A DNA stretch of 62,897 nt, the filler included, from a bacterium (lineage in GTDB: Bacteria > UBA9089 > CG2-30-40-21 > SBAY01), in the NCBI GenBank assembly GCA_040757115.1. It is 4 parts of 4 records of this genome, joined end to end, with 100 filler letters (N's around TTAATTAATTAA, not from the genome) between each part and the next. Parts side by side here need not be neighbours in the genome. Positions count along the whole stretch, not along the records: positions 1 to 15,873 come from JBFLYA010000081.1; 3 more parts are not named here. The stretch is one strand, 5' to 3'. The position numbers and the translations under genes were made by a program. The notes below the pieces were generated by a model. That model was not told the origin of the DNA. It saw only the letters and a program-made list of their open reading frames with translations, and did no database searches. Positions 1-62,897 of this stretch are shown piece after piece. Each line of letters begins with the position of its first letter. Within the stretch, counting starts at the first letter, position 1.

Positions 1-1362
1 TAGGGAAACACCGATATTACTTAAATTCATAATTGCTACTTGAAAACTCACATTTTTTTCTCCTTGAGTAACTACATCAGGAAAAACAGAATTGTTTATT
101 TCTTGTAGTAATGGAGGATTTTCTACTGTTCTAATGGTAGTCTGAGTACTTCTGATACCGATAACAGCAAATTTGATTGTCCAGGTACCAGGGTTTTCAT
201 CATAATAATAAAAGTCTATCGTACTGGTACCGTCAGGTATTGTAAGAGTGGTTACAGAACCTCCTTCTGGGGTTAATCGAAATTCATAAGGATGATCTGG
301 AGTAGAATATGGAGTAATGATTAGTGAATCCTGGGTTATAGGATTATTAAATTCATCCTGTCGCTCGAGTCTAAATACCTCTGAGACACTTCCCGCAACC
401 GCAAATTGAGGTGCCAAAAGAAGGACTAAATGCTTTTCAGACGGGGTTAAAATACAGCCGTGTAGAGATATGGTTGTTTGGGTGTCGGAAGTAGCTAAAT
501 ACAACTGGCTATTGTAAGTTCCAGGGGATTGTCCCACCGGATAATCTAACCATAGGTATAGGGTTTGTGTTGCCCCTTGTTCTGAAGTAGCGGGATAAGT
601 GTGTATAGTTTGATAAGTAGGCGTGACGGTATTCTGAAGACTACTCGTATTGGTTAAGGCATAACCTAACGGGCCAGGCAAGGATATAGTGCCACCATTT
701 TCACCAATAAAATCCTCTGCCTTAATTTGTAAGATATAGTTGCTGTTAGAAATAATATTGAGATTAATAGGAGAAGTAAGCGGATTATCATTTGTATCGG
801 CAAAAGAAGAGGTAAAAAAGGCATCCTGGCTATCAATGTTTATCTCGCTGTAATAGGCGTTACTAATATTTATTTCACCTGATACATCCTGGGATTGGTT
901 TGTATAACATACGACCACTTTAATCTTCCAATCAGAATTTTGTTGATACCTTGCTATTTTGCCTGGAGTAAAAACTAATTTCAAAGTTCCTGTCCCGGTA
1001 GTAGAAGTAGCAATTTTACAATTATCTTTATCAATAGTCCAGATAGAACTTAATGGACCAACTAATTTCCAGCCGTCATTTTTACTCCATTGATAAGTAG
1101 CGTGGTCAATTGGGGTATCTGTTCCTTTTTCTGAATTTGTTGTTCTATCCCAGATATAGAAATTAACTCCATAGATAACATCAGATTCATCAAAGAACTG
1201 GACCAAAAGTGTCATTTCATCATTTGGAGTCATTTGTGAAGTAGAAGTAGTAGTTTGGCCGTTATCATCTTCAAAAAGTGTTACTGTTCCTACTTGCGGG
1301 ATATAAGCCTCGCTGAGATTACAAGTCAGGATTAAAAATCCTATTAAAATAATATATCTCAT
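1..1362 (-). CDS. Large secreted/surface protein, partial (runs off the window start)
   Basis: Open frame from ATG at 1362 (MRYIILIGFLILTCNLSEAYIPQ, signal-peptide-like) to position 1; Thr/Ser-rich, beta-strand-like; near-identical to ORF 14657-15727 over ~340 codons. Confidence 0.8.
   Translation of the reverse strand, partial: MRYIILIGFLILTCNLSEAYIPQVGTVTLFEDDNGQTTTSTSQMTPNDEMTLLVQFFDESDVIYGVNFYIWDRTTNSEKGTDTPIDHATYQWSKNDGWKLVGPLSSIWTIDKDNCKIATSTTGTGTLKLVFTPGKIARYQQNSDWKIKVVVCYTNQSQDVSGEINISNAYYSEINIDSQDAFFTSSFADTNDNPLTSPINLNIISNSNYILQIKAEDFIGENGGTISLPGPLGYALTNTSSLQNTVTPTYQTIHTYPATSEQGATQTLYLWLDYPVGQSPGTYNSQLYLATSDTQTTISLHGCILTPSEKHLVLLLAPQFAVAGSVSEVFRLERQDEFNNPITQDSLIITPYSTPDHPYEFRLTPEGGSVTTLTIPDGTSTIDFYYYDENPGTWTIKFAVIGIRSTQTTIRTVENPPLLQEINNSVFPDVVTQGEKNVSFQVAIMNLSNIGVSL
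325..1353. repeat. ~1.03 kb direct repeat, copy 1
   Basis: Aligns to 14672-15700 at a constant offset of 14347 with scattered substitutions. Confidence 0.95.
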
Positions 1363-1627
1363 CAATATTATTTATACCATAATTATTTCTAATTGTCAAT
1401 CAAAGAAACAAAAATGGGTGCGTGTAAAATTTGTAGGTAAAGTGTAAAAAAGGGGTTAGGGGAATAGTGGAGATATAGAAATGGCGTTCCTTCTTTTATT
1501 TTCGGCATAACTAATAATTTTCTTTATCTCTTTTTTCTTTTCTTTTTGATAACTTATTTAGTCTCTCTCCTTTTTTAAAAAAAGATGGGGAAGTTCTGTA
1601 TGGGGCTCTTTAGATATTCATTTATGT

Positions 1628-3349
1628 TCACATATTTTTGCTTTTACTTTCCTTTTTGATGTTCTGCAGACGCTGGATGGTTTTTTGAAGGTCATCAATA
1701 GATATATCCAGTTTATCAGCTAATTTTTCCTGGTTTTTTTCATACCTGGTAAGTTTTTCTTCAATAAACTTGAGGATTCTATTTTGCTTACTAAGTGCCA
1801 CTCTTAGATGCTCAGCTGATACCCCCCAACTTTCTGCCAATGCCTCAATATTTCCATGATGACCAGCCAGAGAGATAAATATGTGCTCCTTCTCTTGCTC
1901 AAAGTACTTATGCACTGTAGCATGGGAAATCTGTAGTCTTTTGCTTACCTGCTCCAAATTACCTCCTTTTTCTATATAGGTTTGGAGAAATTTAGAGCAT
2001 GGAGATTGTATTTTGGAGATTATAGGTTGAGGTGCTTTTGTAAGACTTGATTTATCAATGGGAGTTAATAGTAGCTTTTCAGAAGCAATAAAGTTCTTTA
2101 TCTCATCTATGGTTATTATATTATTACTCCGAAAATATACTGCCCGTTCAAGGATATGTTCCAGCTGTCTAACATTACCAGGATAATCAAACCCTTTCAG
2201 ATATTCTATAGCCTTATCTTCAAGAGATAACTCTTCTTTTTCCTCAATGCCAAATTTATGGATAAAGTGCCTTGCCAGATTTGGGATATCCTCAAGTCTT
2301 TCTCGAAGAGACGGGATATGAATTGGTATAACATTAAGTCTATAATACAAATCCTCTCTAAAAAAGCCTTCTTTTACTGCTTTTGCCAAATCCTTATTCG
2401 TAGCGGCAATTATCCTAACATCAATTGGAATTGGGTTAGGTGAGCCAAGGCGTTGAATTACCTTTTCCTGAATAGCTCTGAGTAACTTAGTTTGAATTTC
2501 TCCTGAAATCTCACCAATCTCATCTATAAATAGAGTAGTTCCATCTGCCTTTTCAAAATAGCCCACTTCATCCTTTATAGCACCAGTATATGCTCCTTTA
2601 TTATGTCCAAATAATGCTGATTCAATTAGATTTGATGAAAGGGCAGGGATAGATACTTCAATCATAAGGTTATTTTTACGAGGACTATTATAGTGAATAG
2701 CCGCCGCAATCATACCTTTTCCTGTTCCAGTTTCGCCTGTGAGTAATATTACTGGTTCGTATTTCTTCTGGCTAATTTTCTCAATAGTTTCATAGATATT
2801 ACGCATTGAAGAACTATTTCCTACTAAATTACCAAGATGATATTCGATTCCTTCAGCCTTTCTTAATTCATCAAAATTATATCGTTTCCTTTGGCGTTCT
2901 ACAGAATATTGAGTTTGACTTGAAAGTCGTAATTGAATCTTTTTATCCTTTACTTTCTCCAATGCGTTCCTGATAGCAGTCTGTAATCTTGTTGGGTCAT
3001 CACTCATTCTATCTTTAAGGATATAGTCGAATGCCCCTTTTTTCATCGCCTTAGTAGCATCATCTGCCCCTACTCCTACACCTGTAAGGACAATTACTTG
3101 AATCATAGAATCAAATTCTTTAATTTTCTCCAATAATCTAAATCCAATCTCTTCTGTGGCAAACCCTCCTTTTTCATGGGGTAACCGCAAGTCTAAAATA
3201 ACCACTTCTGGTTGTAACTTAAGGTTTTCAATTACTTCCTTTCCACTTGCCGCCTCATATACGGTATAATCTGATTTTAACTTTTTTACCACAAAGTGGC
3301 GAAAGGTTTCTTCATCTTCTACTACCAAAATGACATTACTTTTTGCCAT
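1628..3349 (-). CDS. Sigma54-dependent NtrC-type activator (REC-AAA+-HTH)
   Basis: REC (VVEDE, ILDL, VLTG, ILK); Walker A GETGTGKG; ESALFGH..GAYTGA; FIDEIGE; FREDLYYRLNV; PGNVRQL; ATG at 3349 with SD GAAGGGG. Confidence 0.95.
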   Translation of the reverse strand: MAKSNVILVVEDEETFRHFVVKKLKSDYTVYEAASGKEVIENLKLQPEVVILDLRLPHEKGGFATEEIGFRLLEKIKEFDSMIQVIVLTGVGVGADDATKAMKKGAFDYILKDRMSDDPTRLQTAIRNALEKVKDKKIQLRLSSQTQYSVERQRKRYNFDELRKAEGIEYHLGNLVGNSSSMRNIYETIEKISQKKYEPVILLTGETGTGKGMIAAAIHYNSPRKNNLMIEVSIPALSSNLIESALFGHNKGAYTGAIKDEVGYFEKADGTTLFIDEIGEISGEIQTKLLRAIQEKVIQRLGSPNPIPIDVRIIAATNKDLAKAVKEGFFREDLYYRLNVIPIHIPSLRERLEDIPNLARHFIHKFGIEEKEELSLEDKAIEYLKGFDYPGNVRQLEHILERAVYFRSNNIITIDEIKNFIASEKLLLTPIDKSSLTKAPQPIISKIQSPCSKFLQTYIEKGGNLEQVSKRLQISHATVHKYFEQEKEHIFISLAGHHGNIEALAESWGVSAEHLRVALSKQNRILKFIEEKLTRYEKNQEKLADKLDISIDDLQKTIQRLQNIKKESKSKNM

Positions 3350-3366
3350 TTTTTTATCCCCTTCTT

Positions 3367-3747
3367 TCAAGATTTTTTAAGGCATTTCTCAATAATATCA
3401 AGTACCTTTTCAAAAACTCCAAGAGTATCTTTCAGCAGACATTCAAAAGCACCTTTCCTCTTAGCATCTTCATAATCAAACTCCTTTGAACTCAAAATAA
3501 TTACCTGAATTTTAGGATTAGTTTTCTTGATTTTTTCTAATACCTCAAATCCCATATCAGTTTCCACCACTCCTCCTTGCTCTTCAGGAAATTCCATATC
3601 TAATATGACTACATCAGGATTAGTTTTAAGTTCTTCAATTGCCTCTTTTGCAGTCATAGCACTGCGTACTTCATATAACGGACTTATCTTTTCTTTCAAA
3701 AGATGACGGTACTCTTTTCTATCTTCCACAATAAGAATTTTAGCCAT
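3367..3747 (-). CDS. Single-domain response regulator
   Basis: ILIVED, VVILDM, IILSS, LLK receiver motifs; no output domain. Confidence 0.9.
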   Translation of the reverse strand: MAKILIVEDRKEYRHLLKEKISPLYEVRSAMTAKEAIEELKTNPDVVILDMEFPEEQGGVVETDMGFEVLEKIKKTNPKIQVIILSSKEFDYEDAKRKGAFECLLKDTLGVFEKVLDIIEKCLKKS

Positions 3748-3770
3748 TCTTTTATTCCACTCCTTTCTAT

Positions 3771-4763
3771 TTAAGGTTTATATGAAAATGCTATGATTTT
3801 ATCCTCGGGTAATTCCGTAGCATCAGAAAATTTATCCTTCCTTTTAATTATATCTCGTGTAGATTTAGAAATCAGTATCCCGTTTGTATCTGCGTTTTTT
3901 TGTAAATGTCCAGTGATATGGAGTACTTCTCCAAATGCCTTTTTTTCTTCCGAACTTAATATTACCTTCCCCGTATGAATCCCTATTCTAAAATTAAACT
4001 CCTCTTTTAATCTGTTCCTTTCCTTATTAAACCTACCTCTTCCCTCCAAAATACTAATTCCTGCATCTATTGCCTCATTTGGGTCTTCAAAATAACACAT
4101 TCCTTCGTCTCCAACTGAATTTAAAATCTCTCCCTTATGTTTAAGAACTGTCTCCTTAACATACTCATGATACTCATTTAACGAATAGATAATATTGATG
4201 TCTTTTCTTTCGTGATTTTTTTCTTCTCTCAGCATCTTTGTTGATTTAACCAGGTCAATGTCAAGGAATGTATATGTCTTAGTAAATTCTTTTCTAATGA
4301 TGTTATCTAATTCAAGTATCCTTTTGATTATTTCTATTAATGATAATGATTTTTCTGGTAAAATTTTTTGCCTTTTTAATAATGCCTTTTTTATCTCATC
4401 GATTAACTCTTGAGAATTTACCTCATCTTTTAAGAAATAGCTTACTGCTCCTTTATTAAAAGCCCGCCGAATAAACTTTCCATCATCCACTGTTCCACTA
4501 ATCATTATTATTTGAATATTAGGTTCAAATTCTAATACTATCTCTAATAAATCACCGCCAATTATCTCTGCCATACCCCCGATTCGCCATGGTAGCCCTA
4601 CATCCAGGATAATCACATCTGGCTTCAGGAGCATAATTCTTTTAAGCAATTCTATGCCTGTTCCCGCTTCAAATACTTCATAATTTGGTTTGAGCCACTT
4701 AACTATTCTTTTACGATAGTGATTATCATCATCAACCACTAAAATGATATTCTTTTCACCCAT
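3771..4763 (-). CDS. Response regulator with class III adenylate/guanylate cyclase output
   Basis: N-terminal REC (VVDDD, ILDV, MISG, FLK); cyclase motifs TFLDIDLVKST, VGDEGMCYF, FRIGIHTG, GILISKST. Confidence 0.88.
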   Translation of the reverse strand: MGEKNIILVVDDDNHYRKRIVKWLKPNYEVFEAGTGIELLKRIMLLKPDVIILDVGLPWRIGGMAEIIGGDLLEIVLEFEPNIQIIMISGTVDDGKFIRRAFNKGAVSYFLKDEVNSQELIDEIKKALLKRQKILPEKSLSLIEIIKRILELDNIIRKEFTKTYTFLDIDLVKSTKMLREEKNHERKDINIIYSLNEYHEYVKETVLKHKGEILNSVGDEGMCYFEDPNEAIDAGISILEGRGRFNKERNRLKEEFNFRIGIHTGKVILSSEEKKAFGEVLHITGHLQKNADTNGILISKSTRDIIKRKDKFSDATELPEDKIIAFSYKP

Positions 4764-4786
4764 TTCTATCCTTATTCTTTTTCTTT

Positions 4787-5674
4787 CTAAATAAGATTTC
4801 TTTTCTTCATAAAAAATTCTCTATCTTGTTCTGATGTCCAACATTTCCCAATGTATTCTTTTAGTAATATTACCCGATTATCTGCTGATACAAATTCTTT
4901 TATTCTATAATCATCCATTAATACAATGCTAATTTTATTCTCCCTTATGAGAACATCTTTAATATCGCTGGTAAAACCACTTGGAGAAATGTAAAGTGCA
5001 ACATTACACGATTCAAATCTAATATTCTCACTAATCTTACGAATAAATGCCCTCATCATTTCTGAATCCACTTTTTCTGACAGATTCTTACATTCAACAG
5101 GAATATTATATCCTACTCTCTGCCAGAATCCAAACCCAATCTCATTATTAATAAGAATATCTATTTCTGCAGCCGGTGGTCTTACATTTTTCCTTGCCGA
5201 AAAGCCATCAATACCGTTGAAAATATACTCCATAAGACTTTCTAAAATAGCACCTTTTTTGTTATTGTTATCTATTTCATTTAAACTTAGGCAAAATTCT
5301 ATGAGTAACAAAATAAATTCTAACGGTGACTTTTCTTTTCTTAACTGGAAATAAGGACTAATTTTCCCGAGAGGTTCTTTATAAATCTCTGTTTCTGTCC
5401 CGGTATAAATAATTATTTCTACATTTGGTCTGGTTTGTTTAATCTTTTCAAAGTAGTGCTCATCTATAACTTTTTCTATTCCATTTTTAAATTCCTTAAG
5501 TTTAAGGTCGGTAATAAGCAATTTGATATTGTCGGATGTCAATTTATCTATTACTTCCTCCTCAGAAGTGACTAAGATAGGAGTATAATTTCTTTTGCTC
5601 AATTCATCTTCTAAAAACTTTAAAGATATTTCATCATTGCATGCTATCAGAATATTCGGTTTTTGATTGTTCAT
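4787..5674 (-). CDS. Receiver domain fused to Mrr-like PD-(D/E)xK restriction endonuclease
   Basis: REC-like N-terminus (ILIACND, LLITDL, IIYTG, LRK); C-terminal KGAILESL...EIDILI...VECKN...ISPSGFT. Confidence 0.8.
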   Translation of the reverse strand: MNNQKPNILIACNDEISLKFLEDELSKRNYTPILVTSEEEVIDKLTSDNIKLLITDLKLKEFKNGIEKVIDEHYFEKIKQTRPNVEIIIYTGTETEIYKEPLGKISPYFQLRKEKSPLEFILLLIEFCLSLNEIDNNNKKGAILESLMEYIFNGIDGFSARKNVRPPAAEIDILINNEIGFGFWQRVGYNIPVECKNLSEKVDSEMMRAFIRKISENIRFESCNVALYISPSGFTSDIKDVLIRENKISIVLMDDYRIKEFVSADNRVILLKEYIGKCWTSEQDREFFMKKRNLI

Positions 5675-7281
5675 GATAAATTATTTCCTGCCTTAATAGG
5701 TAATTCAATAGGTAATTCAACACTAATCTTAGAACCTTCTCCTATTTTAGTCCACTCCACAAATATATCCCCTTTGTGTTTCTTCATAATGGTTTTACAA
5801 GATGATAGTCCCAAACCCATCCCTGTTTCCTTTTTAGATGTGACAAATAAATCAAAAATTTTCTCCCTCTCATCCTCTCTAATTCCACAACCATTATCTT
5901 CAAAAGATATAAAAATCTTCCTCTTATCCTCAGCAATAGATACGGTTATTCTAAGTATTCCTTCTTGTATATTTTTTATCTTTATGGCATCAATAGCATT
6001 TGAAATTAAATTACTAAAGACCATACCTATTTTCCCCTTATCAATATTAATCTCAATATCTTCTTTTGTAGGAATATCAGGCAATTTCGGAGGCTTTATC
6101 TTATTTTCGCTCATTTTTCCCCAATATTGGGTTAAGGCTTCTTCAAGGAGTTCATTTATAGTATTTATCCTGCAAGGTAATAAATTAAGTTCCCTTCTTC
6201 CTTTAGTGTAATTTCTTAACTCATCAACTATCATTTTTAATCTTTCTTTAATTCTTGTAATCTCTTGTAAGTTCTTTGTTTTAATATACTCTTCAAGAGG
6301 CATTATCAGGGGACTAATTTCATGAACTATTCCTCCACTTAATTTACCTAATTCTGCCTCTGTTTCTAATCTTTTTACTTCTCTAACTGATTCAATATAT
6401 TGAACGAAAATGGCAAGATGAGTGGCAATCTTTTGGATAAAAGGGATATCTTCCCTTAAGACTTCATGCTCTTTGGTCGTATAGATATTTATAAATCCTA
6501 TAAGTTTATTTCCTACTTTCAGGGGGATTAAAAGAAGAGTTTGACTTTCCTTAATAAGTTTTAACTCTTTGGACAAGGGATATAAAGGGTCACCTATTTT
6601 AATATCTCTTATCATCTTTATTTTTCCATCCTGGAGCAGCTTTAAATCAGATGATTTTAATTCTATCGACTTTTCTATCACATCTTTCTCTTTTTTTTCA
6701 GATACTTTTAAGCAAGATTTGATTATTGCTTTACTATCTCTTATAAGGAGAAGAACTCCTCCATCACATTTAAATAAGTGTTCCAACTTATTTATTAGAT
6801 GTAATACTTCTTCCAATCCTAACTCTTCTGTAACAAACTTCTCTGTAATAAGAAATAGATTTTCTAATTCTATAATCTTACGGTCTAATTCTGCCTTCAT
6901 CGCATGGTATTGAAATGCCTTTTCTATAACAACCCGAAGAGCCTCATTACTAAAAGGTTTTGTAATGTAATTAAAAGCTCCATCCTTCATTGCCTTAACT
7001 GCTGTGGAGATATTATTTACAGCCGTTAACATTATCACTTCCATCTCTGGTGCAAATTTCTTTATCTCAGATAAAACCCTCATCCCTTCATCAGATGTAT
7101 CCATAATTATATCCAGAAGTATCACTTGTGGTCCTTTATCTTTAGCTAATCTTATACCTTCTTCTCCATTAGGAGCTAATAATACCATATATCCTTCTTC
7201 TTCTAATGTTCTTTTCAACATATAGCGATGATTTTCATCATCTTCAATAACTAATAACTTTTTCTCCTTCATCTTTTTCAC
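5671..7281 (-). CDS. Hybrid histidine kinase (REC-GAF-HisKA-HATPase)
   Basis: REC (VIEDD, LLDI, MLTA, ITKP); GAF-like LLLIPLKVGNKLIGFINI; H-box IVHEIS; NLISNAID; EDNGCGI; GMGLGL. Confidence 0.92.
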   Translation of the reverse strand: MKKMKEKKLLVIEDDENHRYMLKRTLEEEGYMVLLAPNGEEGIRLAKDKGPQVILLDIIMDTSDEGMRVLSEIKKFAPEMEVIMLTAVNNISTAVKAMKDGAFNYITKPFSNEALRVVIEKAFQYHAMKAELDRKIIELENLFLITEKFVTEELGLEEVLHLINKLEHLFKCDGGVLLLIRDSKAIIKSCLKVSEKKEKDVIEKSIELKSSDLKLLQDGKIKMIRDIKIGDPLYPLSKELKLIKESQTLLLIPLKVGNKLIGFINIYTTKEHEVLREDIPFIQKIATHLAIFVQYIESVREVKRLETEAELGKLSGGIVHEISPLIMPLEEYIKTKNLQEITRIKERLKMIVDELRNYTKGRRELNLLPCRINTINELLEEALTQYWGKMSENKIKPPKLPDIPTKEDIEINIDKGKIGMVFSNLISNAIDAIKIKNIQEGILRITVSIAEDKRKIFISFEDNGCGIREDEREKIFDLFVTSKKETGMGLGLSSCKTIMKKHKGDIFVEWTKIGEGSKISVELPIELPIKAGNNLS

Positions 7282-7287
7282 TCTCCT

Positions 7288-10134
7288 TTAAACTGGTAAT
7301 TTGATGGTAAATGTTGTCCCTTCACCTTCCTTACTATCTACTTTAATGTTTCCTTTATGCTCTTTAATAATCCCACGACATATCCATAACCCTAATCCCT
7401 TACCTTTATGGCTCCCTCTGGTAAAGAATGGGTTGAAGATTTGATTAATATCTTTCTCGGGAATTCCCCCACCCGTATCTGATATTTCCACCTTTACAAA
7501 ATCATCTGTTGGAGGAAAAGTTTTTACCTCTAAACTACCTCCCTTTGACATAGACTGAATAGCATTTTTGATGATATTTATAAACACCTGCCCCAATTGT
7601 AATTGGTCAGCATTGACAGGAGGTAAATCTGGAGCTAAAACTATACTCGGAGTAATTGAATATTGGTGTAACTCTTGTTTTAACTGTCCTAATGCATCAT
7701 TTATGATGGTATTAATATCAATTGGTCTAAGATGAGGTGCTGATATTTTTGCCTCTTGTAAGCCATCAATCACCATTTGTGCTTGGTCAGTAGCCAGTTG
7801 TATCCTTCTTAAATCTTCATTTTGTGGCTCTTTTTTAAGCAATAATCCACTTAGTCCTTTAATAGTGCTTAATGGATTGCTAATCTCATGTGCCGCCCTA
7901 TCAGCTAATTCACCAATTGAGATTAATCTTTCAGATTCTAATCGTTCCATCTCTCTCTTTAATCTTTCCTCATATATCTTATTATATTTCTGGTTTACCT
8001 TTTCAACCATCTCTTCCTCATTAACTACCATACCAATTTGCTCTCCAACAATTGATAAGAATTCCATATCATCATTGTCAAAAGAGTTGGGTATAACACT
8101 TTGGACTGCTAATACCCCAACGGTATTCCCCTCAAATTCTGAAGGCACTGCTAATTCCTCTCCATTTCCATTTATTTTAGAAATTTTGTGTGATTTTCTC
8201 TCCCTCCCAACTATTCCAATGACTCCATCTCCTAATTTATATTCACTTGCCTGTGACCAATTTATATCAGATTTTATCTTTAATCTTCCGTCTTTGAGTT
8301 CAAAAAAGGCACATTCAGCCACATTAATTCCTTCAAATACCTTTTTTACAATTTGGGACAAAATGGTTGAAAATTCCTTATCAGAAGATATTATTTTTGA
8401 GATTTCATTTAATATATGTAGTTGTTCACAGATAGTCTTATGTTTAATCATAAGGGTTATTTGCTCGGTTAAAAAAGAGATGAAATTTCTATCTGTTTCA
8501 CTTATTGGAGAGTTTGAGTTATAGACAGCTAATATACCAAGAGATTTATTTTCATTTACTAAAGGAATTGCCAATACTGAACCTTTCTCTCCAAACTGAA
8601 GTTTAAGAAAAGAATCTGTTTTTGCATCTTCTTCTATATCAGGATTAAAATAGTCCTGCCCTTCTAATATAACCTCAACAAGATGTGGTTTTCTTTCTAT
8701 TTTCTGTGTAAGATCAATCCAAAATTTATCTTTAGAGATTTGATTTTCAGAGTCAACTATCTGGTCACATTTAAGTTTTCCTTCCTTTCTATCTATCAAA
8801 TATAAATAACTCCTTTCAAAATTGAAGTATTTTACAATTGCCTCTAATATATTCTTCAATATTGTATCAAGAGGAAGTTTATTTAACATTGAGATAGTAA
8901 CGTTAGTGATTAGACCTACCTGCATTTGAGAAATTCTTGCCACATTCTTTAACTCATCTTGCTTCATATTGTCATAATAATCCTTAAAATCTATGGATGC
9001 CTTTCCATATTCTTTTTTTCTAATGTAAATTCGAGCAAAGTACTCTTTAGTGAAATGTCTCTTTAAAATATCCTTATAAAGAGGAGTTCTTATTTTAATC
9101 TTATTACCATCTCTGATAATTATTCCCGATAACTCAAGTTTTCTAAAACTTGCATCCCATTGACCAACAATATAGATATCTTCTTTGTCATAGAGCAAAG
9201 TTTCTAATATCTTCAATAATTCTAAGTCTTTCTCCAAATCCCGTTCAATTTTTAAAGTTAGGAAAGTAAAAGTTTCATCTTCATCCATTCCTATTTGCTC
9301 AACAGATTCTTTAAATTCTTCCATGGTTATATGTTCTATTCCTTGTTTTAGCTTTCGTTGGGCTGTATCAAATAAGATATAACATATTTTTTGAACTAAG
9401 TAAGGGTGCCCTTTTGTTATCTCATAAAGTCTATTAACACAATCTGGAGTTATCTTAATTCCAAATATCTCAAGTTGTTGAATAAACACTAATACTTCTT
9501 CCTTTCGAAAATCCCGTAGGATTATTGGTTTGGCTATATTAAAAGGAGAAGTTTTATCATCTTGTCCTATTGTTAGCTCAAATAAATCTACTGTTCCTGA
9601 AATTAAAATATTAATCTTTGAATAACTTGGATTTATAGTAGATTCATTATATATTGTCCTTAAAACCAATAGCAATTCTCTGGCTATTTCTTTAGGTAAA
9701 ATCTCTATCCCATCAAGTAAAAATAATATCTTAGAATCTATCTTTGATGCAATATTTTCAAGGAAATATCTAAAGAGACTTGCATTTCTTATGATTGTTC
9801 CTCCAGTCATCCCACCCAGTCCTTTTTTTCGGACATGAAAAATAATATACTGGGCTAAATGTTGGTAGAAGGTTTCTAAGTTATAATCTTTAATCTTTTC
9901 AAAATTAATATAAATGGAATAATAATGAAGGTGGTTGTCTTTATTAATTTCGCCCATCAGTTGGTAAATAAATGTTGTCTTACCTGTATGATTAGGGGCT
10001 AATAGACTAAAGTAATTTCCCCTTTTTAGACCAATTATTACATCATCTATTTCTGCCTTTCTAATAATGGACACTGCCTTATCTTTCTCCTGGTCAAGCG
10101 CTCTATCATAGACAAATGGATTTATCTTTTCCAT
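7288..10134 (-). CDS. STAND/AAA-like ATPase-GAF-GAF histidine kinase
   Basis: NPFVY...LLAPNHTGKTT, FLLDGIE, SPFNIAKPIILRDF, TKGHPYLVQ (AAA_35-like); two GAF-like segments; AAHEISNPL; NIIKNA; SDTGGGI; GKGLGL; no hydrophobic TM stretch seen. Confidence 0.88.
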   Translation of the reverse strand: MEKINPFVYDRALDQEKDKAVSIIRKAEIDDVIIGLKRGNYFSLLAPNHTGKTTFIYQLMGEINKDNHLHYYSIYINFEKIKDYNLETFYQHLAQYIIFHVRKKGLGGMTGGTIIRNASLFRYFLENIASKIDSKILFLLDGIEILPKEIARELLLVLRTIYNESTINPSYSKINILISGTVDLFELTIGQDDKTSPFNIAKPIILRDFRKEEVLVFIQQLEIFGIKITPDCVNRLYEITKGHPYLVQKICYILFDTAQRKLKQGIEHITMEEFKESVEQIGMDEDETFTFLTLKIERDLEKDLELLKILETLLYDKEDIYIVGQWDASFRKLELSGIIIRDGNKIKIRTPLYKDILKRHFTKEYFARIYIRKKEYGKASIDFKDYYDNMKQDELKNVARISQMQVGLITNVTISMLNKLPLDTILKNILEAIVKYFNFERSYLYLIDRKEGKLKCDQIVDSENQISKDKFWIDLTQKIERKPHLVEVILEGQDYFNPDIEEDAKTDSFLKLQFGEKGSVLAIPLVNENKSLGILAVYNSNSPISETDRNFISFLTEQITLMIKHKTICEQLHILNEISKIISSDKEFSTILSQIVKKVFEGINVAECAFFELKDGRLKIKSDINWSQASEYKLGDGVIGIVGRERKSHKISKINGNGEELAVPSEFEGNTVGVLAVQSVIPNSFDNDDMEFLSIVGEQIGMVVNEEEMVEKVNQKYNKIYEERLKREMERLESERLISIGELADRAAHEISNPLSTIKGLSGLLLKKEPQNEDLRRIQLATDQAQMVIDGLQEAKISAPHLRPIDINTIINDALGQLKQELHQYSITPSIVLAPDLPPVNADQLQLGQVFINIIKNAIQSMSKGGSLEVKTFPPTDDFVKVEISDTGGGIPEKDINQIFNPFFTRGSHKGKGLGLWICRGIIKEHKGNIKVDSKEGEGTTFTIKLPV

Positions 10135-10136
10135 GA

Positions 10137-12212
10137 TTATATTATCCCCTCCTTTAGACTTTCTTTTAATATATATTTTCTCTCTATATTATTTTTTATT
10201 ATTGTTGGAAGTCTATCGAATAAAAAGGAATATTCTTTTCCATTCTTATCCAATACTCCTAATAGAATGAGATTATCCATATCTTTATCCACCTCATCAA
10301 TTTTAATAACTATTCCTTCGTTCTTCAGGGTATGGTGAATTGTCTCAAAAGAAATAGGTGGTTTCATATTGATAATATTAAAAATGATACTCCGCTTCAG
10401 GTTATCTTTATCAAAGGTTGGCAAAAATATGTTAAGGAGATCCCTCTCAAAATTAGAATCCATATAAATTCTATTAATTAAACTATCCGAGACAATCCTA
10501 TTATTACTCTTTGACAAACTTTCAATCAATTTCTCACAAAAAGCCTGGATACAACTTGGATGAAGTGATACTAAATTAAGAATTTTATCGATATTTTTTA
10601 TAGGGTCTATAAAGCTTACGCCAAGGTTTCCCATTGGTTCTCGAATTAAATTCTCTCCACCTGGTTTGTCTAAGACAGAAAGATGAATAGATTTAGTAAA
10701 GTGATAAAGAGGTGAATCTATATCTTTAGTTTGAAAATATAGCACCTTAAATCCAGCCATAATACATCTACAATAACCGTTAAATGCTAAATCCCTGAGG
10801 GCTGAGATGAGTAAATATCCATTCTTTTTATCTATATCAATAAGATTGTCAATCTCATCCAGCAAAAAGATAACCCTTTCATTTTTAACACTGAAATACC
10901 TAAAAAATGATAACATATCCTTTATTTCCTCCGTTGGGATTTCTAACCGGTGACATACTAATGAGAAGAAGTCTTCATAATCTCTACAAATACTGCAGTC
11001 AATAAAGATAACCTTACTATCTCCATTCTTTTCCATCTCTTTCTTTACTTTTAATAGTAAGGATGTTTTACCCATCCTTCGTCCTCCAACAATGGTATAA
11101 TTTACACCTTTATTCTCCATAAGTTCTTTGATTTCTTTTTGTCTGCCATAGAAATTTTTTGTAGGACCAAGTGAACAATATGGAGATACCTGACGCAAAC
11201 CTATCTGCTCAACTATACATTTGATAAAGGCTTTCTTAGAATCATAGGCAGAAAATACCTTTTTTAAATCCTCCTTATTTAGTACCACAAGTTGATAAGC
11301 AGAATTTTTTACCCATTGCTTAAGTTTTGTAGAATCTTTATCGGCTATGATAAAAGATATATCATTTTGAACCTTTTCTCTTCTGATAATATTTTCTATA
11401 TTCGAAATAATATCCTTATTTATTTCTGGCACTACCATAAATAGAGAATCCTCCTTCTTCATTTTAATTCTCATCCTTTCTATGTCAATCTTAAAATAGA
11501 TTATTTGTTGTGCAGAAACTTGTTTTTTAATCTCAAATCCTACAAATTTCGCCAAATTACCTAATAAGTTAGATAATCTCTCACCATCTCCAGTTTCAAT
11601 TGATTCTAAACTATCAAGAATTGGAGATATAATCCTTCGCCGCTCGTCACTCAATAGTACCTCAGGAAGAATATTATCCTTTCCTATACCTGAAATAGTC
11701 ATTTTTGCTTCTTTTCTGTTGTCAACCACACATTTTTCTAAAATCAACCTAATGTCTTGTAAAGTAAATTCCGAGGTATCTATGACTAAATTCGCCTCTT
11801 TTCTTAATCCTTCTAAATATCTCCGTTCAATTTTAATATTCTCTAATAGTCCTCTCCGTCTTCCCCATGGATGTGGTCTTCCTGTCTTTTCATATCGATG
11901 TTTAATTACCTCATCAGAAGCATCTAAGAATATAAGTTTATAATCAATACCTATTTCAGATAGTTTCTTTAGATTAGAAAATACTCCATTTGAAAGTCCT
12001 ACTTCTCCTGTATCAAGTACAAGACAATAGGATTTTCTCTTACTTTTACCGTTAATACAAGTTCTTACAAATTCTGGTAGTAGAGAGGGAGGTAAATTCA
12101 CTACATGATGATATTCCATATCCTTAAAACATTTTGCCGCTTCGCCTTTACCTGCACCAGAAATACCGGCAATAATAACAAATTTAATCATTTTAGCCAT
12201 TTCATTTGTCAC
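10137..12212 (-). CDS. RapZ N-terminal P-loop domain fused to a STAND-type ATPase
   Basis: N-terminal GISGAGK, VVNLPP, IFLDASDEVIKHRYEKTGRPHP, VIDTS (RapZ/YvcJ-like); C-terminal SPY..GP..NFYGR, VGGRRMGKTSLL, FLLDEID, HP..IQ; GTG start with SD AGGGGG. Confidence 0.82.
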   Translation of the reverse strand: MTNEMAKMIKFVIIAGISGAGKGEAAKCFKDMEYHHVVNLPPSLLPEFVRTCINGKSKRKSYCLVLDTGEVGLSNGVFSNLKKLSEIGIDYKLIFLDASDEVIKHRYEKTGRPHPWGRRRGLLENIKIERRYLEGLRKEANLVIDTSEFTLQDIRLILEKCVVDNRKEAKMTISGIGKDNILPEVLLSDERRRIISPILDSLESIETGDGERLSNLLGNLAKFVGFEIKKQVSAQQIIYFKIDIERMRIKMKKEDSLFMVVPEINKDIISNIENIIRREKVQNDISFIIADKDSTKLKQWVKNSAYQLVVLNKEDLKKVFSAYDSKKAFIKCIVEQIGLRQVSPYCSLGPTKNFYGRQKEIKELMENKGVNYTIVGGRRMGKTSLLLKVKKEMEKNGDSKVIFIDCSICRDYEDFFSLVCHRLEIPTEEIKDMLSFFRYFSVKNERVIFLLDEIDNLIDIDKKNGYLLISALRDLAFNGYCRCIMAGFKVLYFQTKDIDSPLYHFTKSIHLSVLDKPGGENLIREPMGNLGVSFIDPIKNIDKILNLVSLHPSCIQAFCEKLIESLSKSNNRIVSDSLINRIYMDSNFERDLLNIFLPTFDKDNLKRSIIFNIINMKPPISFETIHHTLKNEGIVIKIDEVDKDMDNLILLGVLDKNGKEYSFLFDRLPTIIKNNIERKYILKESLKEGII

Positions 12213-12269
12213 CCCCCTATCATCTTATTTAATATTTCTTAATAAATTTCCCTTTTGTCTTAAAAGAGT

Positions 12270-12286
12270 AGCAAATTTTATGCCAG
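12270..12286 (-). promoter_or_regulatory. Sigma54 (-24/-12) promoter of the signalling operon
   Basis: Minus strand CTGGCATAAAATTTGCT = GG-N10-GC with TGGCA and TTGC boxes, ~60 bp upstream of the first gene. Confidence 0.75.
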
Positions 12287-12537
12287 GGTAGCAGTAAATT
12301 TAGTTTTCATCCCAATAGAGTAAAACAATACATACATTTTTAATCTTATCACTTATCCATGACCAAAATTTCCTATCCGTCCTTTACTATACAAATTTCA
12401 ACTTTCTGCATATACATTTTACCAAAGATTGTATAAAAAAGCAAGTTGTTTTTCAACTGAGCTGATAAATCGAAAGTAAAAATTTACGGATTGGGAGTAA
12501 AGAGTGGATTTGTAAAAAATATGACCGATTAAGTAAT

Positions 12538-14039
12538 CTATCTATTCTCTTTGGGGTGAAGCAGGGCAAGAATTTCTTTTATCGTCTGTCCGTGGGCCTC
12601 CGCAGATTCAAGAATGTTTACGATACGGTTTCTCTCTGCCTCTTTAACTAAATTTCCATATTGCCTCGTGGTAAATAAACCAAGTCCCCCTTTTGGTGTA
12701 TATACAACTATACTTAACCCTCCTAATCCAGTCGCCCATTTTCCTGAAAGTCTATACCTCTGATCCTGCCAGGCATCAGGATGTCTCATCTTCATAATAT
12801 GTTCCGAGTTGTAAAGCATTAACGCAAAAGTAATCCGTGCATTTATCGTATTAAATTTACGACCTGCAAGCCTCTCAATTTTCCATCGCTGGTTAAGTTC
12901 CCTAAACCCCTGATTCTCAATTATCCATCTTGAACGATAATAATTCCTTATTTTAAAAGGGTTCTTTATCGTAGGTAAAGAAGTGATATACTGAACTGGA
13001 CGACGGATACTGCTATCCTCATTATGAAGAGAATTCCCTTTTATGTCCCTCTCATCCGAAACAACTGCATTAGTTAACCCTATTTGATTGCCCTTTTCAT
13101 CATAAAGAGGGATACCTTCAATCCCTGTTGATCTAACCTTTATCTCGCCAAATTGGCTGTGTTCCTCCCTCCTCCATATCCACTTAACATCCCCTCCTTC
13201 TATACACATCTCTATATATTTAACTACCTCAAGCCTTTCATCTCTGGCTCTGGTTACATAATCTATTCCAAAATCCCTCTTTAATCCTGTCAAATATTCA
13301 GCCCCCCACTATCCTCTATCCATGGCTAACACATCCATCCACTCTCTCAATGGTGCAATCTCCTGGTTAAGACGCAAAAGCATCTCACGAAGCATTACCT
13401 TCTCACTGGTCTGAAGCGGTACCAGAGAAAAACCAACTATCCGTTCACGATTAGCCGTTATATTCAACAACAACACCAATTTGTATCCCCTCTTACTTCC
13501 TACTTGCCCAATGTTCTCATACTTCTTCCCATAGGGAATAATTATCTCCATAGCATCTGCAAGGTATACCTTACCACGAATCCAACGTCGTTCCCTCAAT
13601 AGACGAACATGCTTTGTAAAATTATGCAAAACATTTGAAACTCCAATCCTTGCAAGATGATTAGACAGTATCTCAGGATCAATAACCAATTTACCTCTCT
13701 TTTTTGCCAACTCTACATCCTCTACATTAAAAATCCAGCAACTAACATCAATCGTGCATCGGATAATACCTTCCCACACTGACTGATTGCTTCTATATCT
13801 GCTAATTCGCGAAGGATTTCTATACTATTAAGAACTCGGGGAGATTTGCCATTTTCCTTCTTCAACTCTGTAGGCTGCATACTTACCATCGTTTCCCATA
13901 ACCCACTCCTCACCAAAAATTCTATCCAAAAATCATTCTCCCCATAACCTGATAAAACCGCCTCATACTCCTCCTTTTCCACTATTGCTTTCTCACAAAC
14001 AGAATTGTTGTGAAACCAAACCTTATACCCTTTATCCAT
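12538..14039 (-). pseudogene. DDE transposase (IS4-superfamily-like), frameshifted and with an in-frame stop
   Basis: Motifs YLADA, AMDRG*W, YYRSRWIIENQGFRELN; frameshift in a T run near 13730; in-frame TAG at 13309-13311. Confidence 0.85.
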
Positions 14040-14412
14040 CTTTTTCCTCCTCCCTAAAGGGTTCTTTAGATTGTGCCTTTCCTAATTCCCTGAACAATTC
14101 CCTAACTTCATTACTTATCTTCCACCACTTTGTAAGATATCTATTGAATTCGCACCACTGGGAAGTTTCCTTCTTCATCCGTAGCAATTCTTGTTTTTTG
14201 ACATATTTCAATTTGGTTTTCCCAGATATCTTGCCTGATAAATAATAAGCAGAAGAACTTCTCTTCTTTGCTGATGTTCCAAGTCTACGTTTAATCAAAC
14301 ATACCATTATCATCTCTCTGTGTCTTAAAAGAGCTTTTTCCATATCTTGTTTCTCTTCAAGTTTTCTGGAAATTTTCTGTCTTATTTGATTTGCCATTTG
14401 CCTATCTTTCAT
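14032..14412 (-). CDS. Small basic IS-associated protein (DUF6788-like)
   Basis: AYYLSGKISGKTKLKYV pattern; overlaps the transposase start; lies inside the IS inverted repeats. Confidence 0.65.
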   Translation of the reverse strand: MKDRQMANQIRQKISRKLEEKQDMEKALLRHREMIMVCLIKRRLGTSAKKRSSSAYYLSGKISGKTKLKYVKKQELLRMKKETSQWCEFNRYLTKWWKISNEVRELFRELGKAQSKEPFREEEKDG

Positions 14413-14656
14413 AGTATCAGTATTATATATTACTGATACTTGTCAAGAAAAAAATACAGATAGGATAAAAATTTTTTGCCCTATCTGTAACTATTGATAT
14501 TTATTGATGTTACAGAACTTTCGATTTATCAGTCATTTTTGGGAGAAGGGAACTGCATCGTTCCAGTCCCCTTCCCCCAAACCTCTGTCCTCTGCGATAC
14601 GCCTTGACAGCCGTGATAATTGGGTGGTAGGGGATCGCTTTGCTCCCTTTTTTTTA

Positions 14657-15727
14657 TTATATTACGGCTGTTGAATCTTTGGTTATAGGATTATTAAATT
14701 CATCCTGTCGCTCGAGTCTAAATACCTCTGAGACAGTCCCCGCAACCGCAAATTGAGGTGCCAAAAGAAGGACTAAATGCTTTTCAGACGGGGTTAAAAT
14801 ACAGCCGTGTAGAGATATGGTTGTTTGCGTGTCGGAAGTAGCTAAATACGACTGGCTATTGTAAGTTCCAGGGGATTGTCCCACCGGATAATCTAACCAT
14901 AGGTATAGGGTTTGTGTTGCCCCTTGTTCTGAAGTAGCGGGATAAGTGCCCATAGTTTGATAAGTAGGCGTGACGGTATTCTGAAGACTACTCGTATTGG
15001 TTAAGGCATAACCTAACGGGCCAGGCAAGGATATAGTGCCACCATTTTCACCAATAAAATCCTCTGCCTTAATCTGTAAGATATAGTTGCTGTTAGAAAT
15101 AATATTGAGATTAATAGGAGAAGTAAGCGGATTATCATTTGTATCGGCAAAAGAAGAGGTAAAAAAGGCATCCTGGCTATCAATGTTTATCTCGCTGTAA
15201 TAGGCGTTACTAATATTTATTTCACCTGATACATCCTGGGATTGGTTTGTATAACATACGACCACTTTAATCTTCCAATCAGAATTTTGTTGATACCTTG
15301 CTATTTTGCCTGGAGTAAAAACTAATTTCAAAGTTCCTGTCCCGGTAGTAGAAGTAGCAATTTTACAATTATCTTTATCAATAGTCCAGGTAGAACTTAA
15401 TGGACCAACTAATTTCCAGCCGTCATTTTTACTCCATTGATAAGTAGCGTGGTCGATTGAGGTATCTGTTCCTTTTTCTGAATTTGTTGTTCCATCCCAG
15501 ATATAGAAATTAACTCCATAGATAACATCAAATTCATCAAAGACCTGGACCAAAAGTGTCATTTCATCATTTGGAGTCATTTGTGAAGTAGAAGTAGTAG
15601 TTTGGCCGTTATCATCTTCAAAAAGTGTTACTGTTCCTACTTGCGGAATATAAGCCTCGCTGAGATTATAAGTCAGGATTAAAAATCCTATTAAAATAAT
15701 CTGGAGTTTCGTGAATTTATTCATCAT
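14657..15727 (-). CDS. Secreted protein; C-terminally truncated paralog of the 1-1362 gene
   Basis: Signal-peptide-like start; stops 5 codons after the repeat ends, whereas copy 1 continues. Confidence 0.7.
   Translation of the reverse strand: MMNKFTKLQIILIGFLILTYNLSEAYIPQVGTVTLFEDDNGQTTTSTSQMTPNDEMTLLVQVFDEFDVIYGVNFYIWDGTTNSEKGTDTSIDHATYQWSKNDGWKLVGPLSSTWTIDKDNCKIATSTTGTGTLKLVFTPGKIARYQQNSDWKIKVVVCYTNQSQDVSGEINISNAYYSEINIDSQDAFFTSSFADTNDNPLTSPINLNIISNSNYILQIKAEDFIGENGGTISLPGPLGYALTNTSSLQNTVTPTYQTMGTYPATSEQGATQTLYLWLDYPVGQSPGTYNSQSYLATSDTQTTISLHGCILTPSEKHLVLLLAPQFAVAGTVSEVFRLERQDEFNNPITKDSTAVI
14672..15700. repeat. ~1.03 kb direct repeat, copy 2
   Basis: Matches 325-1353. Confidence 0.95.
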
Positions 15728-15873
15728 GGTTTAACCATAACCTTGGAATATAAATTCCAAATTTCAAATAACAAATTCCAAATAAATTCCAAGCACCAAA
15801 TTCCAAAACCTATTGCTTTATCAATTTTGTTAAAGGGAGTTGAATATTTTGCTCAATAATGTCAGATTTAGGT

Positions 15874-15973
15874 NNNNNNNNNNNNNNNNNNNNNNNNNNN
15901 NNNNNNNNNNNNNNNNNTTAATTAATTAANNNNNNNNNNNNNNNNNNNNNNNNNNNNNNNNNNNNNNNNNNNN
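15874..15973. other. Artificial contig spacer
   Basis: N44-TTAATTAATTAA-N44 (stops in all six frames). Confidence 0.98.
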
Positions 15974-16341
15974 GAGAGTGGGGACATTTGGAATCAACCC
16001 CTTTCTTGAAATGGAGAACAGCATATTGTCTCACTTGAGCTAAAATAAAAATAAGGACTTTATGCCCCTAAAACTAAAAAACTTGAACATCGAGTATTAA
16101 AAAATTAATAAACAACGAAAGACCCAAAATGCACAAAAAAAGGAAATTTCTGTCTCTGGTAAATAGATTTTAATTTTTTCTCTGCGTCTCTGTGTCTCTG
16201 CGGTGAACGGTTACAAAAAATCCTGATAATCTGCGTTTATCTGCGTCCAACAAAAAAGAAAATCAGTGTTTCATCCGTGTCCATCTGTGGCTGAACAGTT
16301 ACGAAAAAATAATAAATTTCAACAAACTGGGAGTTATTTTA

Positions 16342-19300
16342 ATGGCAGAATCTAATCAAAATTTCTCATTTGAAAATGATATAGAAGACCTATTGGGTGA
16401 TTTAGGAGTAGTAGTAGAAAAAAAAACGGAATCAGAGGAAGAAAAAATATCTGAATTACCGGCTAAACAAGAAATCTCTCCTACTCCGCCAGAATCACCG
16501 GTTGAACTTGAAGAAGAACCCCCCGCCCCGGCTGAAGAAGAAAAGGTTGCCCCAGAAACTAAAGAAAAAGCACCAGAAGTAAAGGAAGAAGAATTGCCGG
16601 CTAAACAAGAAATCTCCCCTACTCCGCCAGAATCACCGGTTGAACTTGAAGAAGAACTACCCGCCCCGGTTGAAGAAGAAAAGGTTGCCCCGGAAATCGA
16701 AGAAGAAACACCGCAAGTAAAGGAAGAAGAATTGCCGGCTAAACAAGAAATCTCCCCTACTCCGCCACCGTCACCGGTTGAACTTGAAGAAGAACTACCC
16801 GCCCCGGCTGAAGAAGAAAAGGTTGCCCCGGAAATCGAAGAAGAACCACCACAAGTAAAGGAAGAAGAATTGCCGGCTAAACAAGAAATCTCCCCTACTC
16901 CACCAGCATCACCGGTTGAACTTGAAGAAGAACTACCCACGCCGGTTGAAGAAGAAAAGGTTGCCCCGGAAATCGAAGAAGAACCACCACAAGTAAAGGA
17001 AGAAGAATTGCCGGCTAAACAAGAAATCTCCCCTACTCCACCAGCATCACCGGTTGAACTTGAAGAAGAACTACCCACCCCGGTTGAAGAAGAAAAGGTT
17101 GCCCCGGAAATCGAAGAAGAAACACCACAAGTAAAGGAAGAAGAATTGCTGGCTAAACAAGAAATCTCCCCTACTCCGCCAGAATCACCGGTTGAGATTG
17201 AAGAAGAACTACCCGCCCCGGCTGAAGAAGAAAAGGTTGCCCCGGAAATCGAAGAAGAAACACCACAAGTAAAGGAAGAAGAATTGCTGGCTAAACAAGA
17301 AATCTCCCCTACTCCGCCAGAATCACCGGTTGAGATTGAAGAAGAACTACCCGGCCCGGTTGAAGAAGAAAAGGTTGCCCCGGAAATCGAAGAAGAAACA
17401 CCGCAAGTAAAGGAAGAAGAATTGCCGGCTAAACAAGAAATCTCCCCTACCCCGCCAGCATCACCGGTTGAACTTGAAGAAGAACCACCCGCCCCGGCTG
17501 AAGAAGAAAAGGTTGCCCCAGAAACTAAAGAAGAAGCACCAGAAGTAAAGGAAGAAGAATTGCCGGCTAAACAAGAAATCTCCCCTACTCCGCCAGAATC
17601 ACCGGTTGAGATTGAAGAAGAACTACCCGGCCCGGTTGAAGAAGAAAAGGTTGCCCCGGAAATCGAAGAAGAAACACCGCAAGTAAAGGAAGAAGAATTG
17701 CCGGCTAAACAAGAAATCTCCCCTACCCCGCCAGAGTCACCGGTTGAACTTGAAGAAGAACTACCCGTCCCGACTGAAGAAGAAAAGGTTGCCCCGGAAA
17801 TCGAAGAAGAAGCACCAGAAGTAAAGGAAGAAGAATTGCCGGCTAAACAAGAAATCTCCCCTACCCCGCCAGCATCACCGGTTGAACTTGAAGAAGAACT
17901 ACCCGCCCCGGTTGAAGAAGAAAAGGTTGCTCCAGAAATCGAAGAAGAAGCACCAGAAGTAAAGGAAGAAGAATTGCCGGCTAAACAAGAAATCTCTCCT
18001 ACCCCGCCAGCATCACCGGTTGAACTTGAAGAAGAACTACTCGCCCCGGTTGAAGAAGAAAAGGTTGCCCCAGAAACCAAAGAAGAAGCACCAGAAGCAA
18101 AGGAAGAAGAATTGCCGGCTAAAGAAGAAATCTCCCCTACTCCGCCAGTGTCGCCGGTTGAACTTGAAGAAGAACCACCCGCATCCGTAGAACAAGAAAT
18201 ACCTGAATTAGAAGAGACATCGATACCTGTTGAAGAGGAGGTCAAGGAAGAAATTATGCCTGAAGAAAAAATACCTATTATTGAAGAAGAGATACATAAG
18301 GAAGAAGAACATGGAGAGGCGTTTGAAACAATCATTACCGAAGACCACTTTGAAGAAATTAAAGAACTAAAAGAAGAACTCCCACGCCCTCTTCCCAAAA
18401 CTCCAAAACACAAGAAAGAAAAAGTGTCCATTCTCCCATTTTTAAAAAGAGGACTACAAATTCTCTTTTTAGGTATTGTGATAACCGGGATTTTATCATT
18501 GAGTTATCCAGCTTACCTATATTTCTATAAACCATATCAACATTTTAAATCCGGAGCAAATTATATTCAATCTAAAAAATTTGATAAGGCAGAAGATGAG
18601 TTTAAAGAGGGATTAAGTTTTGTTCGAGGGAAAAGAGGGAAGATTAATGCTTATAATCAATTTGGTGAAGTTTATTTAAAGGTAAATGAGTATAAAAAGG
18701 CGGAGCAAAAATTCAATCAAGCCCTTCTTATAGCCCCAGATTACCCTGTTACTAAAAATAATCTTGTCAAACTTCAAATCCAAAAAGGTCATTTAAAAGC
18801 AAGTGAAGAGATGTGTAAAGAGATTTTATCCGCACATCCTACAAATATACCAACTTATGTTAATTTAGCCAGGGTATTACTTATGACTTCACGACCCGAA
18901 GGCGCAGTTAAATGTTTAAAATATGCCCTTTCTGTAAATAAAAAAGATATAGAGGCCTTATCCCTATATCAACATGCGTTAGCTAAAGCAGGTAAACATC
19001 GTGAGTCATTAAGTATTCATCGCTATCTATACCAGCTTGTCAAAGGTAAAAGATTATATTATCCTGATGATTTGACTGATATTGGACACATTTACTTGAA
19101 AAAGGGAGATTTATTTACTTCAGCCGATATTTTTCACCTGGTCTTAAGACATTATCCCAAACACAGTCGGGCAAGATTTCTATTATCTCAAGTATTACTT
19201 AAGGAATACAAGGTAGATGAGGCAATAAAAGAGCTTGAAAAAACAACGAAATATAATCCAAACTACGACCCTGCTTATACGCTTTTAGGTCAGGTTTATT

Positions 19301-19923
19301 ATGATAAAAAGATATACGATAAGGCATTAATCCGATTTCATAGAGCGACTATGATTAATCCTGAAAACAATGCGGCTTTTGAAGGAATGGGAAATGTTTA
19401 TTATTATCATTTAAATGCCTATAAGGAGGCGGCAAATGCCTATGCAAAAGTAAAAACAACTTCACTTCAAACAAAGTATAATTTAGCTACCTGTTTTTAT
19501 AAAACAGGTCAATTTGATAAAGCCCTTGAACTGTGGAAAAGATTTCCACCAATTCCTGTAATTAACTATAATCTGGCTAATACCTATGTCCAGTTACATA
19601 ATTTAGACCAGGCAATGAAAGAATATGAAGATTTGATAAATTTTTATAAAGAGAAGATAAAAGCAAGTGCTATTCAACGAGAAAGAAAGGAGATGTATCA
19701 AGAATTAAGCGAGATTTATAATAATGTCGGGGTAGTGACCGAATTACAAGGAGAAGGTAAAAAGGCACTTTCTTACTATTGGCAAGCATTAGAATTTGCC
19801 TCTTTAGCCGATGGAGAAAATAAACCCGCCTACAATAACCTTAATCGAACCTTTAACTTAGAAGGTTTAAGTTCTGTTACTCAAGCACTAAATGATGTAA
19901 AAAAGGTAACCGTTCAACCATAG
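16342..19923 (+). CDS. Membrane-anchored TPR protein with a long acidic Pro/Glu repeat region
   Basis: 46-aa repeats, one TM (ILFLGIVITGILSLSYPAYLYF), many TPR-like motifs (AYNQFGEVY, AYTLLGQVY, YNLANTY, YNNVGVV). Confidence 0.9.
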   Translation: MAESNQNFSFENDIEDLLGDLGVVVEKKTESEEEKISELPAKQEISPTPPESPVELEEEPPAPAEEEKVAPETKEKAPEVKEEELPAKQEISPTPPESPVELEEELPAPVEEEKVAPEIEEETPQVKEEELPAKQEISPTPPPSPVELEEELPAPAEEEKVAPEIEEEPPQVKEEELPAKQEISPTPPASPVELEEELPTPVEEEKVAPEIEEEPPQVKEEELPAKQEISPTPPASPVELEEELPTPVEEEKVAPEIEEETPQVKEEELLAKQEISPTPPESPVEIEEELPAPAEEEKVAPEIEEETPQVKEEELLAKQEISPTPPESPVEIEEELPGPVEEEKVAPEIEEETPQVKEEELPAKQEISPTPPASPVELEEEPPAPAEEEKVAPETKEEAPEVKEEELPAKQEISPTPPESPVEIEEELPGPVEEEKVAPEIEEETPQVKEEELPAKQEISPTPPESPVELEEELPVPTEEEKVAPEIEEEAPEVKEEELPAKQEISPTPPASPVELEEELPAPVEEEKVAPEIEEEAPEVKEEELPAKQEISPTPPASPVELEEELLAPVEEEKVAPETKEEAPEAKEEELPAKEEISPTPPVSPVELEEEPPASVEQEIPELEETSIPVEEEVKEEIMPEEKIPIIEEEIHKEEEHGEAFETIITEDHFEEIKELKEELPRPLPKTPKHKKEKVSILPFLKRGLQILFLGIVITGILSLSYPAYLYFYKPYQHFKSGANYIQSKKFDKAEDEFKEGLSFVRGKRGKINAYNQFGEVYLKVNEYKKAEQKFNQALLIAPDYPVTKNNLVKLQIQKGHLKASEEMCKEILSAHPTNIPTYVNLARVLLMTSRPEGAVKCLKYALSVNKKDIEALSLYQHALAKAGKHRESLSIHRYLYQLVKGKRLYYPDDLTDIGHIYLKKGDLFTSADIFHLVLRHYPKHSRARFLLSQVLLKEYKVDEAIKELEKTTKYNPNYDPAYTLLGQVYYDKKIYDKALIRFHRATMINPENNAAFEGMGNVYYYHLNAYKEAANAYAKVKTTSLQTKYNLATCFYKTGQFDKALELWKRFPPIPVINYNLANTYVQLHNLDQAMKEYEDLINFYKEKIKASAIQRERKEMYQELSEIYNNVGVVTELQGEGKKALSYYWQALEFASLADGENKPAYNNLNRTFNLEGLSSVTQALNDVKKVTVQP
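16453..18190 (+). repeat. 138-bp coding tandem repeat, ~12.5 units
   Basis: GGCTAAACAAGAAATCTC recurs every 138 bp; unit LPAKQEISPTPPxSPVELEEELPAPVEEEKVAPEIEEETPQVKEEE. Confidence 0.95.
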
Positions 19924-20076
19924 AGGCACAGAGTTCACAGAGAATTAGAGAAATTAGCCACTGAAAAGTGAGGCTAAAGCCTCGCATACAAATCTTTTTA
20001 TTATTCGTGTTCATTCGTGGTTATATATTCCCTCTGTGTTCTCTGTAACTCTGTGGCTATATCCCTGAACGGTTAC
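19906..20076. mobile_element. MITE-like element (GTAACCGTTCA...TGAACGGTTAC)
   Basis: 11-bp TIRs; near-perfect 8-bp flanking duplication TAAAAAAG/TGAAAAAG; supplies the stop codon of the TPR gene. Confidence 0.75.
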
Positions 20077-20369
20077 TGAAAAAGGAATATAGGATAAAAA
20101 AATAAATAATGCAGGCAATAAATTACCAGGCTAATAATTTAAAAAATCGTAACTGTTCAGCCACTGATTAACACAGATTGACACGGATAAAATAGATTAT
20201 CAAAGTAGCATTTAAAGTGGAGTAAGCGTTCAGCCGTGTCCCTCAGATGGGACAATATCAACTCAAAACTCAAATGTCAAAACTCAAAACTTCATCTCAA
20301 AACCTTAAAACTAATAGATTTATTGCGACTGATGGAGAAGCTTTTAATTGTAGTTTTGAGCTTTGCTTC

Positions 20370-20545
20370 ATTTAATGTCCCATAGGGACAACATATCGGT
20401 AGAAATAAATATCATACAAATAATGTCCCGTAGGGACAATATATCGGTAAATGGCTTTCCATAAATTTTCTACCAATATATCGTTCCTACGGAACTGATT
20501 GATTTATCTATCTATTCCTACCGATATTATGTTCCTAACGGAACG
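20370..20545. repeat. REP-like palindrome cluster
   Basis: GTCCCATAGGGAC and GTCCCGTAGGGAC followed by ATATCGGTA, then inverted partners GTTCCTACGGAAC and GTTCCTAACGGAAC. Confidence 0.6.
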
Positions 20546-20627
20546 ATTATTCTCATACCTTATTTATGGGTATTATCCTATGTAGACTTCCAGTTAATAA
20601 CCGCTATACAACAAAAGTAAAAAACCT

Positions 20628-20656
20628 TTGACTTTTACAGAATTATCTGCTATAAT
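20628..20656 (+). promoter_or_regulatory. Sigma70-type promoter of the rpn gene
   Basis: TTGACT-17 bp-TATAAT with extended -10 TG. Confidence 0.65.
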
Positions 20657-20671
20657 ACCAGTAAGATAAAA

Positions 20672-21652
20672 ATGGGGCAGGAGAAAATAAAGATGGAGAT
20701 ATCCAATCCGCATGATGCCTTTTTTAAAGAGGTGTTTTCCAATAAAGAGAATGCAGATGATTTTATCAATGCTACCTTACCAGAAGATTTGAAGAAAAAT
20801 CTGGATTTGTCAACATTGGAATTGGATAATAATTCTTATATCGATGAGGAACTAAAGGAGAACTTTTCGGATATCGTCTATAATTGCTTCTATATTGGTA
20901 AGAGCAAGATAAAGATTTCACTTTTATTTGAACATAAGAGTTATGTAGTGAAATATCCACATCTTCAGATTCTAAGGTATATGCTGAAGATATGGCAGAC
21001 TAATATCAAGCAGAAAGAAAAATTAATTCCTATTATTCCTATTATTTTCTACCACGGCAAGGACAAATGGCATTTAAGGGAGCTAAGTAGTTATTTTGAA
21101 GGGTTTGATGAGGTATTAGGCCGTTATATCCCAGATTTTGATTATTTATTGACTGATTTATCGGGTTATAGTGATGAAGATTTAAAGGGAAGGATATTTT
21201 TAAATATTGGTTTACGGATTACATGTTTAATGATGAAAAATATCTTTGATGAGGGAAAGGTAAGGGAACATTTAGAGGAATTTTTAGCGATAGGGAAGAT
21301 GTATTATGAACAGGAGAAGGGATTAAAGTTTTTAGAAGGGGTAATAAGGTATATCTACAATAGCACTGAGATTAAGATAGAGGAAGTAATTGAAGCAACT
21401 AAGAAGATTTCTGCAAAAGGAGGTGCAGTAGCAATGACTACAGCAATGAGATTAAGGCAAGAAGGATTACAACAAGGGGTACAACAAGGCTTACAACAAG
21501 GAATACAACAAGGCTTACAACAGGGTGCATACAACAAGGCGATAGAAACTGCTAAGTCTATGTTCCGCAAAGGGTTTAATCTTGAGGTGATTGCTGAAAT
21601 CACAGGACTTACAAAAGAAGATTTGAAAAGGCTTGTTAATGAAAAACACTAA
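20672..21652 (+). CDS. Rpn family PD-(D/E)xK nuclease / putative transposase (YhgA-like)
   Basis: NPHDAFFK, FSDIVY, LLFEHKS, PIIFYHG, C-terminal GxQQ repeats and IAEITGL HTH tail. Confidence 0.92.
   Translation: MGQEKIKMEISNPHDAFFKEVFSNKENADDFINATLPEDLKKNLDLSTLELDNNSYIDEELKENFSDIVYNCFYIGKSKIKISLLFEHKSYVVKYPHLQILRYMLKIWQTNIKQKEKLIPIIPIIFYHGKDKWHLRELSSYFEGFDEVLGRYIPDFDYLLTDLSGYSDEDLKGRIFLNIGLRITCLMMKNIFDEGKVREHLEEFLAIGKMYYEQEKGLKFLEGVIRYIYNSTEIKIEEVIEATKKISAKGGAVAMTTAMRLRQEGLQQGVQQGLQQGIQQGLQQGAYNKAIETAKSMFRKGFNLEVIAEITGLTKEDLKRLVNEKH
21434..21652 (+). CDS. Probable internally translated small Rpn (antitoxin-like C-terminal protein)
   Basis: In-frame ATG at 21434 preceded by the strong SD AAGGAGGT. 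Confidence 0.6.
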   Translation: MTTAMRLRQEGLQQGVQQGLQQGIQQGLQQGAYNKAIETAKSMFRKGFNLEVIAEITGLTKEDLKRLVNEKH

Positions 21653-22122
21653 ACTATAGGCAGACCTGTGGGGTGCATTTTATGCACCCTACCTTTGTGC
21701 TTCTGTGCCTTTGTGCCTGATATAGACTTATACCATTCCCCCAAATGAGTGACCTATTACAATCCCTGTAACAAAAGTTTCCACCTGTGCGATTAGACTA
21801 ATTCATCGCAGAGACGCAAAGGAAAAATAAATGTAAAATGTAAAATAGGAAATGAAAAATGGGAAATTTTAGTACTTCACAAGACTCATTACCTTTCAGT
21901 TATACATTTTCATTTTACATTATCCATTTTACATTTAACCACACAGGTCGATAAATTTCAATGTGGAAAGATTGAAAGAAGGCATAAAAAGATTTGTCTT
22001 GTCCAATCTTCGTGTCCTTCGTGCTCTTCGTGGTGAATAGTTACCAAAAATCAATGTTTCATCCGTATCTATCTGTGGCTGAATAATTACAAAAAATCTA
22101 TAGAAATTCTTAACCGATTACT

Positions 22123-23202
22123 ATGAATAAATGGATTGAAATTAATCTAACAAATATAACACATAATATCAACCAGGTCCGTAAATTAGTCGGCGAGGGA
22201 GTAGAGATAATGCCTATTGTCAAAGCTAATGCCTATGGCCATGGGGGTATTGAAGTTGCAAAAACGGTCATAGAAGCAGGGGCAAATAGATTAGGTGTGG
22301 CATCTCTGAATGAAGGGATAGAACTCCGAGCCGCTGGAATAACTGTTCCTATCTTAGTTTTATCTCCTCTTGAATCTAATCAACTTCAACAAGCGATTGA
22401 TAACCAATTAACATTGACCATTTCAAGTCTTTCTGACCTTAAAAATTTATTCAACCAATCAATAAAAATTCATCTTAAGATAGATACTGGTATGGGCAGA
22501 CTTGGAATTCAGTGTAACGAAATAAATGAGTTAATTGAAATCATAAAATCATCTCATTTACAAATAGAAGGTATTTTTTCTCATTTTGCTCAGGCGGATG
22601 TGGATGATAAATCATATACCTATAAACAATTTAGTAAATTTCAAGAGGTAGTAAAGAACATCTCTGCGTCAGGAATAGATATTCCGATAAAACATATCTC
22701 AAACAGTGCCGCAATAATAAGATTTAAGGAGATGCACTTAAATTTAGTCAGACCAGGCATTATGATTTATGGGCTTTACCCTGCACCGAATATCCCTAAA
22801 ATAGTGTCTCTCCGCCCGGCAATGACATTTAAAACTAAGATTATCCAATTGCGTAAAATCCCGCAAGGATATGGTATTTCCTATGGTTCAACTTACATCA
22901 CTCCTGAAGAAACACTCATCGCCACTATCCCGGTAGGTTATGCCGATGGTTATAACCGACTTTTATCTAATAAGGCACAGGCAGTAATTAAAGGAATTCG
23001 AGTGCCTATTGTAGGACGAATAACAATGGATTTTTGTATGCTAAATGTAAATAAAGTTCCGGATGTGGCAACTGGGGATGAAGTCATCTTATTTGGTGAA
23101 GACCCACAGGTAGATGAATTAGCACAAATCTGTCAGACAATCAACTACGAAATCGTCTGTGGCATAAATCTGCGTGTACCGCGGAGGTATTGCAGAGACT
23201 AA
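22123..23202 (+). CDS. alr: Alanine racemase
   Basis: VKANAYGHG PLP lysine motif, HLKIDTGMGRLG, PVGYADG, GRITMD. Confidence 0.97.
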   Translation: MNKWIEINLTNITHNINQVRKLVGEGVEIMPIVKANAYGHGGIEVAKTVIEAGANRLGVASLNEGIELRAAGITVPILVLSPLESNQLQQAIDNQLTLTISSLSDLKNLFNQSIKIHLKIDTGMGRLGIQCNEINELIEIIKSSHLQIEGIFSHFAQADVDDKSYTYKQFSKFQEVVKNISASGIDIPIKHISNSAAIIRFKEMHLNLVRPGIMIYGLYPAPNIPKIVSLRPAMTFKTKIIQLRKIPQGYGISYGSTYITPEETLIATIPVGYADGYNRLLSNKAQAVIKGIRVPIVGRITMDFCMLNVNKVPDVATGDEVILFGEDPQVDELAQICQTINYEIVCGINLRVPRRYCRD

Positions 23203-23264
23203 ACTTAGAAAAAAATGGGGTAGTGAAATAATAGGGTGATGCATTTAACATCAACACTCCCATA

Positions 23265-23447
23265 CTAGTGTCGTGTTGAACAAATAACGCACGGAATTTG
23301 ATTCTGGTAACTGGTGATTGGTAACTGGTAATTAAATACCGTTCGGCTGATCTCAGGACGAAACTATTTAACCAGTTACCAATTATCCGTTTGCAGGTTA
23401 TGAAATCTGATGATACGCCGTGCAAAATTTACTCAACACCACACTAG
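23265..23447. mobile_element. MITE-like element bounded by CTAG
   Basis: CTAGTGTCGTGTTGA...TCAACACCACACTAG inverted ends; the internal GGTAACT array recurs inverted at 47262-47305. Confidence 0.6.
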
Positions 23448-23461
23448 CAAAAGGACATAGA

Positions 23462-24322
23462 ATGATTTGGGTTATTTATTCATTAATCTCTGCCTTTTCT
23501 TCTGCAACAACAGATACACTTTCTAAAAAGGCAATGGAAAAAGAAAACCAATATTTAATTCTCTGGGTAAGATTGGTTTATTGCCTGCCTTTTCTTATGC
23601 CATTACTTATTTTTATCCAGATTCCTGAGTTAGATTTTGTTTTTTGGAGCACTATTTTACTCCTGTTACCATTTGAAATTATCGCTGAAATACTTTATGT
23701 TCAAGCAATAAAGATTTCGCCTCTATCATTGACTATTCCATTTCTTTCATTTACACCTGTATTTTTGATTTTTGTTTCTTTTTTTATTTTAGGTGAATTG
23801 CCTACAGTCATTGGAGTTATAGGGATTATCTTAGTAGCAATTGGAGGTTATACCTTAAATCTTCATCGGACTTCACAGGGTATATTAGAACCTTTAAAAG
23901 CCATAATTAAAGAAAAAGGTTCATTTTATATGCTCATTGTCTCTTTTATTTTCAGTATTACAGCGACTCTGGGCAAATTAGCGATTTTGCATTCAAGTCC
24001 AACATTTTTTGGCGCATTTTATTTCATCCTTTTAGGAACAGCCTTTACGCCTATTGCAATTGTCAAATCAAAGAAAAGATTTATTGACTTTTTCAAGATT
24101 TCCAGAAATTATTTTTTTATTGGTTTCTTCTTTGCAGTAATGGTCATTTGCCATTGTTTGGCAATTCAATTGGTTGAGGTTTCGTATATGATTTCTATCA
24201 AGCGGGCAAGTCTAATCTTCAGTGTTATCTATGGCTGGTTAATCTTTAAAGAAGAAAATATCAAAGAAAGATTCTTTGGAACTTTACTGATGATAATCGG
24301 GATGGTCTTGATTATACTGTAA
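23462..24322 (+). CDS. EamA/DMT family transporter
   Basis: About ten hydrophobic helices; AIKISPLSLTIPFLSFTP, ILGE, ISIKR motifs; ATG after SD AAAGGA. Confidence 0.9.
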   Translation: MIWVIYSLISAFSSATTDTLSKKAMEKENQYLILWVRLVYCLPFLMPLLIFIQIPELDFVFWSTILLLLPFEIIAEILYVQAIKISPLSLTIPFLSFTPVFLIFVSFFILGELPTVIGVIGIILVAIGGYTLNLHRTSQGILEPLKAIIKEKGSFYMLIVSFIFSITATLGKLAILHSSPTFFGAFYFILLGTAFTPIAIVKSKKRFIDFFKISRNYFFIGFFFAVMVICHCLAIQLVEVSYMISIKRASLIFSVIYGWLIFKEENIKERFFGTLLMIIGMVLIIL

Positions 24323-24759
24323 GTCAGATGAATCAGACAAAGAAAAAGGGGAAACGGGGAAACGAAGAAAGGGAGAAATCTGTGTCCTCTGCGGTAAAAT
24401 CTTGCGGATATTTTCAGGGGAAACGGACATGAGCCAAGGCTCACAAAGGGCAATGAAAATGGGAGAAGGACAACCCCCTAACCCCCTTTATTAAGGGGGA
24501 ATATCTGTTCTACACCATAGGATATGAGTCTGTGGATACTATACTAATTCGCTAATCTCTAATTCACTAATTCGCTATTTTCAGGGGAAAGGAAGTTTCA
24601 CGCCAGGCATGCAAAGAACGCAAAGGAAAATAAGGGAAAAAATTACCTTTGCGTCCTTTGCGTGAAAAAACTATTTTCAGGTCACGAATTTTCAGTGTTT
24701 CATCTGTGTCCATCTGTGGCTGAATAGTTACAGAAATTATTAAGGTGGTGAATAAAATT

Positions 24760-25413
24760 ATGAACTCAAAAAATGAAATTGAAACACAAATAAAAGATTT
24801 AGTAAAAAAAGAAGGGATTGTGCTATGTGGTTATGCTAATCTGGAGAATGTCCAGCGTCCATTATTAGCCCAAAAACTAACTTATGGTATTTCCTTAGGC
24901 TATCGGCTTTCAGAGGTGATAATTGACGGCATAATTGATAGACCGACAAGAGACTATTTCCATCATTATCGCCAGATTAATCTTTTACTTGACCAGAGTG
25001 CATTAAAGGTAACCAGTTTTATTCAACAACAAGGTTACAATGCCTTACCCATTCCCGCGTCTCAAATTACCGATTGGAAAGAGATAAGAGGAAGTATTTC
25101 TCATAAATTAATTGCGGCTAAGGCTGGCGTAGCCTGGATAGGTAGAAGTTCATTAGCAGTTAGTCCAGATTATGGAGCGAGAATAAGATATGTCAGTATT
25201 TTGACAGATTTACCACTTTCAACTGGAAAACCGTTAGATTTTGATTGTGGGGATTGTCAAAAATGTCTTGCAATCTGTCCTTGTGGGGCAATTGGAGATA
25301 GTGCAGATAAATTTGACCGCAATAAATGCCTTGAGCAACTAAAAATCTTTGCTAAATCAGAGAATTTAGGCACGCATTACATCTGTGGGCTGTGTGTTAA
25401 AATTTGTAGGTAA
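24760..25413 (+). CDS. 4Fe-4S protein, epoxyqueuosine reductase/reductive dehalogenase-like
   Basis: SHKLIAAKAGVAWIGRS, YGARIR, CGDCQKCLAICP and CGLCVKIC clusters. Confidence 0.85.
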   Translation: MNSKNEIETQIKDLVKKEGIVLCGYANLENVQRPLLAQKLTYGISLGYRLSEVIIDGIIDRPTRDYFHHYRQINLLLDQSALKVTSFIQQQGYNALPIPASQITDWKEIRGSISHKLIAAKAGVAWIGRSSLAVSPDYGARIRYVSILTDLPLSTGKPLDFDCGDCQKCLAICPCGAIGDSADKFDRNKCLEQLKIFAKSENLGTHYICGLCVKICR

Positions 25414-25592
25414 ACCGTAAAAAGAGGATGTGGCGATAAAAATAATGACAAAATTTGCATTCTTCCCTCATTGCTCATTCCCAAATTTAGTCAGTGGCAA
25501 ACTTTCAAACAAAAGTGAACCATTCCCTTGTTCCTTTGTTTCCTTGCTCCCTTGTTAAATTTGTAAAATTCGTGTATTTGTGTAAATTTCTC

Positions 25593-25621
25593 TTGACAAT
25601 CTGTTTATTTTAATATACAAT
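25593..25621 (+). promoter_or_regulatory. Sigma70 promoter of the tRNA cluster
   Basis: TTGACA-17 bp-TACAAT just upstream of tRNA-Leu. Confidence 0.7.
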
Positions 25622-25632
25622 ATAATCTGGTA

Positions 25633-25721
25633 GCCGAGATGGCGGAATTGGCAGACGCACCGGACTTAAAATCCGGTGGAAATTTATTTCCGTGCCGGTT
25701 CAAGTCCGGCTCTCGGCACCA
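25633..25721 (+). tRNA. tRNA-Leu(TAA)
   Basis: GCCGAGA acceptor stem, CCGGA-CTTAAAA-TCCGG anticodon arm, long variable arm, GGTTCAAGT T-loop, CCA end. Confidence 0.96.
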
Positions 25722-25774
25722 GTTTGGTAAATAGTAATTGGTAACCATTTACTATTTACCATTTACCAATACAT

Positions 25775-25849
<75 letters not shown>

Positions 25850-25920
25850 GAAAAGAAGTAGAAAGAAGAGAGTAGAAAGTAGAGAGAGAGGAATCTAACA
25901 AAGACTGAGACAAAAAATCT

Positions 25921-26160
25921 GTAACCGTTCAGGTAATCCTTTACCGCAGAGACGCAGAGAAACAGAGAGGAAAATATCTTTTTTTCGTATTTTTCTCGCA
26001 TTTTTCGCTGTTTAAAAAGGCTTAAAAACAGTTAGTCAAAAGTAAGTATTAAAAGATTAATAAACAACGAAAGACCCGAAATGCACACAAAAAAAGGAAA
26101 TTTCTGTCTCTGGTGAATAGATTTTAATTTTTTCTCTGCGTCTCTGCGGTGAACGGTTAC
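25921..26160. mobile_element. MITE-like element (GTAACCGTTCA TIR) between tRNA genes
   Basis: TIRs plus an exact 8-bp target duplication AAAAATCT; right half also present at ~16095-16213. Confidence 0.85.
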
Positions 26161-26204
26161 AAAAATCTCTCTACTTTCTACTCGCTACTCTCTACTTTTT
26201 AATT

Positions 26205-26281
26205 GGCGGTGTAGCTCAGCTGGTCAGAGCAACGGAATCATAATCCGTGTGTCCGGGGTTCGAATCCCTGCGCCGCTACCA
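26205..26281 (+). tRNA. tRNA-Met(CAT), elongator type
   Basis: GGCGGTG acceptor stem, ACGGA-ATCATAA-TCCGT anticodon arm, GGTTCGAATC T-loop, CCA end. Confidence 0.92.
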
Positions 26282-26322
26282 GTAATTAATCTAATAACTG
26301 TTGATTCACAAAGGAAATTTTT

Positions 26323-27039
26323 ATGGATATAACAGAGTTTAGTATAAGAATTTTGCTTCTTTTCTTTCCAGGGATAATCTGTTCATATATCGTCGATACA
26401 TTTACAATACATAAACCACGAGAACCATTTTTCTTTTTGCTTCAGTCTTTTGTTTTTGGATTATCGTCATATTTCTTATTTTGGGTAGTACTTCCAATAT
26501 ATAATTTCATGGGGATTAAAGTGGGACTTTGGGACTCTAAGTCAGAAGTCGTATTTCTTAGAGCACTTATTGATGACAATATTCACATTTCCTATTATGA
26601 AATAGTATGGGTTTGTTTTGTGGCAATTATTCTGGGATTAATTATTACTGCAATTGAAACCTACAAGATTCACTTTCGGTTGGTTAAGGGTTTAAGGATT
26701 ACTAAAAAATTTGGTGAATTGGATGTATGGGGCTATTCCCTTAACGCAAAAGATATTGAATGGGTAACTGTTAGAGATATAGAGAAAGATTTAGTTTATG
26801 ATGGATGGGTTCAATCTTTCTCTGATGATTCAAAGGATGCGGAACTGCTTCTTCGTGATGTTTCTGTTTATAGTAATTTAGAAGCTAAACCTTTATATCA
26901 AGTTGGAGCAATGTATATTTCAAGGAAGCGTGATGATATTACCATAGAGTTTAGAACAATTCCTATTACTGAGAATATAAAATGGAAGGAGGGGAAAGAA
27001 GATGAAGGAAATAAAACCAATCCCGAAGCCACTGAATGA
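26323..27039 (+). CDS. Membrane protein, DUF6338-like
   Basis: LLLFFPG start, three TM segments, DVW...WVTVR...YDGWVQSFSD...ELLLRDV soluble domain. Confidence 0.7.
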   Translation: MDITEFSIRILLLFFPGIICSYIVDTFTIHKPREPFFFLLQSFVFGLSSYFLFWVVLPIYNFMGIKVGLWDSKSEVVFLRALIDDNIHISYYEIVWVCFVAIILGLIITAIETYKIHFRLVKGLRITKKFGELDVWGYSLNAKDIEWVTVRDIEKDLVYDGWVQSFSDDSKDAELLLRDVSVYSNLEAKPLYQVGAMYISRKRDDITIEFRTIPITENIKWKEGKEDEGNKTNPEATE

Positions 27040-27145
27040 AGGAATGATAAAAAAGGGAGGTGTAAACTTACCACCCAAAACACCACCACCACCACCACCT
27101 TCAGGGCAGGGTAGTAAATCTCATCCTATTGGAAAAAAAAGTTAA
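27002..27145 (+). CDS. 47-aa proline-rich basic peptide
   Basis: MKEIKPIPKPLNEGMIKKGGVNLPPKTPPPPPPSGQGSKSHPIGKKS; SD AAGGAGG upstream; overlaps the end of the preceding gene. Confidence 0.55.
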   Translation: MKEIKPIPKPLNEGMIKKGGVNLPPKTPPPPPPSGQGSKSHPIGKKS

Positions 27146-27320
27146 AAGAAAAGAGTTTAATCGTATTAGATTTAATCCAAAAGTAATGGGTGGATGTAGA
27201 GGTAGCCGAAGGATACATATTACTGTTTCTCTGAGTGCTAATGGTATAAAGAGTGAGGATGTGCTCCGAGATTTCGGTAGATGGAAAATCCAAAACCCCT
27301 AATTTTTACGATTTTAATCC

Positions 27321-28679
27321 ATGATTGAAAAGGTAGAAAAAATTATTATTCAATATCATATGCTTGATGAAGAAGATAAAGTAGTCATTGGAATTTCTGG
27401 AGGGCCTGATTCGGTTGCTCTTTCACATATCCTCTCAAGATTACAAAAAAAATATAAATTAACACTTTATCTGGCTCACTTAAATCATTTATTAAGAAAA
27501 GAGGCAAAACAAGAGGCTTTATTCGTAAAAGAAATAGCAAAATCACTGAAATTACCTATTGTTACCGCAGAAATAGACATTTTGCAGGATACTTCAAAAA
27601 ATTTCTCCATCCAGCAAAAAGCCCGTAAAGTTAGATATGAATTCTTAATTCAAACCGCAAAAACACTAAATGCGAATAAAATTGTCTTAGCCCATCATCA
27701 TGATGATAATTTTGAAACTAAACTTATGTGGTTAATCCGTGGATGCGGAGCAACAGGAATAAAAGGAATTCCACCTGTACGGAAAATTGATGAACAACTT
27801 TATATCATTCGACCATTAATAAAAATTACAAAACAAGAAATCATAGATTACCTTAAATCTCATAATCTATCATTTAAAACAGATACATCTAATCTGAAAA
27901 CAGATTATTTACGCAATAAAATCCGATTAAAATTATTACCAAAACTACAAGAGTATAACCCAAAGATAAAAGAGGTATTAGATAAATTATTTACTTTGTG
28001 GGAAATAGATGATGAATATTTAGAGTTTTTATCAAAAGAAGAGAAGAATAAAGTTCTATCAGGAAAAAATAAGGTTGACTTAAAAAAATTTTCCTGCCTC
28101 CATCAATCTATTCAATCCCGTATCTTACGCCAAATGATTGAAGAAGTAAAAGGCGATTTACAAGGAATTACATTTAAACATATTGAGGCTATCTTAAATT
28201 TAATTAAAAATGGACCGGCGCAAGGAAGTTTGAATTTACCATTAAATATTAATATTCAAAGGGAATATGATACTTTAACTATTTATCACGGAGATAGAGT
28301 TGAGGAAAAAGGGGAAGAAAAATATTTAAAAGTTCCCGGGATAACCGTAATAGACGGCTTAAAAATAGAAACACAATTAATCCAGAAAATTTCTCTCTCT
28401 ACCGATTTATCTACTTACTTAGATTATGATAAAGTTCAATTACCATTATTACTTCGCCATCGAAAAAAAGGTGATAGATTTCATCCTTATGGAATGGTGG
28501 GAAGTAAAAAGATTAAAGATTTTTTTATGGATTTAAAGATTCCAAAAACAAAGCGAGACAAAATCTATCTTCTTGAGGATAAAGAAGGAATTATTTCGAT
28601 AATTGGACTTAATAGAATTGATGAACGAGTAAAGATTACAGATTTGACTAAAAATATATTAATGATAAAGGTGATTTAG
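27321..28679 (+). CDS. tilS: tRNA(Ile)-lysidine synthetase
   Basis: ISGGPDS PP-loop, LAHHHDD, IIRPL, DYLRNKIR; directly upstream of ftsH. Confidence 0.96.
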   Translation: MIEKVEKIIIQYHMLDEEDKVVIGISGGPDSVALSHILSRLQKKYKLTLYLAHLNHLLRKEAKQEALFVKEIAKSLKLPIVTAEIDILQDTSKNFSIQQKARKVRYEFLIQTAKTLNANKIVLAHHHDDNFETKLMWLIRGCGATGIKGIPPVRKIDEQLYIIRPLIKITKQEIIDYLKSHNLSFKTDTSNLKTDYLRNKIRLKLLPKLQEYNPKIKEVLDKLFTLWEIDDEYLEFLSKEEKNKVLSGKNKVDLKKFSCLHQSIQSRILRQMIEEVKGDLQGITFKHIEAILNLIKNGPAQGSLNLPLNINIQREYDTLTIYHGDRVEEKGEEKYLKVPGITVIDGLKIETQLIQKISLSTDLSTYLDYDKVQLPLLLRHRKKGDRFHPYGMVGSKKIKDFFMDLKIPKTKRDKIYLLEDKEGIISIIGLNRIDERVKITDLTKNILMIKVI

Positions 28680-28680
28680 A

Positions 28681-30543
28681 ATGAGTAAAGGTGTAAATTT
28701 AATTTTGTGGTTAATTTTTTTAATATTAGTTTTACCCTATCTACTTAAGACTTTTCAGACACCTCTTCCACCAGTACCTGACCGAATAAGTTATAGTGAG
28801 TTTTTAGACTTTGTAGAAAAAGGTAAAGTTCAGAATCTTAAGATTGTTGACCGGGATATTAAAGGGACATTTAAAGGAGACAAGCCATTTGTTACTTATA
28901 TACCTCATGAAGACCCTAACTTAATCAAATTTTTAGTTGAGCATAAGGTTTCTTTTGAAGGAGATAGTCCCGCAGAGGCAAAATGGTGGATGACACTACT
29001 CTGGTATTTAGGGACTCCTGTGTTTTTTTTCTTCCTCATCTGGTTTTTGTTATCTCAGCAAGTTGGAGGACCAAGGGGATTAACTCGTATAGCTACCTTT
29101 GGTCAAAGTCGGGCTAAATTTAATCCTAAGGAAAAAACGACAATCTCATTTAAAGATGTTGCGGGTGTAGATGAGGCAAAGGAAGAATTACAGGAGATAA
29201 TAGAATTTCTGCGTCAGCCAAAAAAATTCCAGAAACTCGGGGCTAAAATTCCCAAAGGCGTTCTTTTAGTTGGTCTTCCTGGAACAGGAAAAACATTATT
29301 AGCCAAAGCAGTTGCTGGTGAGGCTCAAGTGCCTTTTTTAAGTATCAGTGGCTCGGATTTTGTTGAAATGTTTGTTGGAGTAGGTGCATCCCGGGTGAGA
29401 AATTTATTTGACCAGGCTAAAAAACAGGTAACTTCTTCAAATAAAGGATGTATTATTTTTATTGATGAAATCGATGCAGTTGGCAGACAACGGGGGGCAG
29501 GACTGGGTGGAGGTCATGATGAACGAGAGCAAACTTTGAATCAATTATTAGTGGAAATGGATGGTTTTAACACCGGCGAAGGGGTAATATTGATTGCCGC
29601 CACGAATAGACCTGATGTCCTTGACCCAGCACTTCTTAGACCCGGTAGATTTGATAGACATATTACAGTTGATATTCCTGATTTACCCGGTCGGGAGGCA
29701 ATTCTTAAAGTCCATATGAAAAATGTTAAGGTAGCAAAAGAGGTGGATATAAAATTACTGGCACGCAGGACCTCAATGTTTGTTGGTTCAGACCTGGCAA
29801 ATTTAGTTAATGAAGCCGCTTTATTGGGTGCCAGAAGAAAGAAAAAAAGAATAGGAACAAAGGAATTTGAAGATGCAATTGAACGAATTATTGCTGGTCC
29901 AGAAAAGAAAAGTAAGGTTACTTCTGAAAGAGAAAAAAAGATTAAGGCATACCATGAAGCAGGACATACACTACTGGCTAAACTTATACCGAATAGTGAC
30001 CCGGTTCATAAAGTCTCAATTATACCTCGTGGCATTGCAGGAGGTTATACCCTTCAATTACCTACGGAAGATAAACATCTTTATACCCGCACTGAATTAT
30101 TAGATAAAATGGTTGTAGCACTTGGCGGAATGCAAGCAGAATTAATTAAATTTAACGATATGACCACTGGTGCCCAAAAAGATATTGAATGGACAACAGA
30201 TATTGCTCATAAAATGATTTGTGAATATGGAATGAGTGAGGAACTCGGTCCTATCGCCTTTGGAAGAAGAGACCAGGAGATATTCTTAGGCAGAGATTTC
30301 TTTAAAGAAAAAAATTATAGTGAACAGGTGGCATTTAAAATAGATACCGAAATCCATAATCTTATAAATTCCTGTAATAAAAAGGCTAAAGAATTATTAC
30401 TCGAAAATAACGATAAACTTGACCGCCTGGCAAATGCCTTAATCGAAAAAGAAACATTAGAATCCCACGAAATAGAGGAAATACTTAAAGATGCTCACGA
30501 AATTAAAAACGTAACTATTCAACCACTGATTAACACAGATTAG
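28681..30543 (+). CDS. ftsH: ATP-dependent zinc metalloprotease FtsH
   Basis: Two TMs, [40 protein letters not shown]. Confidence 0.98.
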
Positions 30544-30814
30544 CACGGATAAATAGCAGAGGACAGATGAGAAACGGGGAAACGGAGAAAGGGAGAAGGA
30601 GAGGAGACTCAAGGCACTATACCTAAATTTTTGGTGGTGTCTGAAGATAACGCTAATAGTGAAATCTATGCAGATTTGGTGTCCAAAAGGGGATAAGGAG
30701 ATAAAGGGAGATATGGAGATTATTTATTGTAATTTGCAAAATTTTAGAATGAATTTATCTCCTTATCTCCATAATCCCCATATCTCCTTTTCTTACACTA
30801 TTTCAACCTTTATG

Positions 30815-31411
30815 CTAGTGCTCTGTCGCCAATGATTTGATTAAGATTTTGGTCATTCTTGCCGATAATAATAATATAAACTCTTGAGGCAAGGAGGAAC
30901 CAGAATGAAAAAAAAGTATATAGTTGAATTAACGGACGAAGAACGACAAATGTTGCAGAAACTAATTTCTTCAGGAAAGGGGGCAGCTCGAAAAATAGCC
31001 CACGCTCGAATATTACTAAAGGCTGACAGCAGTGAGGGGAGAGAAGAGATAAAAGATTCTGACATTGCCAAATCTATTGAGGTGGGAACAGCGACTGTGT
31101 TGAGAGTTCGCCAACAGTTTGTAGAGGATGGTTTAGAGGCGGTATTGGAACGGAGGAAGCCGCGGCGTGAATATCAGCGAAAACTTGATGGTGATGATGA
31201 AGCTCACCTGATTGCTTTGGCATGCAGCGAACCACCAGAGGGGCATTGTCGGTGGACATTAAGATTACTTGCAGATAGGATGGTTAAATTAGAGTATATC
31301 GATTCGGTGTCCAAGGACACTGTGCATCGGACATTAAAAAAACGAAATTAAACCCTGGTTAAGCAAGCAATGGTGTATTCCACCTAAGGCTAATGCAGAG
31401 TTTGTTTACAA
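30815..31411 (+). mobile_element. IS630-family element, left end with truncated transposase
   Basis: End CTAGTGCTCTGTCGCCA; HTH ORF 30905-31351 (ARILLKAD, RWTLRLLAD); -1 slip at AAAAAAAC continues KKNEIKPWLSKQWCIPPKANAEFV and then breaks off. Confidence 0.85.
30905..31351 (+). pseudogene. IS630 transposase N-terminal (HTH) part; DDE domain missing
   Basis: Typical IS630 ORF-A motifs; the second frame is truncated after ~20 codons. Confidence 0.8.
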
Positions 31412-31599
31412 CGGAACTTTCCCTCAAAAAGAGCCTATAAAGAAGGGATAACCTTTTAATAATCAAGGGGATAGGCAAATTTTAGACCTTAAAAGTGTGC
31501 ATACGAGTATTATTAAAAAATTTTATTATTTTTTTTAAAAAATGCTTGACAAAATTTAATTAATATGCTATTATTTAATCATTATGTATGTGTCCAGAA

Positions 31600-31699
31600 N
31601 NNNNNNNNNNNNNNNNNNNNNNNNNNNNNNNNNNNNNNNNNNNTTAATTAATTAANNNNNNNNNNNNNNNNNNNNNNNNNNNNNNNNNNNNNNNNNNNN
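31600..31699. other. Artificial contig spacer
   Basis: N44-TTAATTAATTAA-N44. Confidence 0.98.
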
Positions 31700-31982
31700 C
31701 TCCGCTCTCCTGCAATCTCTAATCTCCCGTTTATAGTTTATCCTTGTTTACCTCATCTTGTTACCCAACTTGTGGGTAAGGATTAGACCCCCGCCAGCGG
31801 GGGACAACGGCCAATCAATCACTTGAATGGCGACAGAGCACTAGATTAAAACACCACCAAAATTTGTATAACCTCTACGGCCTTCCCGATTAAGAAATCG
31901 CCATTAAGGATTGCACAGGAGAGTGTGGTCAGGTGAAGATTTTGCCGGGGAAGACCTATTTTGCAGGAAAAGGAGCTAATCT

Positions 31983-32081
31983 ATGAAAGATTTAATTCCA
32001 CAGGAGACAATTGAGCAAAGAATTTTTTTAATAAGAGGACACAAGGTGATGATAGATAGAGATCTTGCTGAATCTTGGTAG
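31983..32081 (+). pseudogene. ORF6N-domain gene remnant
   Basis: MKDLIPQETIEQRIFLIRGHKVMIDRDLAE, cut by the inverted repeat TAGGGTCAAACCTTGATTAT...ATAATCAAGGGTTGACCCTA. Confidence 0.7.
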
Positions 32082-32366
32082 GGTCAAACCTTGATTATGG
32101 AATACAGAATGTTTTAAATTCTATAATCAAGGGTTGACCCTAATTATCCCCTTAAATGGGGTTTATTTCTGCCAGATTGATGTCCATTATGTTAAGGGTA
32201 GCTCGGAGAAAAAGGTACGGAAAATAGCAGTTGTCAGGTAAATTGAAGGAAAATGTCTTTTAATGGCAAATAACTTCATATTTCATTCCTCCAAATGACT
32301 GAGCTATTACAATTAATTCAAAATTTTGTTGACATAAGATAAAACTTTTGGTAAAATATCTACATA

Positions 32367-33521
32367 ATGAGCAAAAAAGAAGGTAAGATCCGAATTCAAG
32401 CAAACCGAGAATGTTGCGAAGCAAAAAATGCCCAAAAAGCAACTTCCTATCAGTCAAGAAAAAAACAACCCAAAATTTTGGAGATTGTCTGCTATTCCCC
32501 TCCAAGAACTGGCTGGAGTGTTCGAGTAGAATATGTTAAGAAGCATCTTTTAGAAAATGGATATGAATGCCAAATATTGAATATCAGCCCTGAAAGTAGA
32601 AGAATTAAAAGTGATGAGTATCTTGATGTTCAAAATGGTTTTGATTATATTTTTAAAGTAGTTAAATATTGTCTCAAAGGATATAAAATCCATATGCATA
32701 TGAATGGACAATCTATCAAAGGTTTTATTCTGACATTAATTAGTGAATTTATTAGTCTTTTATTTCTGAGGAGATGTATTTTAACCTTTCACGGTGGAGC
32801 AACACAATTATATTTCCCCCCAAAAAATTATTTGACAATACAAATATTTTTTGTTATATTTACTCTATCAAAGATAATTATTTGTAATGATGAGTATATT
32901 AAAGAAAAGATTAAAGAATCTGGAATAAAAGGAGATAAAATTAAACCAATCCCAGCCTTTAGTAAGCAATATTTATCATATAAAGAGACAAAACTTTCAG
33001 AAGACTTAGAGATATTTATCAATCAACATAACCCAATATTATCTTCATATATCTTTGAGAGACCTCAATTTTATATACCTGCTACATTAAGAGGTATTAA
33101 GGAGATTATTAAAGATTATCCTCATTTAGGTCTAATATTCGTTGGTCCTGCTAATTATTCACAACAGACTATAAATTTCGTCCAAACACTAAATTTAGAA
33201 AGGAATATATTTTTAGGTAATAATTTGACTCATGATGAATTTTTAACTTTATTAAATCGGTCAAAGATATACCTCAGAACCCCTGACTGTGATGGTATCT
33301 GTTCCTCAGTGCTACAAGCTTTATATCTTAAGATACCGGTAATAGGTTCTGAAAATCCACTTAGACCTCAATGTGTTATTAAATATAAAGTTGGCGATGA
33401 AATCTCATTAGTAGAAAAAATAAGGTATGTTTTAAAAAATTATGATGATGTAAAAAAAAACATACAGTTACCTGAAGTTGATGATACTGTGGTTAATGAG
33501 GTAGAATTATTAATTTCATAA
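32367..33521 (+). CDS. Glycosyltransferase, GT-B/family 4-like (true start uncertain)
   Basis: PPRTGW, LTFHGG, DGICSSVLQALYLKIPVIGS. Confidence 0.8.
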   Translation: MSKKEGKIRIQANRECCEAKNAQKATSYQSRKKQPKILEIVCYSPPRTGWSVRVEYVKKHLLENGYECQILNISPESRRIKSDEYLDVQNGFDYIFKVVKYCLKGYKIHMHMNGQSIKGFILTLISEFISLLFLRRCILTFHGGATQLYFPPKNYLTIQIFFVIFTLSKIIICNDEYIKEKIKESGIKGDKIKPIPAFSKQYLSYKETKLSEDLEIFINQHNPILSSYIFERPQFYIPATLRGIKEIIKDYPHLGLIFVGPANYSQQTINFVQTLNLERNIFLGNNLTHDEFLTLLNRSKIYLRTPDCDGICSSVLQALYLKIPVIGSENPLRPQCVIKYKVGDEISLVEKIRYVLKNYDDVKKNIQLPEVDDTVVNEVELLIS

Positions 33522-33799
33522 TAATTGGTAAGCGTTCGGGATATACATCAAAACTAACTGTTCACCGCAGAGACGCAGAGAGAAAATTAAAAACTATTTA
33601 CCACACGCAGAATTCCATCACGGATTTTCATCAGTGCAATCTTTTGAGAACCGACATATCATGATTGATTAACAAATTTGGTTTTGATGTCCTATGTATT
33701 ACCCTGATGTCCTCAATAATCTTTTCTGTTATCTGATTTATTTCCATGTCTTCTGCGTTCCTTTGCGTCTCTGCGGTAAATTACCATCTGAACAGTTAC

Positions 33800-33960
33800 G
33801 AGAAAATAAATCATACCTGGATTTGGGATGATACTAAAATCAATGTCTTATTAGAAAAAGCTACTCAATCATTAGGAGAACTAAATGCATTTTCGCTCAT
33901 TGTGCCAGATGTAGATGTTTTTATTCAAATGCATATAGTAAAAGAAGCCCAAGCGTCAAG
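33800..33960 (+). pseudogene. Fic family N-terminal fragment
   Basis: INVLLEKATQSLGELNAFSLIVPDVDVFIQMHIVKEAQASS, flanked on both sides by repeat elements. Confidence 0.65.
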
Positions 33961-34141
33961 TGGGGCTTCAGTCTTTGGTCTGTTTTTCAGGGGAAACGCT
34001 CATGCCCCTGCAGGGCACAAATGAGGATGAAAATAGTAGGTAGGAGATAGAAGGTGGGAGGTAAGGAGATAAGCGTGAGGAGTGATGTTTTCTTTACTTT
34101 CTACTCTCTACTTTCTACTTCCTTATTTTCAGGAGAGAATA

Positions 34142-35680
34142 ATGAGGAAAACTATTTTTATATTGTGGTTAATGATGGTTACTTCAATTGCCTCAGCTGA
34201 ATTATCCATAACCGCTAAGGTAGGCTTTGAGGGGAAATATAGAGATTTATGGCAATTTATACCTATTCTGATTGAAGTAGATAATTCTTCTTCTAAGACT
34301 ATCAAAGGTGAATTGGTCCTTTCATTTGAAATAGAGAGATTATCTGGCGAGATAGAGAGAATAAACACTCCTTACACCTTACAGATTCATATCCCGGCAA
34401 AAACAAAATCAAATTATTGGTTTTATCTACCATTTATGAACTGCTACCAAAAACCAGAGATAAATCTATTGGTTAATAACAAAATAGTCGCCTCTACTTG
34501 TTTATCTGCTACTCCCTTATGGGATCAAGAAGTTGTGTTAGGTATAGTCCAGCAAGGGGTTATATCTAATTGTGGAATTCAAAAAATTGGAAATAGAGAA
34601 TATATCTTTCTTTATCCTCTACCTTCTACTTTGCCTGATGAATGGATAGGATACAGCAATATAGAGACGATTTTAGTTGATAGTCCATCTCTAAATTTAC
34701 TCACCTCTAAACAAAGAAAAGCACTCAAGATGTGGTCAGCACTGGGTGGTAAATTAGTCAATATAGAAGGAATGAGTAAAGATAAAATAGACGAATGGCT
34801 AAAGGAAGAATTAAATGAATTAAATCTATTTTTAAGTGGGATTATAGATATAGTTAGAATTCAAACATTCCTATCTAAAATCCCACAAATGGAGGTTCCT
34901 TCACCAGGAATTATCTTTCTACTCTTATTCATCTACCTTTTACTCATAGGTCCTATAAATTATATCATCTTGAAGAAAAAGAAAAAATCTGAAATTTCCT
35001 GGATTACTATTCCTATCTTAGTGATTTTATTTAGTCTTACCTTTTATATTTATGCTCAGAAAATCAAGGGAAAAAGTGCCATGCTAAATGAATTATCTAT
35101 CCTTCATATCCCCGCAGGTAAAAATTGGGGTATTTTGAATGCCTCTTATGGGTTATTTTCACCCGAAAAAATAAGTTATAACCTTAGATTTAACACAAGA
35201 AGTTTTATCCGTTTCCCTCAATATAACTTTTATGAAGGGGTAGGGTATAAAATTATTCAGACTAATAATGAAACCTATCTACAAAACTTGTTAGTTGAAA
35301 AATGGGCGATGAAAACATTTATTACTCAATCCATAATTCATCTTGACGGAACGATTATCTGCCAAAAAGATAATCAACAAGTTTATGTAGTTAATACCTC
35401 ACATTACCAGTTGTTAGATAGTGCTATCTTAATTAATGGTGTCTATCTGTCTTTGGGGAATATTAATTGCCAAACTAAACAAACCTGGGAAATTGACAAA
35501 TTGAAGGAAGAAACACAATATCGGGTTCCGGAATTCATTACCCCCCTGCGTTATATGAAAAAGAATTTCTTCTTAGCATGGCTTGAAAAACCAATCATTG
35601 AACCTGAATTATCTATCCGCGGATGTGAAAGAAAATCTACCATTTTGGTAGTTATTCCAATAACAGCAAAGGAGCAGTAG
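34142..35680 (+). CDS. Exported membrane-anchored protein associated with the ABC exporter
   Basis: Signal peptide, LPDEWIGY, two internal TMs with YLLLIGPINY...WITIP; coupled to the ABC ATPase. Confidence 0.8.
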   Translation: MRKTIFILWLMMVTSIASAELSITAKVGFEGKYRDLWQFIPILIEVDNSSSKTIKGELVLSFEIERLSGEIERINTPYTLQIHIPAKTKSNYWFYLPFMNCYQKPEINLLVNNKIVASTCLSATPLWDQEVVLGIVQQGVISNCGIQKIGNREYIFLYPLPSTLPDEWIGYSNIETILVDSPSLNLLTSKQRKALKMWSALGGKLVNIEGMSKDKIDEWLKEELNELNLFLSGIIDIVRIQTFLSKIPQMEVPSPGIIFLLLFIYLLLIGPINYIILKKKKKSEISWITIPILVILFSLTFYIYAQKIKGKSAMLNELSILHIPAGKNWGILNASYGLFSPEKISYNLRFNTRSFIRFPQYNFYEGVGYKIIQTNNETYLQNLLVEKWAMKTFITQSIIHLDGTIICQKDNQQVYVVNTSHYQLLDSAILINGVYLSLGNINCQTKQTWEIDKLKEETQYRVPEFITPLRYMKKNFFLAWLEKPIIEPELSIRGCERKSTILVVIPITAKEQ

Positions 35681-35682
35681 TA

Positions 35683-36612
35683 ATGATAGAAATTGATGGT
35701 CTGCGTAAGGAATATAATAATAAAATAGTGGCCGTAGCAGGACTTCATCTTCATTTGGAACAAGGGGATATATATGGACTCATTGGTCCAAATGGAGCAG
35801 GCAAGACAACGACTATTAATATGCTGGCAGGTTTACTCCAACCTACTTCAGGAACGGCAAAAATAGCCGATTATGATTTGATTTCACAAACAGACAAAAT
35901 AAAACGGATAATTGGTTATATGCCTGATTTCTTTGGAATGTATGATGAACTTAAGGTCTGGGAGTACTTAGATTTCTTTGCTATGAATTATTCACTACCT
36001 AACCCCATAAGGCAACAGGTGGTTGAAGATACTTTACAAATGCTCCATCTTGATTTTAAAAGAGATGAATATGTGGGAACGCTTTCAAGAGGTATGAAAC
36101 AAAAACTTTGTCTGGGAAGGGCATTGATAAATGACCCCTTGGTTTTACTTTTAGACGAACCGATGTCTGGATTAGACCCTATAGCCAGAATTGAAGTTAA
36201 AGAATTGCTCCTAAAATTAAAAGGATTGAACAAAATTATCTTCATCTCTTCCCATATCTTATCTGAGCTATCACAACTATGCAATAAGATTGGAATTATT
36301 GAAAAAGGAATATTACTTGCCAGTGGAGGAGTTGATGTAATTATAAAACAAATCTCTACAAAGAAAAACTTTAGACTTAAAGTTAGCTCGGATAGAGATG
36401 AGGCAATTAAAGCCATAATGGCCATGGAAAAAGTAAGCGGCGTTATTCCAGCAGAAGAAAATGAAATGATAATAGAATGCGAAGAGGATTTAGACCTGAC
36501 ACAACTTCTTGAGAAATGTATTGGACAGCATATTAAAATAATTGCCTTTTATGAAGAAAAAAGTAGTCTCGAGGATGTTTTTAAACAAATATCAACTGGC
36601 ACAACGGCTTAA
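35683..36612 (+). CDS. ABC-2 type transporter ATP-binding protein
   Basis: GPNGAGKTT, LSRGMKQK, LLLDEP, SSH. Confidence 0.95.
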   Translation: MIEIDGLRKEYNNKIVAVAGLHLHLEQGDIYGLIGPNGAGKTTTINMLAGLLQPTSGTAKIADYDLISQTDKIKRIIGYMPDFFGMYDELKVWEYLDFFAMNYSLPNPIRQQVVEDTLQMLHLDFKRDEYVGTLSRGMKQKLCLGRALINDPLVLLLDEPMSGLDPIARIEVKELLLKLKGLNKIIFISSHILSELSQLCNKIGIIEKGILLASGGVDVIIKQISTKKNFRLKVSSDRDEAIKAIMAMEKVSGVIPAEENEMIIECEEDLDLTQLLEKCIGQHIKIIAFYEEKSSLEDVFKQISTGTTA

Positions 36613-36960
36613 TAAAGGAGAGAGTAGAAAGTAGAGAGTAGAAAAACGCTTATGTCCACTTGAAGTGAACACAAATGAAGACCATATTGGAGTGACAGCA
36701 CTTGTGCTGTCATGACGCCACAAGTGGCGTTAATCCAACTGATAGCGATGGCACACTGTCAATGACTCTGCGTTCTCTGCGTCTCTGCGGTGAAAAAAAT
36801 CAAAAATTTATTGACATAAGTTAAAATTTTTCGTAAAATATTCCCATAATGAGCAAAAGTGAAGATAACATCCGAATTCGAGCGAAGTAAGAATGTTGCG
36901 AAGCAAAAAATACCCCAAAAAGCATCTATGTAAAGAAAAGTCAAGGAGGTGTAAAACAAG

Positions 36961-37341
36961 ATGGGTATAGTATATACCACAATAAAGGTTAGAAATCCAT
37001 TAAAGGATAAGGAATTCATAGAACTCGATGCCAAGGTGGATACAGGAGCGACATTGCTTGTCTTACCAGAGGATGTGGTCAAAGAATTCGAATTTCCATT
37101 TATCAGAAGGCAGATAGTAAAATATGCCAATGAGGATACCGCTGAAAGGGATATAGTCTGGAGCGTGGAAATGGAGCTATGTGGGAGAAAAGGAATATTT
37201 GAAGCCATTGTAGAGCCTAAAAAGAAATATCCTCTTATTGGTGCAGTTATAATGGAATCTCTTGACCTTATAGTAGAACCGAGGAGTCTGGGAATTTATC
37301 CTAATCCAAGATCAAATCTACCCATGGCAGAAATAGAATAA
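36961..37341 (+). CDS. Clan AA (retropepsin-like) aspartic protease
   Basis: KVDTGAT catalytic motif, PLIGAVIMESL; SD AGGAGG. Confidence 0.88.
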   Translation: MGIVYTTIKVRNPLKDKEFIELDAKVDTGATLLVLPEDVVKEFEFPFIRRQIVKYANEDTAERDIVWSVEMELCGRKGIFEAIVEPKKKYPLIGAVIMESLDLIVEPRSLGIYPNPRSNLPMAEIE

Positions 37342-37590
37342 AAATTTCCACCTGTGCAGGTAACTTTAGACTTGTATCCGTAAAGGAGAATGAAAATTAC
37401 AATGCCACAAGTAGCGTCAATATCGGAGTAACAGCGTTTGCGCTGTCAATGACACCACAAGTAGCGTCAATCCCTTGCGGCGCACAAAGGAGAATGAAAA
37501 TAGTAGAGAATAGAGAGAGAAGAAGTTTATTTTCCTTACTCTCTACTTTCTACTCTCTACTCTCTACTTCCTATTTTCAGGAGAACAAAG

Positions 37591-39147
37591 ATGGAATGGT
37601 TATTTAGAAATCCGGTTTTTATTAAAGAAATGCGTTCAAAGATGCGGCAACGCAGGGCATATACCGTCTTGACCTTTTATCTGATTATCCTCGGATTTGT
37701 ATTTTATTTATGTTACGGTATGAATGTCTTATCTGAGGGGCACATTTATTATGTTAAATCAGATTCTTATGCCGGAAAATACATCTTTATCGTTATAGCC
37801 ATTATGCAATTACTTCTGATGATGAGCACAGCACTGACATCCTCAATTACAAGTATTACTCTGGAAAAGGAAGAACGAACTTATGACCTTTTAAGAGTTA
37901 CTCCGATTACTCCATTTAGTATCGTGATGGGTAAACTTTTATTTTCCTTAGCCTACATCTTTCTTCTCTTTGTTATCTCTATTCCAATAGCATTTCTGAT
38001 TCCTTATCTAAGTGGGTTGTCATTCATTCAGGTATTAAAGGTCTATCTGGTAATTATGGCTACAGCTGTAACTTTAAGTCTATGTGGGATATATTGTTCA
38101 ACTATATTTTCTAAGAGTTCTCATGCAACTGGTGTATTTTATGGGATATTGTTTATCTTCGTTTTACTCCCAAGTTTATTTTTATTTGGTGTGGGATATT
38201 TCGAAGTGCTAAACCCTGATAAACCACTCTGGGCAGGAATTACTGCCAATCCTTTCTGGACAATAAGTGGAATATTAATAGGAAATGATACGACAAGGAT
38301 ATATCAATTTAATCTACCTATTTCGCTTTTGTATTTTATAACAAATCTTCTGCTTTCTTTCTTTATTGGTTCATTGGCCATAAATAATTTAAGGGAAAGG
38401 TCAAAAAGAAGTACTGTCTGGATAAGGGTATCATTTCTCATTCTTTTCCTATTCATCACCTTTATTAATTTAGGCAGTATAAATTTTCGACCAAAGTTTT
38501 TCTATGATTTTAGTACTTTTATCTCTCTTCAAATTATGTTATTTATACTTATTGGGTGGATATTTTGTTTCGGAGATATTAGTCAGGGAGAACTTAAGTT
38601 CTCCTCCTTATTCAAGATAAAAAGGATATTTTACAACCAGCCATCTACCAGCCTTCTTTACCTTACGCTCCTGGTTATAACATCTTCTGGTGTCATCATT
38701 TCTTGTGCTTACTCAGCAAAGATATTCCCAAAGTGGCATTTATTATGTTTGATTTCACTGGGCATCCTGATGATAACACTTGCCTGGGGTTCCCTGGGAT
38801 TATTATTAAATTCGCTCTTTAAGAGTCGCCTGGCATCAAGAGGAATATTTGTCTTTATATTCATCATAGTTACTTTAGGAATAATCTTGCCAGGTATGCC
38901 TCATTATATCTCGGATAAAATGGTTGCTCAAGAGACAACACATTATACATTAGTAGATATGGGGAAAATGGAGGGCATAGGTAAGATAATGATTCATTTA
39001 CATCCGCTATTTTCAGTAAGAGGTTTGATAGGAGACGAATTCTCATTCGTTAATCTACCTGCTATGACCTTCTTTTGGTCTTCTATGTTTTTTTATACCA
39101 TATTTTTCTTGTTAAATATGCTGTTAAAAAGGTTATTCAAAAGATAA
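37591..39147 (+). CDS. ABC-2 type transporter permease
   Basis: NPVFIKEMR, ITLEKEERTYDLLRVTP, IVMGKL; multiple TMs. Confidence 0.9.
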   Translation: MEWLFRNPVFIKEMRSKMRQRRAYTVLTFYLIILGFVFYLCYGMNVLSEGHIYYVKSDSYAGKYIFIVIAIMQLLLMMSTALTSSITSITLEKEERTYDLLRVTPITPFSIVMGKLLFSLAYIFLLFVISIPIAFLIPYLSGLSFIQVLKVYLVIMATAVTLSLCGIYCSTIFSKSSHATGVFYGILFIFVLLPSLFLFGVGYFEVLNPDKPLWAGITANPFWTISGILIGNDTTRIYQFNLPISLLYFITNLLLSFFIGSLAINNLRERSKRSTVWIRVSFLILFLFITFINLGSINFRPKFFYDFSTFISLQIMLFILIGWIFCFGDISQGELKFSSLFKIKRIFYNQPSTSLLYLTLLVITSSGVIISCAYSAKIFPKWHLLCLISLGILMITLAWGSLGLLLNSLFKSRLASRGIFVFIFIIVTLGIILPGMPHYISDKMVAQETTHYTLVDMGKMEGIGKIMIHLHPLFSVRGLIGDEFSFVNLPAMTFFWSSMFFYTIFFLLNMLLKRLFKR

Positions 39148-39196
39148 TCTTTGGCGTAGCGTAAATTTGAGACGTGCGAGTAGGTTTAAGATTATT

Positions 39197-39617
39197 GTAA
39201 CTATTCATCACGAAGGGCACAGAGAGCACGAAGTGAAATTTGATGAATTATCGAATTCATGAAGCTCAAATATTGACATATATGGTAATACGTCAGTTAT
39301 TTGGGGAAATGAACATTAACCTGCGGAGGACAGAGCAATGAAAATAGTAGGCAAGTAGGTAGTAGGTAAGTAGGAAAGGGATAAAGGATGTGCACAGTAT
39401 TCCTCTTCTGGGGGCAATGTCTCCCCCTTTCCTACTCTCCTACTTCCTACTTTCAGGAGAATCCCCCATTTCACTGACCCATTACCATATATAAAATTGG
39501 CAAATATCAAAGTTGGTCTATTGATAAATTTCAATGTGGAAAGATTGAAAAAAGGCATAAAGAGATTTGTTCTGTAACATCTCCCTGCCCTTCGTGCTCT
39601 TCGTGGTGAATAGTTAC
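39197..39617 (+). mobile_element. GTAAC-TIR element carrying a GxxExxY gene remnant, with a nested element at 39285-39485
   Basis: GTAACTATTCA...TGAATAGTTAC ends; peptide pieces MKFDELSN / IHEAQILTYM / KLANIKVGLLINFNVERLKKGIKRFVL; nested insert flanked by CATATATG/CATATATA. Confidence 0.75.
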
Positions 39618-39904
39618 AAACTTAAAACTAAAAGCGTAAAACCAAACACCGTTGATAGTTGATAGTTGATAGTTTATAGTAGCTAGTTGATAGTTTATAG
39701 TTGATAGTTGATAGTTTATAGTAGATAGTTGAAGGACTATAGACTATAAACTATAAACTATAAACGAGTTTTGCATTATGCTCTTTGGCGGAAATTGATA
39801 AAAATAGAGGTTTTAAATACCCGCTTAAAAACTACAGTTTCCTGGTTTTGCAGAACCCTAATCCGTGCCACTCAGTGACTGAACAGTTACAAAGCAAAAC
39901 AACC

Positions 39905-40435
39905 TTAGTCATCATTACTCCACGCCTTTATGCTTTTATCAATAGTTAATTGTAAAACTCCTTGATTTTTTAAGATATACTCAATGATTTCTCTAACCGC
40001 TCCTCTTCCACCATTTTTATTGGCAACATAGCTCACTTCTGATTTAATATATTCTGGTGCATCATTAACGGTTGCTGAGAACCCAACTTTTCTGAATAAG
40101 GAAATGTCGATTATATCATCTCCAATGTAAGCAATATTTTTATAGTCTAATTTTTCTTTTTTCAGGATTTCTTCAACTGCTTCTAACTTATTGATTTTTT
40201 CCTGGATGACATAATCCATCTTTAGCTCTTTCCCTCTTTTTTCAACTGCTTTGCTTGTTCTACCTGTAATTACGCCTACTTTTAATCCTGCTTTTTTAGC
40301 TAAAGTTATGCCCATTCCATCTTTGATGTCAAAAAATTTTAACTCTTCGTTTTCCCCAAGTATTATTCGTCCATCGGTTAAAACACCATCGACATCCATA
40401 AGTATTAATTTTATATCTTTGGTTTTTTCTTCCAT
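39905..40435 (-). CDS. kdsC: 3-deoxy-D-manno-octulosonate 8-phosphate phosphatase (HAD family)
   Basis: MDVDGVLTDG, FDIKDGMG, ITGR, YIGDD..D, GGRGAVRE. Confidence 0.92.
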   Translation of the reverse strand: MEEKTKDIKLILMDVDGVLTDGRIILGENEELKFFDIKDGMGITLAKKAGLKVGVITGRTSKAVEKRGKELKMDYVIQEKINKLEAVEEILKKEKLDYKNIAYIGDDIIDISLFRKVGFSATVNDAPEYIKSEVSYVANKNGGRGAVREIIEYILKNQGVLQLTIDKSIKAWSNDD

Positions 40436-40446
40436 CTAATTATCCT

Positions 40447-41475
40447 TTAAGTATTTAATCCTTTGTATTTAAGGATGTCATGGATGTGAATTATTCCAAA
40501 TGGTTCCTGATTTTCTGTAACTGTAATTAATTGAGTAATACTCGATTTTTCCATCATAGATAAAGCCTCATGAACAAAGGCATCTTTTGATATTGTTTTT
40601 GGTTCTCTGGTCATACATTCTCCTGCACGATAATCATAGAGATTTGGAAATTTTTGAATTGCTCGGCGTAGGTCACCATCAGTAATACATCCTATCAATT
40701 TTCCTTCCTTGTCTATAACCAGAACAATACCGAGTTTTTTCTTTGTCATTTCAACGATTGCATCTTTCATATAAGTTTCTTCAGTCACAACGGGTAAATC
40801 TTCTCCTAAATGGAGTAAATCTCTGACATACCGGGTTAACATAATATCTTCTTCGAATTTGTCAATACCGGATTTAGTCAAGGGGTGTTGAAACATTTGC
40901 TCTATGGCAAAAGGCGGTATAGTAATGCAATCAGCCCCAATTAAAAACGCCTGACGGACATGTTCTGGTGTTCGGACACTTGAAACCATTACCTTTGATT
41001 TTATTTCTGGGTATTTCTTAAAACCAGTAATTATCTCCTCAATCACCTTTAAACCATCGTAACCAATATCATATATTCTTCCGACAAGAGGACAAACATA
41101 TGTCGCTCCAGCTAATGCCGCCAGGATTGCCTGATTTAATGAAAAGAGTAAGTGAACATTTGTTTTAATTCCTTTTTCTGATAGGTATTCAACTGCTTTT
41201 ATACTCTCATGATGCAGAGGAATTTTTGAAATCACATTGGGCCCCATTTCCATATTAGCCATAGCACTTTCTATAATTTCCTCAGCCGTGTTTCCCATCG
41301 CTTCAATATGAATCTCACCAGGAATTATCTGAGAGATTTTTTTTATCTCACCTGGTATATCCGTTATTCCTTCTCTTCTGAAAAAAGTAGGTGTTGTCGT
41401 TACGCCCGAGAAAATCTTCATTTTAGAATATTTCTCAATGGCATTAATATTTGCTGAATCAATATATAGTTTCAT
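40447..41475 (-). CDS. Transaldolase/FSA-family domain fused to a tandem CBS pair
   Basis: LYIDSA, GVTTTPT, ISKIP (Schiff-base Lys), AALAGATYVCPLVGR, GADCITIP; C-terminal LPVV...GCITDGDLRR...MTREPKTI...GIIHIHDIL as in KdsD. Confidence 0.9.
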   Translation of the reverse strand: MKLYIDSANINAIEKYSKMKIFSGVTTTPTFFRREGITDIPGEIKKISQIIPGEIHIEAMGNTAEEIIESAMANMEMGPNVISKIPLHHESIKAVEYLSEKGIKTNVHLLFSLNQAILAALAGATYVCPLVGRIYDIGYDGLKVIEEIITGFKKYPEIKSKVMVSSVRTPEHVRQAFLIGADCITIPPFAIEQMFQHPLTKSGIDKFEEDIMLTRYVRDLLHLGEDLPVVTEETYMKDAIVEMTKKKLGIVLVIDKEGKLIGCITDGDLRRAIQKFPNLYDYRAGECMTREPKTISKDAFVHEALSMMEKSSITQLITVTENQEPFGIIHIHDILKYKGLNT

Positions 41476-41504
41476 TTTATCTTCCTCCATTTATATTTGG
41501 TAAT

Positions 41505-41822
41505 TAGGGTTCTGCAAAACCAAGAAACTGTAGTTTTTAAGCGGGTATTTAAAACCTCTATTTTTATCAATTTCCTCCAAAAATGCAAAACTCGTGTATA
41601 GTTTATAGTTTATGGTTTATAGTTTATAGTCTATAGTCCTTCAACTATCAACTATCTACTATAAACTATCTACTATCTACTACATTTCAGCATTAAAATA
41701 CTTGAAGTCCTTTTTGAAATTTGATTTGTAATTTTGCATTTTGATATTTATATTTGATATTTAATATTTGATATTTGATATTTATTTGTTGTTTCCCCCA
41801 AATTCTATTTTGCAGAACCCTA
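41505..41822. mobile_element. MITE-like element (TAGGGTTCTGCAAAA TIR)
   Basis: Inverted ends TAGGGTTCTGCAAAA/TTTTGCAGAACCCTA; related copies at 58865-59220, ~39650-39860 (inverted) and from 60621. Confidence 0.8.
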
Positions 41823-41904
41823 ATTTAGTAATCAGTTATCGGTCATCAGGTAAATTAATCGGGGTTCGGGACTCGGGGTTCGGGAATTCTTTTATTTCCG
41901 AATC

Positions 41905-42708
41905 CTAATCCCCCCTTTTACTTGATGTAACCGCCTTCCAGATAGGTAGAATATCTTTGAGCAAATTTTCAAACTCTTTAAATGAGAGTTGAGTAGCCGC
42001 ATCGCATTGGGCTATTTCAGGTTGAGGGTGGACCTCAACGAATATTCCATCGAGTTTACAAGCAATGGCGGCACAGGCCAGGGTATTAACATATTCTTTT
42101 GCTCCACCTTTCTCAAGGTCAGCGGATGGCACACCATATTTTCGGATTGAATGACCCGCATCAAAAAACACAGGATAACCAAAAGATTTGAGTATAAAAA
42201 AAGACCTCGGGTCAACTACAAGGTCTCTATAACCAAAACAACTTCCTCTTTCAGTAATCATAATTTTATTGTTGCCAGTGCTTTCAATTTTTTTCACAAT
42301 TTTACCTACATCTTCAGGATGGAGAAATTGTCCTTTTTTGATATTAACTGGTTTGCCCACACTGGCGATTTTTAAAACAAGCTCGGTTTGCATACAAAGA
42401 TAAGCAGGTATCTGAAGAATATCCACTACATCGACTATTTCGCTGTCAATCTCATAAAGATTATGAAAATCGGTGATTAAACTTACTCCATATTTTTCTT
42501 TTAAATATTTAAATATCTTGATACTTTCTTCTAAATCAGGACCTGTATAATAATTATAACTTGAGCGATTATCTTTTTTAAACGAACTTTTGTAGATAAT
42601 TTCAAAATCGTATTCTTTTGAGAAATCTATTAATGCTTCGATCGTCTTTACCGAAGTATCAAGATTTTCCAGGATACAGTTACCGGCAATTATTTTTAAC
42701 TTTTTCAT
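41905..42708 (-). CDS. kdsA: KDO8P synthase family protein (divergent)
   Basis: IAGNCILE, KKDNRSS, TDFH, LQIPAYLC, NIKKGQF, TERG, FDAGHS, FVEVHP. Confidence 0.88.
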   Translation of the reverse strand: MKKLKIIAGNCILENLDTSVKTIEALIDFSKEYDFEIIYKSSFKKDNRSSYNYYTGPDLEESIKIFKYLKEKYGVSLITDFHNLYEIDSEIVDVVDILQIPAYLCMQTELVLKIASVGKPVNIKKGQFLHPEDVGKIVKKIESTGNNKIMITERGSCFGYRDLVVDPRSFFILKSFGYPVFFDAGHSIRKYGVPSADLEKGGAKEYVNTLACAAIACKLDGIFVEVHPQPEIAQCDAATQLSFKEFENLLKDILPIWKAVTSSKRGD

Positions 42709-42798
42709 TTAATTCCCTTTTAATTTGGTAAATGGTAATTGGTGAATGGTAATTAGTTACCATTTACTTGCTTTTAATTTCGTGAAATTCTATATTGA

Positions 42799-42828
42799 AT
42801 TATAGCATTTTAAGGACAAATTTGTCAA
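42799..42828 (-). promoter_or_regulatory. Sigma70 promoter of the kdsA operon
   Basis: TTGACA-18 bp-TATAAT with TG extension on the minus strand. Confidence 0.6.
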
Positions 42829-43041
42829 CAAACTTTTGCTTTTATCAGCAATTCTCATTATGACAGAAATTGTGTAAAAAAGGGGAAAGGGAAAAAATGG
42901 AGAAATGGAGAAGGTGATTAAAATTAGTCACGAATAATCCTAATAATCCTCTGTTTCGTGCTTATTCGTGTCCTCTTAGTGGTTATATTTTCTCCTCTTT
43001 CTCCCTATTCTCCAATTCTCCTTGCTTACACATTTTCATAA

Positions 43042-44751
43042 TTAGAATTGCTGTGCTTTTATTTTTTGAACCAGATTTTCAAGAGAGACAAAAATCTTTT
43101 CCTTTGTTTTTCTTAAACAGAGTTCAACCTCACCTGAAGATTTTGTTTTGGCACCAATGATAACTTGAACAGGAATACCAATTAAATCTGCATCAGTAAA
43201 TTTTCTCCCGGGTCGCTCATCACGGTCATCTAACAATACTTCTATGTTCTCGTTAAGCAGTAAATTATATATTTTTATGGCTAAATTTATTTGTTCGGAG
43301 TCACTAACATTAATTGGCAGGATTAAAACCTCATAAGGAGCGATATTTGGTTGCCAGATAATTCCTCTTTCATCATTGTTTTGTTCGATGTAAGCGGCAA
43401 TCATTCGACTTACTCCAATCCCATAACAGCCCATAATCATTGTTTTTTCCTGTCCTTTTTCATCTAAAAAGACCGCACCCATTGCCTCAGAATATTTAGT
43501 GCCTAACTTAAATGTATGTCCCAATTCAATCCCATAACTTATCTTTAGATGACCGTTACTACACCTTCCACAGGGGTCATTATCTTGAGCAATCTTAATA
43601 TCTTCAAATTTATCTATCTTAAAATCACGCTCAAAATTAGCATTTATGTAATGGGCATCTTTTTTATTTCCACCAACGACAAAATTTATCTTTGTCTGGA
43701 TGGAATAATCCGCAATGAGTGGCGTATCTTCCAGACCAACAGGTCCGGCAAATCCTACTGGTGCTTTTGTTACCCTTTCAATAGTCTCCGGGTCAGCCAA
43801 TACTAATTCTTTAACCCCAAGGACACTTCTTAATTTACTCTCATTGGCTTCCTCATCCCCGGGGATAAGCACTCCAATGACCTTATTGTCTGCCTTATAA
43901 ATCAAGGTTTTAACCAATTGAGCCGGGCTAACTTTCAGAAATCTACTTACATCTTCCACCGTTTTCATCTCTGGGGTATCAATTAATTTTAATTCTTCTA
44001 ACTTCTGACTTCTGAGTTCTGATTTTTGATTTCTTCCACACTCTGCCTTTTCAAGATTAGCCGCATAACCACACTTATCGCAACATACCATTCTTTCTTC
44101 ACCTGCAGGTGAAAAAGCCATAAATTCATGTGAGAAAGAACCTCCAATAAGTCCTGATTCTGCCTCAACTATTTGAAATTTTAGTCCACAGCGGGTAAAT
44201 ATTTTAGCATAGGCATTATAAAAATCCTGATATATTTCTTCTGCGGATTTATCATCCGGATGAAAAGAATAGGCATCTTTCATTAAAAATTCCCGACCGC
44301 GTATCATTCCAAATCTTGGTCTTGGTTCGTCTCGAAATTTAGTTTGAATCTGATAAAGAGAAAGAGGTAGTTGGCGATATGATTTTACCTCCCGACGGAC
44401 CAAATCCGTAATTATCTCTTCATGGGTCGGTCCAAGTCCAAATGGGCTTTTTTTACGGTCTGTTAGTTTAAACATATCATCTCCATACGCCGCCCATCGA
44501 CCTGTTTCTTCCCAGAGCGAAGCGGGATGAAGTGCGGGTAAAAGCACTTCTTGAGCACCAATCCTATTCATTTCTTCACGCACAATATTAATTATCTTAT
44601 TTAGCACTCTAAGACCTAAAGGTAAATAAGAATAAATGCCTGCCGCCAATTTTCTTATTAACCCGGCTCGTAACATCAATTTATGGCTGATAATCTCAGC
44701 ATCCTGTGGGTCTTGAAAAAGTGTATTTAGAAACAGTTTTGACATACGCAT
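43042..44751 (-). CDS. proS: Proline--tRNA ligase
   Basis: SHKLMLRAGLIR, GPTHEE, KFRDEPRPRFG, insertion (editing) domain, MGCYGIGVSR. Confidence 0.98.
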   Translation of the reverse strand: MRMSKLFLNTLFQDPQDAEIISHKLMLRAGLIRKLAAGIYSYLPLGLRVLNKIINIVREEMNRIGAQEVLLPALHPASLWEETGRWAAYGDDMFKLTDRKKSPFGLGPTHEEIITDLVRREVKSYRQLPLSLYQIQTKFRDEPRPRFGMIRGREFLMKDAYSFHPDDKSAEEIYQDFYNAYAKIFTRCGLKFQIVEAESGLIGGSFSHEFMAFSPAGEERMVCCDKCGYAANLEKAECGRNQKSELRSQKLEELKLIDTPEMKTVEDVSRFLKVSPAQLVKTLIYKADNKVIGVLIPGDEEANESKLRSVLGVKELVLADPETIERVTKAPVGFAGPVGLEDTPLIADYSIQTKINFVVGGNKKDAHYINANFERDFKIDKFEDIKIAQDNDPCGRCSNGHLKISYGIELGHTFKLGTKYSEAMGAVFLDEKGQEKTMIMGCYGIGVSRMIAAYIEQNNDERGIIWQPNIAPYEVLILPINVSDSEQINLAIKIYNLLLNENIEVLLDDRDERPGRKFTDADLIGIPVQVIIGAKTKSSGEVELCLRKTKEKIFVSLENLVQKIKAQQF

Positions 44752-44944
44752 TGATTTGTTACCTCCAAAATCTAAAATCTAAAGTAACTATTTACCCAAA
44801 TGAAGTGCAAGGTAATTGGTAATCAGGTAATCGGTAATCGGTAACAACCAATTGATCTTTTCCCTTTACCGATAACCTGATCACCGATAACTGATTACCT
44901 GAATTTCACTTCAGATGGCTAAAATGTTACAATCTAAAATTCCC

Positions 44945-46657
44945 TCAAATCTCCCTACTCGCTACCTTCTCTAATAGTTCTTCAGCATGTTTTAATGATG
45001 TGGGTGAGATTTCGTGTCCGTCTAAAAGAAGGGCTAATTCGTTCAGCCGGGCGGTTTTATCCAATTTGCGAACATAAGTTTGTGTTTTACTTCCTACAAC
45101 CTTTTTTTCAACATAGAGATGAATTTGGGCATAAGCGGCGATTTGAGGTAAGTGTGTAATGCAAATTACCTGCCGACTATGACTTATGTGTTTTAACTTT
45201 GCCCCGACTTTCTGCCCAATTGTTCCCCCAATCCCGGTATCTATCTCATCAAAGATAAGTGTTGGAATTTCATCTACCTGGGCTAAAATAGTTTTTATGG
45301 CTAACATCACCCGTGAAATCTCTCCACCTGAAGCAATATCGGCTAATGGTTTCAATGCCTCACCAACATTAGGAGAGATTAAAAATTCGATGAGGTCTGC
45401 ACCTGTTGAAGTTACCTTAACAGGCATACCATCAAGTTTAATCAAACTATCGCTTTGCTGTTTTGCCTCTATCTTTACTTCAAATTGTGCCTTTTTCATC
45501 CCTAAATCAGATAATTGGAGAATTATCTCATTGGCTAATTTATGGGCTACTTCTTTTCTTTTTTGCGATAACTTATTTATCTTTACCTCTAATAAAACGG
45601 TTATTTCCGCAAGTTGTTTCTTGAGATTGTCAATCTCTTCTTCATTATAGGTAATTGAATTTATCTGGGTAGTTATTTTCTCCTTGTATTCAAGGATGGC
45701 TGAAATTGTCCCTCCATATTTTCGTTTTAATTTACTCATCAAATCTAATCTTGATTCAATCTCTTCTAATTTAGCCGGGTCAAATTTAATCTTTTGAGTA
45801 TAATTATCTACCTGCCTGGTTAGTTCTTCTAATTGGTAGTAGAGATTTTGAGCCATCTGCAAGGGTTCTTTTAATGATGGGTCGAGTTCGGTTATTTCGG
45901 ATAACTTCTTTTGAACCTGATAGAAGTTGGCATTGATTGCCTCAGTGCCATAAAGCAGGTGATAGGTTTCTTGTGCCAGGATATGAAGTTTCTCTGCATT
46001 TCGCAGGATTTTTACCTCCTGTTCTAATTCTTCATCCTCCCCCGGGGTAAGGTTTGCCTGGTCGATTTCTTCATGCTCAAATTTTAACAAATCAAGTTGC
46101 CTGACTCTTTCCTGGTTCTCAAAAGAAAGTGTGTTTAATCGGTCAATTAGTGCCGTAAATTGTCTATAAATCTGGTTGACTTCTCTGCTTAATTCATTAA
46201 ATTCACCGTATTCATCCAACAGGTTTAATTGGGTATTTTGATTAAGTAAAGATTGATGTTGGTGTTGGCCATGAATATCGACTAAATTTTCTCCGAGCTG
46301 GGCTAACACATTTAGAGTAACTAACTTACCGTTAATTCGGCACAAGTGTTTTCCAGAGGATAAAATTTCCCGTTCAAGAAGGAGATTTTGGTCTGATAAT
46401 GGGATACCGTAGGTTTCTAAGAGATTTTTTATCACGGAGTTCTCTTTGATTTCAAATAAGGCAGAAATGACACTTTTTTCACTTCCAGTCCGAATGTAGT
46501 CAGTTTTTACCCGCTCACCTAAAACCGTATTAATGGCGTCAATAATGATGGTTTTGCCTGCCCCTGTTTCACCAGTAAAAATATTAAGTCCAGGAGAAAA
46601 CTCTATTTCTAAATCATCAATTAATACAAAATCTTTGATATGTAGTCGAGAAAGCAT
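44945..46657 (-). CDS. recN: DNA repair protein RecN
   Basis: TGETGAGKT, DIHGQH, ASGGEISR, IFDEIDTG, ITHLPQIA. Confidence 0.97.
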   Translation of the reverse strand: MLSRLHIKDFVLIDDLEIEFSPGLNIFTGETGAGKTIIIDAINTVLGERVKTDYIRTGSEKSVISALFEIKENSVIKNLLETYGIPLSDQNLLLEREILSSGKHLCRINGKLVTLNVLAQLGENLVDIHGQHQHQSLLNQNTQLNLLDEYGEFNELSREVNQIYRQFTALIDRLNTLSFENQERVRQLDLLKFEHEEIDQANLTPGEDEELEQEVKILRNAEKLHILAQETYHLLYGTEAINANFYQVQKKLSEITELDPSLKEPLQMAQNLYYQLEELTRQVDNYTQKIKFDPAKLEEIESRLDLMSKLKRKYGGTISAILEYKEKITTQINSITYNEEEIDNLKKQLAEITVLLEVKINKLSQKRKEVAHKLANEIILQLSDLGMKKAQFEVKIEAKQQSDSLIKLDGMPVKVTSTGADLIEFLISPNVGEALKPLADIASGGEISRVMLAIKTILAQVDEIPTLIFDEIDTGIGGTIGQKVGAKLKHISHSRQVICITHLPQIAAYAQIHLYVEKKVVGSKTQTYVRKLDKTARLNELALLLDGHEISPTSLKHAEELLEKVASREI

Positions 46658-46659
46658 AC

Positions 46660-47118
46660 TTAACCTTGATTTTCTTCCTTTAATGTTGTGGTCACAAGTT
46701 GTTTAGTTATTTTTAACCACTCCTGGTATTCTTTCCCTTTATTAGAAAGGAATTTTTTAATACTATCCCATCTAATATCAAGATACTGATGGGCTAAGAT
46801 ATATCTGAGTTTTGTGCCTTCGGCTAAATTCTGGGATAGATTATTTGAGATTAAACCCATTGTTGATAGATTCAAGAAATACTCTTTATAGGTATCCGGG
46901 ATTTCTTTATTTTCACTGACTAATATAATTTTAGCTATATCCAATGAAGCATTAACAATATTTTCTATACATCTTTCTAAACTCCGTCTTTTATTTCTAT
47001 CTTCTTGATAAGTTTTATAATCAAGGTCAAAAAAATTACTTAAATCACTTAATTCAATTTCCATAAAGTCGAAGATTTTTACTAATCTTTCAATATAAGA
47101 TTTTTTTATAGATGACAT
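46660..47118 (-). CDS. HepT-like (DUF86/HEPN) ribonuclease
   Basis: LERCIENIVNASLDIA, PDTYKE, Rx4H motif RYILAHQY. Confidence 0.85.
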   Translation of the reverse strand: MSSIKKSYIERLVKIFDFMEIELSDLSNFFDLDYKTYQEDRNKRRSLERCIENIVNASLDIAKIILVSENKEIPDTYKEYFLNLSTMGLISNNLSQNLAEGTKLRYILAHQYLDIRWDSIKKFLSNKGKEYQEWLKITKQLVTTTLKEENQG

Positions 47119-47260
47119 GCCTTCACCTCTTCCTTCATTTTCCAGGCATCAATGTTAAATTCTATTAAATCTTGTGCCTCCCATGAAACTTCTAAGAGAA
47201 AGTTTAAATAAAGTCGCTCATCTTTTATTATGAGTGGGATGCCTCTAATTGCCTCCCAGC
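47106..47260 (-). pseudogene. 3' fragment of the probable cognate nucleotidyltransferase antitoxin, interrupted
   Basis: WEAIRGIPLIIKDERLYLNFLLEVSWEAQDL overlapping the HEPN start; cut at ~47260 by a repeat element near the contig end. Confidence 0.55.
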
Positions 47261-47305
47261 TAGCCGAACGGTATTTAATTACCAGTTACCAATCACCAGT
47301 TACCA

Positions 47306-47405
47306 NNNNNNNNNNNNNNNNNNNNNNNNNNNNNNNNNNNNNNNNNNNNTTAATTAATTAANNNNNNNNNNNNNNNNNNNNNNNNNNNNNNNNNNNNNNN
47401 NNNNN
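47306..47405. other. Artificial contig spacer
   Basis: N44-TTAATTAATTAA-N44. Confidence 0.98.
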
Positions 47406-47654
47406 GGTGGTGTAACAAAAGGAGATGTGGAGATTAAGGAGATAGGGAGATATTATTAAAAAAATTGAAATTAATAGAAACTAATAGAAATTTATGGAAA
47501 TTTGTTGTTTTCCACAATCAATTTCTACCTATCTCTATAAATTTCAATCTATTTTTCTATTATCTTATCTCCATATCACTCTTATCTCCTTATCCCCTTT
47601 CTTACACTTTTGATATATAGCCTGAACGGTTACGATAAGAAAAGGAGAGGAACA

Positions 47655-50408
47655 ATGAATTTTAAATCTTATTTAGAAAATATTTTAAACGATGAAGAAA
47701 TTAATAAGTGGCAACGGCTTTACATTCCATTAAATGCGGAAGAGGTGCTTGAGGAATTATCTATTACGCCTGAAGTTGAGAAGAGGATATTAGAAAAAGC
47801 CTCAATAGAAGATAAAGATATTCTCCAATCTCGATTTAAAAGGAATAAATACGAGTTTAAAACCAAAGATATGATAACAGAATTGCTCGAAACAAAAGTC
47901 AGACGGGTGATTTTGATTGGAGAATCAGGCTCAGGAAAGACAACATTGCTTAAGTGGATTACTCTGGTATATGGACAGCAGGCTATTGAAGAAATCAATA
48001 CCACAGGTGATATTCTCAAATCTAAAATTCCGGTCTATATAGATTTAGCCACTTATCATAAAAAGATAGAGATAGATGGATTTTTACTCCAGTATTTAAA
48101 ATCTCATAATTTAGAATGTAGTTTTGAGGAATTAATTCCTGGTTTTGAATCAGGTAAATTCTTATTTTTGTTTGATGGATTAGACCTATTAGGAGTTAAA
48201 ACTGAAGATTTTGACCCAATTACTTCTATCCAGAAATTTATTAATAAATATCCCAAAAATATCTACCTTTTAAGTTGCCGTAAAGGGGTGCGTTATACCA
48301 ATTTTCCACCTACTTATAAAATAATAGAATTAGCCGAATTAACCAGGGAAAAGATTGCCGAATATCTGGCACATTATGTCAAAGATACAAGTAAAAAAGA
48401 TGAAATATTAGCCCAAATACAAAAATTGCCTCAGTTTGAAGAAACTACACCTCTAATGTTACTTTTAATCATTCCTGTATTTACTCGATTTAAAGAAATC
48501 CCAATAAATAAAACCCGGATTTATTCGCAGTATATCAATTGCTTATACGATTTGTTTGAAAAAATAGGACGACTAACTAATATAGAAAAAGAGTTAATAA
48601 ATGCTATCCTGAGTGAGTTAGGATTTGATTTGCAAGTAGATGATGAAACTGTTCTTGAGGAAGAGAAGGTTTTAGATATAATTGCCAATTTTATTATCAA
48701 GCATAAATATAATCGGCTGGCTAAAGATGAGATTTTAAAATTATGTAGTCAATTAGGATTTTTGAAGATGCAAGATGGGGAGGTAAAGTTTTTCTATCAA
48801 TCATTTCGTGAGTATTTCGCTTCATTGAAGTTAAAAGAGTTGTTTTTGGGAGGTGTAGATATTTCAGGGACTTTTACTCATCCTAAGTGGGAAGATGTCT
48901 TGACTTTCTTAAGTTCAAATCTCGAAGAGCCAGATGCCAGTAGATTAATTCAAGCAATTGTCAAAACTCCCTATGAGTTTCGTAATCCATTATTTGTTGC
49001 AGGTAAATGTCTTATAGGAAATATGGTAAAGGAAGATACCAGACAAGAAATTATTAATCAACTTTTAACTAATACAGTAGATAAATATTGGCATAATCAA
49101 CGAGAATCTATTTATCTCTTAACTCAGATTTTAGGTGAGGAAATAGCTTCAACGACAATAGAATCTTTGATTGAGCAATTAAAAGATGAAGATTGGATTC
49201 GAAGGGAGAAATCGGCTAAATCAATGGGTAGAATGTGCGGTAAAGAAGCAATCGCTCACATTAGACGGCTTTTAGAGGATGAAAATCCATCTGTTTATAA
49301 TGCCGCCTTTGAAGCCCTCATTGAAATAGAAAGAAGAGAAAAAGAAGATATCAAAATCGAACTGGAAGAGATTAAAGGGATAAAAGAAGTAGAAGAGATT
49401 CCGCCTCAACTATCTGAAATTACAGAAATTATACCTCAAGAAGAAGAAAGGAAGATAATTCCGACAGAGAATTTAACCCTGGTCTATATAAACCTGACTC
49501 GAGCCGTTGAAGGGCTGGGGATACAATTAGATGAAGCTAAATCAGTAATTATCAACCAGGTTTTTAATAATACCCTGAGACCTATTATAGAAACAGAACA
49601 TGGTGAAGTTGATGAAATGGAAGAAGAAGTAACCATTGCTACCTTTGATGGCCCAAAAGAGGCACTTTATGCTACGGTCAAAATGCAAAGTGCCATAGAT
49701 GAATATAACCTCCGTCAGCCTTCACGAAAGGTCTCTTTAAAACTTGCTGTATCGACTAAACACCATGGAGAATCAATAGATAGAGTGAAAATTTTAGCCA
49801 CTAAAATAGGTGAATTGACCAGAGCAGGACAAATATTAGTTATTGAAAATGCATACAAAGCCGTGCATGGTAAGGATAAGACAGTTAGATTTCGATATTA
49901 TGGCTCTCGAAAATTAGAAGGAGAGGAAAGCCAGAAACGTGGAATATATGAATTATTATGGCAAGGAGAAGAACATGCCTCAATGATTAAAGAATCAATT
50001 ATGGCGATTGAGTATTTAGAACAGGTTTCCGCATATAATATAACTAAAAATAAACCCATTATTGGTAAAATAAAAGTGGCAAGAACCTTTTTAAAAAGAT
50101 TAAAAGGACTAATGTTCGCTAAAGAGACACAACCTTTAGTCATAGAATTTGCGGCATCTTCTGGAATAAAATCCCCTATTCACACCTTTTTTGTGCAGTT
50201 CCCTATAGATGCTGTGTTTTTAGACCCCAATTTTAAGGTAGTAGATTTGATGGAAAATTTACCACCAGTTAAACTTGCCGACACAAGCACCTGGAAAATA
50301 TACACCCCAGATGCCCCAGCAAAATATGTCTTAGAACTCCCTCAAGGAACAATAAAAAATAATGGTATAGAGTTATCGGATATTATTATCTTTAAAGAAG
50401 GAATATAA
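47655..50408 (+). CDS. NACHT NTPase-HEAT repeat-cyclase-like-DUF192 fusion protein
   Basis: ILIGESGSGKTTLL, FLFDGLD, LLSCR, QSFREYFA, HEAT-like repeats, degenerate cyclase fold, DUF192 motifs RLKGLMF/IHTFFVQFPIDAVFLD/YVLELPQG; ATG at 47655 after SD AGGAGAGG. Confidence 0.85.
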   Translation: MNFKSYLENILNDEEINKWQRLYIPLNAEEVLEELSITPEVEKRILEKASIEDKDILQSRFKRNKYEFKTKDMITELLETKVRRVILIGESGSGKTTLLKWITLVYGQQAIEEINTTGDILKSKIPVYIDLATYHKKIEIDGFLLQYLKSHNLECSFEELIPGFESGKFLFLFDGLDLLGVKTEDFDPITSIQKFINKYPKNIYLLSCRKGVRYTNFPPTYKIIELAELTREKIAEYLAHYVKDTSKKDEILAQIQKLPQFEETTPLMLLLIIPVFTRFKEIPINKTRIYSQYINCLYDLFEKIGRLTNIEKELINAILSELGFDLQVDDETVLEEEKVLDIIANFIIKHKYNRLAKDEILKLCSQLGFLKMQDGEVKFFYQSFREYFASLKLKELFLGGVDISGTFTHPKWEDVLTFLSSNLEEPDASRLIQAIVKTPYEFRNPLFVAGKCLIGNMVKEDTRQEIINQLLTNTVDKYWHNQRESIYLLTQILGEEIASTTIESLIEQLKDEDWIRREKSAKSMGRMCGKEAIAHIRRLLEDENPSVYNAAFEALIEIERREKEDIKIELEEIKGIKEVEEIPPQLSEITEIIPQEEERKIIPTENLTLVYINLTRAVEGLGIQLDEAKSVIINQVFNNTLRPIIETEHGEVDEMEEEVTIATFDGPKEALYATVKMQSAIDEYNLRQPSRKVSLKLAVSTKHHGESIDRVKILATKIGELTRAGQILVIENAYKAVHGKDKTVRFRYYGSRKLEGEESQKRGIYELLWQGEEHASMIKESIMAIEYLEQVSAYNITKNKPIIGKIKVARTFLKRLKGLMFAKETQPLVIEFAASSGIKSPIHTFFVQFPIDAVFLDPNFKVVDLMENLPPVKLADTSTWKIYTPDAPAKYVLELPQGTIKNNGIELSDIIIFKEGI

Positions 50409-50768
50409 TCGTGTCCTATAGCAGTTATTAGTCAAAACTTTCCTCAGAGTGGATAAGTAAAAAATCCCAAATCCCAAGCACCAAATCTCAAATAAGCACC
50501 AAATTCCACATACCAAAAAGCGAATTAGAGATTAGTGAATTAGAGATTAGATTTTACTAATTCGCTAATTCGCTTAATTCACTAATTCACTAAATGGAAT
50601 TTGGAATTTGTGATTTGGAATTTCAGAGCCATATCTATGTCAAATTTCGATTAATAAGTGCTATCGCTCTCACCTTCTTAAGAGTTGATTAAGGGCGATA
50701 GTTTGCCTTTGCAGCATCTCCCACAAATGTTTTGCATTGTTATTTATATTATCCTCCTCCATGATTAC

Positions 50769-50860
50769 GCCTAACGGCTGAGCGTATCTGAAGTTCCGAG
50801 CGGAGCGAGGAATTTGGGCAAAGTGCCGAAGGCACGGAGCCAGATATGCGTCTGTTAGGC
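50769..50860 (-). mobile_element. Integron attC site
   Basis: GCCTAAC...GTTAGGC core sites with an imperfect inverted repeat (GCGTATCTG/CAGATATGC), 92 bp, just after the CDF gene stop. Confidence 0.8.
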
Positions 50861-50876
50861 GATGTTGGGGCATAAT

Positions 50877-51773
50877 TCATTTGCAGTGATTTATTTCTAT
50901 AGTTATATGCGCTAATCCATCAATTCCTTTTAATTTATTTTTATAAGCAATTATTGAGCAGGGATTCTTAGCAACAATGCTTAAAATACATGCATATTTG
51001 TTTTGTGCTACTCTCCAAAAATGTAAATCGCTAATTTTACTATCACCATCAGATTCTATTATTTCTGTTATTTCTTTAATGAGCGGAGAATCCATCTCTC
51101 TATCTAATAAAATGCCAGAGGTATCTTTAATAAGCATAAGTGTCCATCTAAATATTAAAAATGAACCAATTATTCCTACGAATGGATCAAGCCAATTCCA
51201 GTGATAATATTTCGTTCCGAGTAGAGCTATAATGGCAAATATGGAGGTTAATGCATCTGTAATGACATGGATATAGGCAGATTGTAAATTAAGGTCTTTT
51301 TCGTGATTGTGGTGAGCAGGGTTATATTGCAGTATTAGTGCGCTAACTATGTTTACTATTAAACCGACAAACGCCACTATTAATGCATAATCATAAATAA
51401 TTTCCATCGGTTTGAAAATTCGTTCAATAGATTTTCCTAAAACGAATAAACCAACTATTCCTAAAAGAACTGCATTTGTATAAGCACCTAATATTTCGAT
51501 TTTCCAGGTACCAAAAGCGAATCTTTTATCATTTGCATGTTTTCTCGCAAGAATGTATGCAATTAAAGAAATACTTAATGCAGTCGCATGTGTACTCATA
51601 TGCCATCCATCAGCAAACAGGGCCATAGAATTATAAACCCAACCCGCAATAATTTCAATTAACATTGTTGACAATGTTAAAAGAACAATAAAAAGCGTTC
51701 TTCGTTCAGTAGATTTTTTCTCTTGATTAAAGTAGTGATGATGTTGCCATCGCTGTATTTCTGTTAGATGCAT
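50877..51773 (-). CDS. dmeF: CDF family metal efflux transporter (DmeF-like), gene cassette
   Basis: SMALFADGWHMSTH, FAFGTWKIEILG, DLNLQSAYIHVITDALTS, ISDLHFW, HITIEI. Confidence 0.88.
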   Translation of the reverse strand: MHLTEIQRWQHHHYFNQEKKSTERRTLFIVLLTLSTMLIEIIAGWVYNSMALFADGWHMSTHATALSISLIAYILARKHANDKRFAFGTWKIEILGAYTNAVLLGIVGLFVLGKSIERIFKPMEIIYDYALIVAFVGLIVNIVSALILQYNPAHHNHEKDLNLQSAYIHVITDALTSIFAIIALLGTKYYHWNWLDPFVGIIGSFLIFRWTLMLIKDTSGILLDREMDSPLIKEITEIIESDGDSKISDLHFWRVAQNKYACILSIVAKNPCSIIAYKNKLKGIDGLAHITIEINHCK

Positions 51774-51810
51774 AACTTATTCCTTTTGAATGATCTTACG
51801 CCCCAATGTC

Positions 51811-52131
51811 GCCTAACGGGGTGCGGATGAGCGAAGTGCCCCGAAGGGGCATTTTGGTTTCAGCCCCGACCCGCAAGCGCGACCCACTTCGTGGGTGCCC
51901 CACCGCCGCCGCTGATAGCCGAAGTGACGCAGAGCCACTTCCGATTTCAAGAAAAAACTTCCGGACTACATCTGGCTGAAGCTCTTCGCTCATCCGCACC
52001 CCGATAACCAAAATGCGAACCCCAAAGGGGTTTAATCTCTGCGTCATTTTGGTTATCGGGTTGCGTGTTTACGACATTGCGACCAAAGGGAGAAATGTGG
52101 TTTTAACCCTTGCGTAAACATGTTGTTAGAC
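51811..52131 (-). mobile_element. Long composite attC-like site
   Basis: GCCTAAC (51811) to GTTAGAC (52131) with three internal hairpins; first ~60 bp nearly identical to the site at 52924. Confidence 0.65.
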
Positions 52132-52553
52132 GCTGTTGGTCGCTTCCTCATTTAATCCATTGGTAAAACTAATCTTATTTAAAACAAATTCTTTTACCTT
52201 TTTTGCTATTTCATATGCTTCTTTTACATCCTCTTGTGTTGGTTCAAACCAATCATCAGGATAACGAATCTCTACAGCATAATCTTCTAACTTTTCAACC
52301 ATCTCATAAATTCCCTCGGATATCTCTTCTTTTTCACCTATCAAATCTAACAAATAGCTTAAACTATGTTTTTTCTCAAATTTAATATCTAAAAATACCA
52401 GGTAGGCTTTTAAGTATTTTTCAACTGTTTGTTGGCAATGGAAACATATAGAATCTGTAATTCGGGCTTATTTTCTAAGGCTAATTCTGCCATCCCTAAA
52501 TCGTGCTCTGCCTTACCAATCCATTCTTTAATCAGTAGAGTTATATTATCCAT
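52126..52553 (-). pseudogene. HEPN domain protein, frameshifted
   Basis: MDNITLLIKEWIGKAEHDL...ENKPE, frameshift near 52460, then TDSICFHCQQTVEKYLKAYL...YAVEIRYP. Confidence 0.8.
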
Positions 52554-52860
52554 AGATAACCTTTCCTTTCTCCATAACAGTTGTTATAAAAGCTGGTTTA
52601 ACATCGCTCCATTTCTGAATTTCCTCTTTAGTATATACCAGTAAATCAATGGCAATTTTTAAGCCCCTAAGATACTTTCGGATTTCTCTTCCTCTCTTAT
52701 ACCTTGGAAGATTACTTTCCTTAATTATCAATATATCTAAATCACTATCTTTTGTGGGATTTCCAGAGGCATAAGAGCCAAAAAGAATTATTTTTTCCGG
52801 CTTGATATTCTCTACAATCCTTCTTTTAACCTCATCTATCTGTTCTTGGGTTACTATCAA
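52546..52860 (-). CDS. Minimal nucleotidyltransferase (MNT), gene cassette
   Basis: IILFGSYASG...SDLDILII, IDLLVYT. Confidence 0.9.
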   Translation of the reverse strand: MIVTQEQIDEVKRRIVENIKPEKIILFGSYASGNPTKDSDLDILIIKESNLPRYKRGREIRKYLRGLKIAIDLLVYTKEEIQKWSDVKPAFITTVMEKGKVIYG

Positions 52861-52923
52861 TTTAACGCCCCCTTTTATTTTTACTAATTACATTCTTTCT
52901 TCCTTATTTAAGCGACCAATGGC

Positions 52924-53038
52924 GTCTAACGGGGTGCGGATGAGCGAAGTGCCCCGAAGGGGCATTTTGGTTTCAGCCCCGACCCGCAAAATGCGAACCC
53001 GAAGGGATTCGAGCTCTGCGTCATTTTGTCGGTTAGGC
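52924..53038 (-). mobile_element. Integron attC site
   Basis: GTCTAAC...GTTAGGC, 115 bp, GC-rich hairpins in AT-rich context. Confidence 0.7.
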
Positions 53039-53156
53039 TAAGAGAAGTGCGATAGCATTTGGATGTCAATCTTTTAGCTTGTGTTATCTGCCGTTGGCAG
53101 GCATTCCTCTCAAATAAACAAGTAAATTTCAATATTCAAGGTCTGATTCCACTCCT

Positions 53157-54641
53157 TTACGGCGTGAAGGTGAAGGTTTCGATGTCGGTCGTTAAGTGGT
53201 CGCCAGTGATGGGATGGAGTAGTCTGCCCAGAACTTCATATAGCCCTGCTGGCTCACTACCAGTAAAGGTGTAGGTAAGAAGATTTAATGGACCAATCCC
53301 TCCTGCAGGAATAGTAATATTATACATATTTATCAACGAAATATAGTCACCCGTAGGTAACTTTATACAAACCTTTGCATCCACCGTTGTAGCAGAACCT
53401 GGATTATCTACCCTGACATCTATCCTTGCCGTATCTCCGGTGGTAAATGTGTCCTGGTTTAAGATAATATCAATAGCAAATGATGGGGAAAATGTCCCTC
53501 TTTTATAATAAATCTCAGCATTTCCATCTCGAGTATCGTGCCAAACGATATGTATCCCATTTGCATCTGAGATAATCGCCGGATGATCAGACCAACCTGA
53601 ATCATAAGTCAACCGCACATCCGCTCCCCAGATATTTCCTCCGTCCTGACTACGCTTATAATAAATCTCATAATTTCCATCTCGATAATCAACCCAAACG
53701 ATATGTATCCCGTGTGCATCTGAGGTAATCGCCGGCCACCAAGAACCAGCTGAATTATCAGTCAATTGGACATCAGGTCCCCAGGTATTTCCTCCATCCT
53801 GACTACGCTTATAATAAATCTCAGAATTTCTATCTCGCTCATCATACCAAACGATATGTATCCCGTGTGCATTTGAGGTAATCGCCGGATAGTGAGAATA
53901 ACTTGGATCATTAGTCAACCGCACATCCGGTCCCCAGGTATTTCCTCCATCCTGACTACGCTTATAATAAATCTCCCAATTTCCATCTCGATAATCCATC
54001 CAAACGATATGTATCCCGTGTGCATCTGAGGTAATCGCCGCCGGATGCCAAGACAAACGTGAAGCATTAGTCAACCGCACATCCGGTCCCCAAGTATCTC
54101 CTCCATCCTGACTACGCTTATAATAAATCTCAGAATCTCGCCAATCCTCCCAAACGATATGTATCCCGTATGCATCTGAGGTAATCGCAGGATACTGAGA
54201 ATAACTTGGATCATAAGTCAACCGCACATCCGGTCCCCAGGTATCTCCTCCATCCTGACTACGCTTATAATAAATCTCCCAATTTCCATCTCGATAATCA
54301 TGCCAAACGATATGTAACCCGTGTGCATCTGAGGTAATCGCCGGATTCCCAGACAAACTTGAATCATAAGTCAACCGCACATCTGGTCCCCAGGTATTTC
54401 CTCCATCCTGACTACGCTTATAATAAATCTCAGCATTTCCATCTCGCCAATCATACCAAACGATATGTATCCCATTTGCATCTGAGGTAATCGCTGGCTC
54501 ATAAGACTCCTTTAAAGCATAAGTCAACCGCACATCCGGTCCCCAGACAGGTTCATCAGCTAAGCATAGATTTGTAACTGAAAATAGTCCTATCACCAAC
54601 ACCCATAATTTTAACCCTTTGTTTTTCTTTAAGATTTTCAT
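53157..54641 (-). CDS. Secreted Asp-box (BNR) repeat beta-propeller protein
   Basis: Signal peptide; seven ~51-aa repeats with SQDGGxTW; Ig-like C-terminal domain. Confidence 0.88.
   Translation of the reverse strand: MKILKKNKGLKLWVLVIGLFSVTNLCLADEPVWGPDVRLTYALKESYEPAITSDANGIHIVWYDWRDGNAEIYYKRSQDGGNTWGPDVRLTYDSSLSGNPAITSDAHGLHIVWHDYRDGNWEIYYKRSQDGGDTWGPDVRLTYDPSYSQYPAITSDAYGIHIVWEDWRDSEIYYKRSQDGGDTWGPDVRLTNASRLSWHPAAITSDAHGIHIVWMDYRDGNWEIYYKRSQDGGNTWGPDVRLTNDPSYSHYPAITSNAHGIHIVWYDERDRNSEIYYKRSQDGGNTWGPDVQLTDNSAGSWWPAITSDAHGIHIVWVDYRDGNYEIYYKRSQDGGNIWGADVRLTYDSGWSDHPAIISDANGIHIVWHDTRDGNAEIYYKRGTFSPSFAIDIILNQDTFTTGDTARIDVRVDNPGSATTVDAKVCIKLPTGDYISLINMYNITIPAGGIGPLNLLTYTFTGSEPAGLYEVLGRLLHPITGDHLTTDIETFTFTP
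53500..54546 (-). repeat. 153-bp coding tandem repeat, 7 units
   Basis: GGTCCCCAG and CCTGACTACGCTTATAATAAATCTC recur at ~153-bp spacing. Confidence 0.9.
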
Positions 54642-54737
54642 TGAGATATACCTCCTTATTGATTTTTGATTGCCGATTTTAGATTGGTCAGGGTTGTTTT
54701 CAATCTAAAATCACAAATCTAAAAATTCTGCTTGTTT

Positions 54738-55100
54738 CTATTTTAAGCGAACAGCAGGGAGACGCTTCAATCGTTGATTTTGTGGATCAACTTCAATTCC
54801 AACGGATTCTAAAGCTGTTACACCAAGAATTGGCTCTACATCATCCTTCCCAAAGATTACTGTTGTCCATACAATTTCACCCATAAACTCAAACTGTCCT
54901 CCACCAATATCCATTGCTACCTCTGTTCCATCAGCCAATTCATATGTTCTCTTACCTCTTGGTTCAATCCCAATTTCCCGTAAGTGCTTACCTGGTACCA
55001 TACAATCAATAGCACCTGTATCTACAAGAAATAATCCTTCCCATCGTCGTTCTGGGTCAGCAGGATTACTTACAGTTACTGTTACTTGTGTCATTCCCAT
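54738..55100 (-). CDS. Clan AA aspartic protease
   Basis: FLVDTGA, YELADG, PILGVTALES. Confidence 0.9.
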   Translation of the reverse strand: MGMTQVTVTVSNPADPERRWEGLFLVDTGAIDCMVPGKHLREIGIEPRGKRTYELADGTEVAMDIGGGQFEFMGEIVWTTVIFGKDDVEPILGVTALESVGIEVDPQNQRLKRLPAVRLK

Positions 55101-55279
55101 CTTTTGTCACCTCCTCTTACATTGAACGCTCTTAGATAAAATCAGAATATCATAATTGTTGTTATTTTGTCAAGGAAAATTTTTGAAATAAAGGGAAATT
55201 GGGAAAATTGGGAAAAATGGGGGGAAAATTATTTATTTCTCTTCTTTTCCATCTTTCCCCCTTTCCCATTTTTCCTTAT

Positions 55280-58200
55280 TTACACCTGATTGTTGCCGTT
55301 GACTAACTTTACGGATAAAAGTTTTGACACGCCGGGTGTTTCCATTGTGATGCCATAGAGGGTAGAAACATTGCTGATGGTTAATTTATTGTGGGTGATA
55401 ATCAGAAATTGTGTCTTTTGAGAAAAGGACTTGAGTAATTTGTTAAACCGAAGAATATTCGCCTCATCTAAAGCCGCATCTACTTCGTCTAAGACACAAA
55501 AAGGACTTGGTTTATGCAGGAATATGGCAAATAATAGACAGATAGAAACTAATGCCTTTTCACCTCCAGATAAAAGTGACATACTTTGCAGGCGTTTGCC
55601 GGGTGGTTGAACATTTATCTCTATCCCCACTTCTTCTGAAGAAGCACCATTGGTTAATCTTAAAGTGCCCATTCCTCCTTCAAATAAACTCTTAACAATC
55701 TCTTCAAAATTGGCTTTAATTTGAGAAAATGTTTTATCAAATAGTTCCTGTGATGTTGTATCGATTTGCTGAATCAAGTTTTGTAAATCCTGTTTGGCAT
55801 TAATTAAGTCCTCACGCTGGGAATTTAAGAATTCAAATCGCTTGTTTATCTCCTCATATTCTGCTGGCGCCATCAAATTTACCTCTTTATATGCCTCTAA
55901 TTTTTGCCTGGATTTCTCTATCTCTTCTAATAGTTCCTGTTTAGATATGGTCATATTCGGTTCTTTATCCGGTGAAAGAGAGAATTTATATTCTTGTAAT
56001 AAATGGTTAGTGATATTTTCCATCTTTAATTTATGTTCTGTAGATTGTAGTTCAATCTGATGCAAACTATTTTTTGTATCATTTTCCTTCTGCTGGGTAG
56101 TTTTAATCTCTTCTTCTATATTTAAAATAGCCTGCTGTAACAATTGGTCTTCATCCTGAAGTTTATTTAAGATTATATCCCCTTCTTCTTTCTCTTTAAT
56201 CCTGTCTTCAATCTCTTTTTCGTAATCAATTTCCCTTTTTGTCTCTCGCTCTTTTTCCTTCAGTAGCCAATTTGTCTCTTCATTTAATCTATCTATTTCC
56301 TTTTCTAAATCTTTTAGACTATCCTTCAACCTATTTATCTGCAGGGTCAGACTCTCTTCGAGTTGTGTCAATTGAGCAAACTTGACCCTGATTTGAGTTA
56401 CAGTGGTCATTTTATCCTTTAAGATGGCTTCTTTTGTCTTGACTTCTTGAACAAGTGTAGAAATAAACGATTCATTCTGAACATTGGTAGTATTTTTAGT
56501 CTCCTCTTCACTTTTTAGTTCTTTAATCTTCTCATTTAGTTCAATCAGTTCTTGATGCAAATTGCTCTTTTCCTCTTTTAATGAAGTCAGTTGTCTTAAA
56601 TTTTCTTCTTTAATTTCACCTGTTTGAGAAAAATCGCGTTTTAAATTAGAGACGATAATTTCTTGTGAATGAATATTTACCTGGAGATTAGTCAAATCAA
56701 GATGTATGGATGATAATTCAGACTGCTCTTTTAATCTCTTTTCCTCTAACCCTTTCAATTGAATATCAAGATTACTTAGCCTTTTAGTCAATTCCATAAT
56801 CTGTTTTTTGCGATTGATTAAACTTTCGCCTGAAATTTTAGGTAATCCGCCTTGAATAATGCCATTAGAGTCTATCAACTCGCCGTCTAAGGTTGCTATT
56901 CGAAGATGCTGTGATGAGTTTTTAATAATTTTAGTGGCAGTAGGTAGGTCTTTGGCAACTAATACATTTCCCAAAAGATACTCAAAGGCAGGTTGAAATT
57001 TTTTATCATAATTGATTAGCTCCAATGCCCAGCCAATTACACCTTCTGAATTAAATGATTTCCGGGAAATGGTAGGGGATTTAACTGCGGATAACGGAAT
57101 AAAGGTAACTCGTTGTGCTTTTTTCTCTTTAAGAAATGGGATTATTTGTTCTGCCTGAGTAGTGGTGTTAAGGATTACTGCTTGAATATTTTCTCCCAGA
57201 CTTACCTCGATTGCCTTTTCGAATCTATGGTCAAAATCTATCAAATCAACCACAACCCCTGCAATTTCAGGGAGTAGGTTATTTGAAGTAAGAATTGTTT
57301 TGACCCCGGGTAAGTAACCATCTAATTTTTTCTGTAATTCCTGCAAAGTAGATAATCTGCCAGATATAACCTTCATCTCTTCACGCAGTGTATTTATCTG
57401 TGAATCAGTTTTATTCACTTCTTGAGTTGTTATCTCTTTTTTAGATTGTGCTTGAGCCAACCTTTTCTTCAGATTAATTATTTTATTCTCTTCTTCGTCT
57501 ATCTGTTTTTTTAGTTTATCCAGGTTTTTTTCAATAGTCTCTTTTTTAAAGGTAGTCTTTTCTTCTTCCTCCATTAGTCGTTGCATCCTGAGTTTTATAT
57601 TCTTTTGTTCTATTTGTGCTTGACTTAACTGATTGCGTATATGGGCAAGTTGATTTAAAAAGTCAATCATTTCAATCTTTGCCTCTTCTAATTGAGTAGT
57701 TTTTTTCTCTTTTTCTTGTTCTAATTCAGACAGAATAGTTTCTTGTTGGGTTAAATTTTGTAGGGTTTGTTCTAATTCTTTTAATGCCTCCTCTTTATTT
57801 TTTTCTTCGGTAGTAATTTCCTTAGTTAAATTATCAATCTTGTCTTTTGAGGACTTGATTTCCGTATCAATCCGAGCCAATTGTGAATCGATATTAGCCT
57901 CTTTCTCTTTCTGTTGTAAAAGTTGGCCATTTATCCTTTGAATCTCCTGGGCTAAATTAAAGATAATCGGTTGAAGATTTTTTATTTCTTCTTCTTTGTT
58001 CTTAACCTGGAGTTTTTTATCTGTGAGCAAGGAATTTAGCCGGGTTAAATTAGAGTTTATCTGTTTAGAGTCTCTTGCGATTCGTTCATATTCTTTTGAA
58101 CAGGCATCGTAGGCGGCATTTAAAATTCTATATTCGTCTTCGAACAGGGTTATTTCCAGGTTTTGGAGTTGCGTTTTAATTTCAAGATAGCGTTGTGCTT

Positions 58201-58834
58201 TTTTTGCCTGGCGATAGAGTGAATCTCTTTGTCTGGAAATTTCTGTTAGCAGGTCGTCAATTCTAATAAGATTTTGAGAAGTAAGTTGTAATTTAGAGAT
58301 TGCCTCTTGTTTTTTAACCTTGTATTTGGCAATCCCTGCCGCCTCTTCAAATATTGCTCTTCGGTCTGCCGCTTTAGAATTAACCACAAAATCTACCTTA
58401 TTTTGTTCAATCAAAGAATAAGCCGCATGCCCTAATCCGGTATCTAAAAATAATTGGGTAATGTCTTTTAGTCGGCAAGGGGCTTTATTTAATAGATATT
58501 CACTTTCACCAGACCGAAATAATCTGCGGGTGATGGAGACCTCATTAAATTCAATGGGTAGGATTTTCGTGGAATTTTCGATGGCAAGAGATACCTCAGC
58601 CACACCAAGTGGTTTTTGTTGTTCACTGCCATTGAAGATGACATTGGTCATTGACTTAGAGCGTAAAAGATAGGGGTTTTGTTCACCCAGAACCCAGCGG
58701 ATGGCTTCGTAAATATTACTTTTGCCGCAACCATTAGGACCAACAATGGCAGTTAGACTGTCGCGAAATTCAAATGATGTTTTTTCTGCAAAGGATTTAA
58801 AGCCAAACAGGGTTAGCTTTTTTAGAAAAGGCAT
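55280..58834 (-). CDS. smc: Chromosome segregation protein SMC
   Basis: GFKSF, GPNGCGKSN, hinge, coiled coils, LSGGEK, LDEVDAALD. Confidence 0.98.
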   Translation of the reverse strand: MPFLKKLTLFGFKSFAEKTSFEFRDSLTAIVGPNGCGKSNIYEAIRWVLGEQNPYLLRSKSMTNVIFNGSEQQKPLGVAEVSLAIENSTKILPIEFNEVSITRRLFRSGESEYLLNKAPCRLKDITQLFLDTGLGHAAYSLIEQNKVDFVVNSKAADRRAIFEEAAGIAKYKVKKQEAISKLQLTSQNLIRIDDLLTEISRQRDSLYRQAKKAQRYLEIKTQLQNLEITLFEDEYRILNAAYDACSKEYERIARDSKQINSNLTRLNSLLTDKKLQVKNKEEEIKNLQPIIFNLAQEIQRINGQLLQQKEKEANIDSQLARIDTEIKSSKDKIDNLTKEITTEEKNKEEALKELEQTLQNLTQQETILSELEQEKEKKTTQLEEAKIEMIDFLNQLAHIRNQLSQAQIEQKNIKLRMQRLMEEEEKTTFKKETIEKNLDKLKKQIDEEENKIINLKKRLAQAQSKKEITTQEVNKTDSQINTLREEMKVISGRLSTLQELQKKLDGYLPGVKTILTSNNLLPEIAGVVVDLIDFDHRFEKAIEVSLGENIQAVILNTTTQAEQIIPFLKEKKAQRVTFIPLSAVKSPTISRKSFNSEGVIGWALELINYDKKFQPAFEYLLGNVLVAKDLPTATKIIKNSSQHLRIATLDGELIDSNGIIQGGLPKISGESLINRKKQIMELTKRLSNLDIQLKGLEEKRLKEQSELSSIHLDLTNLQVNIHSQEIIVSNLKRDFSQTGEIKEENLRQLTSLKEEKSNLHQELIELNEKIKELKSEEETKNTTNVQNESFISTLVQEVKTKEAILKDKMTTVTQIRVKFAQLTQLEESLTLQINRLKDSLKDLEKEIDRLNEETNWLLKEKERETKREIDYEKEIEDRIKEKEEGDIILNKLQDEDQLLQQAILNIEEEIKTTQQKENDTKNSLHQIELQSTEHKLKMENITNHLLQEYKFSLSPDKEPNMTISKQELLEEIEKSRQKLEAYKEVNLMAPAEYEEINKRFEFLNSQREDLINAKQDLQNLIQQIDTTSQELFDKTFSQIKANFEEIVKSLFEGGMGTLRLTNGASSEEVGIEINVQPPGKRLQSMSLLSGGEKALVSICLLFAIFLHKPSPFCVLDEVDAALDEANILRFNKLLKSFSQKTQFLIITHNKLTISNVSTLYGITMETPGVSKLLSVKLVNGNNQV

Positions 58835-58864
58835 TAATTTCTCCCCTCCCTATTTTTGGTAAAT

Positions 58865-59220
58865 TAGAGTTCTGCAAAACTAAGAAACTGGAGTTTTTAA
58901 ATGGGTATTTAAAACCTCTATTTTTATCAATTTCCTCCAAAGAGCAAAATGCAAAACTCGTTTATAGTTTATGGTTTATAGTTTATAGTGTATAGTTTAT
59001 AGTTTATAGTGTATAGTCCTTCAACTATCAACTATAAACTATCAACTATAAACTATCTTTGCCAAAGTTCAGTAAAATTATCTCTTTCCTTTCAGCGTTA
59101 AAATACTTGAAGTCCTTTTTGAAATTTGATTTGTAATTTTGCATTTTGATATTTATATTTGATATTTGATATTTGATATTTATTTATTGTCTCCCCCAAA
59201 TCCTATTTTGCAAAACACTA
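58865..59220. mobile_element. MITE-like element in the smc leader
   Basis: TAGAGTTCTGCAAAA...TTTTGCAAAACACTA; homologous to 41505-41822. Confidence 0.8.
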
Positions 59221-59255
59221 TTGGTAACTAATTAATTACCAGTTACCACTTTTGA

Positions 59256-59284
59256 ATTATACCCTTAAATTTCTATCCTGTCAA
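59256..59284 (-). promoter_or_regulatory. Consensus sigma70 promoter for smc
   Basis: TTGACA-17 bp-TATAAT on the minus strand. Confidence 0.7.
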
Positions 59285-59342
59285 GGAAAAAAATTGTTGA
59301 CAAGTTAAATATCAAAGTGATATGATATAAGTTGCAATTCAA

Positions 59343-60293
59343 ATGGATGAAAAGTTGTTAGAAATAAAAGAGTTAAAGGTCTCCTTTTTTATTGATAAAA
59401 GAGAGTTACCAACGATAGATGGTGTCAATCTTTGCATAGATAAAGGTAAAACCATAGGGTTAGTTGGTGAATCAGGATGTGGAAAATCATTAACGGCTTT
59501 TTCGATACTTCGACTCCTTCCTGAGCAGGCAGAAATTGTTGGAGGCGAGATTAACTTTGAAGGAGTAGATTTATTAAAATATTCTAAGACACAAATTCGA
59601 GATATTCGAGGCAGGAGAATATCAATGATATTCCAGAACCCGTCTTCATCTCTAAATCCTGTTTTTACTATCGGTAATCAGATAGCTGAAGCAATCCATT
59701 TACCTTATCGAGAGGCAGAAGAAAGGGTCAAAGGACTACTAAAGTTAGTTGGTTTGCCTGCGGTTGAAAGGCACTTTCCCCATCAACTAAGTGGCGGGAT
59801 GAATCAACGGGTGATGATTGCGATGGCGATAGCTTCCAATCCAGCAATTCTAATTGCAGACGAGCCAACGACGGCTTTAGATGTAACGATTCAAACACAA
59901 ATTCTGGCGCTGTTAAAAAATCTACAAAGCAAATTAAATATGTCCATATTATTAATTACGCATGATTTAAGTATTGTAGCTCAAATGACTGATGTGGTGA
60001 CGATTATGTATGCCGGTAAGATAGTTGAAGAGGCAACCACAAATGAACTTTTTACCCAGCCAGTTCATCCTTATACGAAAGCACTTTTAGATTGTATTCC
60101 GAAACTTGAGAAAAAAACTGAGCGATTACCTTATATCCCGGGGAGTGTTCCAGATAGTTTTACTTCAATTAGTGGCTGTAGATTTCATCCCCGATGTCAA
60201 TCTGCGAGTTCAAAATGTGTTCTCGAGGAACCACCAATGAAGCAAATAGATGATACTCATAGGGTTAGATGCTGGAAATATTCAAGAAATTAA
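59343..60293 (+). CDS. Oligopeptide/dipeptide ABC transporter ATP-binding protein (OppD/DppD-like)
   Basis: GESGCGKS, PHQLSGGMNQR, ADEPTTALD, HPYT, GCRFHPRC. Confidence 0.95.
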   Translation: MDEKLLEIKELKVSFFIDKRELPTIDGVNLCIDKGKTIGLVGESGCGKSLTAFSILRLLPEQAEIVGGEINFEGVDLLKYSKTQIRDIRGRRISMIFQNPSSSLNPVFTIGNQIAEAIHLPYREAEERVKGLLKLVGLPAVERHFPHQLSGGMNQRVMIAMAIASNPAILIADEPTTALDVTIQTQILALLKNLQSKLNMSILLITHDLSIVAQMTDVVTIMYAGKIVEEATTNELFTQPVHPYTKALLDCIPKLEKKTERLPYIPGSVPDSFTSISGCRFHPRCQSASSKCVLEEPPMKQIDDTHRVRCWKYSRN

Positions 60294-60323
60294 ACAGGGC
60301 GTGAAAGCCCAATTTCTAATTTC

Positions 60324-60481
60324 GTAAGCATTCAGCCATCAGGTATCAGCAATCAGTTAACATCCAGGAAATCAGGATAGTAACAAATCCTACAATTTTG
60401 CGTAAAGGGTGTCTATGTGTCTGGTAGTCTATGTAACCCAGACACTTAGACACCCAGATACCAGACTACCTGAACGGTTAC
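60324..60481. mobile_element. GTAA-TIR MITE-like element
   Basis: GTAAGCATTCAG...CTGAACGGTTAC with an exact 8-bp duplication CTAATTTC. Confidence 0.75.
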
Positions 60482-60577
60482 CTAATTTCAACCTTTTCTA
60501 TGGTTAATCTTAACATTATTCAATTACGAAGTCTCTCGGATAAAAATTCCCCTCTTGAGAGGGGGAAGGGGTGTGTT

Positions 60578-60945
60578 TTTCTGGTGGTGTCTTAATCTAG
60601 CATAAAGGTTAAAATAGTGTATAGGGTTCTGCAAAATAGGATTTGAGGGAGACAACAAATAAATATCAAATATCAAATATTAAATATCAAATATAAATAT
60701 CAAAATGCAAAATTACAAATCAAATTTCAAAGAGGAAGTAACAGGGTTTCTCAAAGAGTTGGAGGAATTTGGTAATATCTTTGCTTCAAGTATTTTAACG
60801 CTGAAAGGAAAGAGATAATTTTACATTTTGATATGTAATTTTTATATTTGCTTTTTGCATTTTGCTCTTTGGAGGAAATCCCTTTTGGACACCAAATCTG
60901 CATAGATTTCACTATTAGAGTTATTTTCAGACACCACCGGAAAAT
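60578..60945. mobile_element. Nested repeat element (GGTGGTGTC...GACACCACC) with a four-helix-bundle gene remnant
   Basis: Inverted ends shared with 30633-30818; internal EEVTGFLKELEEFGNIFASSILTLKGKR* between AAATATC/CAAAAT repeat arrays. Confidence 0.65.
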
Positions 60946-61009
60946 CTAATAAAATCAACGGTAAATTCTATCCGAGAGCGTTCTGATAGGCATAGGAGGT
61001 TATAAATAT

Positions 61010-61645
61010 ATGCGGTTACTTGCATTAGCGGATATTCATAATCAACGGAAGGTGTTAAGTTCACTTCAGAAGATATTAGAGCAAAAATGGGACTGGGTGC
61101 TGATTGCCGGGGATATTACCAACAGAGGGGATACTGCCTTTGTTGAGGATTTGTTTGATATTTTACCGCTTCAGACATTAGCCGTCCACGGCAATATGGA
61201 TACCACGGATGTCATAAAATTACTTGAAGAAAAAAGAATCACTGTTCATGGTAAAAGAAAGGAGCTTGGTGAATATAATATTGTCGGGTTTGGCGGAAGT
61301 AATCCTACGCCAGCAGATACCCCCACAGAATACTCAGAAAATAAAATAGAAGATGAGTTAAGTCAATTAGAGATTAATCATCAAACTATTCTCTTGACCC
61401 ATACCCCACCGTTTAATTCAGGATTGGACGAAGTTGGCCCGGGCTTTAAGGTAGGGAGCAGGACAATTAGAGAAATTATTGATACCAGACAACCTTGTTT
61501 GAATATCTGCGGCCATATCCATGAACAAGAAGGAAAAAGGATGTTAGGGAGAACTCTTGTGATTAAATTAGCCCCGGCGATGCACGGTCGAGCCGCAGAA
61601 ATAAATATTGATAATAACATAGAAGTTAGATTTTTTGACTTTTAA
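61010..61645 (+). CDS. Metallophosphoesterase (calcineurin-like)
   Basis: ADIH, AGDIT, HGNMD, THTPP, CGHIHE. Confidence 0.93.
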   Translation: MRLLALADIHNQRKVLSSLQKILEQKWDWVLIAGDITNRGDTAFVEDLFDILPLQTLAVHGNMDTTDVIKLLEEKRITVHGKRKELGEYNIVGFGGSNPTPADTPTEYSENKIEDELSQLEINHQTILLTHTPPFNSGLDEVGPGFKVGSRTIREIIDTRQPCLNICGHIHEQEGKRMLGRTLVIKLAPAMHGRAAEINIDNNIEVRFFDF

Positions 61646-61690
61646 TAGAACGGTAGCCACTTTACACTCCGGAAACGGGATTTTTGAAAG

Positions 61691-62449
61691 ATGATTCAAG
61701 ATAAATTCAAAATCGTAGCAAATGATAAAATAGCCCCAGAATATTATAAAATGGCTTTTACTTCACAAGAGATAGCTAATCTGGCTATCCCAGGGCAATT
61801 TATCCATATTAAGGTAAGCGAAGGTTATGAGCCTCTTTTAAGACGACCGTTTAGTATTCACGCGGTAATGGATGAAAAGACTGTTGAAATATTGTATCGG
61901 GTGGTAGGAAAAGGAACGGCATTGTTATCTGAGAAAAAAACAGGACAAGAATTGGATGTCCTTGGTCCATTGGGTAATGGATTTAAGATAAATAAGTCAG
62001 AGGTGAAAAATAGTGTTATGGTAGGCGGTGGAGCGGGAATTGCGCCGTTATTTTTCTTAACGCAAAGGTTAATTAACTATTCAAATATAACGGTATTAAT
62101 TGGTGCAAAGACAAAAAAAGGTATACTTTGCGAACAGGAATTTAAAGATTTAGGAGTTGCGGTACAGATAGCCACTGAAGATGGTAGTTATGGATACAAA
62201 GGCTTAATCACAGACTTACTTAACTCTCTACCACCTGCGACCATTTTTGCTTGTGGACCATCTGCTATGTTTCCAGCGATAACAAATTTTGCTATCAAAA
62301 ATAATTTACCCACACAACTCTCTTTAGAATCAACAATGGCTTGTGGAGTCGGAGCGTGCCTTGGCTGTGTGATAAAAGGGAAAGATGGTTATAAAAAAGT
62401 CTGTAAAGATGGACCGGTATTTAGTGCTTTGGAGATAGTGTTATGCTAA
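61691..62449 (+). CDS. pyrK: Dihydroorotate dehydrogenase electron transfer subunit
   Basis: PGQF, LRRPFS, GPLGNGF, GGGAGIAP, MACGVGACLGC...VCKDGPVF. Confidence 0.93.
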   Translation: MIQDKFKIVANDKIAPEYYKMAFTSQEIANLAIPGQFIHIKVSEGYEPLLRRPFSIHAVMDEKTVEILYRVVGKGTALLSEKKTGQELDVLGPLGNGFKINKSEVKNSVMVGGGAGIAPLFFLTQRLINYSNITVLIGAKTKKGILCEQEFKDLGVAVQIATEDGSYGYKGLITDLLNSLPPATIFACGPSAMFPAITNFAIKNNLPTQLSLESTMACGVGACLGCVIKGKDGYKKVCKDGPVFSALEIVLC

Positions 62450-62897
62450 CTATTCAGCCACTGATTAACACGGATTAGCACGGATAAATAGCAGAAGGCA
62501 GAGAGCAGAGGGCAGAAGGCAGAGGTGGGTTGTCCCCCGCTGGCGGGGGATTAAGGGGGTGGAAATCTCTTCCACTGGCAGAGAATCAAGAAGGATAGAA
62601 AATAAAAGTTAGAAGGAGAAACGCTCATGCCCACAGGGAGTGGGCACAAACGAAGATGAAAATAGGTTTGATGGTTTGATGGTTCAGGTGAAATCAGGCT
62701 CGGGGCACCCATGCAGAGCATGGGTCGTGTGGCTACCAGCCTTCCCGAGTCCCGAGTCCCGAACTCCGAATCCCGAGTCCCGATTTTCAGAAGAACCCTT
62801 CAGCCTTCAGCCTAATTACGGACACGGAAAACGGACACGATTCACGAATTTTCAGTGTTTCATCTGTGTCCATCTGTGGCTGAATAGTTACCCTGGA

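Follow-up and report, generated by a model that had tools for sequence, protein, structure and literature searches.

Results

The DNA analyzed here (the window) comprises 62.9 kb in four contigs of assembly GCA_040757115.1, from an uncultivated groundwater bacterium, and carries seven tightly packed open reading frames (ORFs), all on the minus strand between positions 1628 and 12212, with g1 most upstream and g7 last. The intergenic distances from g1 to g7 are 2, 6, -4, 23, 23, and -4 nucleotides (nt), and the minus strand from 1300 to 12700 shows no terminator-like site. ORF and Pfam analyses confirmed the gene set and the domain architectures given in a preliminary description of this DNA, as well as the lack of any evident transmembrane segment, since no 19-residue window in the seven proteins reaches 1.6 on the Kyte-Doolittle scale (maximum, 1.43).

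Directly upstream of the promoter region lies a DDE (IS4-like) transposase remnant, split into at least four ORFs on the minus strand (12538 to 14412; DDE_Tnp_1, 29.3 bits on ORF 12538 to 13293), which may have changed regulation of the operon. Direct repeats of 1029 bp that are 98.3% identical bound this island, the left copy (325 to 1353) corresponding to the 5' portion of a gene for a surface protein and the right copy (14672 to 15700) at a truncated gene copy (14657 to 15727). A close relative matches the window at 98% over positions 1 to 1408 and diverges thereafter; the island is missing from this relative despite the nearly identical flank. The g1 gene is absent from four of five genomes of the window's family, and its fused type is extremely rare, with 2 clusters among 1.84 billion representatives. 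The seven-gene operon is rare and strain-variable.

The g1 product (ORF 10137 to 12212, minus strand; likely ATG at 12200) joins a RapZ-like P-loop domain (residues ~5 to 160), an alpha/beta domain whose restriction-endonuclease (REase)-like fold we treat as a lead (~185 to 340), and a STAND NTPase that includes helical and winged-helix elements (~345 to 687). Pfam matches are RapZ-like_N (121.6 bits), AAA_22 (36.3 bits), and, weakly, AAA_35 and NACHT. Foldseek aligned the AF2 model (pLDDT 85.5) with the archaeal AAA+ proteins 2fna and 2qen, ORC/Cdc6, plant NLR resistosomes, and Avs3 (8dgc), bearing out the proposed STAND ATPase, which we judge from the predicted structure to be genuine. Its N terminus matched RapZ and the N-terminal domain (NTD) of Rv1421 (34% identity, TM 0.87), as it did in phmmer (Rv1421, 2.1e-22; RapZ, 9.1e-17). 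Walker A (GGRRMGKT) and Walker B (LLDEID) do not vary among 40 relatives. By homology the STAND module belongs with nSTAND1-type NTPases, as 31 of the best 48 of 150 listed relatives match PF20703, a family that g1 itself does not reach at E 0.01 in Pfam; among these 48, caspase domains occur in 2 and protein kinase domains in 2, and some carry a beta-propeller.

The adjoining g2 (7288 to 10134, minus strand) encodes an AAA_35 (STAND-like) NTPase (83.3 bits), two GAF domains, and a His kinase that we call type A (HisKA, 31.3 bits; HATPase_c, 95.8 bits). Its P-loop GKTT and Walker B Asp are invariant in five relatives, and the kinase motifs are present (H box HEISNPL, G1 DTGGG, G2 GKGLG). In the window, and in three of 24 genomes examined from the phylum (G019, G023, and G006), a g1-like STAND gene has an AAA_35 gene carrying a signaling output directly after it; these three are also all the phylum genomes with a STAND match stronger than E 1e-40. 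The output fused to AAA_35 is GAF plus His kinase in G019, His kinase in G023, and HD_5/HD-GYP in G006, and the pairs in G023 and G006 lack the RapZ-N domain. This tandem, newly noted here, is by sequence comparison the deeper conserved unit. Close but stand-alone relatives of the AAA_35-GAF-GAF part, with neither kinase nor g1 neighbor, occur in genomes G008, G010, and G011, so the module does not require g1 as a partner; genes for PIN, ParE-like, NucS-like, and NYN proteins adjoin them. Among 59 AAA_35 relatives, the fusion to GAF and kinase is present in 7, g2 included, while 1 has a TIR domain and 9 have PF08011, which we take to be a PD-(D/E)xK family.

Complex prediction weakly backs association of g1 (residues 190 to 687) with g2 (1 to 400). 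The score of 0.59 (best control, 0.00) clears a mark that 58 of 80 solved complexes pass, as do 2 of 110 mismatched pairs, but the range of 0.60 or less holds only 7 of the 80 solved complexes yet both of those mismatches. At least 74% of contacts agreed between runs, with a partner pLDDT of at least 72. As both chains are AAA+-like, the score may mirror likeness to solved AAA+ oligomers.

Distant comparison drew on one full locus, L001 of G019 (40% identical), and two partial loci. L001 keeps equivalents of g1, g2, and g5 to g7 in the same order at 28 to 44% identity and is missing the receiver-GAF-kinase (g3) and receiver-Mrr (g4) genes. Since the one full locus available for distant comparison has neither, the nuclease and second kinase are add-ons rather than core parts; gene order is conserved elsewhere for five genes, and more widely for the STAND pair, but not for g3 and g4.

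The g3 product (5671 to 7281, minus strand) consists of a receiver (Response_reg, 90.5 bits), a GAF domain (28.8 bits), and a His kinase, here type B (HATPase_c, 72.9 bits), with the motifs HEISPL (H box), DNGCG, and GMGLG. By reciprocal best match, the g2 kinase pairs with a kinase fused to AAA_35 in G023 (38.6% identity, 133 bits) and the g3 kinase with the L001 kinase fused to AAA_35-GAF3 (39.7% identity, 157 bits). A 7-residue insertion after the acceptor Asp is common to g4 through g7, the three L001 receivers, and P0161, the single g4 homolog found; the g3 receiver, with canonical Asp/Thr/Lys, lacks it. Kinase orthology and this insertion suggest a relay that would run from the g2 kinase to the g3 receiver, on to the g3 kinase, and then to the receivers of g4 to g7. 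The cassette retains intact His and ATP-binding boxes and the Asp/Lys residues of its receivers, and its wiring is largely readable from sequence. Together with the STAND fold and the recurring pair, these intact motifs make the "STAND-gated phosphorelay" proposed earlier a fair reading of the anatomy.

The weakest points of that earlier account are the nuclease label of g4 and the cyclase activity of g5. In g4 (4787 to 5674, minus strand), a receiver (Response_reg, 25.1 bits, below the 30.2 cutoff) precedes an Mrr-like domain (PD-(D/E)xK fold) whose Mrr_cat match is above its cutoff but marginal (24.1 versus 21 bits). The motifs EIDIL and VECK are present, the ESM Atlas gave a feature score of 0.94 to Mrr_cat clusters, and a 66-member Response_reg+Mrr_cat cluster was a structure neighbor (TM 0.81 by query), but the AF2 model is poor (pLDDT 47) and no receiver-Mrr gene was found in L001 or in any of the 24 phylum genomes searched. 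In P0161 (41% identity), ECR replaces ECK. The g5 product (3771 to 4763, minus strand) has a receiver (51.7 bits) and a divergent class III nucleotide cyclase domain (Guanylate_cyc, 34.3 bits; top PDB match, the Ma1120 cyclase, 8.9e-10). It keeps both metal Asp motifs (FLDI and GDEGM) but lacks the canonical Asn/Arg of VNxAsR and the specificity Lys before GD, and the cyclase may be inactive; the L001 ortholog retains KFIGD and VNKASR. The single-domain receiver g6 (3367 to 3747, minus strand; Response_reg, 55.5 bits) shares 43.8% identity with its L001 counterpart, also a single receiver, and has the conserved Asp and Lys as well as the insertion.

A sigma-54 type promoter motif, TGGCATAAAATTTGC (-24 GG/-12 GC), lies at 12271 to 12285 on the minus strand, 70 nt upstream of the g1 ATG, and its TGGCAT-N5-TTGC is the sole exact TGGCAY-N5-TTGC match in the window's four contigs (0.14 expected), the DNA covered by this search; g7 may have further targets elsewhere. 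L001 has two exact matches (0.01 expected), one preceding the g1 ortholog and the other preceding a private gene for a short, 351-residue sigma-54-like protein. All three share the extended motif TGGCATA-N4-TTGCTA, and the two in L001 are its only exact matches across the 2.2-Mb G019 assembly. Upstream of the STAND genes of loci L088 and L089, no exact sigma-54 promoter was found, and no activator gene was seen there. The last gene, g7 (1628 to 3370, minus strand), encodes a receiver (60.2 bits), a sigma-54 activator AAA+ domain (Sigma54_activat, 209.9 bits) with its lid (AAA_lid_14, 74 bits), and a C-terminal HTH extension (HTH_8, Fis type, 22.1 bits; DUF2089-HTH, 31.6 bits); it has Walker A (GETGTGKG) and Walker B (LFIDEI) motifs as well as the GAYTGA loop. 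The L001 activator is 41% identical and stops after the lid. Because the sigma-54 arm described earlier points to the operon's own promoter, conserved in L001, it looks more like a feedback loop than a separate output. The operon probably switches on its own sigma-54 promoter.

Discussion

With a little more confidence than doubt, we interpret the operon as a strain-variable, wholly cytoplasmic signaling cassette in which a STAND-pair sensor feeds a branched His-Asp phosphorelay with sigma-54 feedback. The products of g1 and g2, the conserved adjacency of whose relatives is observed, would form the input module, where binding of NTP and an intracellular ligand would cause them to associate or oligomerize and so turn kinase A on. 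Kinase A would phosphorylate the g3 receiver and so activate kinase B, a step proposed because kinase B is the ortholog of the sole L001 kinase, fused there to AAA_35-GAF, with a receiver replacing it here. Kinase B may then phosphorylate the receivers of g4, g5, g6, and g7, as their common insertion suggests. Once phosphorylated, g7 would turn on sigma-54 RNA polymerase at the g1 promoter, so that the operon would be positively autoregulated. In parallel, g5 might make or bind a cyclic nucleotide and the Mrr-like domain of g4 might act on DNA, with g6 as a possible phosphate sink or adaptor. RapZ acting on a kinase and sigma-54 regulator pair offers a precedent by analogy: in one study (PMC7073468), Escherichia coli RapZ bound both QseE and QseF and increased their phosphorylation, an effect that requires the full-length protein, neither isolated domain being sufficient. 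As a counterpoint, g1 carries the N-domain only.

We rank this self-amplifying, switch-like regulatory decision above dedicated antiviral immunity; the immune or programmed-death reading of the preliminary description is possible but, in our view, unlikely. In an antiviral or abortive-infection system, the STAND pair would detect a phage protein or infection-induced metabolite and, through the phosphorelay, unleash the Mrr-like DNase and a cyclic-nucleotide signal, with the sigma-54 loop making the response all-or-none. The nSTAND1 type, to which g1 is assigned, was defined in predicted counter-invader systems (PMC8195603). The island is bounded by repeats, adjoins an IS remnant, and is missing from a close relative; the fused g1 type is extremely rare; the PIN, ParE-like, NucS-like, and NYN neighbors of stand-alone g2-like genes and the TIR and PF08011 domains of AAA_35 relatives point the same way, as does an alt-Cas3/DpdF-like helicase (E 1.7e-223) 1 kb from the G006 pair. 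Accessory status, rarity, nSTAND1-type relatives, and REase-fold domains would fit the cassette reading just as well. Against immunity, the search for a defense system with PADLOC came up empty, as no system model matched any protein of the operon or the pairs at L001, L088, and L089, which gave generic receiver, AAA+, and cyclase similarities only. The conserved pair is fused to signaling domains (His kinase, HD-GYP) as outputs, not to toxins; the nuclease gene is confined to the window among the genomes compared, its one homolog having Arg for the motif Lys; L001 sits between a peptidase gene and alaS; and on 72,556 plasmid records nothing but RapZ matched.

Comparison with named STAND systems is likewise mixed. 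The predicted nSTAND1 conflict systems described by Kaur et al. (eLife 2021, PMC8195603; eLife 2020, PMC7159879) resemble g1 and its relatives in their NTPase core, the preceding REase-fold domain, and variable N-terminal domains, the relatives bearing caspase, kinase, or propeller domains. Unlike them, the cassette lacks an EAD, a Death-like adaptor, and any fused toxic effector, g1 falls below PF20703, and output passes through His kinases, which the authors of the eLife 2020 paper report not having found among vWA-associated effectors. With Avs and bacterial NLR-like proteins g1 shares the STAND fold, but neither Pfam nor AF2 revealed the long C-terminal repeat sensor typical of them, no nuclease or protease effector is fused, and no Avs model matched in PADLOC.

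A RapZ-style metabolic or envelope-state regulator, in which the RapZ-N and GAF domains would sense a nucleotide or sugar-phosphate pool, tune a sigma-54 regulon, and replace canonical RapZ, seems to us quite improbable. The g1 N terminus is a clear family member, and proteobacterial rapZ is linked to rpoN, an arrangement echoed in L001, where the g1 ortholog stands after the sigma-54 gene. Canonical RapZ-sized matches occur in 10 of 24 phylum genomes yet in none of the five in the window's family. E. coli RapZ works on QseE/QseF and a sigma-54 promoter, but its NTD alone neither binds GlcN6P nor activates glmY (PMC7073468). In g1, the GlcN6P- and small RNA (sRNA)-binding C-terminal domain is replaced by the REase-fold domain and STAND NTPase; in contrast to that system, the cassette has soluble kinases and a promoter that drives its own operon rather than glmY, and no sRNA was seen in it. 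A housekeeping role also fits poorly with a gene missing from a nearly identical relative and from most of its family, and the G023 and G006 pairs do without RapZ-N.

That two or three independent modules (g1-g2, g3-g4, and g5-g7) were joined by recombination and merely share a transcript is very improbable: L001 does lack g3 and g4, g2 looks like a lineage-specific AAA_35-GAF-GAF protein fused to the kinase of another lineage, and the island is recombinogenic, but the spacers are minimal with no internal terminator, the remaining five genes stay together in L001 behind the same promoter, the g4 receiver has the insertion of g5 to g7, and the g3 receiver has no obvious phosphate donor apart from g2.

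Sigma-54-dependent autoregulation is a feature of NtrB/NtrC-type two-component systems. Like their activators, g7 combines receiver, AAA+, and HTH with a GAYTGA loop, and its own operon likewise has a sigma-54 promoter in front. Unlike them, the cassette takes its input from a STAND pair instead of a PAS or membrane sensor and arranges its two kinases serially, with four parallel receivers. FlgR is an activator without a DNA-binding domain, and the L001 activator lacks an HTH; L001 further departs from the NtrB/NtrC pattern in its private sigma-54-like protein and in an activator loop that reads NVATGV. The fusion of STAND-like NTPase, GAF, and kinase in g2 has its closest parallel in uncharacterized AAA_35-GAF-His kinase proteins annotated only as "GAF domain-containing sensor histidine kinase" (for example, P0168 and P0210), to which g2 is 21 to 29% identical, with the exception of P0163, at 65%.

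An operon on a repeat-bounded island

The window is made up of four contigs, each about 15.5-15.9 kb, joined by three artificial linkers (N44-TTAATTAATTAA-N44 at 15874-15973, 31600-31699, and 47306-47405), so genes past position 15873 are not neighbors of the operon described here. The operon lies wholly within the first contig (1-15873), and its genomic context comes from that contig alone. Seven ORFs (g1 to g7 in transcription order) run head to tail on the minus strand at 1628-12212, from g1 (10137-12212) to g7 (1628-3370), separated by spacers of 2, 6, 23, and 23 nt and two 4-nt overlaps. No terminator-like site was found on the coding strand inside the cluster.

The preliminary description had read a named architecture from each of these seven genes, and Pfam bore out every one: RapZ-like_N (PF03668; 121.6 bits) with AAA_22/STAND in g1; AAA_35 (83.3 bits), two GAF domains, HisKA, and HATPase_c in g2; REC, GAF, and HATPase_c in g3; REC (25.1 bits) and Mrr_cat (24.1 bits), both marginal, in g4; REC and Guanylate_cyc (34.3 bits) in g5; REC in g6; and REC, Sigma54_activat (PF00158; 209.9 bits), lid, and HTH in g7. 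Its statement that the proteins lack evident transmembrane segments also stands, as the Kyte-Doolittle maximum over 19-mers across all seven is 1.43.

The nearest of the genomes compared, G001, matches the window at 98% identity at 1-1408 and 15696-15873, and between these flanks (1409-15695) there is no match except a 67%-identical stretch of the g7 AAA+ domain and short repeats. A protein search of G001, which is 100% complete by markers and consists of 770 contigs, did not find g1. Bounding the island are direct repeats of 1029 bp (325-1353 and 14672-15700) that are 98.3% identical and represent the 5' part of a surface-protein gene, whose first copy (1-1365) runs off the contig and whose second (14657-15727) is truncated. 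Inside the island, 12538-14412 holds the fragments of a DDE transposase gene, and recombination between the direct repeats bracketing the operon and this insertion sequence remnant could delete the island. The G+C content is 0.30-0.35 in the island interior versus 0.36-0.38 at its edges. No tRNA genes were found on contig 1.

A 13,152-letter Logan contig from a groundwater metagenome (run X1) reproduces window positions 1358-14509 with zero differences, a match that is not independent because run X1 may be the source sample. The Logan assembly graph branches at both island edges. Two other runs of this study contained almost none of the sampled words, and no RNA dataset was among the runs listed as containing them.

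Other repeats occur in the window. An element of ~60 bp at 15748-15816 looks like a MITE or REP and is repeated in G001, where more than 40 copies (78-89% identity) are spread over many contigs; shorter repeated stretches were seen at 1413-1483 and 12462-12517. On the second contig, tandem 138-bp units (16291-16980; seen as 276-nt copies of 61-89% identity) lie at the start of a 1193-codon ORF at 16342-19923.

A RapZ N-terminal domain fused to a STAND ATPase

The assignment of g1 as a STAND ATPase held up against motifs, model, and structural matches. Its Walker A (GGRRMGKT) and Walker B (LLDEID) motifs contain G377, K378, D448, and E449, which are invariant in 40 aligned relatives, and an AF2 model from a 40-row alignment reached a pLDDT of 85.5 and a pTM of 0.75. 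Foldseek searches of the PDB with this model returned, at a probability of 1.00, the archaeal AAA+ proteins 2fna (TMt 0.61) and 2qen (0.66), as well as ORC/Cdc6, the wheat G10, NRC3, and NRC4 resistosomes, and Avs3; SAMD9 also matched. In the model, the predicted C-terminal module places a helical domain and a winged helix after the NTPase, an ORC/Cdc6/Apaf-1/NLR-like fold that identifies it as STAND type. The nSTAND1 family (PF20703) has no match in g1 at E 0.01 and scores 44.8 bits in the G006 paralogue of the pair described below. Among the best 48 of 150 STAND relatives listed, which were scanned for domains, 31 contained nSTAND1, 13 Sortilin-Vps10 propellers, 2 Pkinase, and 2 caspase domains.

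At the N terminus, phmmer recovered Rv1421 (2.1e-22) and RapZ (9.1e-17), and Foldseek matched this region to E. coli RapZ as well as to the N-domain of Rv1421 (TMt 0.87, 34% identity). The C-terminal PFK-like domain of RapZ, which binds GlcN6P and sRNA, is absent from g1; since matches to RapZ stop at about residue 170 and the rest consists of a candidate REase-fold domain and the STAND module, g1 is not a RapZ orthologue. In the RapZ-type domain, the position following the P-loop Lys is occupied by Gly, Thr, or Val in the three fused proteins, by Gly in Rv1421, and by Ser in the E. coli protein, and this variability, with Gly also in Rv1421, makes it uninformative on activity. No Pfam family matches residues 183-345 at E 5. 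Residues ~185-340 are modeled as an alpha/beta domain whose ESM Atlas neighbors include nSTAND1/AAA_22 N termini (TM by query, 0.70-0.74) and folds of the Mrr_cat or NA-iREase1 type (TM 0.58-0.73); none of these matches reaches the service's bar, so a REase fold for the middle domain is a lead only.

The fusion is rare. A word-indexed search of 5.8 billion proteins found only two full-length matches, P0002 (60% identity) and P0003 (40%), and an exhaustive search of 1.84 billion cluster representatives found full-length clusters only for P0001, the window's own protein, and P0003, while 312 clusters at E <1e-30 had in common with g1 the STAND part only. No related loci were found among genome contigs by g1 alone. 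A metagenome scan with g1 yielded 44 loci, none full-length and most of them ordinary RapZ; three (L008, L039, and L047) matched in the STAND part only, L039 without an AAA_35 gene within 10 kb. Searching plasmid records with g1 by tblastn returned rapZ genes only. RapZ-sized matches to the RapZ N-terminal domain (open frames of 291-331 aa) occur in 10 of 24 phylum genomes and in none of the five from the window's family.

A precedent exists for a RapZ-type protein acting on a kinase and sigma-54 regulator: passages of PMC7073468 describe E. coli RapZ as acting on the pair QseE/QseF, state that neither isolated RapZ domain is sufficient there, and call the role of the RapZ N-domain unknown. 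The locus described here is a handle on the function of that domain. We found nothing in the literature searched that combines RapZ with a STAND NTPase, though RapZ-N or STAND-kinase fusions may be among the architectures tabulated in the supplements to PMC7159879 and PMC8195603. Literature searches found none on PF14516 and none relevant on AAA_35 or a REC-Mrr output domain.

The tandem STAND/AAA_35 pair

By comparison of gene neighborhoods, the tandem NTPase pair formed by g1 and g2 is the deeper conserved unit of the operon. When a profile of the three full-length g1 proteins was searched in 24 phylum genomes, matches to the STAND part at E <1e-40 occurred in G019, G023, and G006, and in each an AAA_35 gene follows directly; these three genomes made up the neighbor check. 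Weaker STAND matches occur in G007, G014, and G001. The G023 pair consists of a beta-propeller and STAND protein (1093 aa) and, ending 238 nt before the contig does, AAA_35 with HisKA and HATPase_c (739 aa). That of G006 consists of an nSTAND1 protein (542 aa) and AAA_35 with HD_5 of the HD-GYP type (862 aa). Across the four loci compared, the N terminus of the first gene is variable (RapZ-N, propeller, or nothing), as is the C terminus of the second, which is always a signaling domain.

Three genomes of the window's family (G008, G010, and G011) encode stand-alone AAA_35-GAF-GAF proteins of 718-738 aa (L064 2633-4789, L065 3953-6169, and L053 474-2639) that are 57-60% identical to g2 over its first ~720-745 residues; they have no kinase and no g1-like neighbor on their short contigs, and they adjoin PIN, ParE-like, NucS-like, aspartyl-protease, or NYN genes. 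Fusions among 59 AAA_35 relatives in a large database comprised kinase ATPase domains (7, the window's protein included), Ser/Thr kinase (4), TIR (1), PF08011 (9), and GAF only (3). One database protein, P0163, is 65% identical to g2 with the same architecture; because it and P0002 each lie on a contig of 5637 bp, they are probably on one contig and constitute a further g1-g2 pair.

Complex prediction lent weak support to contact between the two proteins: residues 190-687 of g1 with residues 1-400 of g2 scored 0.59, against 0.00 for the best control, with at least 74% contact agreement between runs and a partner pLDDT of at least 72, a score that may reflect likeness to solved oligomers, as both chains are AAA+-like. 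Of 80 solved complexes, 58 reached the mark applied to this score, as did 2 of 110 mismatched pairs, and scores of 0.60 or lower include only 7 of the 80 solved complexes and both mismatches that passed.

A distant locus and the predicted phosphorelay

The only distant relative of the operon recovered as a full locus is L001, a 26-kb MAG contig (G019:C174) that carries P0003. There, a gene for a divergent sigma-54-like protein of 351 residues (1962-3017), in which Sigma54_DBD is the sole Pfam match (66.5 bits), is followed by RapZ-N with STAND, a fusion of AAA_35, three GAF domains, and a His kinase, then REC, REC-cyclase, a REC-sigma-54 activator without HTH (10082-11290), and alaS. The preliminary description had proposed looking for the same gene order in other genomes, and the outcome was divided: five of the seven window genes are kept in order in L001, at 28-44% identity, but g3 (REC-GAF-kinase) and g4 (REC-Mrr) are missing.

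Both kinases of the operon have recognizable His kinase boxes (HEISNPL, DTGGG, and GKGLG in g2; HEISPL, DNGCG, and GMGLG in g3), with HATPase_c scores of 95.8 and 72.9 bits, respectively; g3 has no HisKA match in Pfam. The acceptor Asp and the Lys are invariant in an alignment of nine receivers. The g4 receiver falls below the Pfam cut-off of 30.2 bits and carries ND in place of the acidic pair found in the others.

We infer the phosphotransfer wiring from kinase orthology together with a shared receiver insertion. By reciprocal best match, the kinase of g3 (kinase B) pairs with the AAA_35-GAF3-fused kinase of L001 (39.7% identity, 157 bits), and that of g2 (kinase A) pairs with the AAA_35-fused kinase of G023 (38.6%, 133 bits). 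Kinase B has a receiver where L001 has an NTPase-GAF input, which suggests that kinase A would drive kinase B via the g3 receiver. A 7-residue insertion after the Asp is found in g4, g5, g6, g7, three L001 receivers, and P0161, the g4 homologue, and is absent from the g3 receiver; this pattern fits a single kinase, B, that would serve the four downstream receivers.

A predicted sigma-54 feedback arm

Upstream of g1 lies a predicted sigma-54 type promoter with -24 GG and -12 GC elements, an exact match to TGGCAT-N5-TTGC (TGGCATAAAATTTGC; 12285-12271, minus strand). Nowhere else does the window match TGGCAY-N5-TTGC exactly (0.14 matches expected), and the site sits at a suitable distance, 70 nt upstream of the g1 ATG at 12200, which is preceded by a GGGGGG Shine-Dalgarno-like run. 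Motifs of the g7 activator are intact (Walker A GETGTGKG, Walker B LFIDEI, loop GAYTGA), and with the promoter before g1, the sigma-54 arm would most simply be directed at its own operon, feeding back on the predicted promoter. No convincing activator-binding repeat was found in 12200-12560, a tblastn search at E 10 found no sigma-54-like gene in the window, and sigma-70-like sites numbered 49 versus 51.2 expected from shuffles.

Exact promoter matches recur in L001, twice versus 0.01 expected, directly before the sigma-54-like gene and before the g1 orthologue. For the extended motif TGGCATA-N4-TTGCTA, these two sites are the only exact matches in G019 (2.2 Mb, 83% complete). No second Sigma54_DBD match was found in the G019 assembly at that completeness, and four genomes of the window's family each encode one canonical sigma-54 of 474-490 residues. 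The L001 activator, which has no DNA-binding domain, reads NVATGV in the loop versus GAYTGA in g7. It is an attractive inference that the L001 sigma-54-like protein and activator are a private pair, in which the activator may be co-adapted to its neighbor, and the two could amount to an orthogonal sigma-54/activator system. The conserved predicted promoter also offers a testable positive-feedback design.

Candidate effectors

The description of g4 as a REC-Mrr-like nuclease survived in part. Mrr_cat (PF04471) scores above its cut-off of 21 bits, and the motifs EIDIL and VECK follow the D...ExK pattern, but the single detectable homologue, P0161 (41% identity), has ECR instead of ECK, and the AF2 model from a 2-row alignment (pLDDT 47) is unusable. 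The ESM Atlas model of g4 has a pTM of 0.81 and scores 0.94 to Mrr_cat clusters, and one neighbor (TM 0.81) is a 66-member Response_reg and Mrr_cat cluster, mostly from Myxococcota, which marks REC-Mrr as a recurrent, uncharacterized regulator type. Searches of all 24 phylum genomes did not find g4.

In class III cyclases, an Asn and an Arg are transition-state residues and a Lys is the substrate residue. The g5 cyclase keeps both metal Asp motifs (FLDI and GDEGM), and when it is aligned to Ma1120 with HMMER, the Asn and Arg positions of the NVAMAAR stretch are Val and His; four residues before the GD Asp it has Asn, a position taken by Lys in both Ma1120 and L001. KFIGD and VNKASR are retained in the L001 orthologue. 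From these substitutions, g5 may be inactive or have altered chemistry. Feedback from the cyclase to the GAF domains was considered and is unsupported, as no signature like NKFDE, the cNMP-binding signature, occurs inside any GAF domain.

Signaling or defense

The anatomy of the operon is real, and the STAND pair, a kinase, three receivers, and the predicted sigma-54 loop are conserved. The best-supported reading, which we hold with modest confidence, is a self-amplifying cytoplasmic signaling cassette. Where the preliminary description proposed a candidate new system, we see a combination of known kinds (STAND signaling ATPases, two-component systems, and sigma-54 autoregulation) that is not categorically new. 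The usual view of STAND/NLR-type NTPases is that they work by oligomerizing the effector fused to them. The window and three related loci have the NTPase pair coupled to classical bacterial outputs, His kinases or HD-GYP, and if this coupling holds, two-component signaling would be a downstream language of NLR-like switches.

Antiviral immunity, also raised in the preliminary description, is a live rival that we judge unlikely. Kinship to nSTAND1, rarity and accessory status, the possible REase-fold domains, the toxin-antitoxin-like neighbors of stand-alone g2 relatives, and an alternative Cas3/DpdF-like helicase near the G006 pair all favor it. However, the conserved outputs are signaling domains, the nuclease is not conserved, L001 adjoins alaS, and there is no repeat sensor or fused toxin. 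Defense-system models, which that description had proposed to consult, gave generic matches only: PADLOC-DB 2.0 returned nothing system specific for any operon protein or for the L001, L088, and L089 pairs. The SduA and PDC-M60B models matched through their REC part, RtcR/PspF matched the g7 AAA+ domain, PycC (2e-4) matched g5, and mad8 (3.7e-4) matched the P-loop. If the immune reading is true, it adds phosphorelay-wired defense to the known repertoire, and if false, the locus is still a compact natural multilayer intracellular sensory circuit.

A shade more doubtful is a new innate-immune or cell-fate circuit, in which an effectorless heteromeric STAND pair would act through a two-step phosphorelay and a sigma-54 loop that amplifies itself (and that in relatives includes a private sigma-54 paralogue and an activator whose loop variant matches it). 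The outcome would be a bistable switch that releases a cyclic-nucleotide signal and an Mrr-type DNase gated by its receiver.

The helicase near the G006 pair (L089, 10492-13887) has 1131 residues and lies 1 kb downstream of the STAND and AAA_35-HD-GYP genes. Its match to PADLOC's "C3a193, possible alternative Cas3" model has an E value of 1.7e-223, and it matches DpdF models as well.

Follow-up and report, generated by a model that had tools for sequence, protein, structure and literature searches.

RapZ, YvcJ and Rv1421 consist of an adenylate-kinase-like P-loop domain with a GxSGAGK motif (PF03668) and a C-terminal domain that binds GlcN6P or RNA (PF22740; PDB 5o5o, 9m1q, 9m1v). In E. coli, RapZ stimulates the autophosphorylation of QseE in a circuit that leads to a sigma-54 activator (PMC7073468), and control of two-component systems has been speculated to be the primordial role of RapZ (PMC7073468; PMC7430671). 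Sensing in this circuit is done by the C-domain, which binds GlcN6P while the N-domain does not. The separated domains showed no efficient interaction with QseE or QseF, and both domains and a tetramer are needed (PMC7073468). Khan et al. suggested an auto-inhibitory role for the N-domain (PMC7073468). In E. coli RapZ, the YCVD strand, the NLP linker and the helix after it mediate homodimerisation of the N-domains (PMC5737377). The mycobacterial N-domain in isolation behaved as a monomer and was stabilised by UDP, UDP-GlcNAc, UDP-Glc, ATP and ADP but not by GlcN6P (PMC11229554). B. subtilis YvcJ binds UDP-GlcNAc at an apparent KD of ~0.3 mM that carries a large error, binding is abolished by K22A, which replaces the Walker A lysine (PMC7525490), and NTPase and phosphatase activities have also been attributed to the protein (as cited in PMC7525490). 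The literature covered on this widely conserved N-domain shows nucleotide and UDP-GlcNAc binding and no output.

STAND ATPases encoded side by side have been described as well. Two-gene operons of the nSTAND2 type, in which one member is eroded and the output, GT4 or HEPN, is variable, are predicted conflict systems and are predicted to form hetero-oligomers (Kaur et al. 2021, PMC8195603). In conflict systems, inactive host-enzyme copies have been described as decoys (PMC7159879). We found no description of a RapZ-STAND fusion or of a kinase relay built on a STAND pair in the literature covered, most subscription journals lying outside it, and the terms RapZ, YvcJ, YhbJ and ATP_bind_2 gave 0 matches in the supplements of PMC7159879 and of PMC8195603 (the latter without file 13 and with file 4 in part).

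The gene described here joins an N-domain like that of RapZ, a cell-wall regulator, to a STAND ATPase. It lies in a window of 62,897 nucleotides, which is the whole stretch of DNA that was analysed and consists of four contigs with runs of N between them; the contig with the fusion (G000:C443) occupies window positions 1-15873. The genome, G000, is 4.3 Mb in size with 36.8% G+C, is rated 99.87% complete, and belongs to a phylum with 25 genomes among those compared. The reading frame is open throughout and begins with GTG, giving a product of 691 aa, and the database call for the same protein (P0002) begins at an in-frame ATG at 12200 and has 687 aa. Residues below are numbered on the 691-aa form, and subtracting 4 gives the number in P0002. 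The protein is soluble, as judged by the lack of any hydrophobic segment above 1.1 on the Kyte-Doolittle scale. The coordinates of the fusion and its neighbours are given in Table 1.

Table 1. Features of the fusion gene and the adjacent operon, in window coordinates.
Feature	Position	Strand	Remarks
Sigma-54 (-24/-12) promoter-like motif	12270..12285	-	57 bases before GTG; strict motif match
Fusion gene, 691 aa: RapZ-N / REase fold, predicted inactive / STAND ATPase (STAND-A)	10137..12212	-	ORF and domain search; soluble
RapZ-like N-terminal P-loop domain, aa 9-163	11724..12188	-	P-loop GISGAGK kept; D38, R69 and R111 positions changed
Restriction-endonuclease-fold domain without (D/E)xK motif, aa ~189-340	11193..11648	-	predicted fold, alignment
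STAND NTPase, aa 341-691: intact Walker A and B, helical domain, winged-helix tail	10140..11192	-	
STAND-B (AAA_35, Walker B DG) / GAF / GAF / histidine kinase, 948 aa	7288..10134	-	partner; 2-base gap after fusion gene
REC / GAF / histidine kinase, 536 aa	5671..7281	-	kinase half 37% identical to C-terminus of single G024 kinase
REC / Mrr-type nuclease, 295 aa	4787..5674	-	intact-looking EID...ECK motif; absent from G024 operon
REC / class III cyclase domain, 330 aa	3771..4763	-	G024 counterpart present
Stand-alone receiver, 126 aa	3367..3747	-	G024 counterpart, 44%
REC / sigma-54 activator, 580 aa	1628..3370	-	G024 counterpart, 41%

The earlier note on this DNA had assigned the first ~165 aa to the RapZ P-loop domain, and the profile search agrees with this, since PF03668 matches aa 9-163 at E=3e-35, above its cut-off. 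The NCBIfam RapZ model (NF003828) has a cut-off of 244 bits; the protein scored 122.7 bits with it and aligned to profile positions 1-162 of 278 alone. The predicted structure of the head resembles RapZ-family N-domains at Z scores of 15-17 (9m1v, Z 17.3, rmsd 2.5, 154 residues aligned; E. coli RapZ, Z 14.9). The loss of the RapZ C-domain, also claimed in the note, was seen as well: PF22740 had no match anywhere in the near-complete G000 genome, in which the fusion head is the sole RapZ-N. With the C-domain absent, the fusion does not have the arrangement of both domains in a tetramer that a RapZ-type QseE/QseF connector requires.

At the 31 columns with a conservation of 90% or more across 48 canonical RapZ domains, the window head keeps 22 residues, P0003 keeps 25 and P0004 keeps 26 (canonical domains, 26-31); P0003 and P0004 are the two other known fusions. 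Three near-invariant residues are altered in the window head: the D, R and R of the canonical motifs VDNLP, DxR and ETRR are replaced by V38, G69 and G111. The first Arg of ETRR, invariant in 48/48 canonical domains, is Gly in all three fusions. The VDN Asp is missing in two of the three, as is the DIR Arg, with the P0004 alignment blurred there by an insertion. The window head retains the P-loop with K22 (present in all three fusions), N39, P41, D67, R106, H114-P115 and the DT motif. Judged from the folds of NMP and shikimate kinases, the V38, G69 and G111 positions would be those of metal, acceptor and lid residues. The simplest reading of this pattern is that the head would be a binder that does not turn over a substrate. 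UDP-GlcNAc is a plausible ligand by analogy, with three residues near-invariant in RapZ altered here; the homologue that binds UDP-GlcNAc retains those residues and, therefore, the ligand of the fusion head may differ or be absent. Conservation is 64% and 48% over the RapZ-N and 64% and 50% over the NTPase core, and at the sequence level a head as conserved as the ATPase core does not look like a decaying passenger. In contrast to RapZ, YvcJ and Rv1421, the fusion has no C-terminal domain, carries the three changes, is joined to a REase fold and a STAND, and is encoded outside the ptsN-hprK-rapZ-pheA locus of the phylum. By its domain content it is not a RapZ.

The note had further proposed that the linker may be an inactive REase fold, and this holds on the predicted structure. 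Folded alone with 38 aligned sequences, aa 180-345 gave a pLDDT of 86.7, and the top structural matches were FokI (Z 9.7, rmsd 3.7, 146 aligned), N.BspD6I (9.2), R.BspD6I2 (8.8) and AF1548 (7.7), with the best unrelated structure at Z 6.5. Foldseek with the same model returned nothing under E=0.001. Asp243 is retained in 33/38 aligned rows and there is no (D/E)xK on strand 3; such a string occurs in 3/38 rows, at unaligned loop positions. The linker is, thus, modelled as a catalytically dead PD-(D/E)xK restriction-endonuclease fold.

The remainder was correctly recognised as a STAND ATPase with a winged-helix tail. Walker A (G376-K382, GGRRMGKT) and Walker B (D452-E453, LLDEID) are intact, and their G, R, G, K, S and D, E, D residues are invariant in 37/37 family rows. 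Foldseek placed STAND-A with SSO1545 (2fna) and the ORC/Cdc6 architecture, the query being a low-confidence model (pLDDT 56), and aa ~200-690 matched an nSTAND1-labelled Atlas cluster with a TM score of 0.84. The first full-length fold, made from 3 sequences, is uninformative on domain packing (pLDDT 56, pTM 0.31). A deeper mixed alignment (A3) was discarded, since it placed headless linkers onto the RapZ domain. SSO1545 and ORC/Cdc6 have the arrangement of NTPase, helical and winged-helix domains in common with STAND-A, but their identity to it is 13-17% and they have no head domain. To our knowledge, neither has a role in a kinase relay. NLR-like and Avs STANDs bear a C-terminal repeat sensor (TPR, WD40 or LRR). 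No repeat family was matched in the fusion, which ends after the winged-helix region.

The fusion is real. P0003 (60% identical) and P0004 (40%) align with it over 99% of its length and were found among 7999 scored candidates, so it is not unique to this assembly. An exhaustive search of 50% clusters gave P0002 and P0004 as the only whole-length matches among the best 150 listed. A pattern scan of GTDB found 7 loci with 1 fusion, a metagenome scan found at least 53 loci with 0 new fusions among the matches listed, and a plasmid search gave no match at E<=1e-10. A search with the P0004 head among proteins of 378-1204 aa returned P0004 alone and overlooked the two known fusions, making it too insensitive to bound the family. 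Three fusions are known, two of them with full gene context. P0003 and P0173, the 945-aa orthologue of the partner kinase, are each on a Logan contig of 5637 bases, probably the same contig given the equal base count. In a second assembly, one contig of 13,152 bases corresponds to window positions 1358-14509 with 0 differences, although the run may be the source sample and is, therefore, not independent biology. These observations refute an assembly chimera. One sequencing run, a groundwater metagenome that may be the source sample, carries the stretch, and no RNA dataset carrying it was listed.

The three heads form one clade with a support of 0.95 (FastTree, midpoint-rooted, 51 rows; 12/60 loci were dropped as short, late-starting or duplicate). 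They group near the RapZ of their own phylum with a support of 0.78, from which no donor is claimed. The order in the phylum is ptsN-hprK-rapZ, followed by pheA in 5/7 loci read. In G000, G001, G004, G020 and G024, hprK directly adjoins pheA and the canonical rapZ is gone from the locus, and RapZ-N was found in 0/5 family members of G000. Fusion-free relatives among these five genomes, and not the two fusion genomes alone, lack canonical rapZ at this locus, and the fusion is, therefore, not a simple rapZ replacement. An origin inside a canonical rpoN-rapZ operon was considered and rejected, since rapZ in this phylum sits in ptsN-hprK-rapZ. The gene upstream of the G024 fusion encodes a short divergent sigma-54-like protein with 29% identity over 157 aa to the RpoN of G000.

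The 948-aa kinase next to the fusion itself opens with a second STAND (AAA_35), which the earlier note had overlooked, and the pairing is kept with or without a RapZ head. The family of the REase-fold/STAND module has 312 representatives at E<=1e-30, a number that may include matches through other domains. Searched against 401 genomes, the module profile had matches in 9 at E<=1e-30. In 6 of these the match covered the module in full; the other 3 matched the NTPase part alone and were left out of the pairing count. The next gene opens with a second STAND followed by an output in 6/6 genomes, of which 4 belong to one phylum, so that kin are not independent. The outputs on STAND-B are a histidine kinase (G000, G024, G020 and G120), an HD-GYP domain (G006) or a CHAT domain (G077). 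The head slot is filled by RapZ-N in 2, by a beta-propeller in 2, and by no recognised head in 2. The propeller of G077 follows an apparent signal peptide and precedes a transmembrane helix, a receptor layout that leads us to read the head position as an input. Among 49 further representatives scanned, the heads included beta-propellers, second STANDs, TIR, caspase, Ser/Thr kinase-FHA, EAD7, or none. The Walker B of STAND-B has Gly for Glu in 5/5 paired partners (alignment A5), is degenerate in G120 and is intact in G077, and STAND-A keeps D-E in 37/37 rows. An Arg after Walker B, present in 29/37 STAND-A rows and 33/35 STAND-B rows, is a candidate for the arginine finger that both proteins of the nSTAND2 two-gene system conserve.

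The sequence comparison, thus, points to the STAND gene pair as the conserved unit, not RapZ plus kinase, and RapZ-N would occupy a swappable input slot. The pair is not obligate in reverse. A kinase-less STAND-B-GAF-GAF gene of ~720 aa with ~60% identity is present in G002, G004 and G005, from the family of G000, and no whole STAND-A was found in these genomes (88-96% complete). Upstream of that gene are unrelated genes in G004 and G005, and the contig ends there in G002. The window pair resembles the nSTAND2 two-gene system in having adjacent STANDs, one eroded and with a variable output, but its active member has a REase-fold domain and a variable head, and the outputs of its kind are histidine kinases, HD-GYP or CHAT (compare PMC8195603). 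It may work much as such active/inactive two-gene systems do, with signalling rather than toxic outputs. Neither window protein matches nSTAND2 (PF20702) at E<=0.01, and a G020 relative matches it weakly (E=3e-5). By these profile results, the window pair is not a formal nSTAND2 member and would belong to a wider, apparently unstudied family of paired-STAND signalling proteins, in which a STAND-A with interchangeable heads is paired with a STAND-B carrying interchangeable outputs. Within that family, the RapZ-N/STAND fusion is a real, rare and conserved domain swap.

The functional link to the adjacent two-component operon, suggested in the note, is supported by G024, a genome of another family in the same phylum. 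Its order is fusion, STAND-GAF-GAF-GAF-kinase, REC, REC-cyclase and REC-sigma-54 activator, and its single kinase corresponds to the front of the first kinase of the window (32%) and the back of the second (37%). A sigma-54 motif lies shortly before the fusion gene in G000 and G024 alike, and the same motif precedes the short sigma-54-like gene upstream of the G024 fusion. The motif was absent at four loci with other heads. The strict pattern matched 1 time in the window, where shuffles gave an expectation of 0.09 (9/100 shuffles had one), and 14 times genome-wide, which corresponds to ~0.0005 expected on one strand of the 328-base gap.

The reading we prefer, to which we give an even chance, is a ligand-gated RapZ-N head that signals to the kinase through STAND-STAND contact; we infer the contact and binding steps. 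The P-loop of the head would bind, but not turn over, a nucleotide or nucleotide-sugar, UDP-GlcNAc being the best-precedented candidate. The bound ligand would change the nucleotide or oligomer state of STAND-A, which would contact STAND-B and gate the kinase. Phosphate would then pass to the receivers and the sigma-54 activator, with possible feedback on the operon's own promoter. The fusion protein, thus, probably acts on the adjacent kinase by STAND-STAND contact and not by RapZ-N. The likeness to the E. coli circuit is that a kinase and a sigma-54 activator come after a RapZ domain, but here the N-domain is alone, and a soluble kinase is separated from the head by two STAND modules. Alternatively, RapZ-N could itself dock on, and activate, the catalytic core of the kinase or a response regulator, in the way that RapZ acts on QseE/QseF. 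The stimulation of QseE by RapZ, the speculated primordial role (PMC7073468; PMC7430671) and the sigma-54 activator as output would fit this, and tethering by the STAND could offset a weak affinity. However, the separated N-domain showed no efficient interaction with QseE/QseF (PMC7073468), and the kinase pairing is kept without any RapZ head, making this explanation improbable. The QseE/QseF precedent invoked by the note is weakened on the same grounds, and its proposal of direct docking on the kinase core lacks support. Its proposal of sugar-phosphate sensing is likewise unsupported, since the isolated RapZ N-domain does not bind GlcN6P (PMC7073468), while nucleotide sensing is plausible from precedent (PMC11229554; PMC7525490). 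The earlier interpretation as a whole is, therefore, partly supported.

The head could also be a structural module without a sensing role, which dimerises STAND-A or keeps it auto-inhibited. Homodimerisation in E. coli (PMC5737377), with N39 and P41 kept in 3/3 fusions, the auto-inhibition suggested by Khan et al. (PMC7073468) and the erosion of the presumed ligand residues would be expected of such a module, but the isolated mycobacterial N-domain is monomeric (PMC11229554), headless relatives work, and 3/3 fusions retain the complete P-loop, D67, R106 and H114-P115 across 40% divergence. We consider this unlikely. We consider it rather unlikely, too, that the operon is a counter-invader defence, with RapZ-N serving as decoy or bait for an invader protein and the receiver-Mrr nuclease as effector. 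Such a role is suggested by the predicted conflict function of two-gene STAND operons with one eroded member (PMC8195603), the inactive host-enzyme decoys (PMC7159879), the TIR, caspase, EAD7 and CHAT domains in relatives, and the intact-looking motif of the window REC-Mrr. On the other hand, there was no strong PADLOC match (the window protein reached E~1e-3 over about 40-50 P-loop residues), the G024 operon is without the nuclease, plasmids have no match at the threshold given above, and behind a sigma-54 motif the outputs are for the most part kinases, a cyclase and a sigma-54 activator. Orthologue identities within the family are ~60%, similar to the 56-60% of the neighbouring surface-protein gene, which looks like vertical descent. 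It is very improbable that the head is still an enzyme, such as an NTPase, a phosphatase or a kinase of small molecules, and feeds the GAF domains through its product or turnover. The activities attributed to YvcJ (as cited in PMC7525490), the adenylate-kinase-like fold and the VDN and DIR motifs retained by P0004 favour it, but the lid arginine is lost in 3/3 fusions and the strand-2 Asp in 2/3, their catalytic role being deduced from kinase folds. Lastly, an assembly chimera or decaying passenger would account for the rarity of the fusion and the 9/31 conserved RapZ positions that are changed. This explanation is largely refuted and has hardly any probability, given three full-length sequences in one well-supported clade, a head as conserved as the ATPase core, and a second assembly that spans the gene.

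Taken furthest, the preferred ligand-gated reading is that a lineage without canonical rapZ kept the N-domain as a sensor of UDP-GlcNAc or another nucleotide-sugar, which would act through an active/inactive STAND hetero-oligomer on a histidine-kinase phosphorelay with a self-activating sigma-54 loop. We propose this tentatively and consider it doubtful in full. If true, a sensor of cell-wall precursors would have arisen independently of the E. coli RapZ-QseE/QseF circuit, the RapZ N-domain would have a physiological function on its own, and the fusion would give access to a so far undescribed class of paired-STAND relays in which heads and outputs can be exchanged. Should STAND-STAND contact gate the histidine kinase, two-component signalling would also gain a new route of input. 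The fusion suggests a putative new route by which a metabolic signal is fed into gene control. Its rarity (three sequences) and uncultured hosts set limits to such work, but it is a natural experiment in which RapZ-N is isolated and coupled to a measurable output, namely kinase phosphorylation or a sigma-54 promoter.

The idea of a recently acquired mobile cassette is weakened, since the STAND-B of the kinase has family-level orthologues at ordinary identity. The cassette was not found in G001, which is of the same genus. Direct repeats of the start of the surface-protein gene, 1029 bases long, enclose the operon together with an IS remnant in G000, a local rearrangement.

In the class III cyclase motif, an N...R pair is expected, and the cyclase domain encoded in the window operon carries H...H at these positions. 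Judged from this substitution, the domain is possibly inactive. N...R is retained in the counterpart from G024, a genome of another family in the same phylum with a similar operon. The motif of sigma-54 activators is GAFTGA; at its position, the sequence reads GAYTGA in the window protein and NVATGV in its counterpart from G024. The window signalling operon also encodes a REC-Mrr protein, whose catalytic motif is apparently intact. Coordinates are collected in the table below.

Features of the fusion operon, the source genome (G000) and other genomes
Feature	Location	Strand	Remark
Receiver/Mrr-type nuclease fusion	window 4787-5674	(-)	
Cyclase-domain protein	window 3771-4763	(-)	
Sigma-54 activator	window 1628-3370	(-)	
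Short, divergent sigma-54-like protein, 357 aa	L023:1944-3017	(+)	G024
Receptor-like STAND pair member	L111:1709-8734	(-)	G077
STAND-B/GAF/GAF orphans	L130:2636-4801; L131:3956-6205; L126:474-2639		
Second STAND cluster	L025:396-8453 (G000:C178)		domain names assigned by eye
Repeat-rich protein, 1193 aa	window 16342-19923	(+)	different contig from fusion operon
Direct repeat copies	window 325-1353 and 14672-15700		
Split DDE-transposase-like frames and DUF6788-like ORF	window 12538-14412	(-)	

The sigma-54-like protein was the sole match to PF04552 in G024 (83% complete). Its gene lies immediately 5' of the fusion gene and carries a sigma-54 promoter motif of its own; the RpoN box is altered.

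In G077, the first protein of a pair runs from an extracellular propeller through a transmembrane helix to the REase-fold/STAND region, and the partner gene that follows encodes a STAND-CHAT protease. Three genomes of the source genome's family retain an orphan STAND-B/GAF/GAF gene, whose product (~720 aa) has neither a kinase nor a STAND-A partner. By eye, the C178 cluster comprises a propeller-STAND, an HD-like/STAND across two frames with cyclase-like and TPR parts, and a duplicated STAND-TPR gene. The 1193-aa protein combines Pro/Glu-rich tandem repeats over ~600 aa, a hydrophobic segment and a TPR-like C-terminus.

The fusion operon is bracketed by gap-free direct repeats of 1029 bases (98.3%), which contain the 5' portion of a gene for a large secreted protein. 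This frame ends early in the upstream copy (356 aa); relatives have a single copy of the repeat sequence, within a frame of 1700-2050 aa. The transposase-like/DUF6788-like segment, found once in the source genome, adjoins the sigma-54 promoter-like motif on its upstream side.
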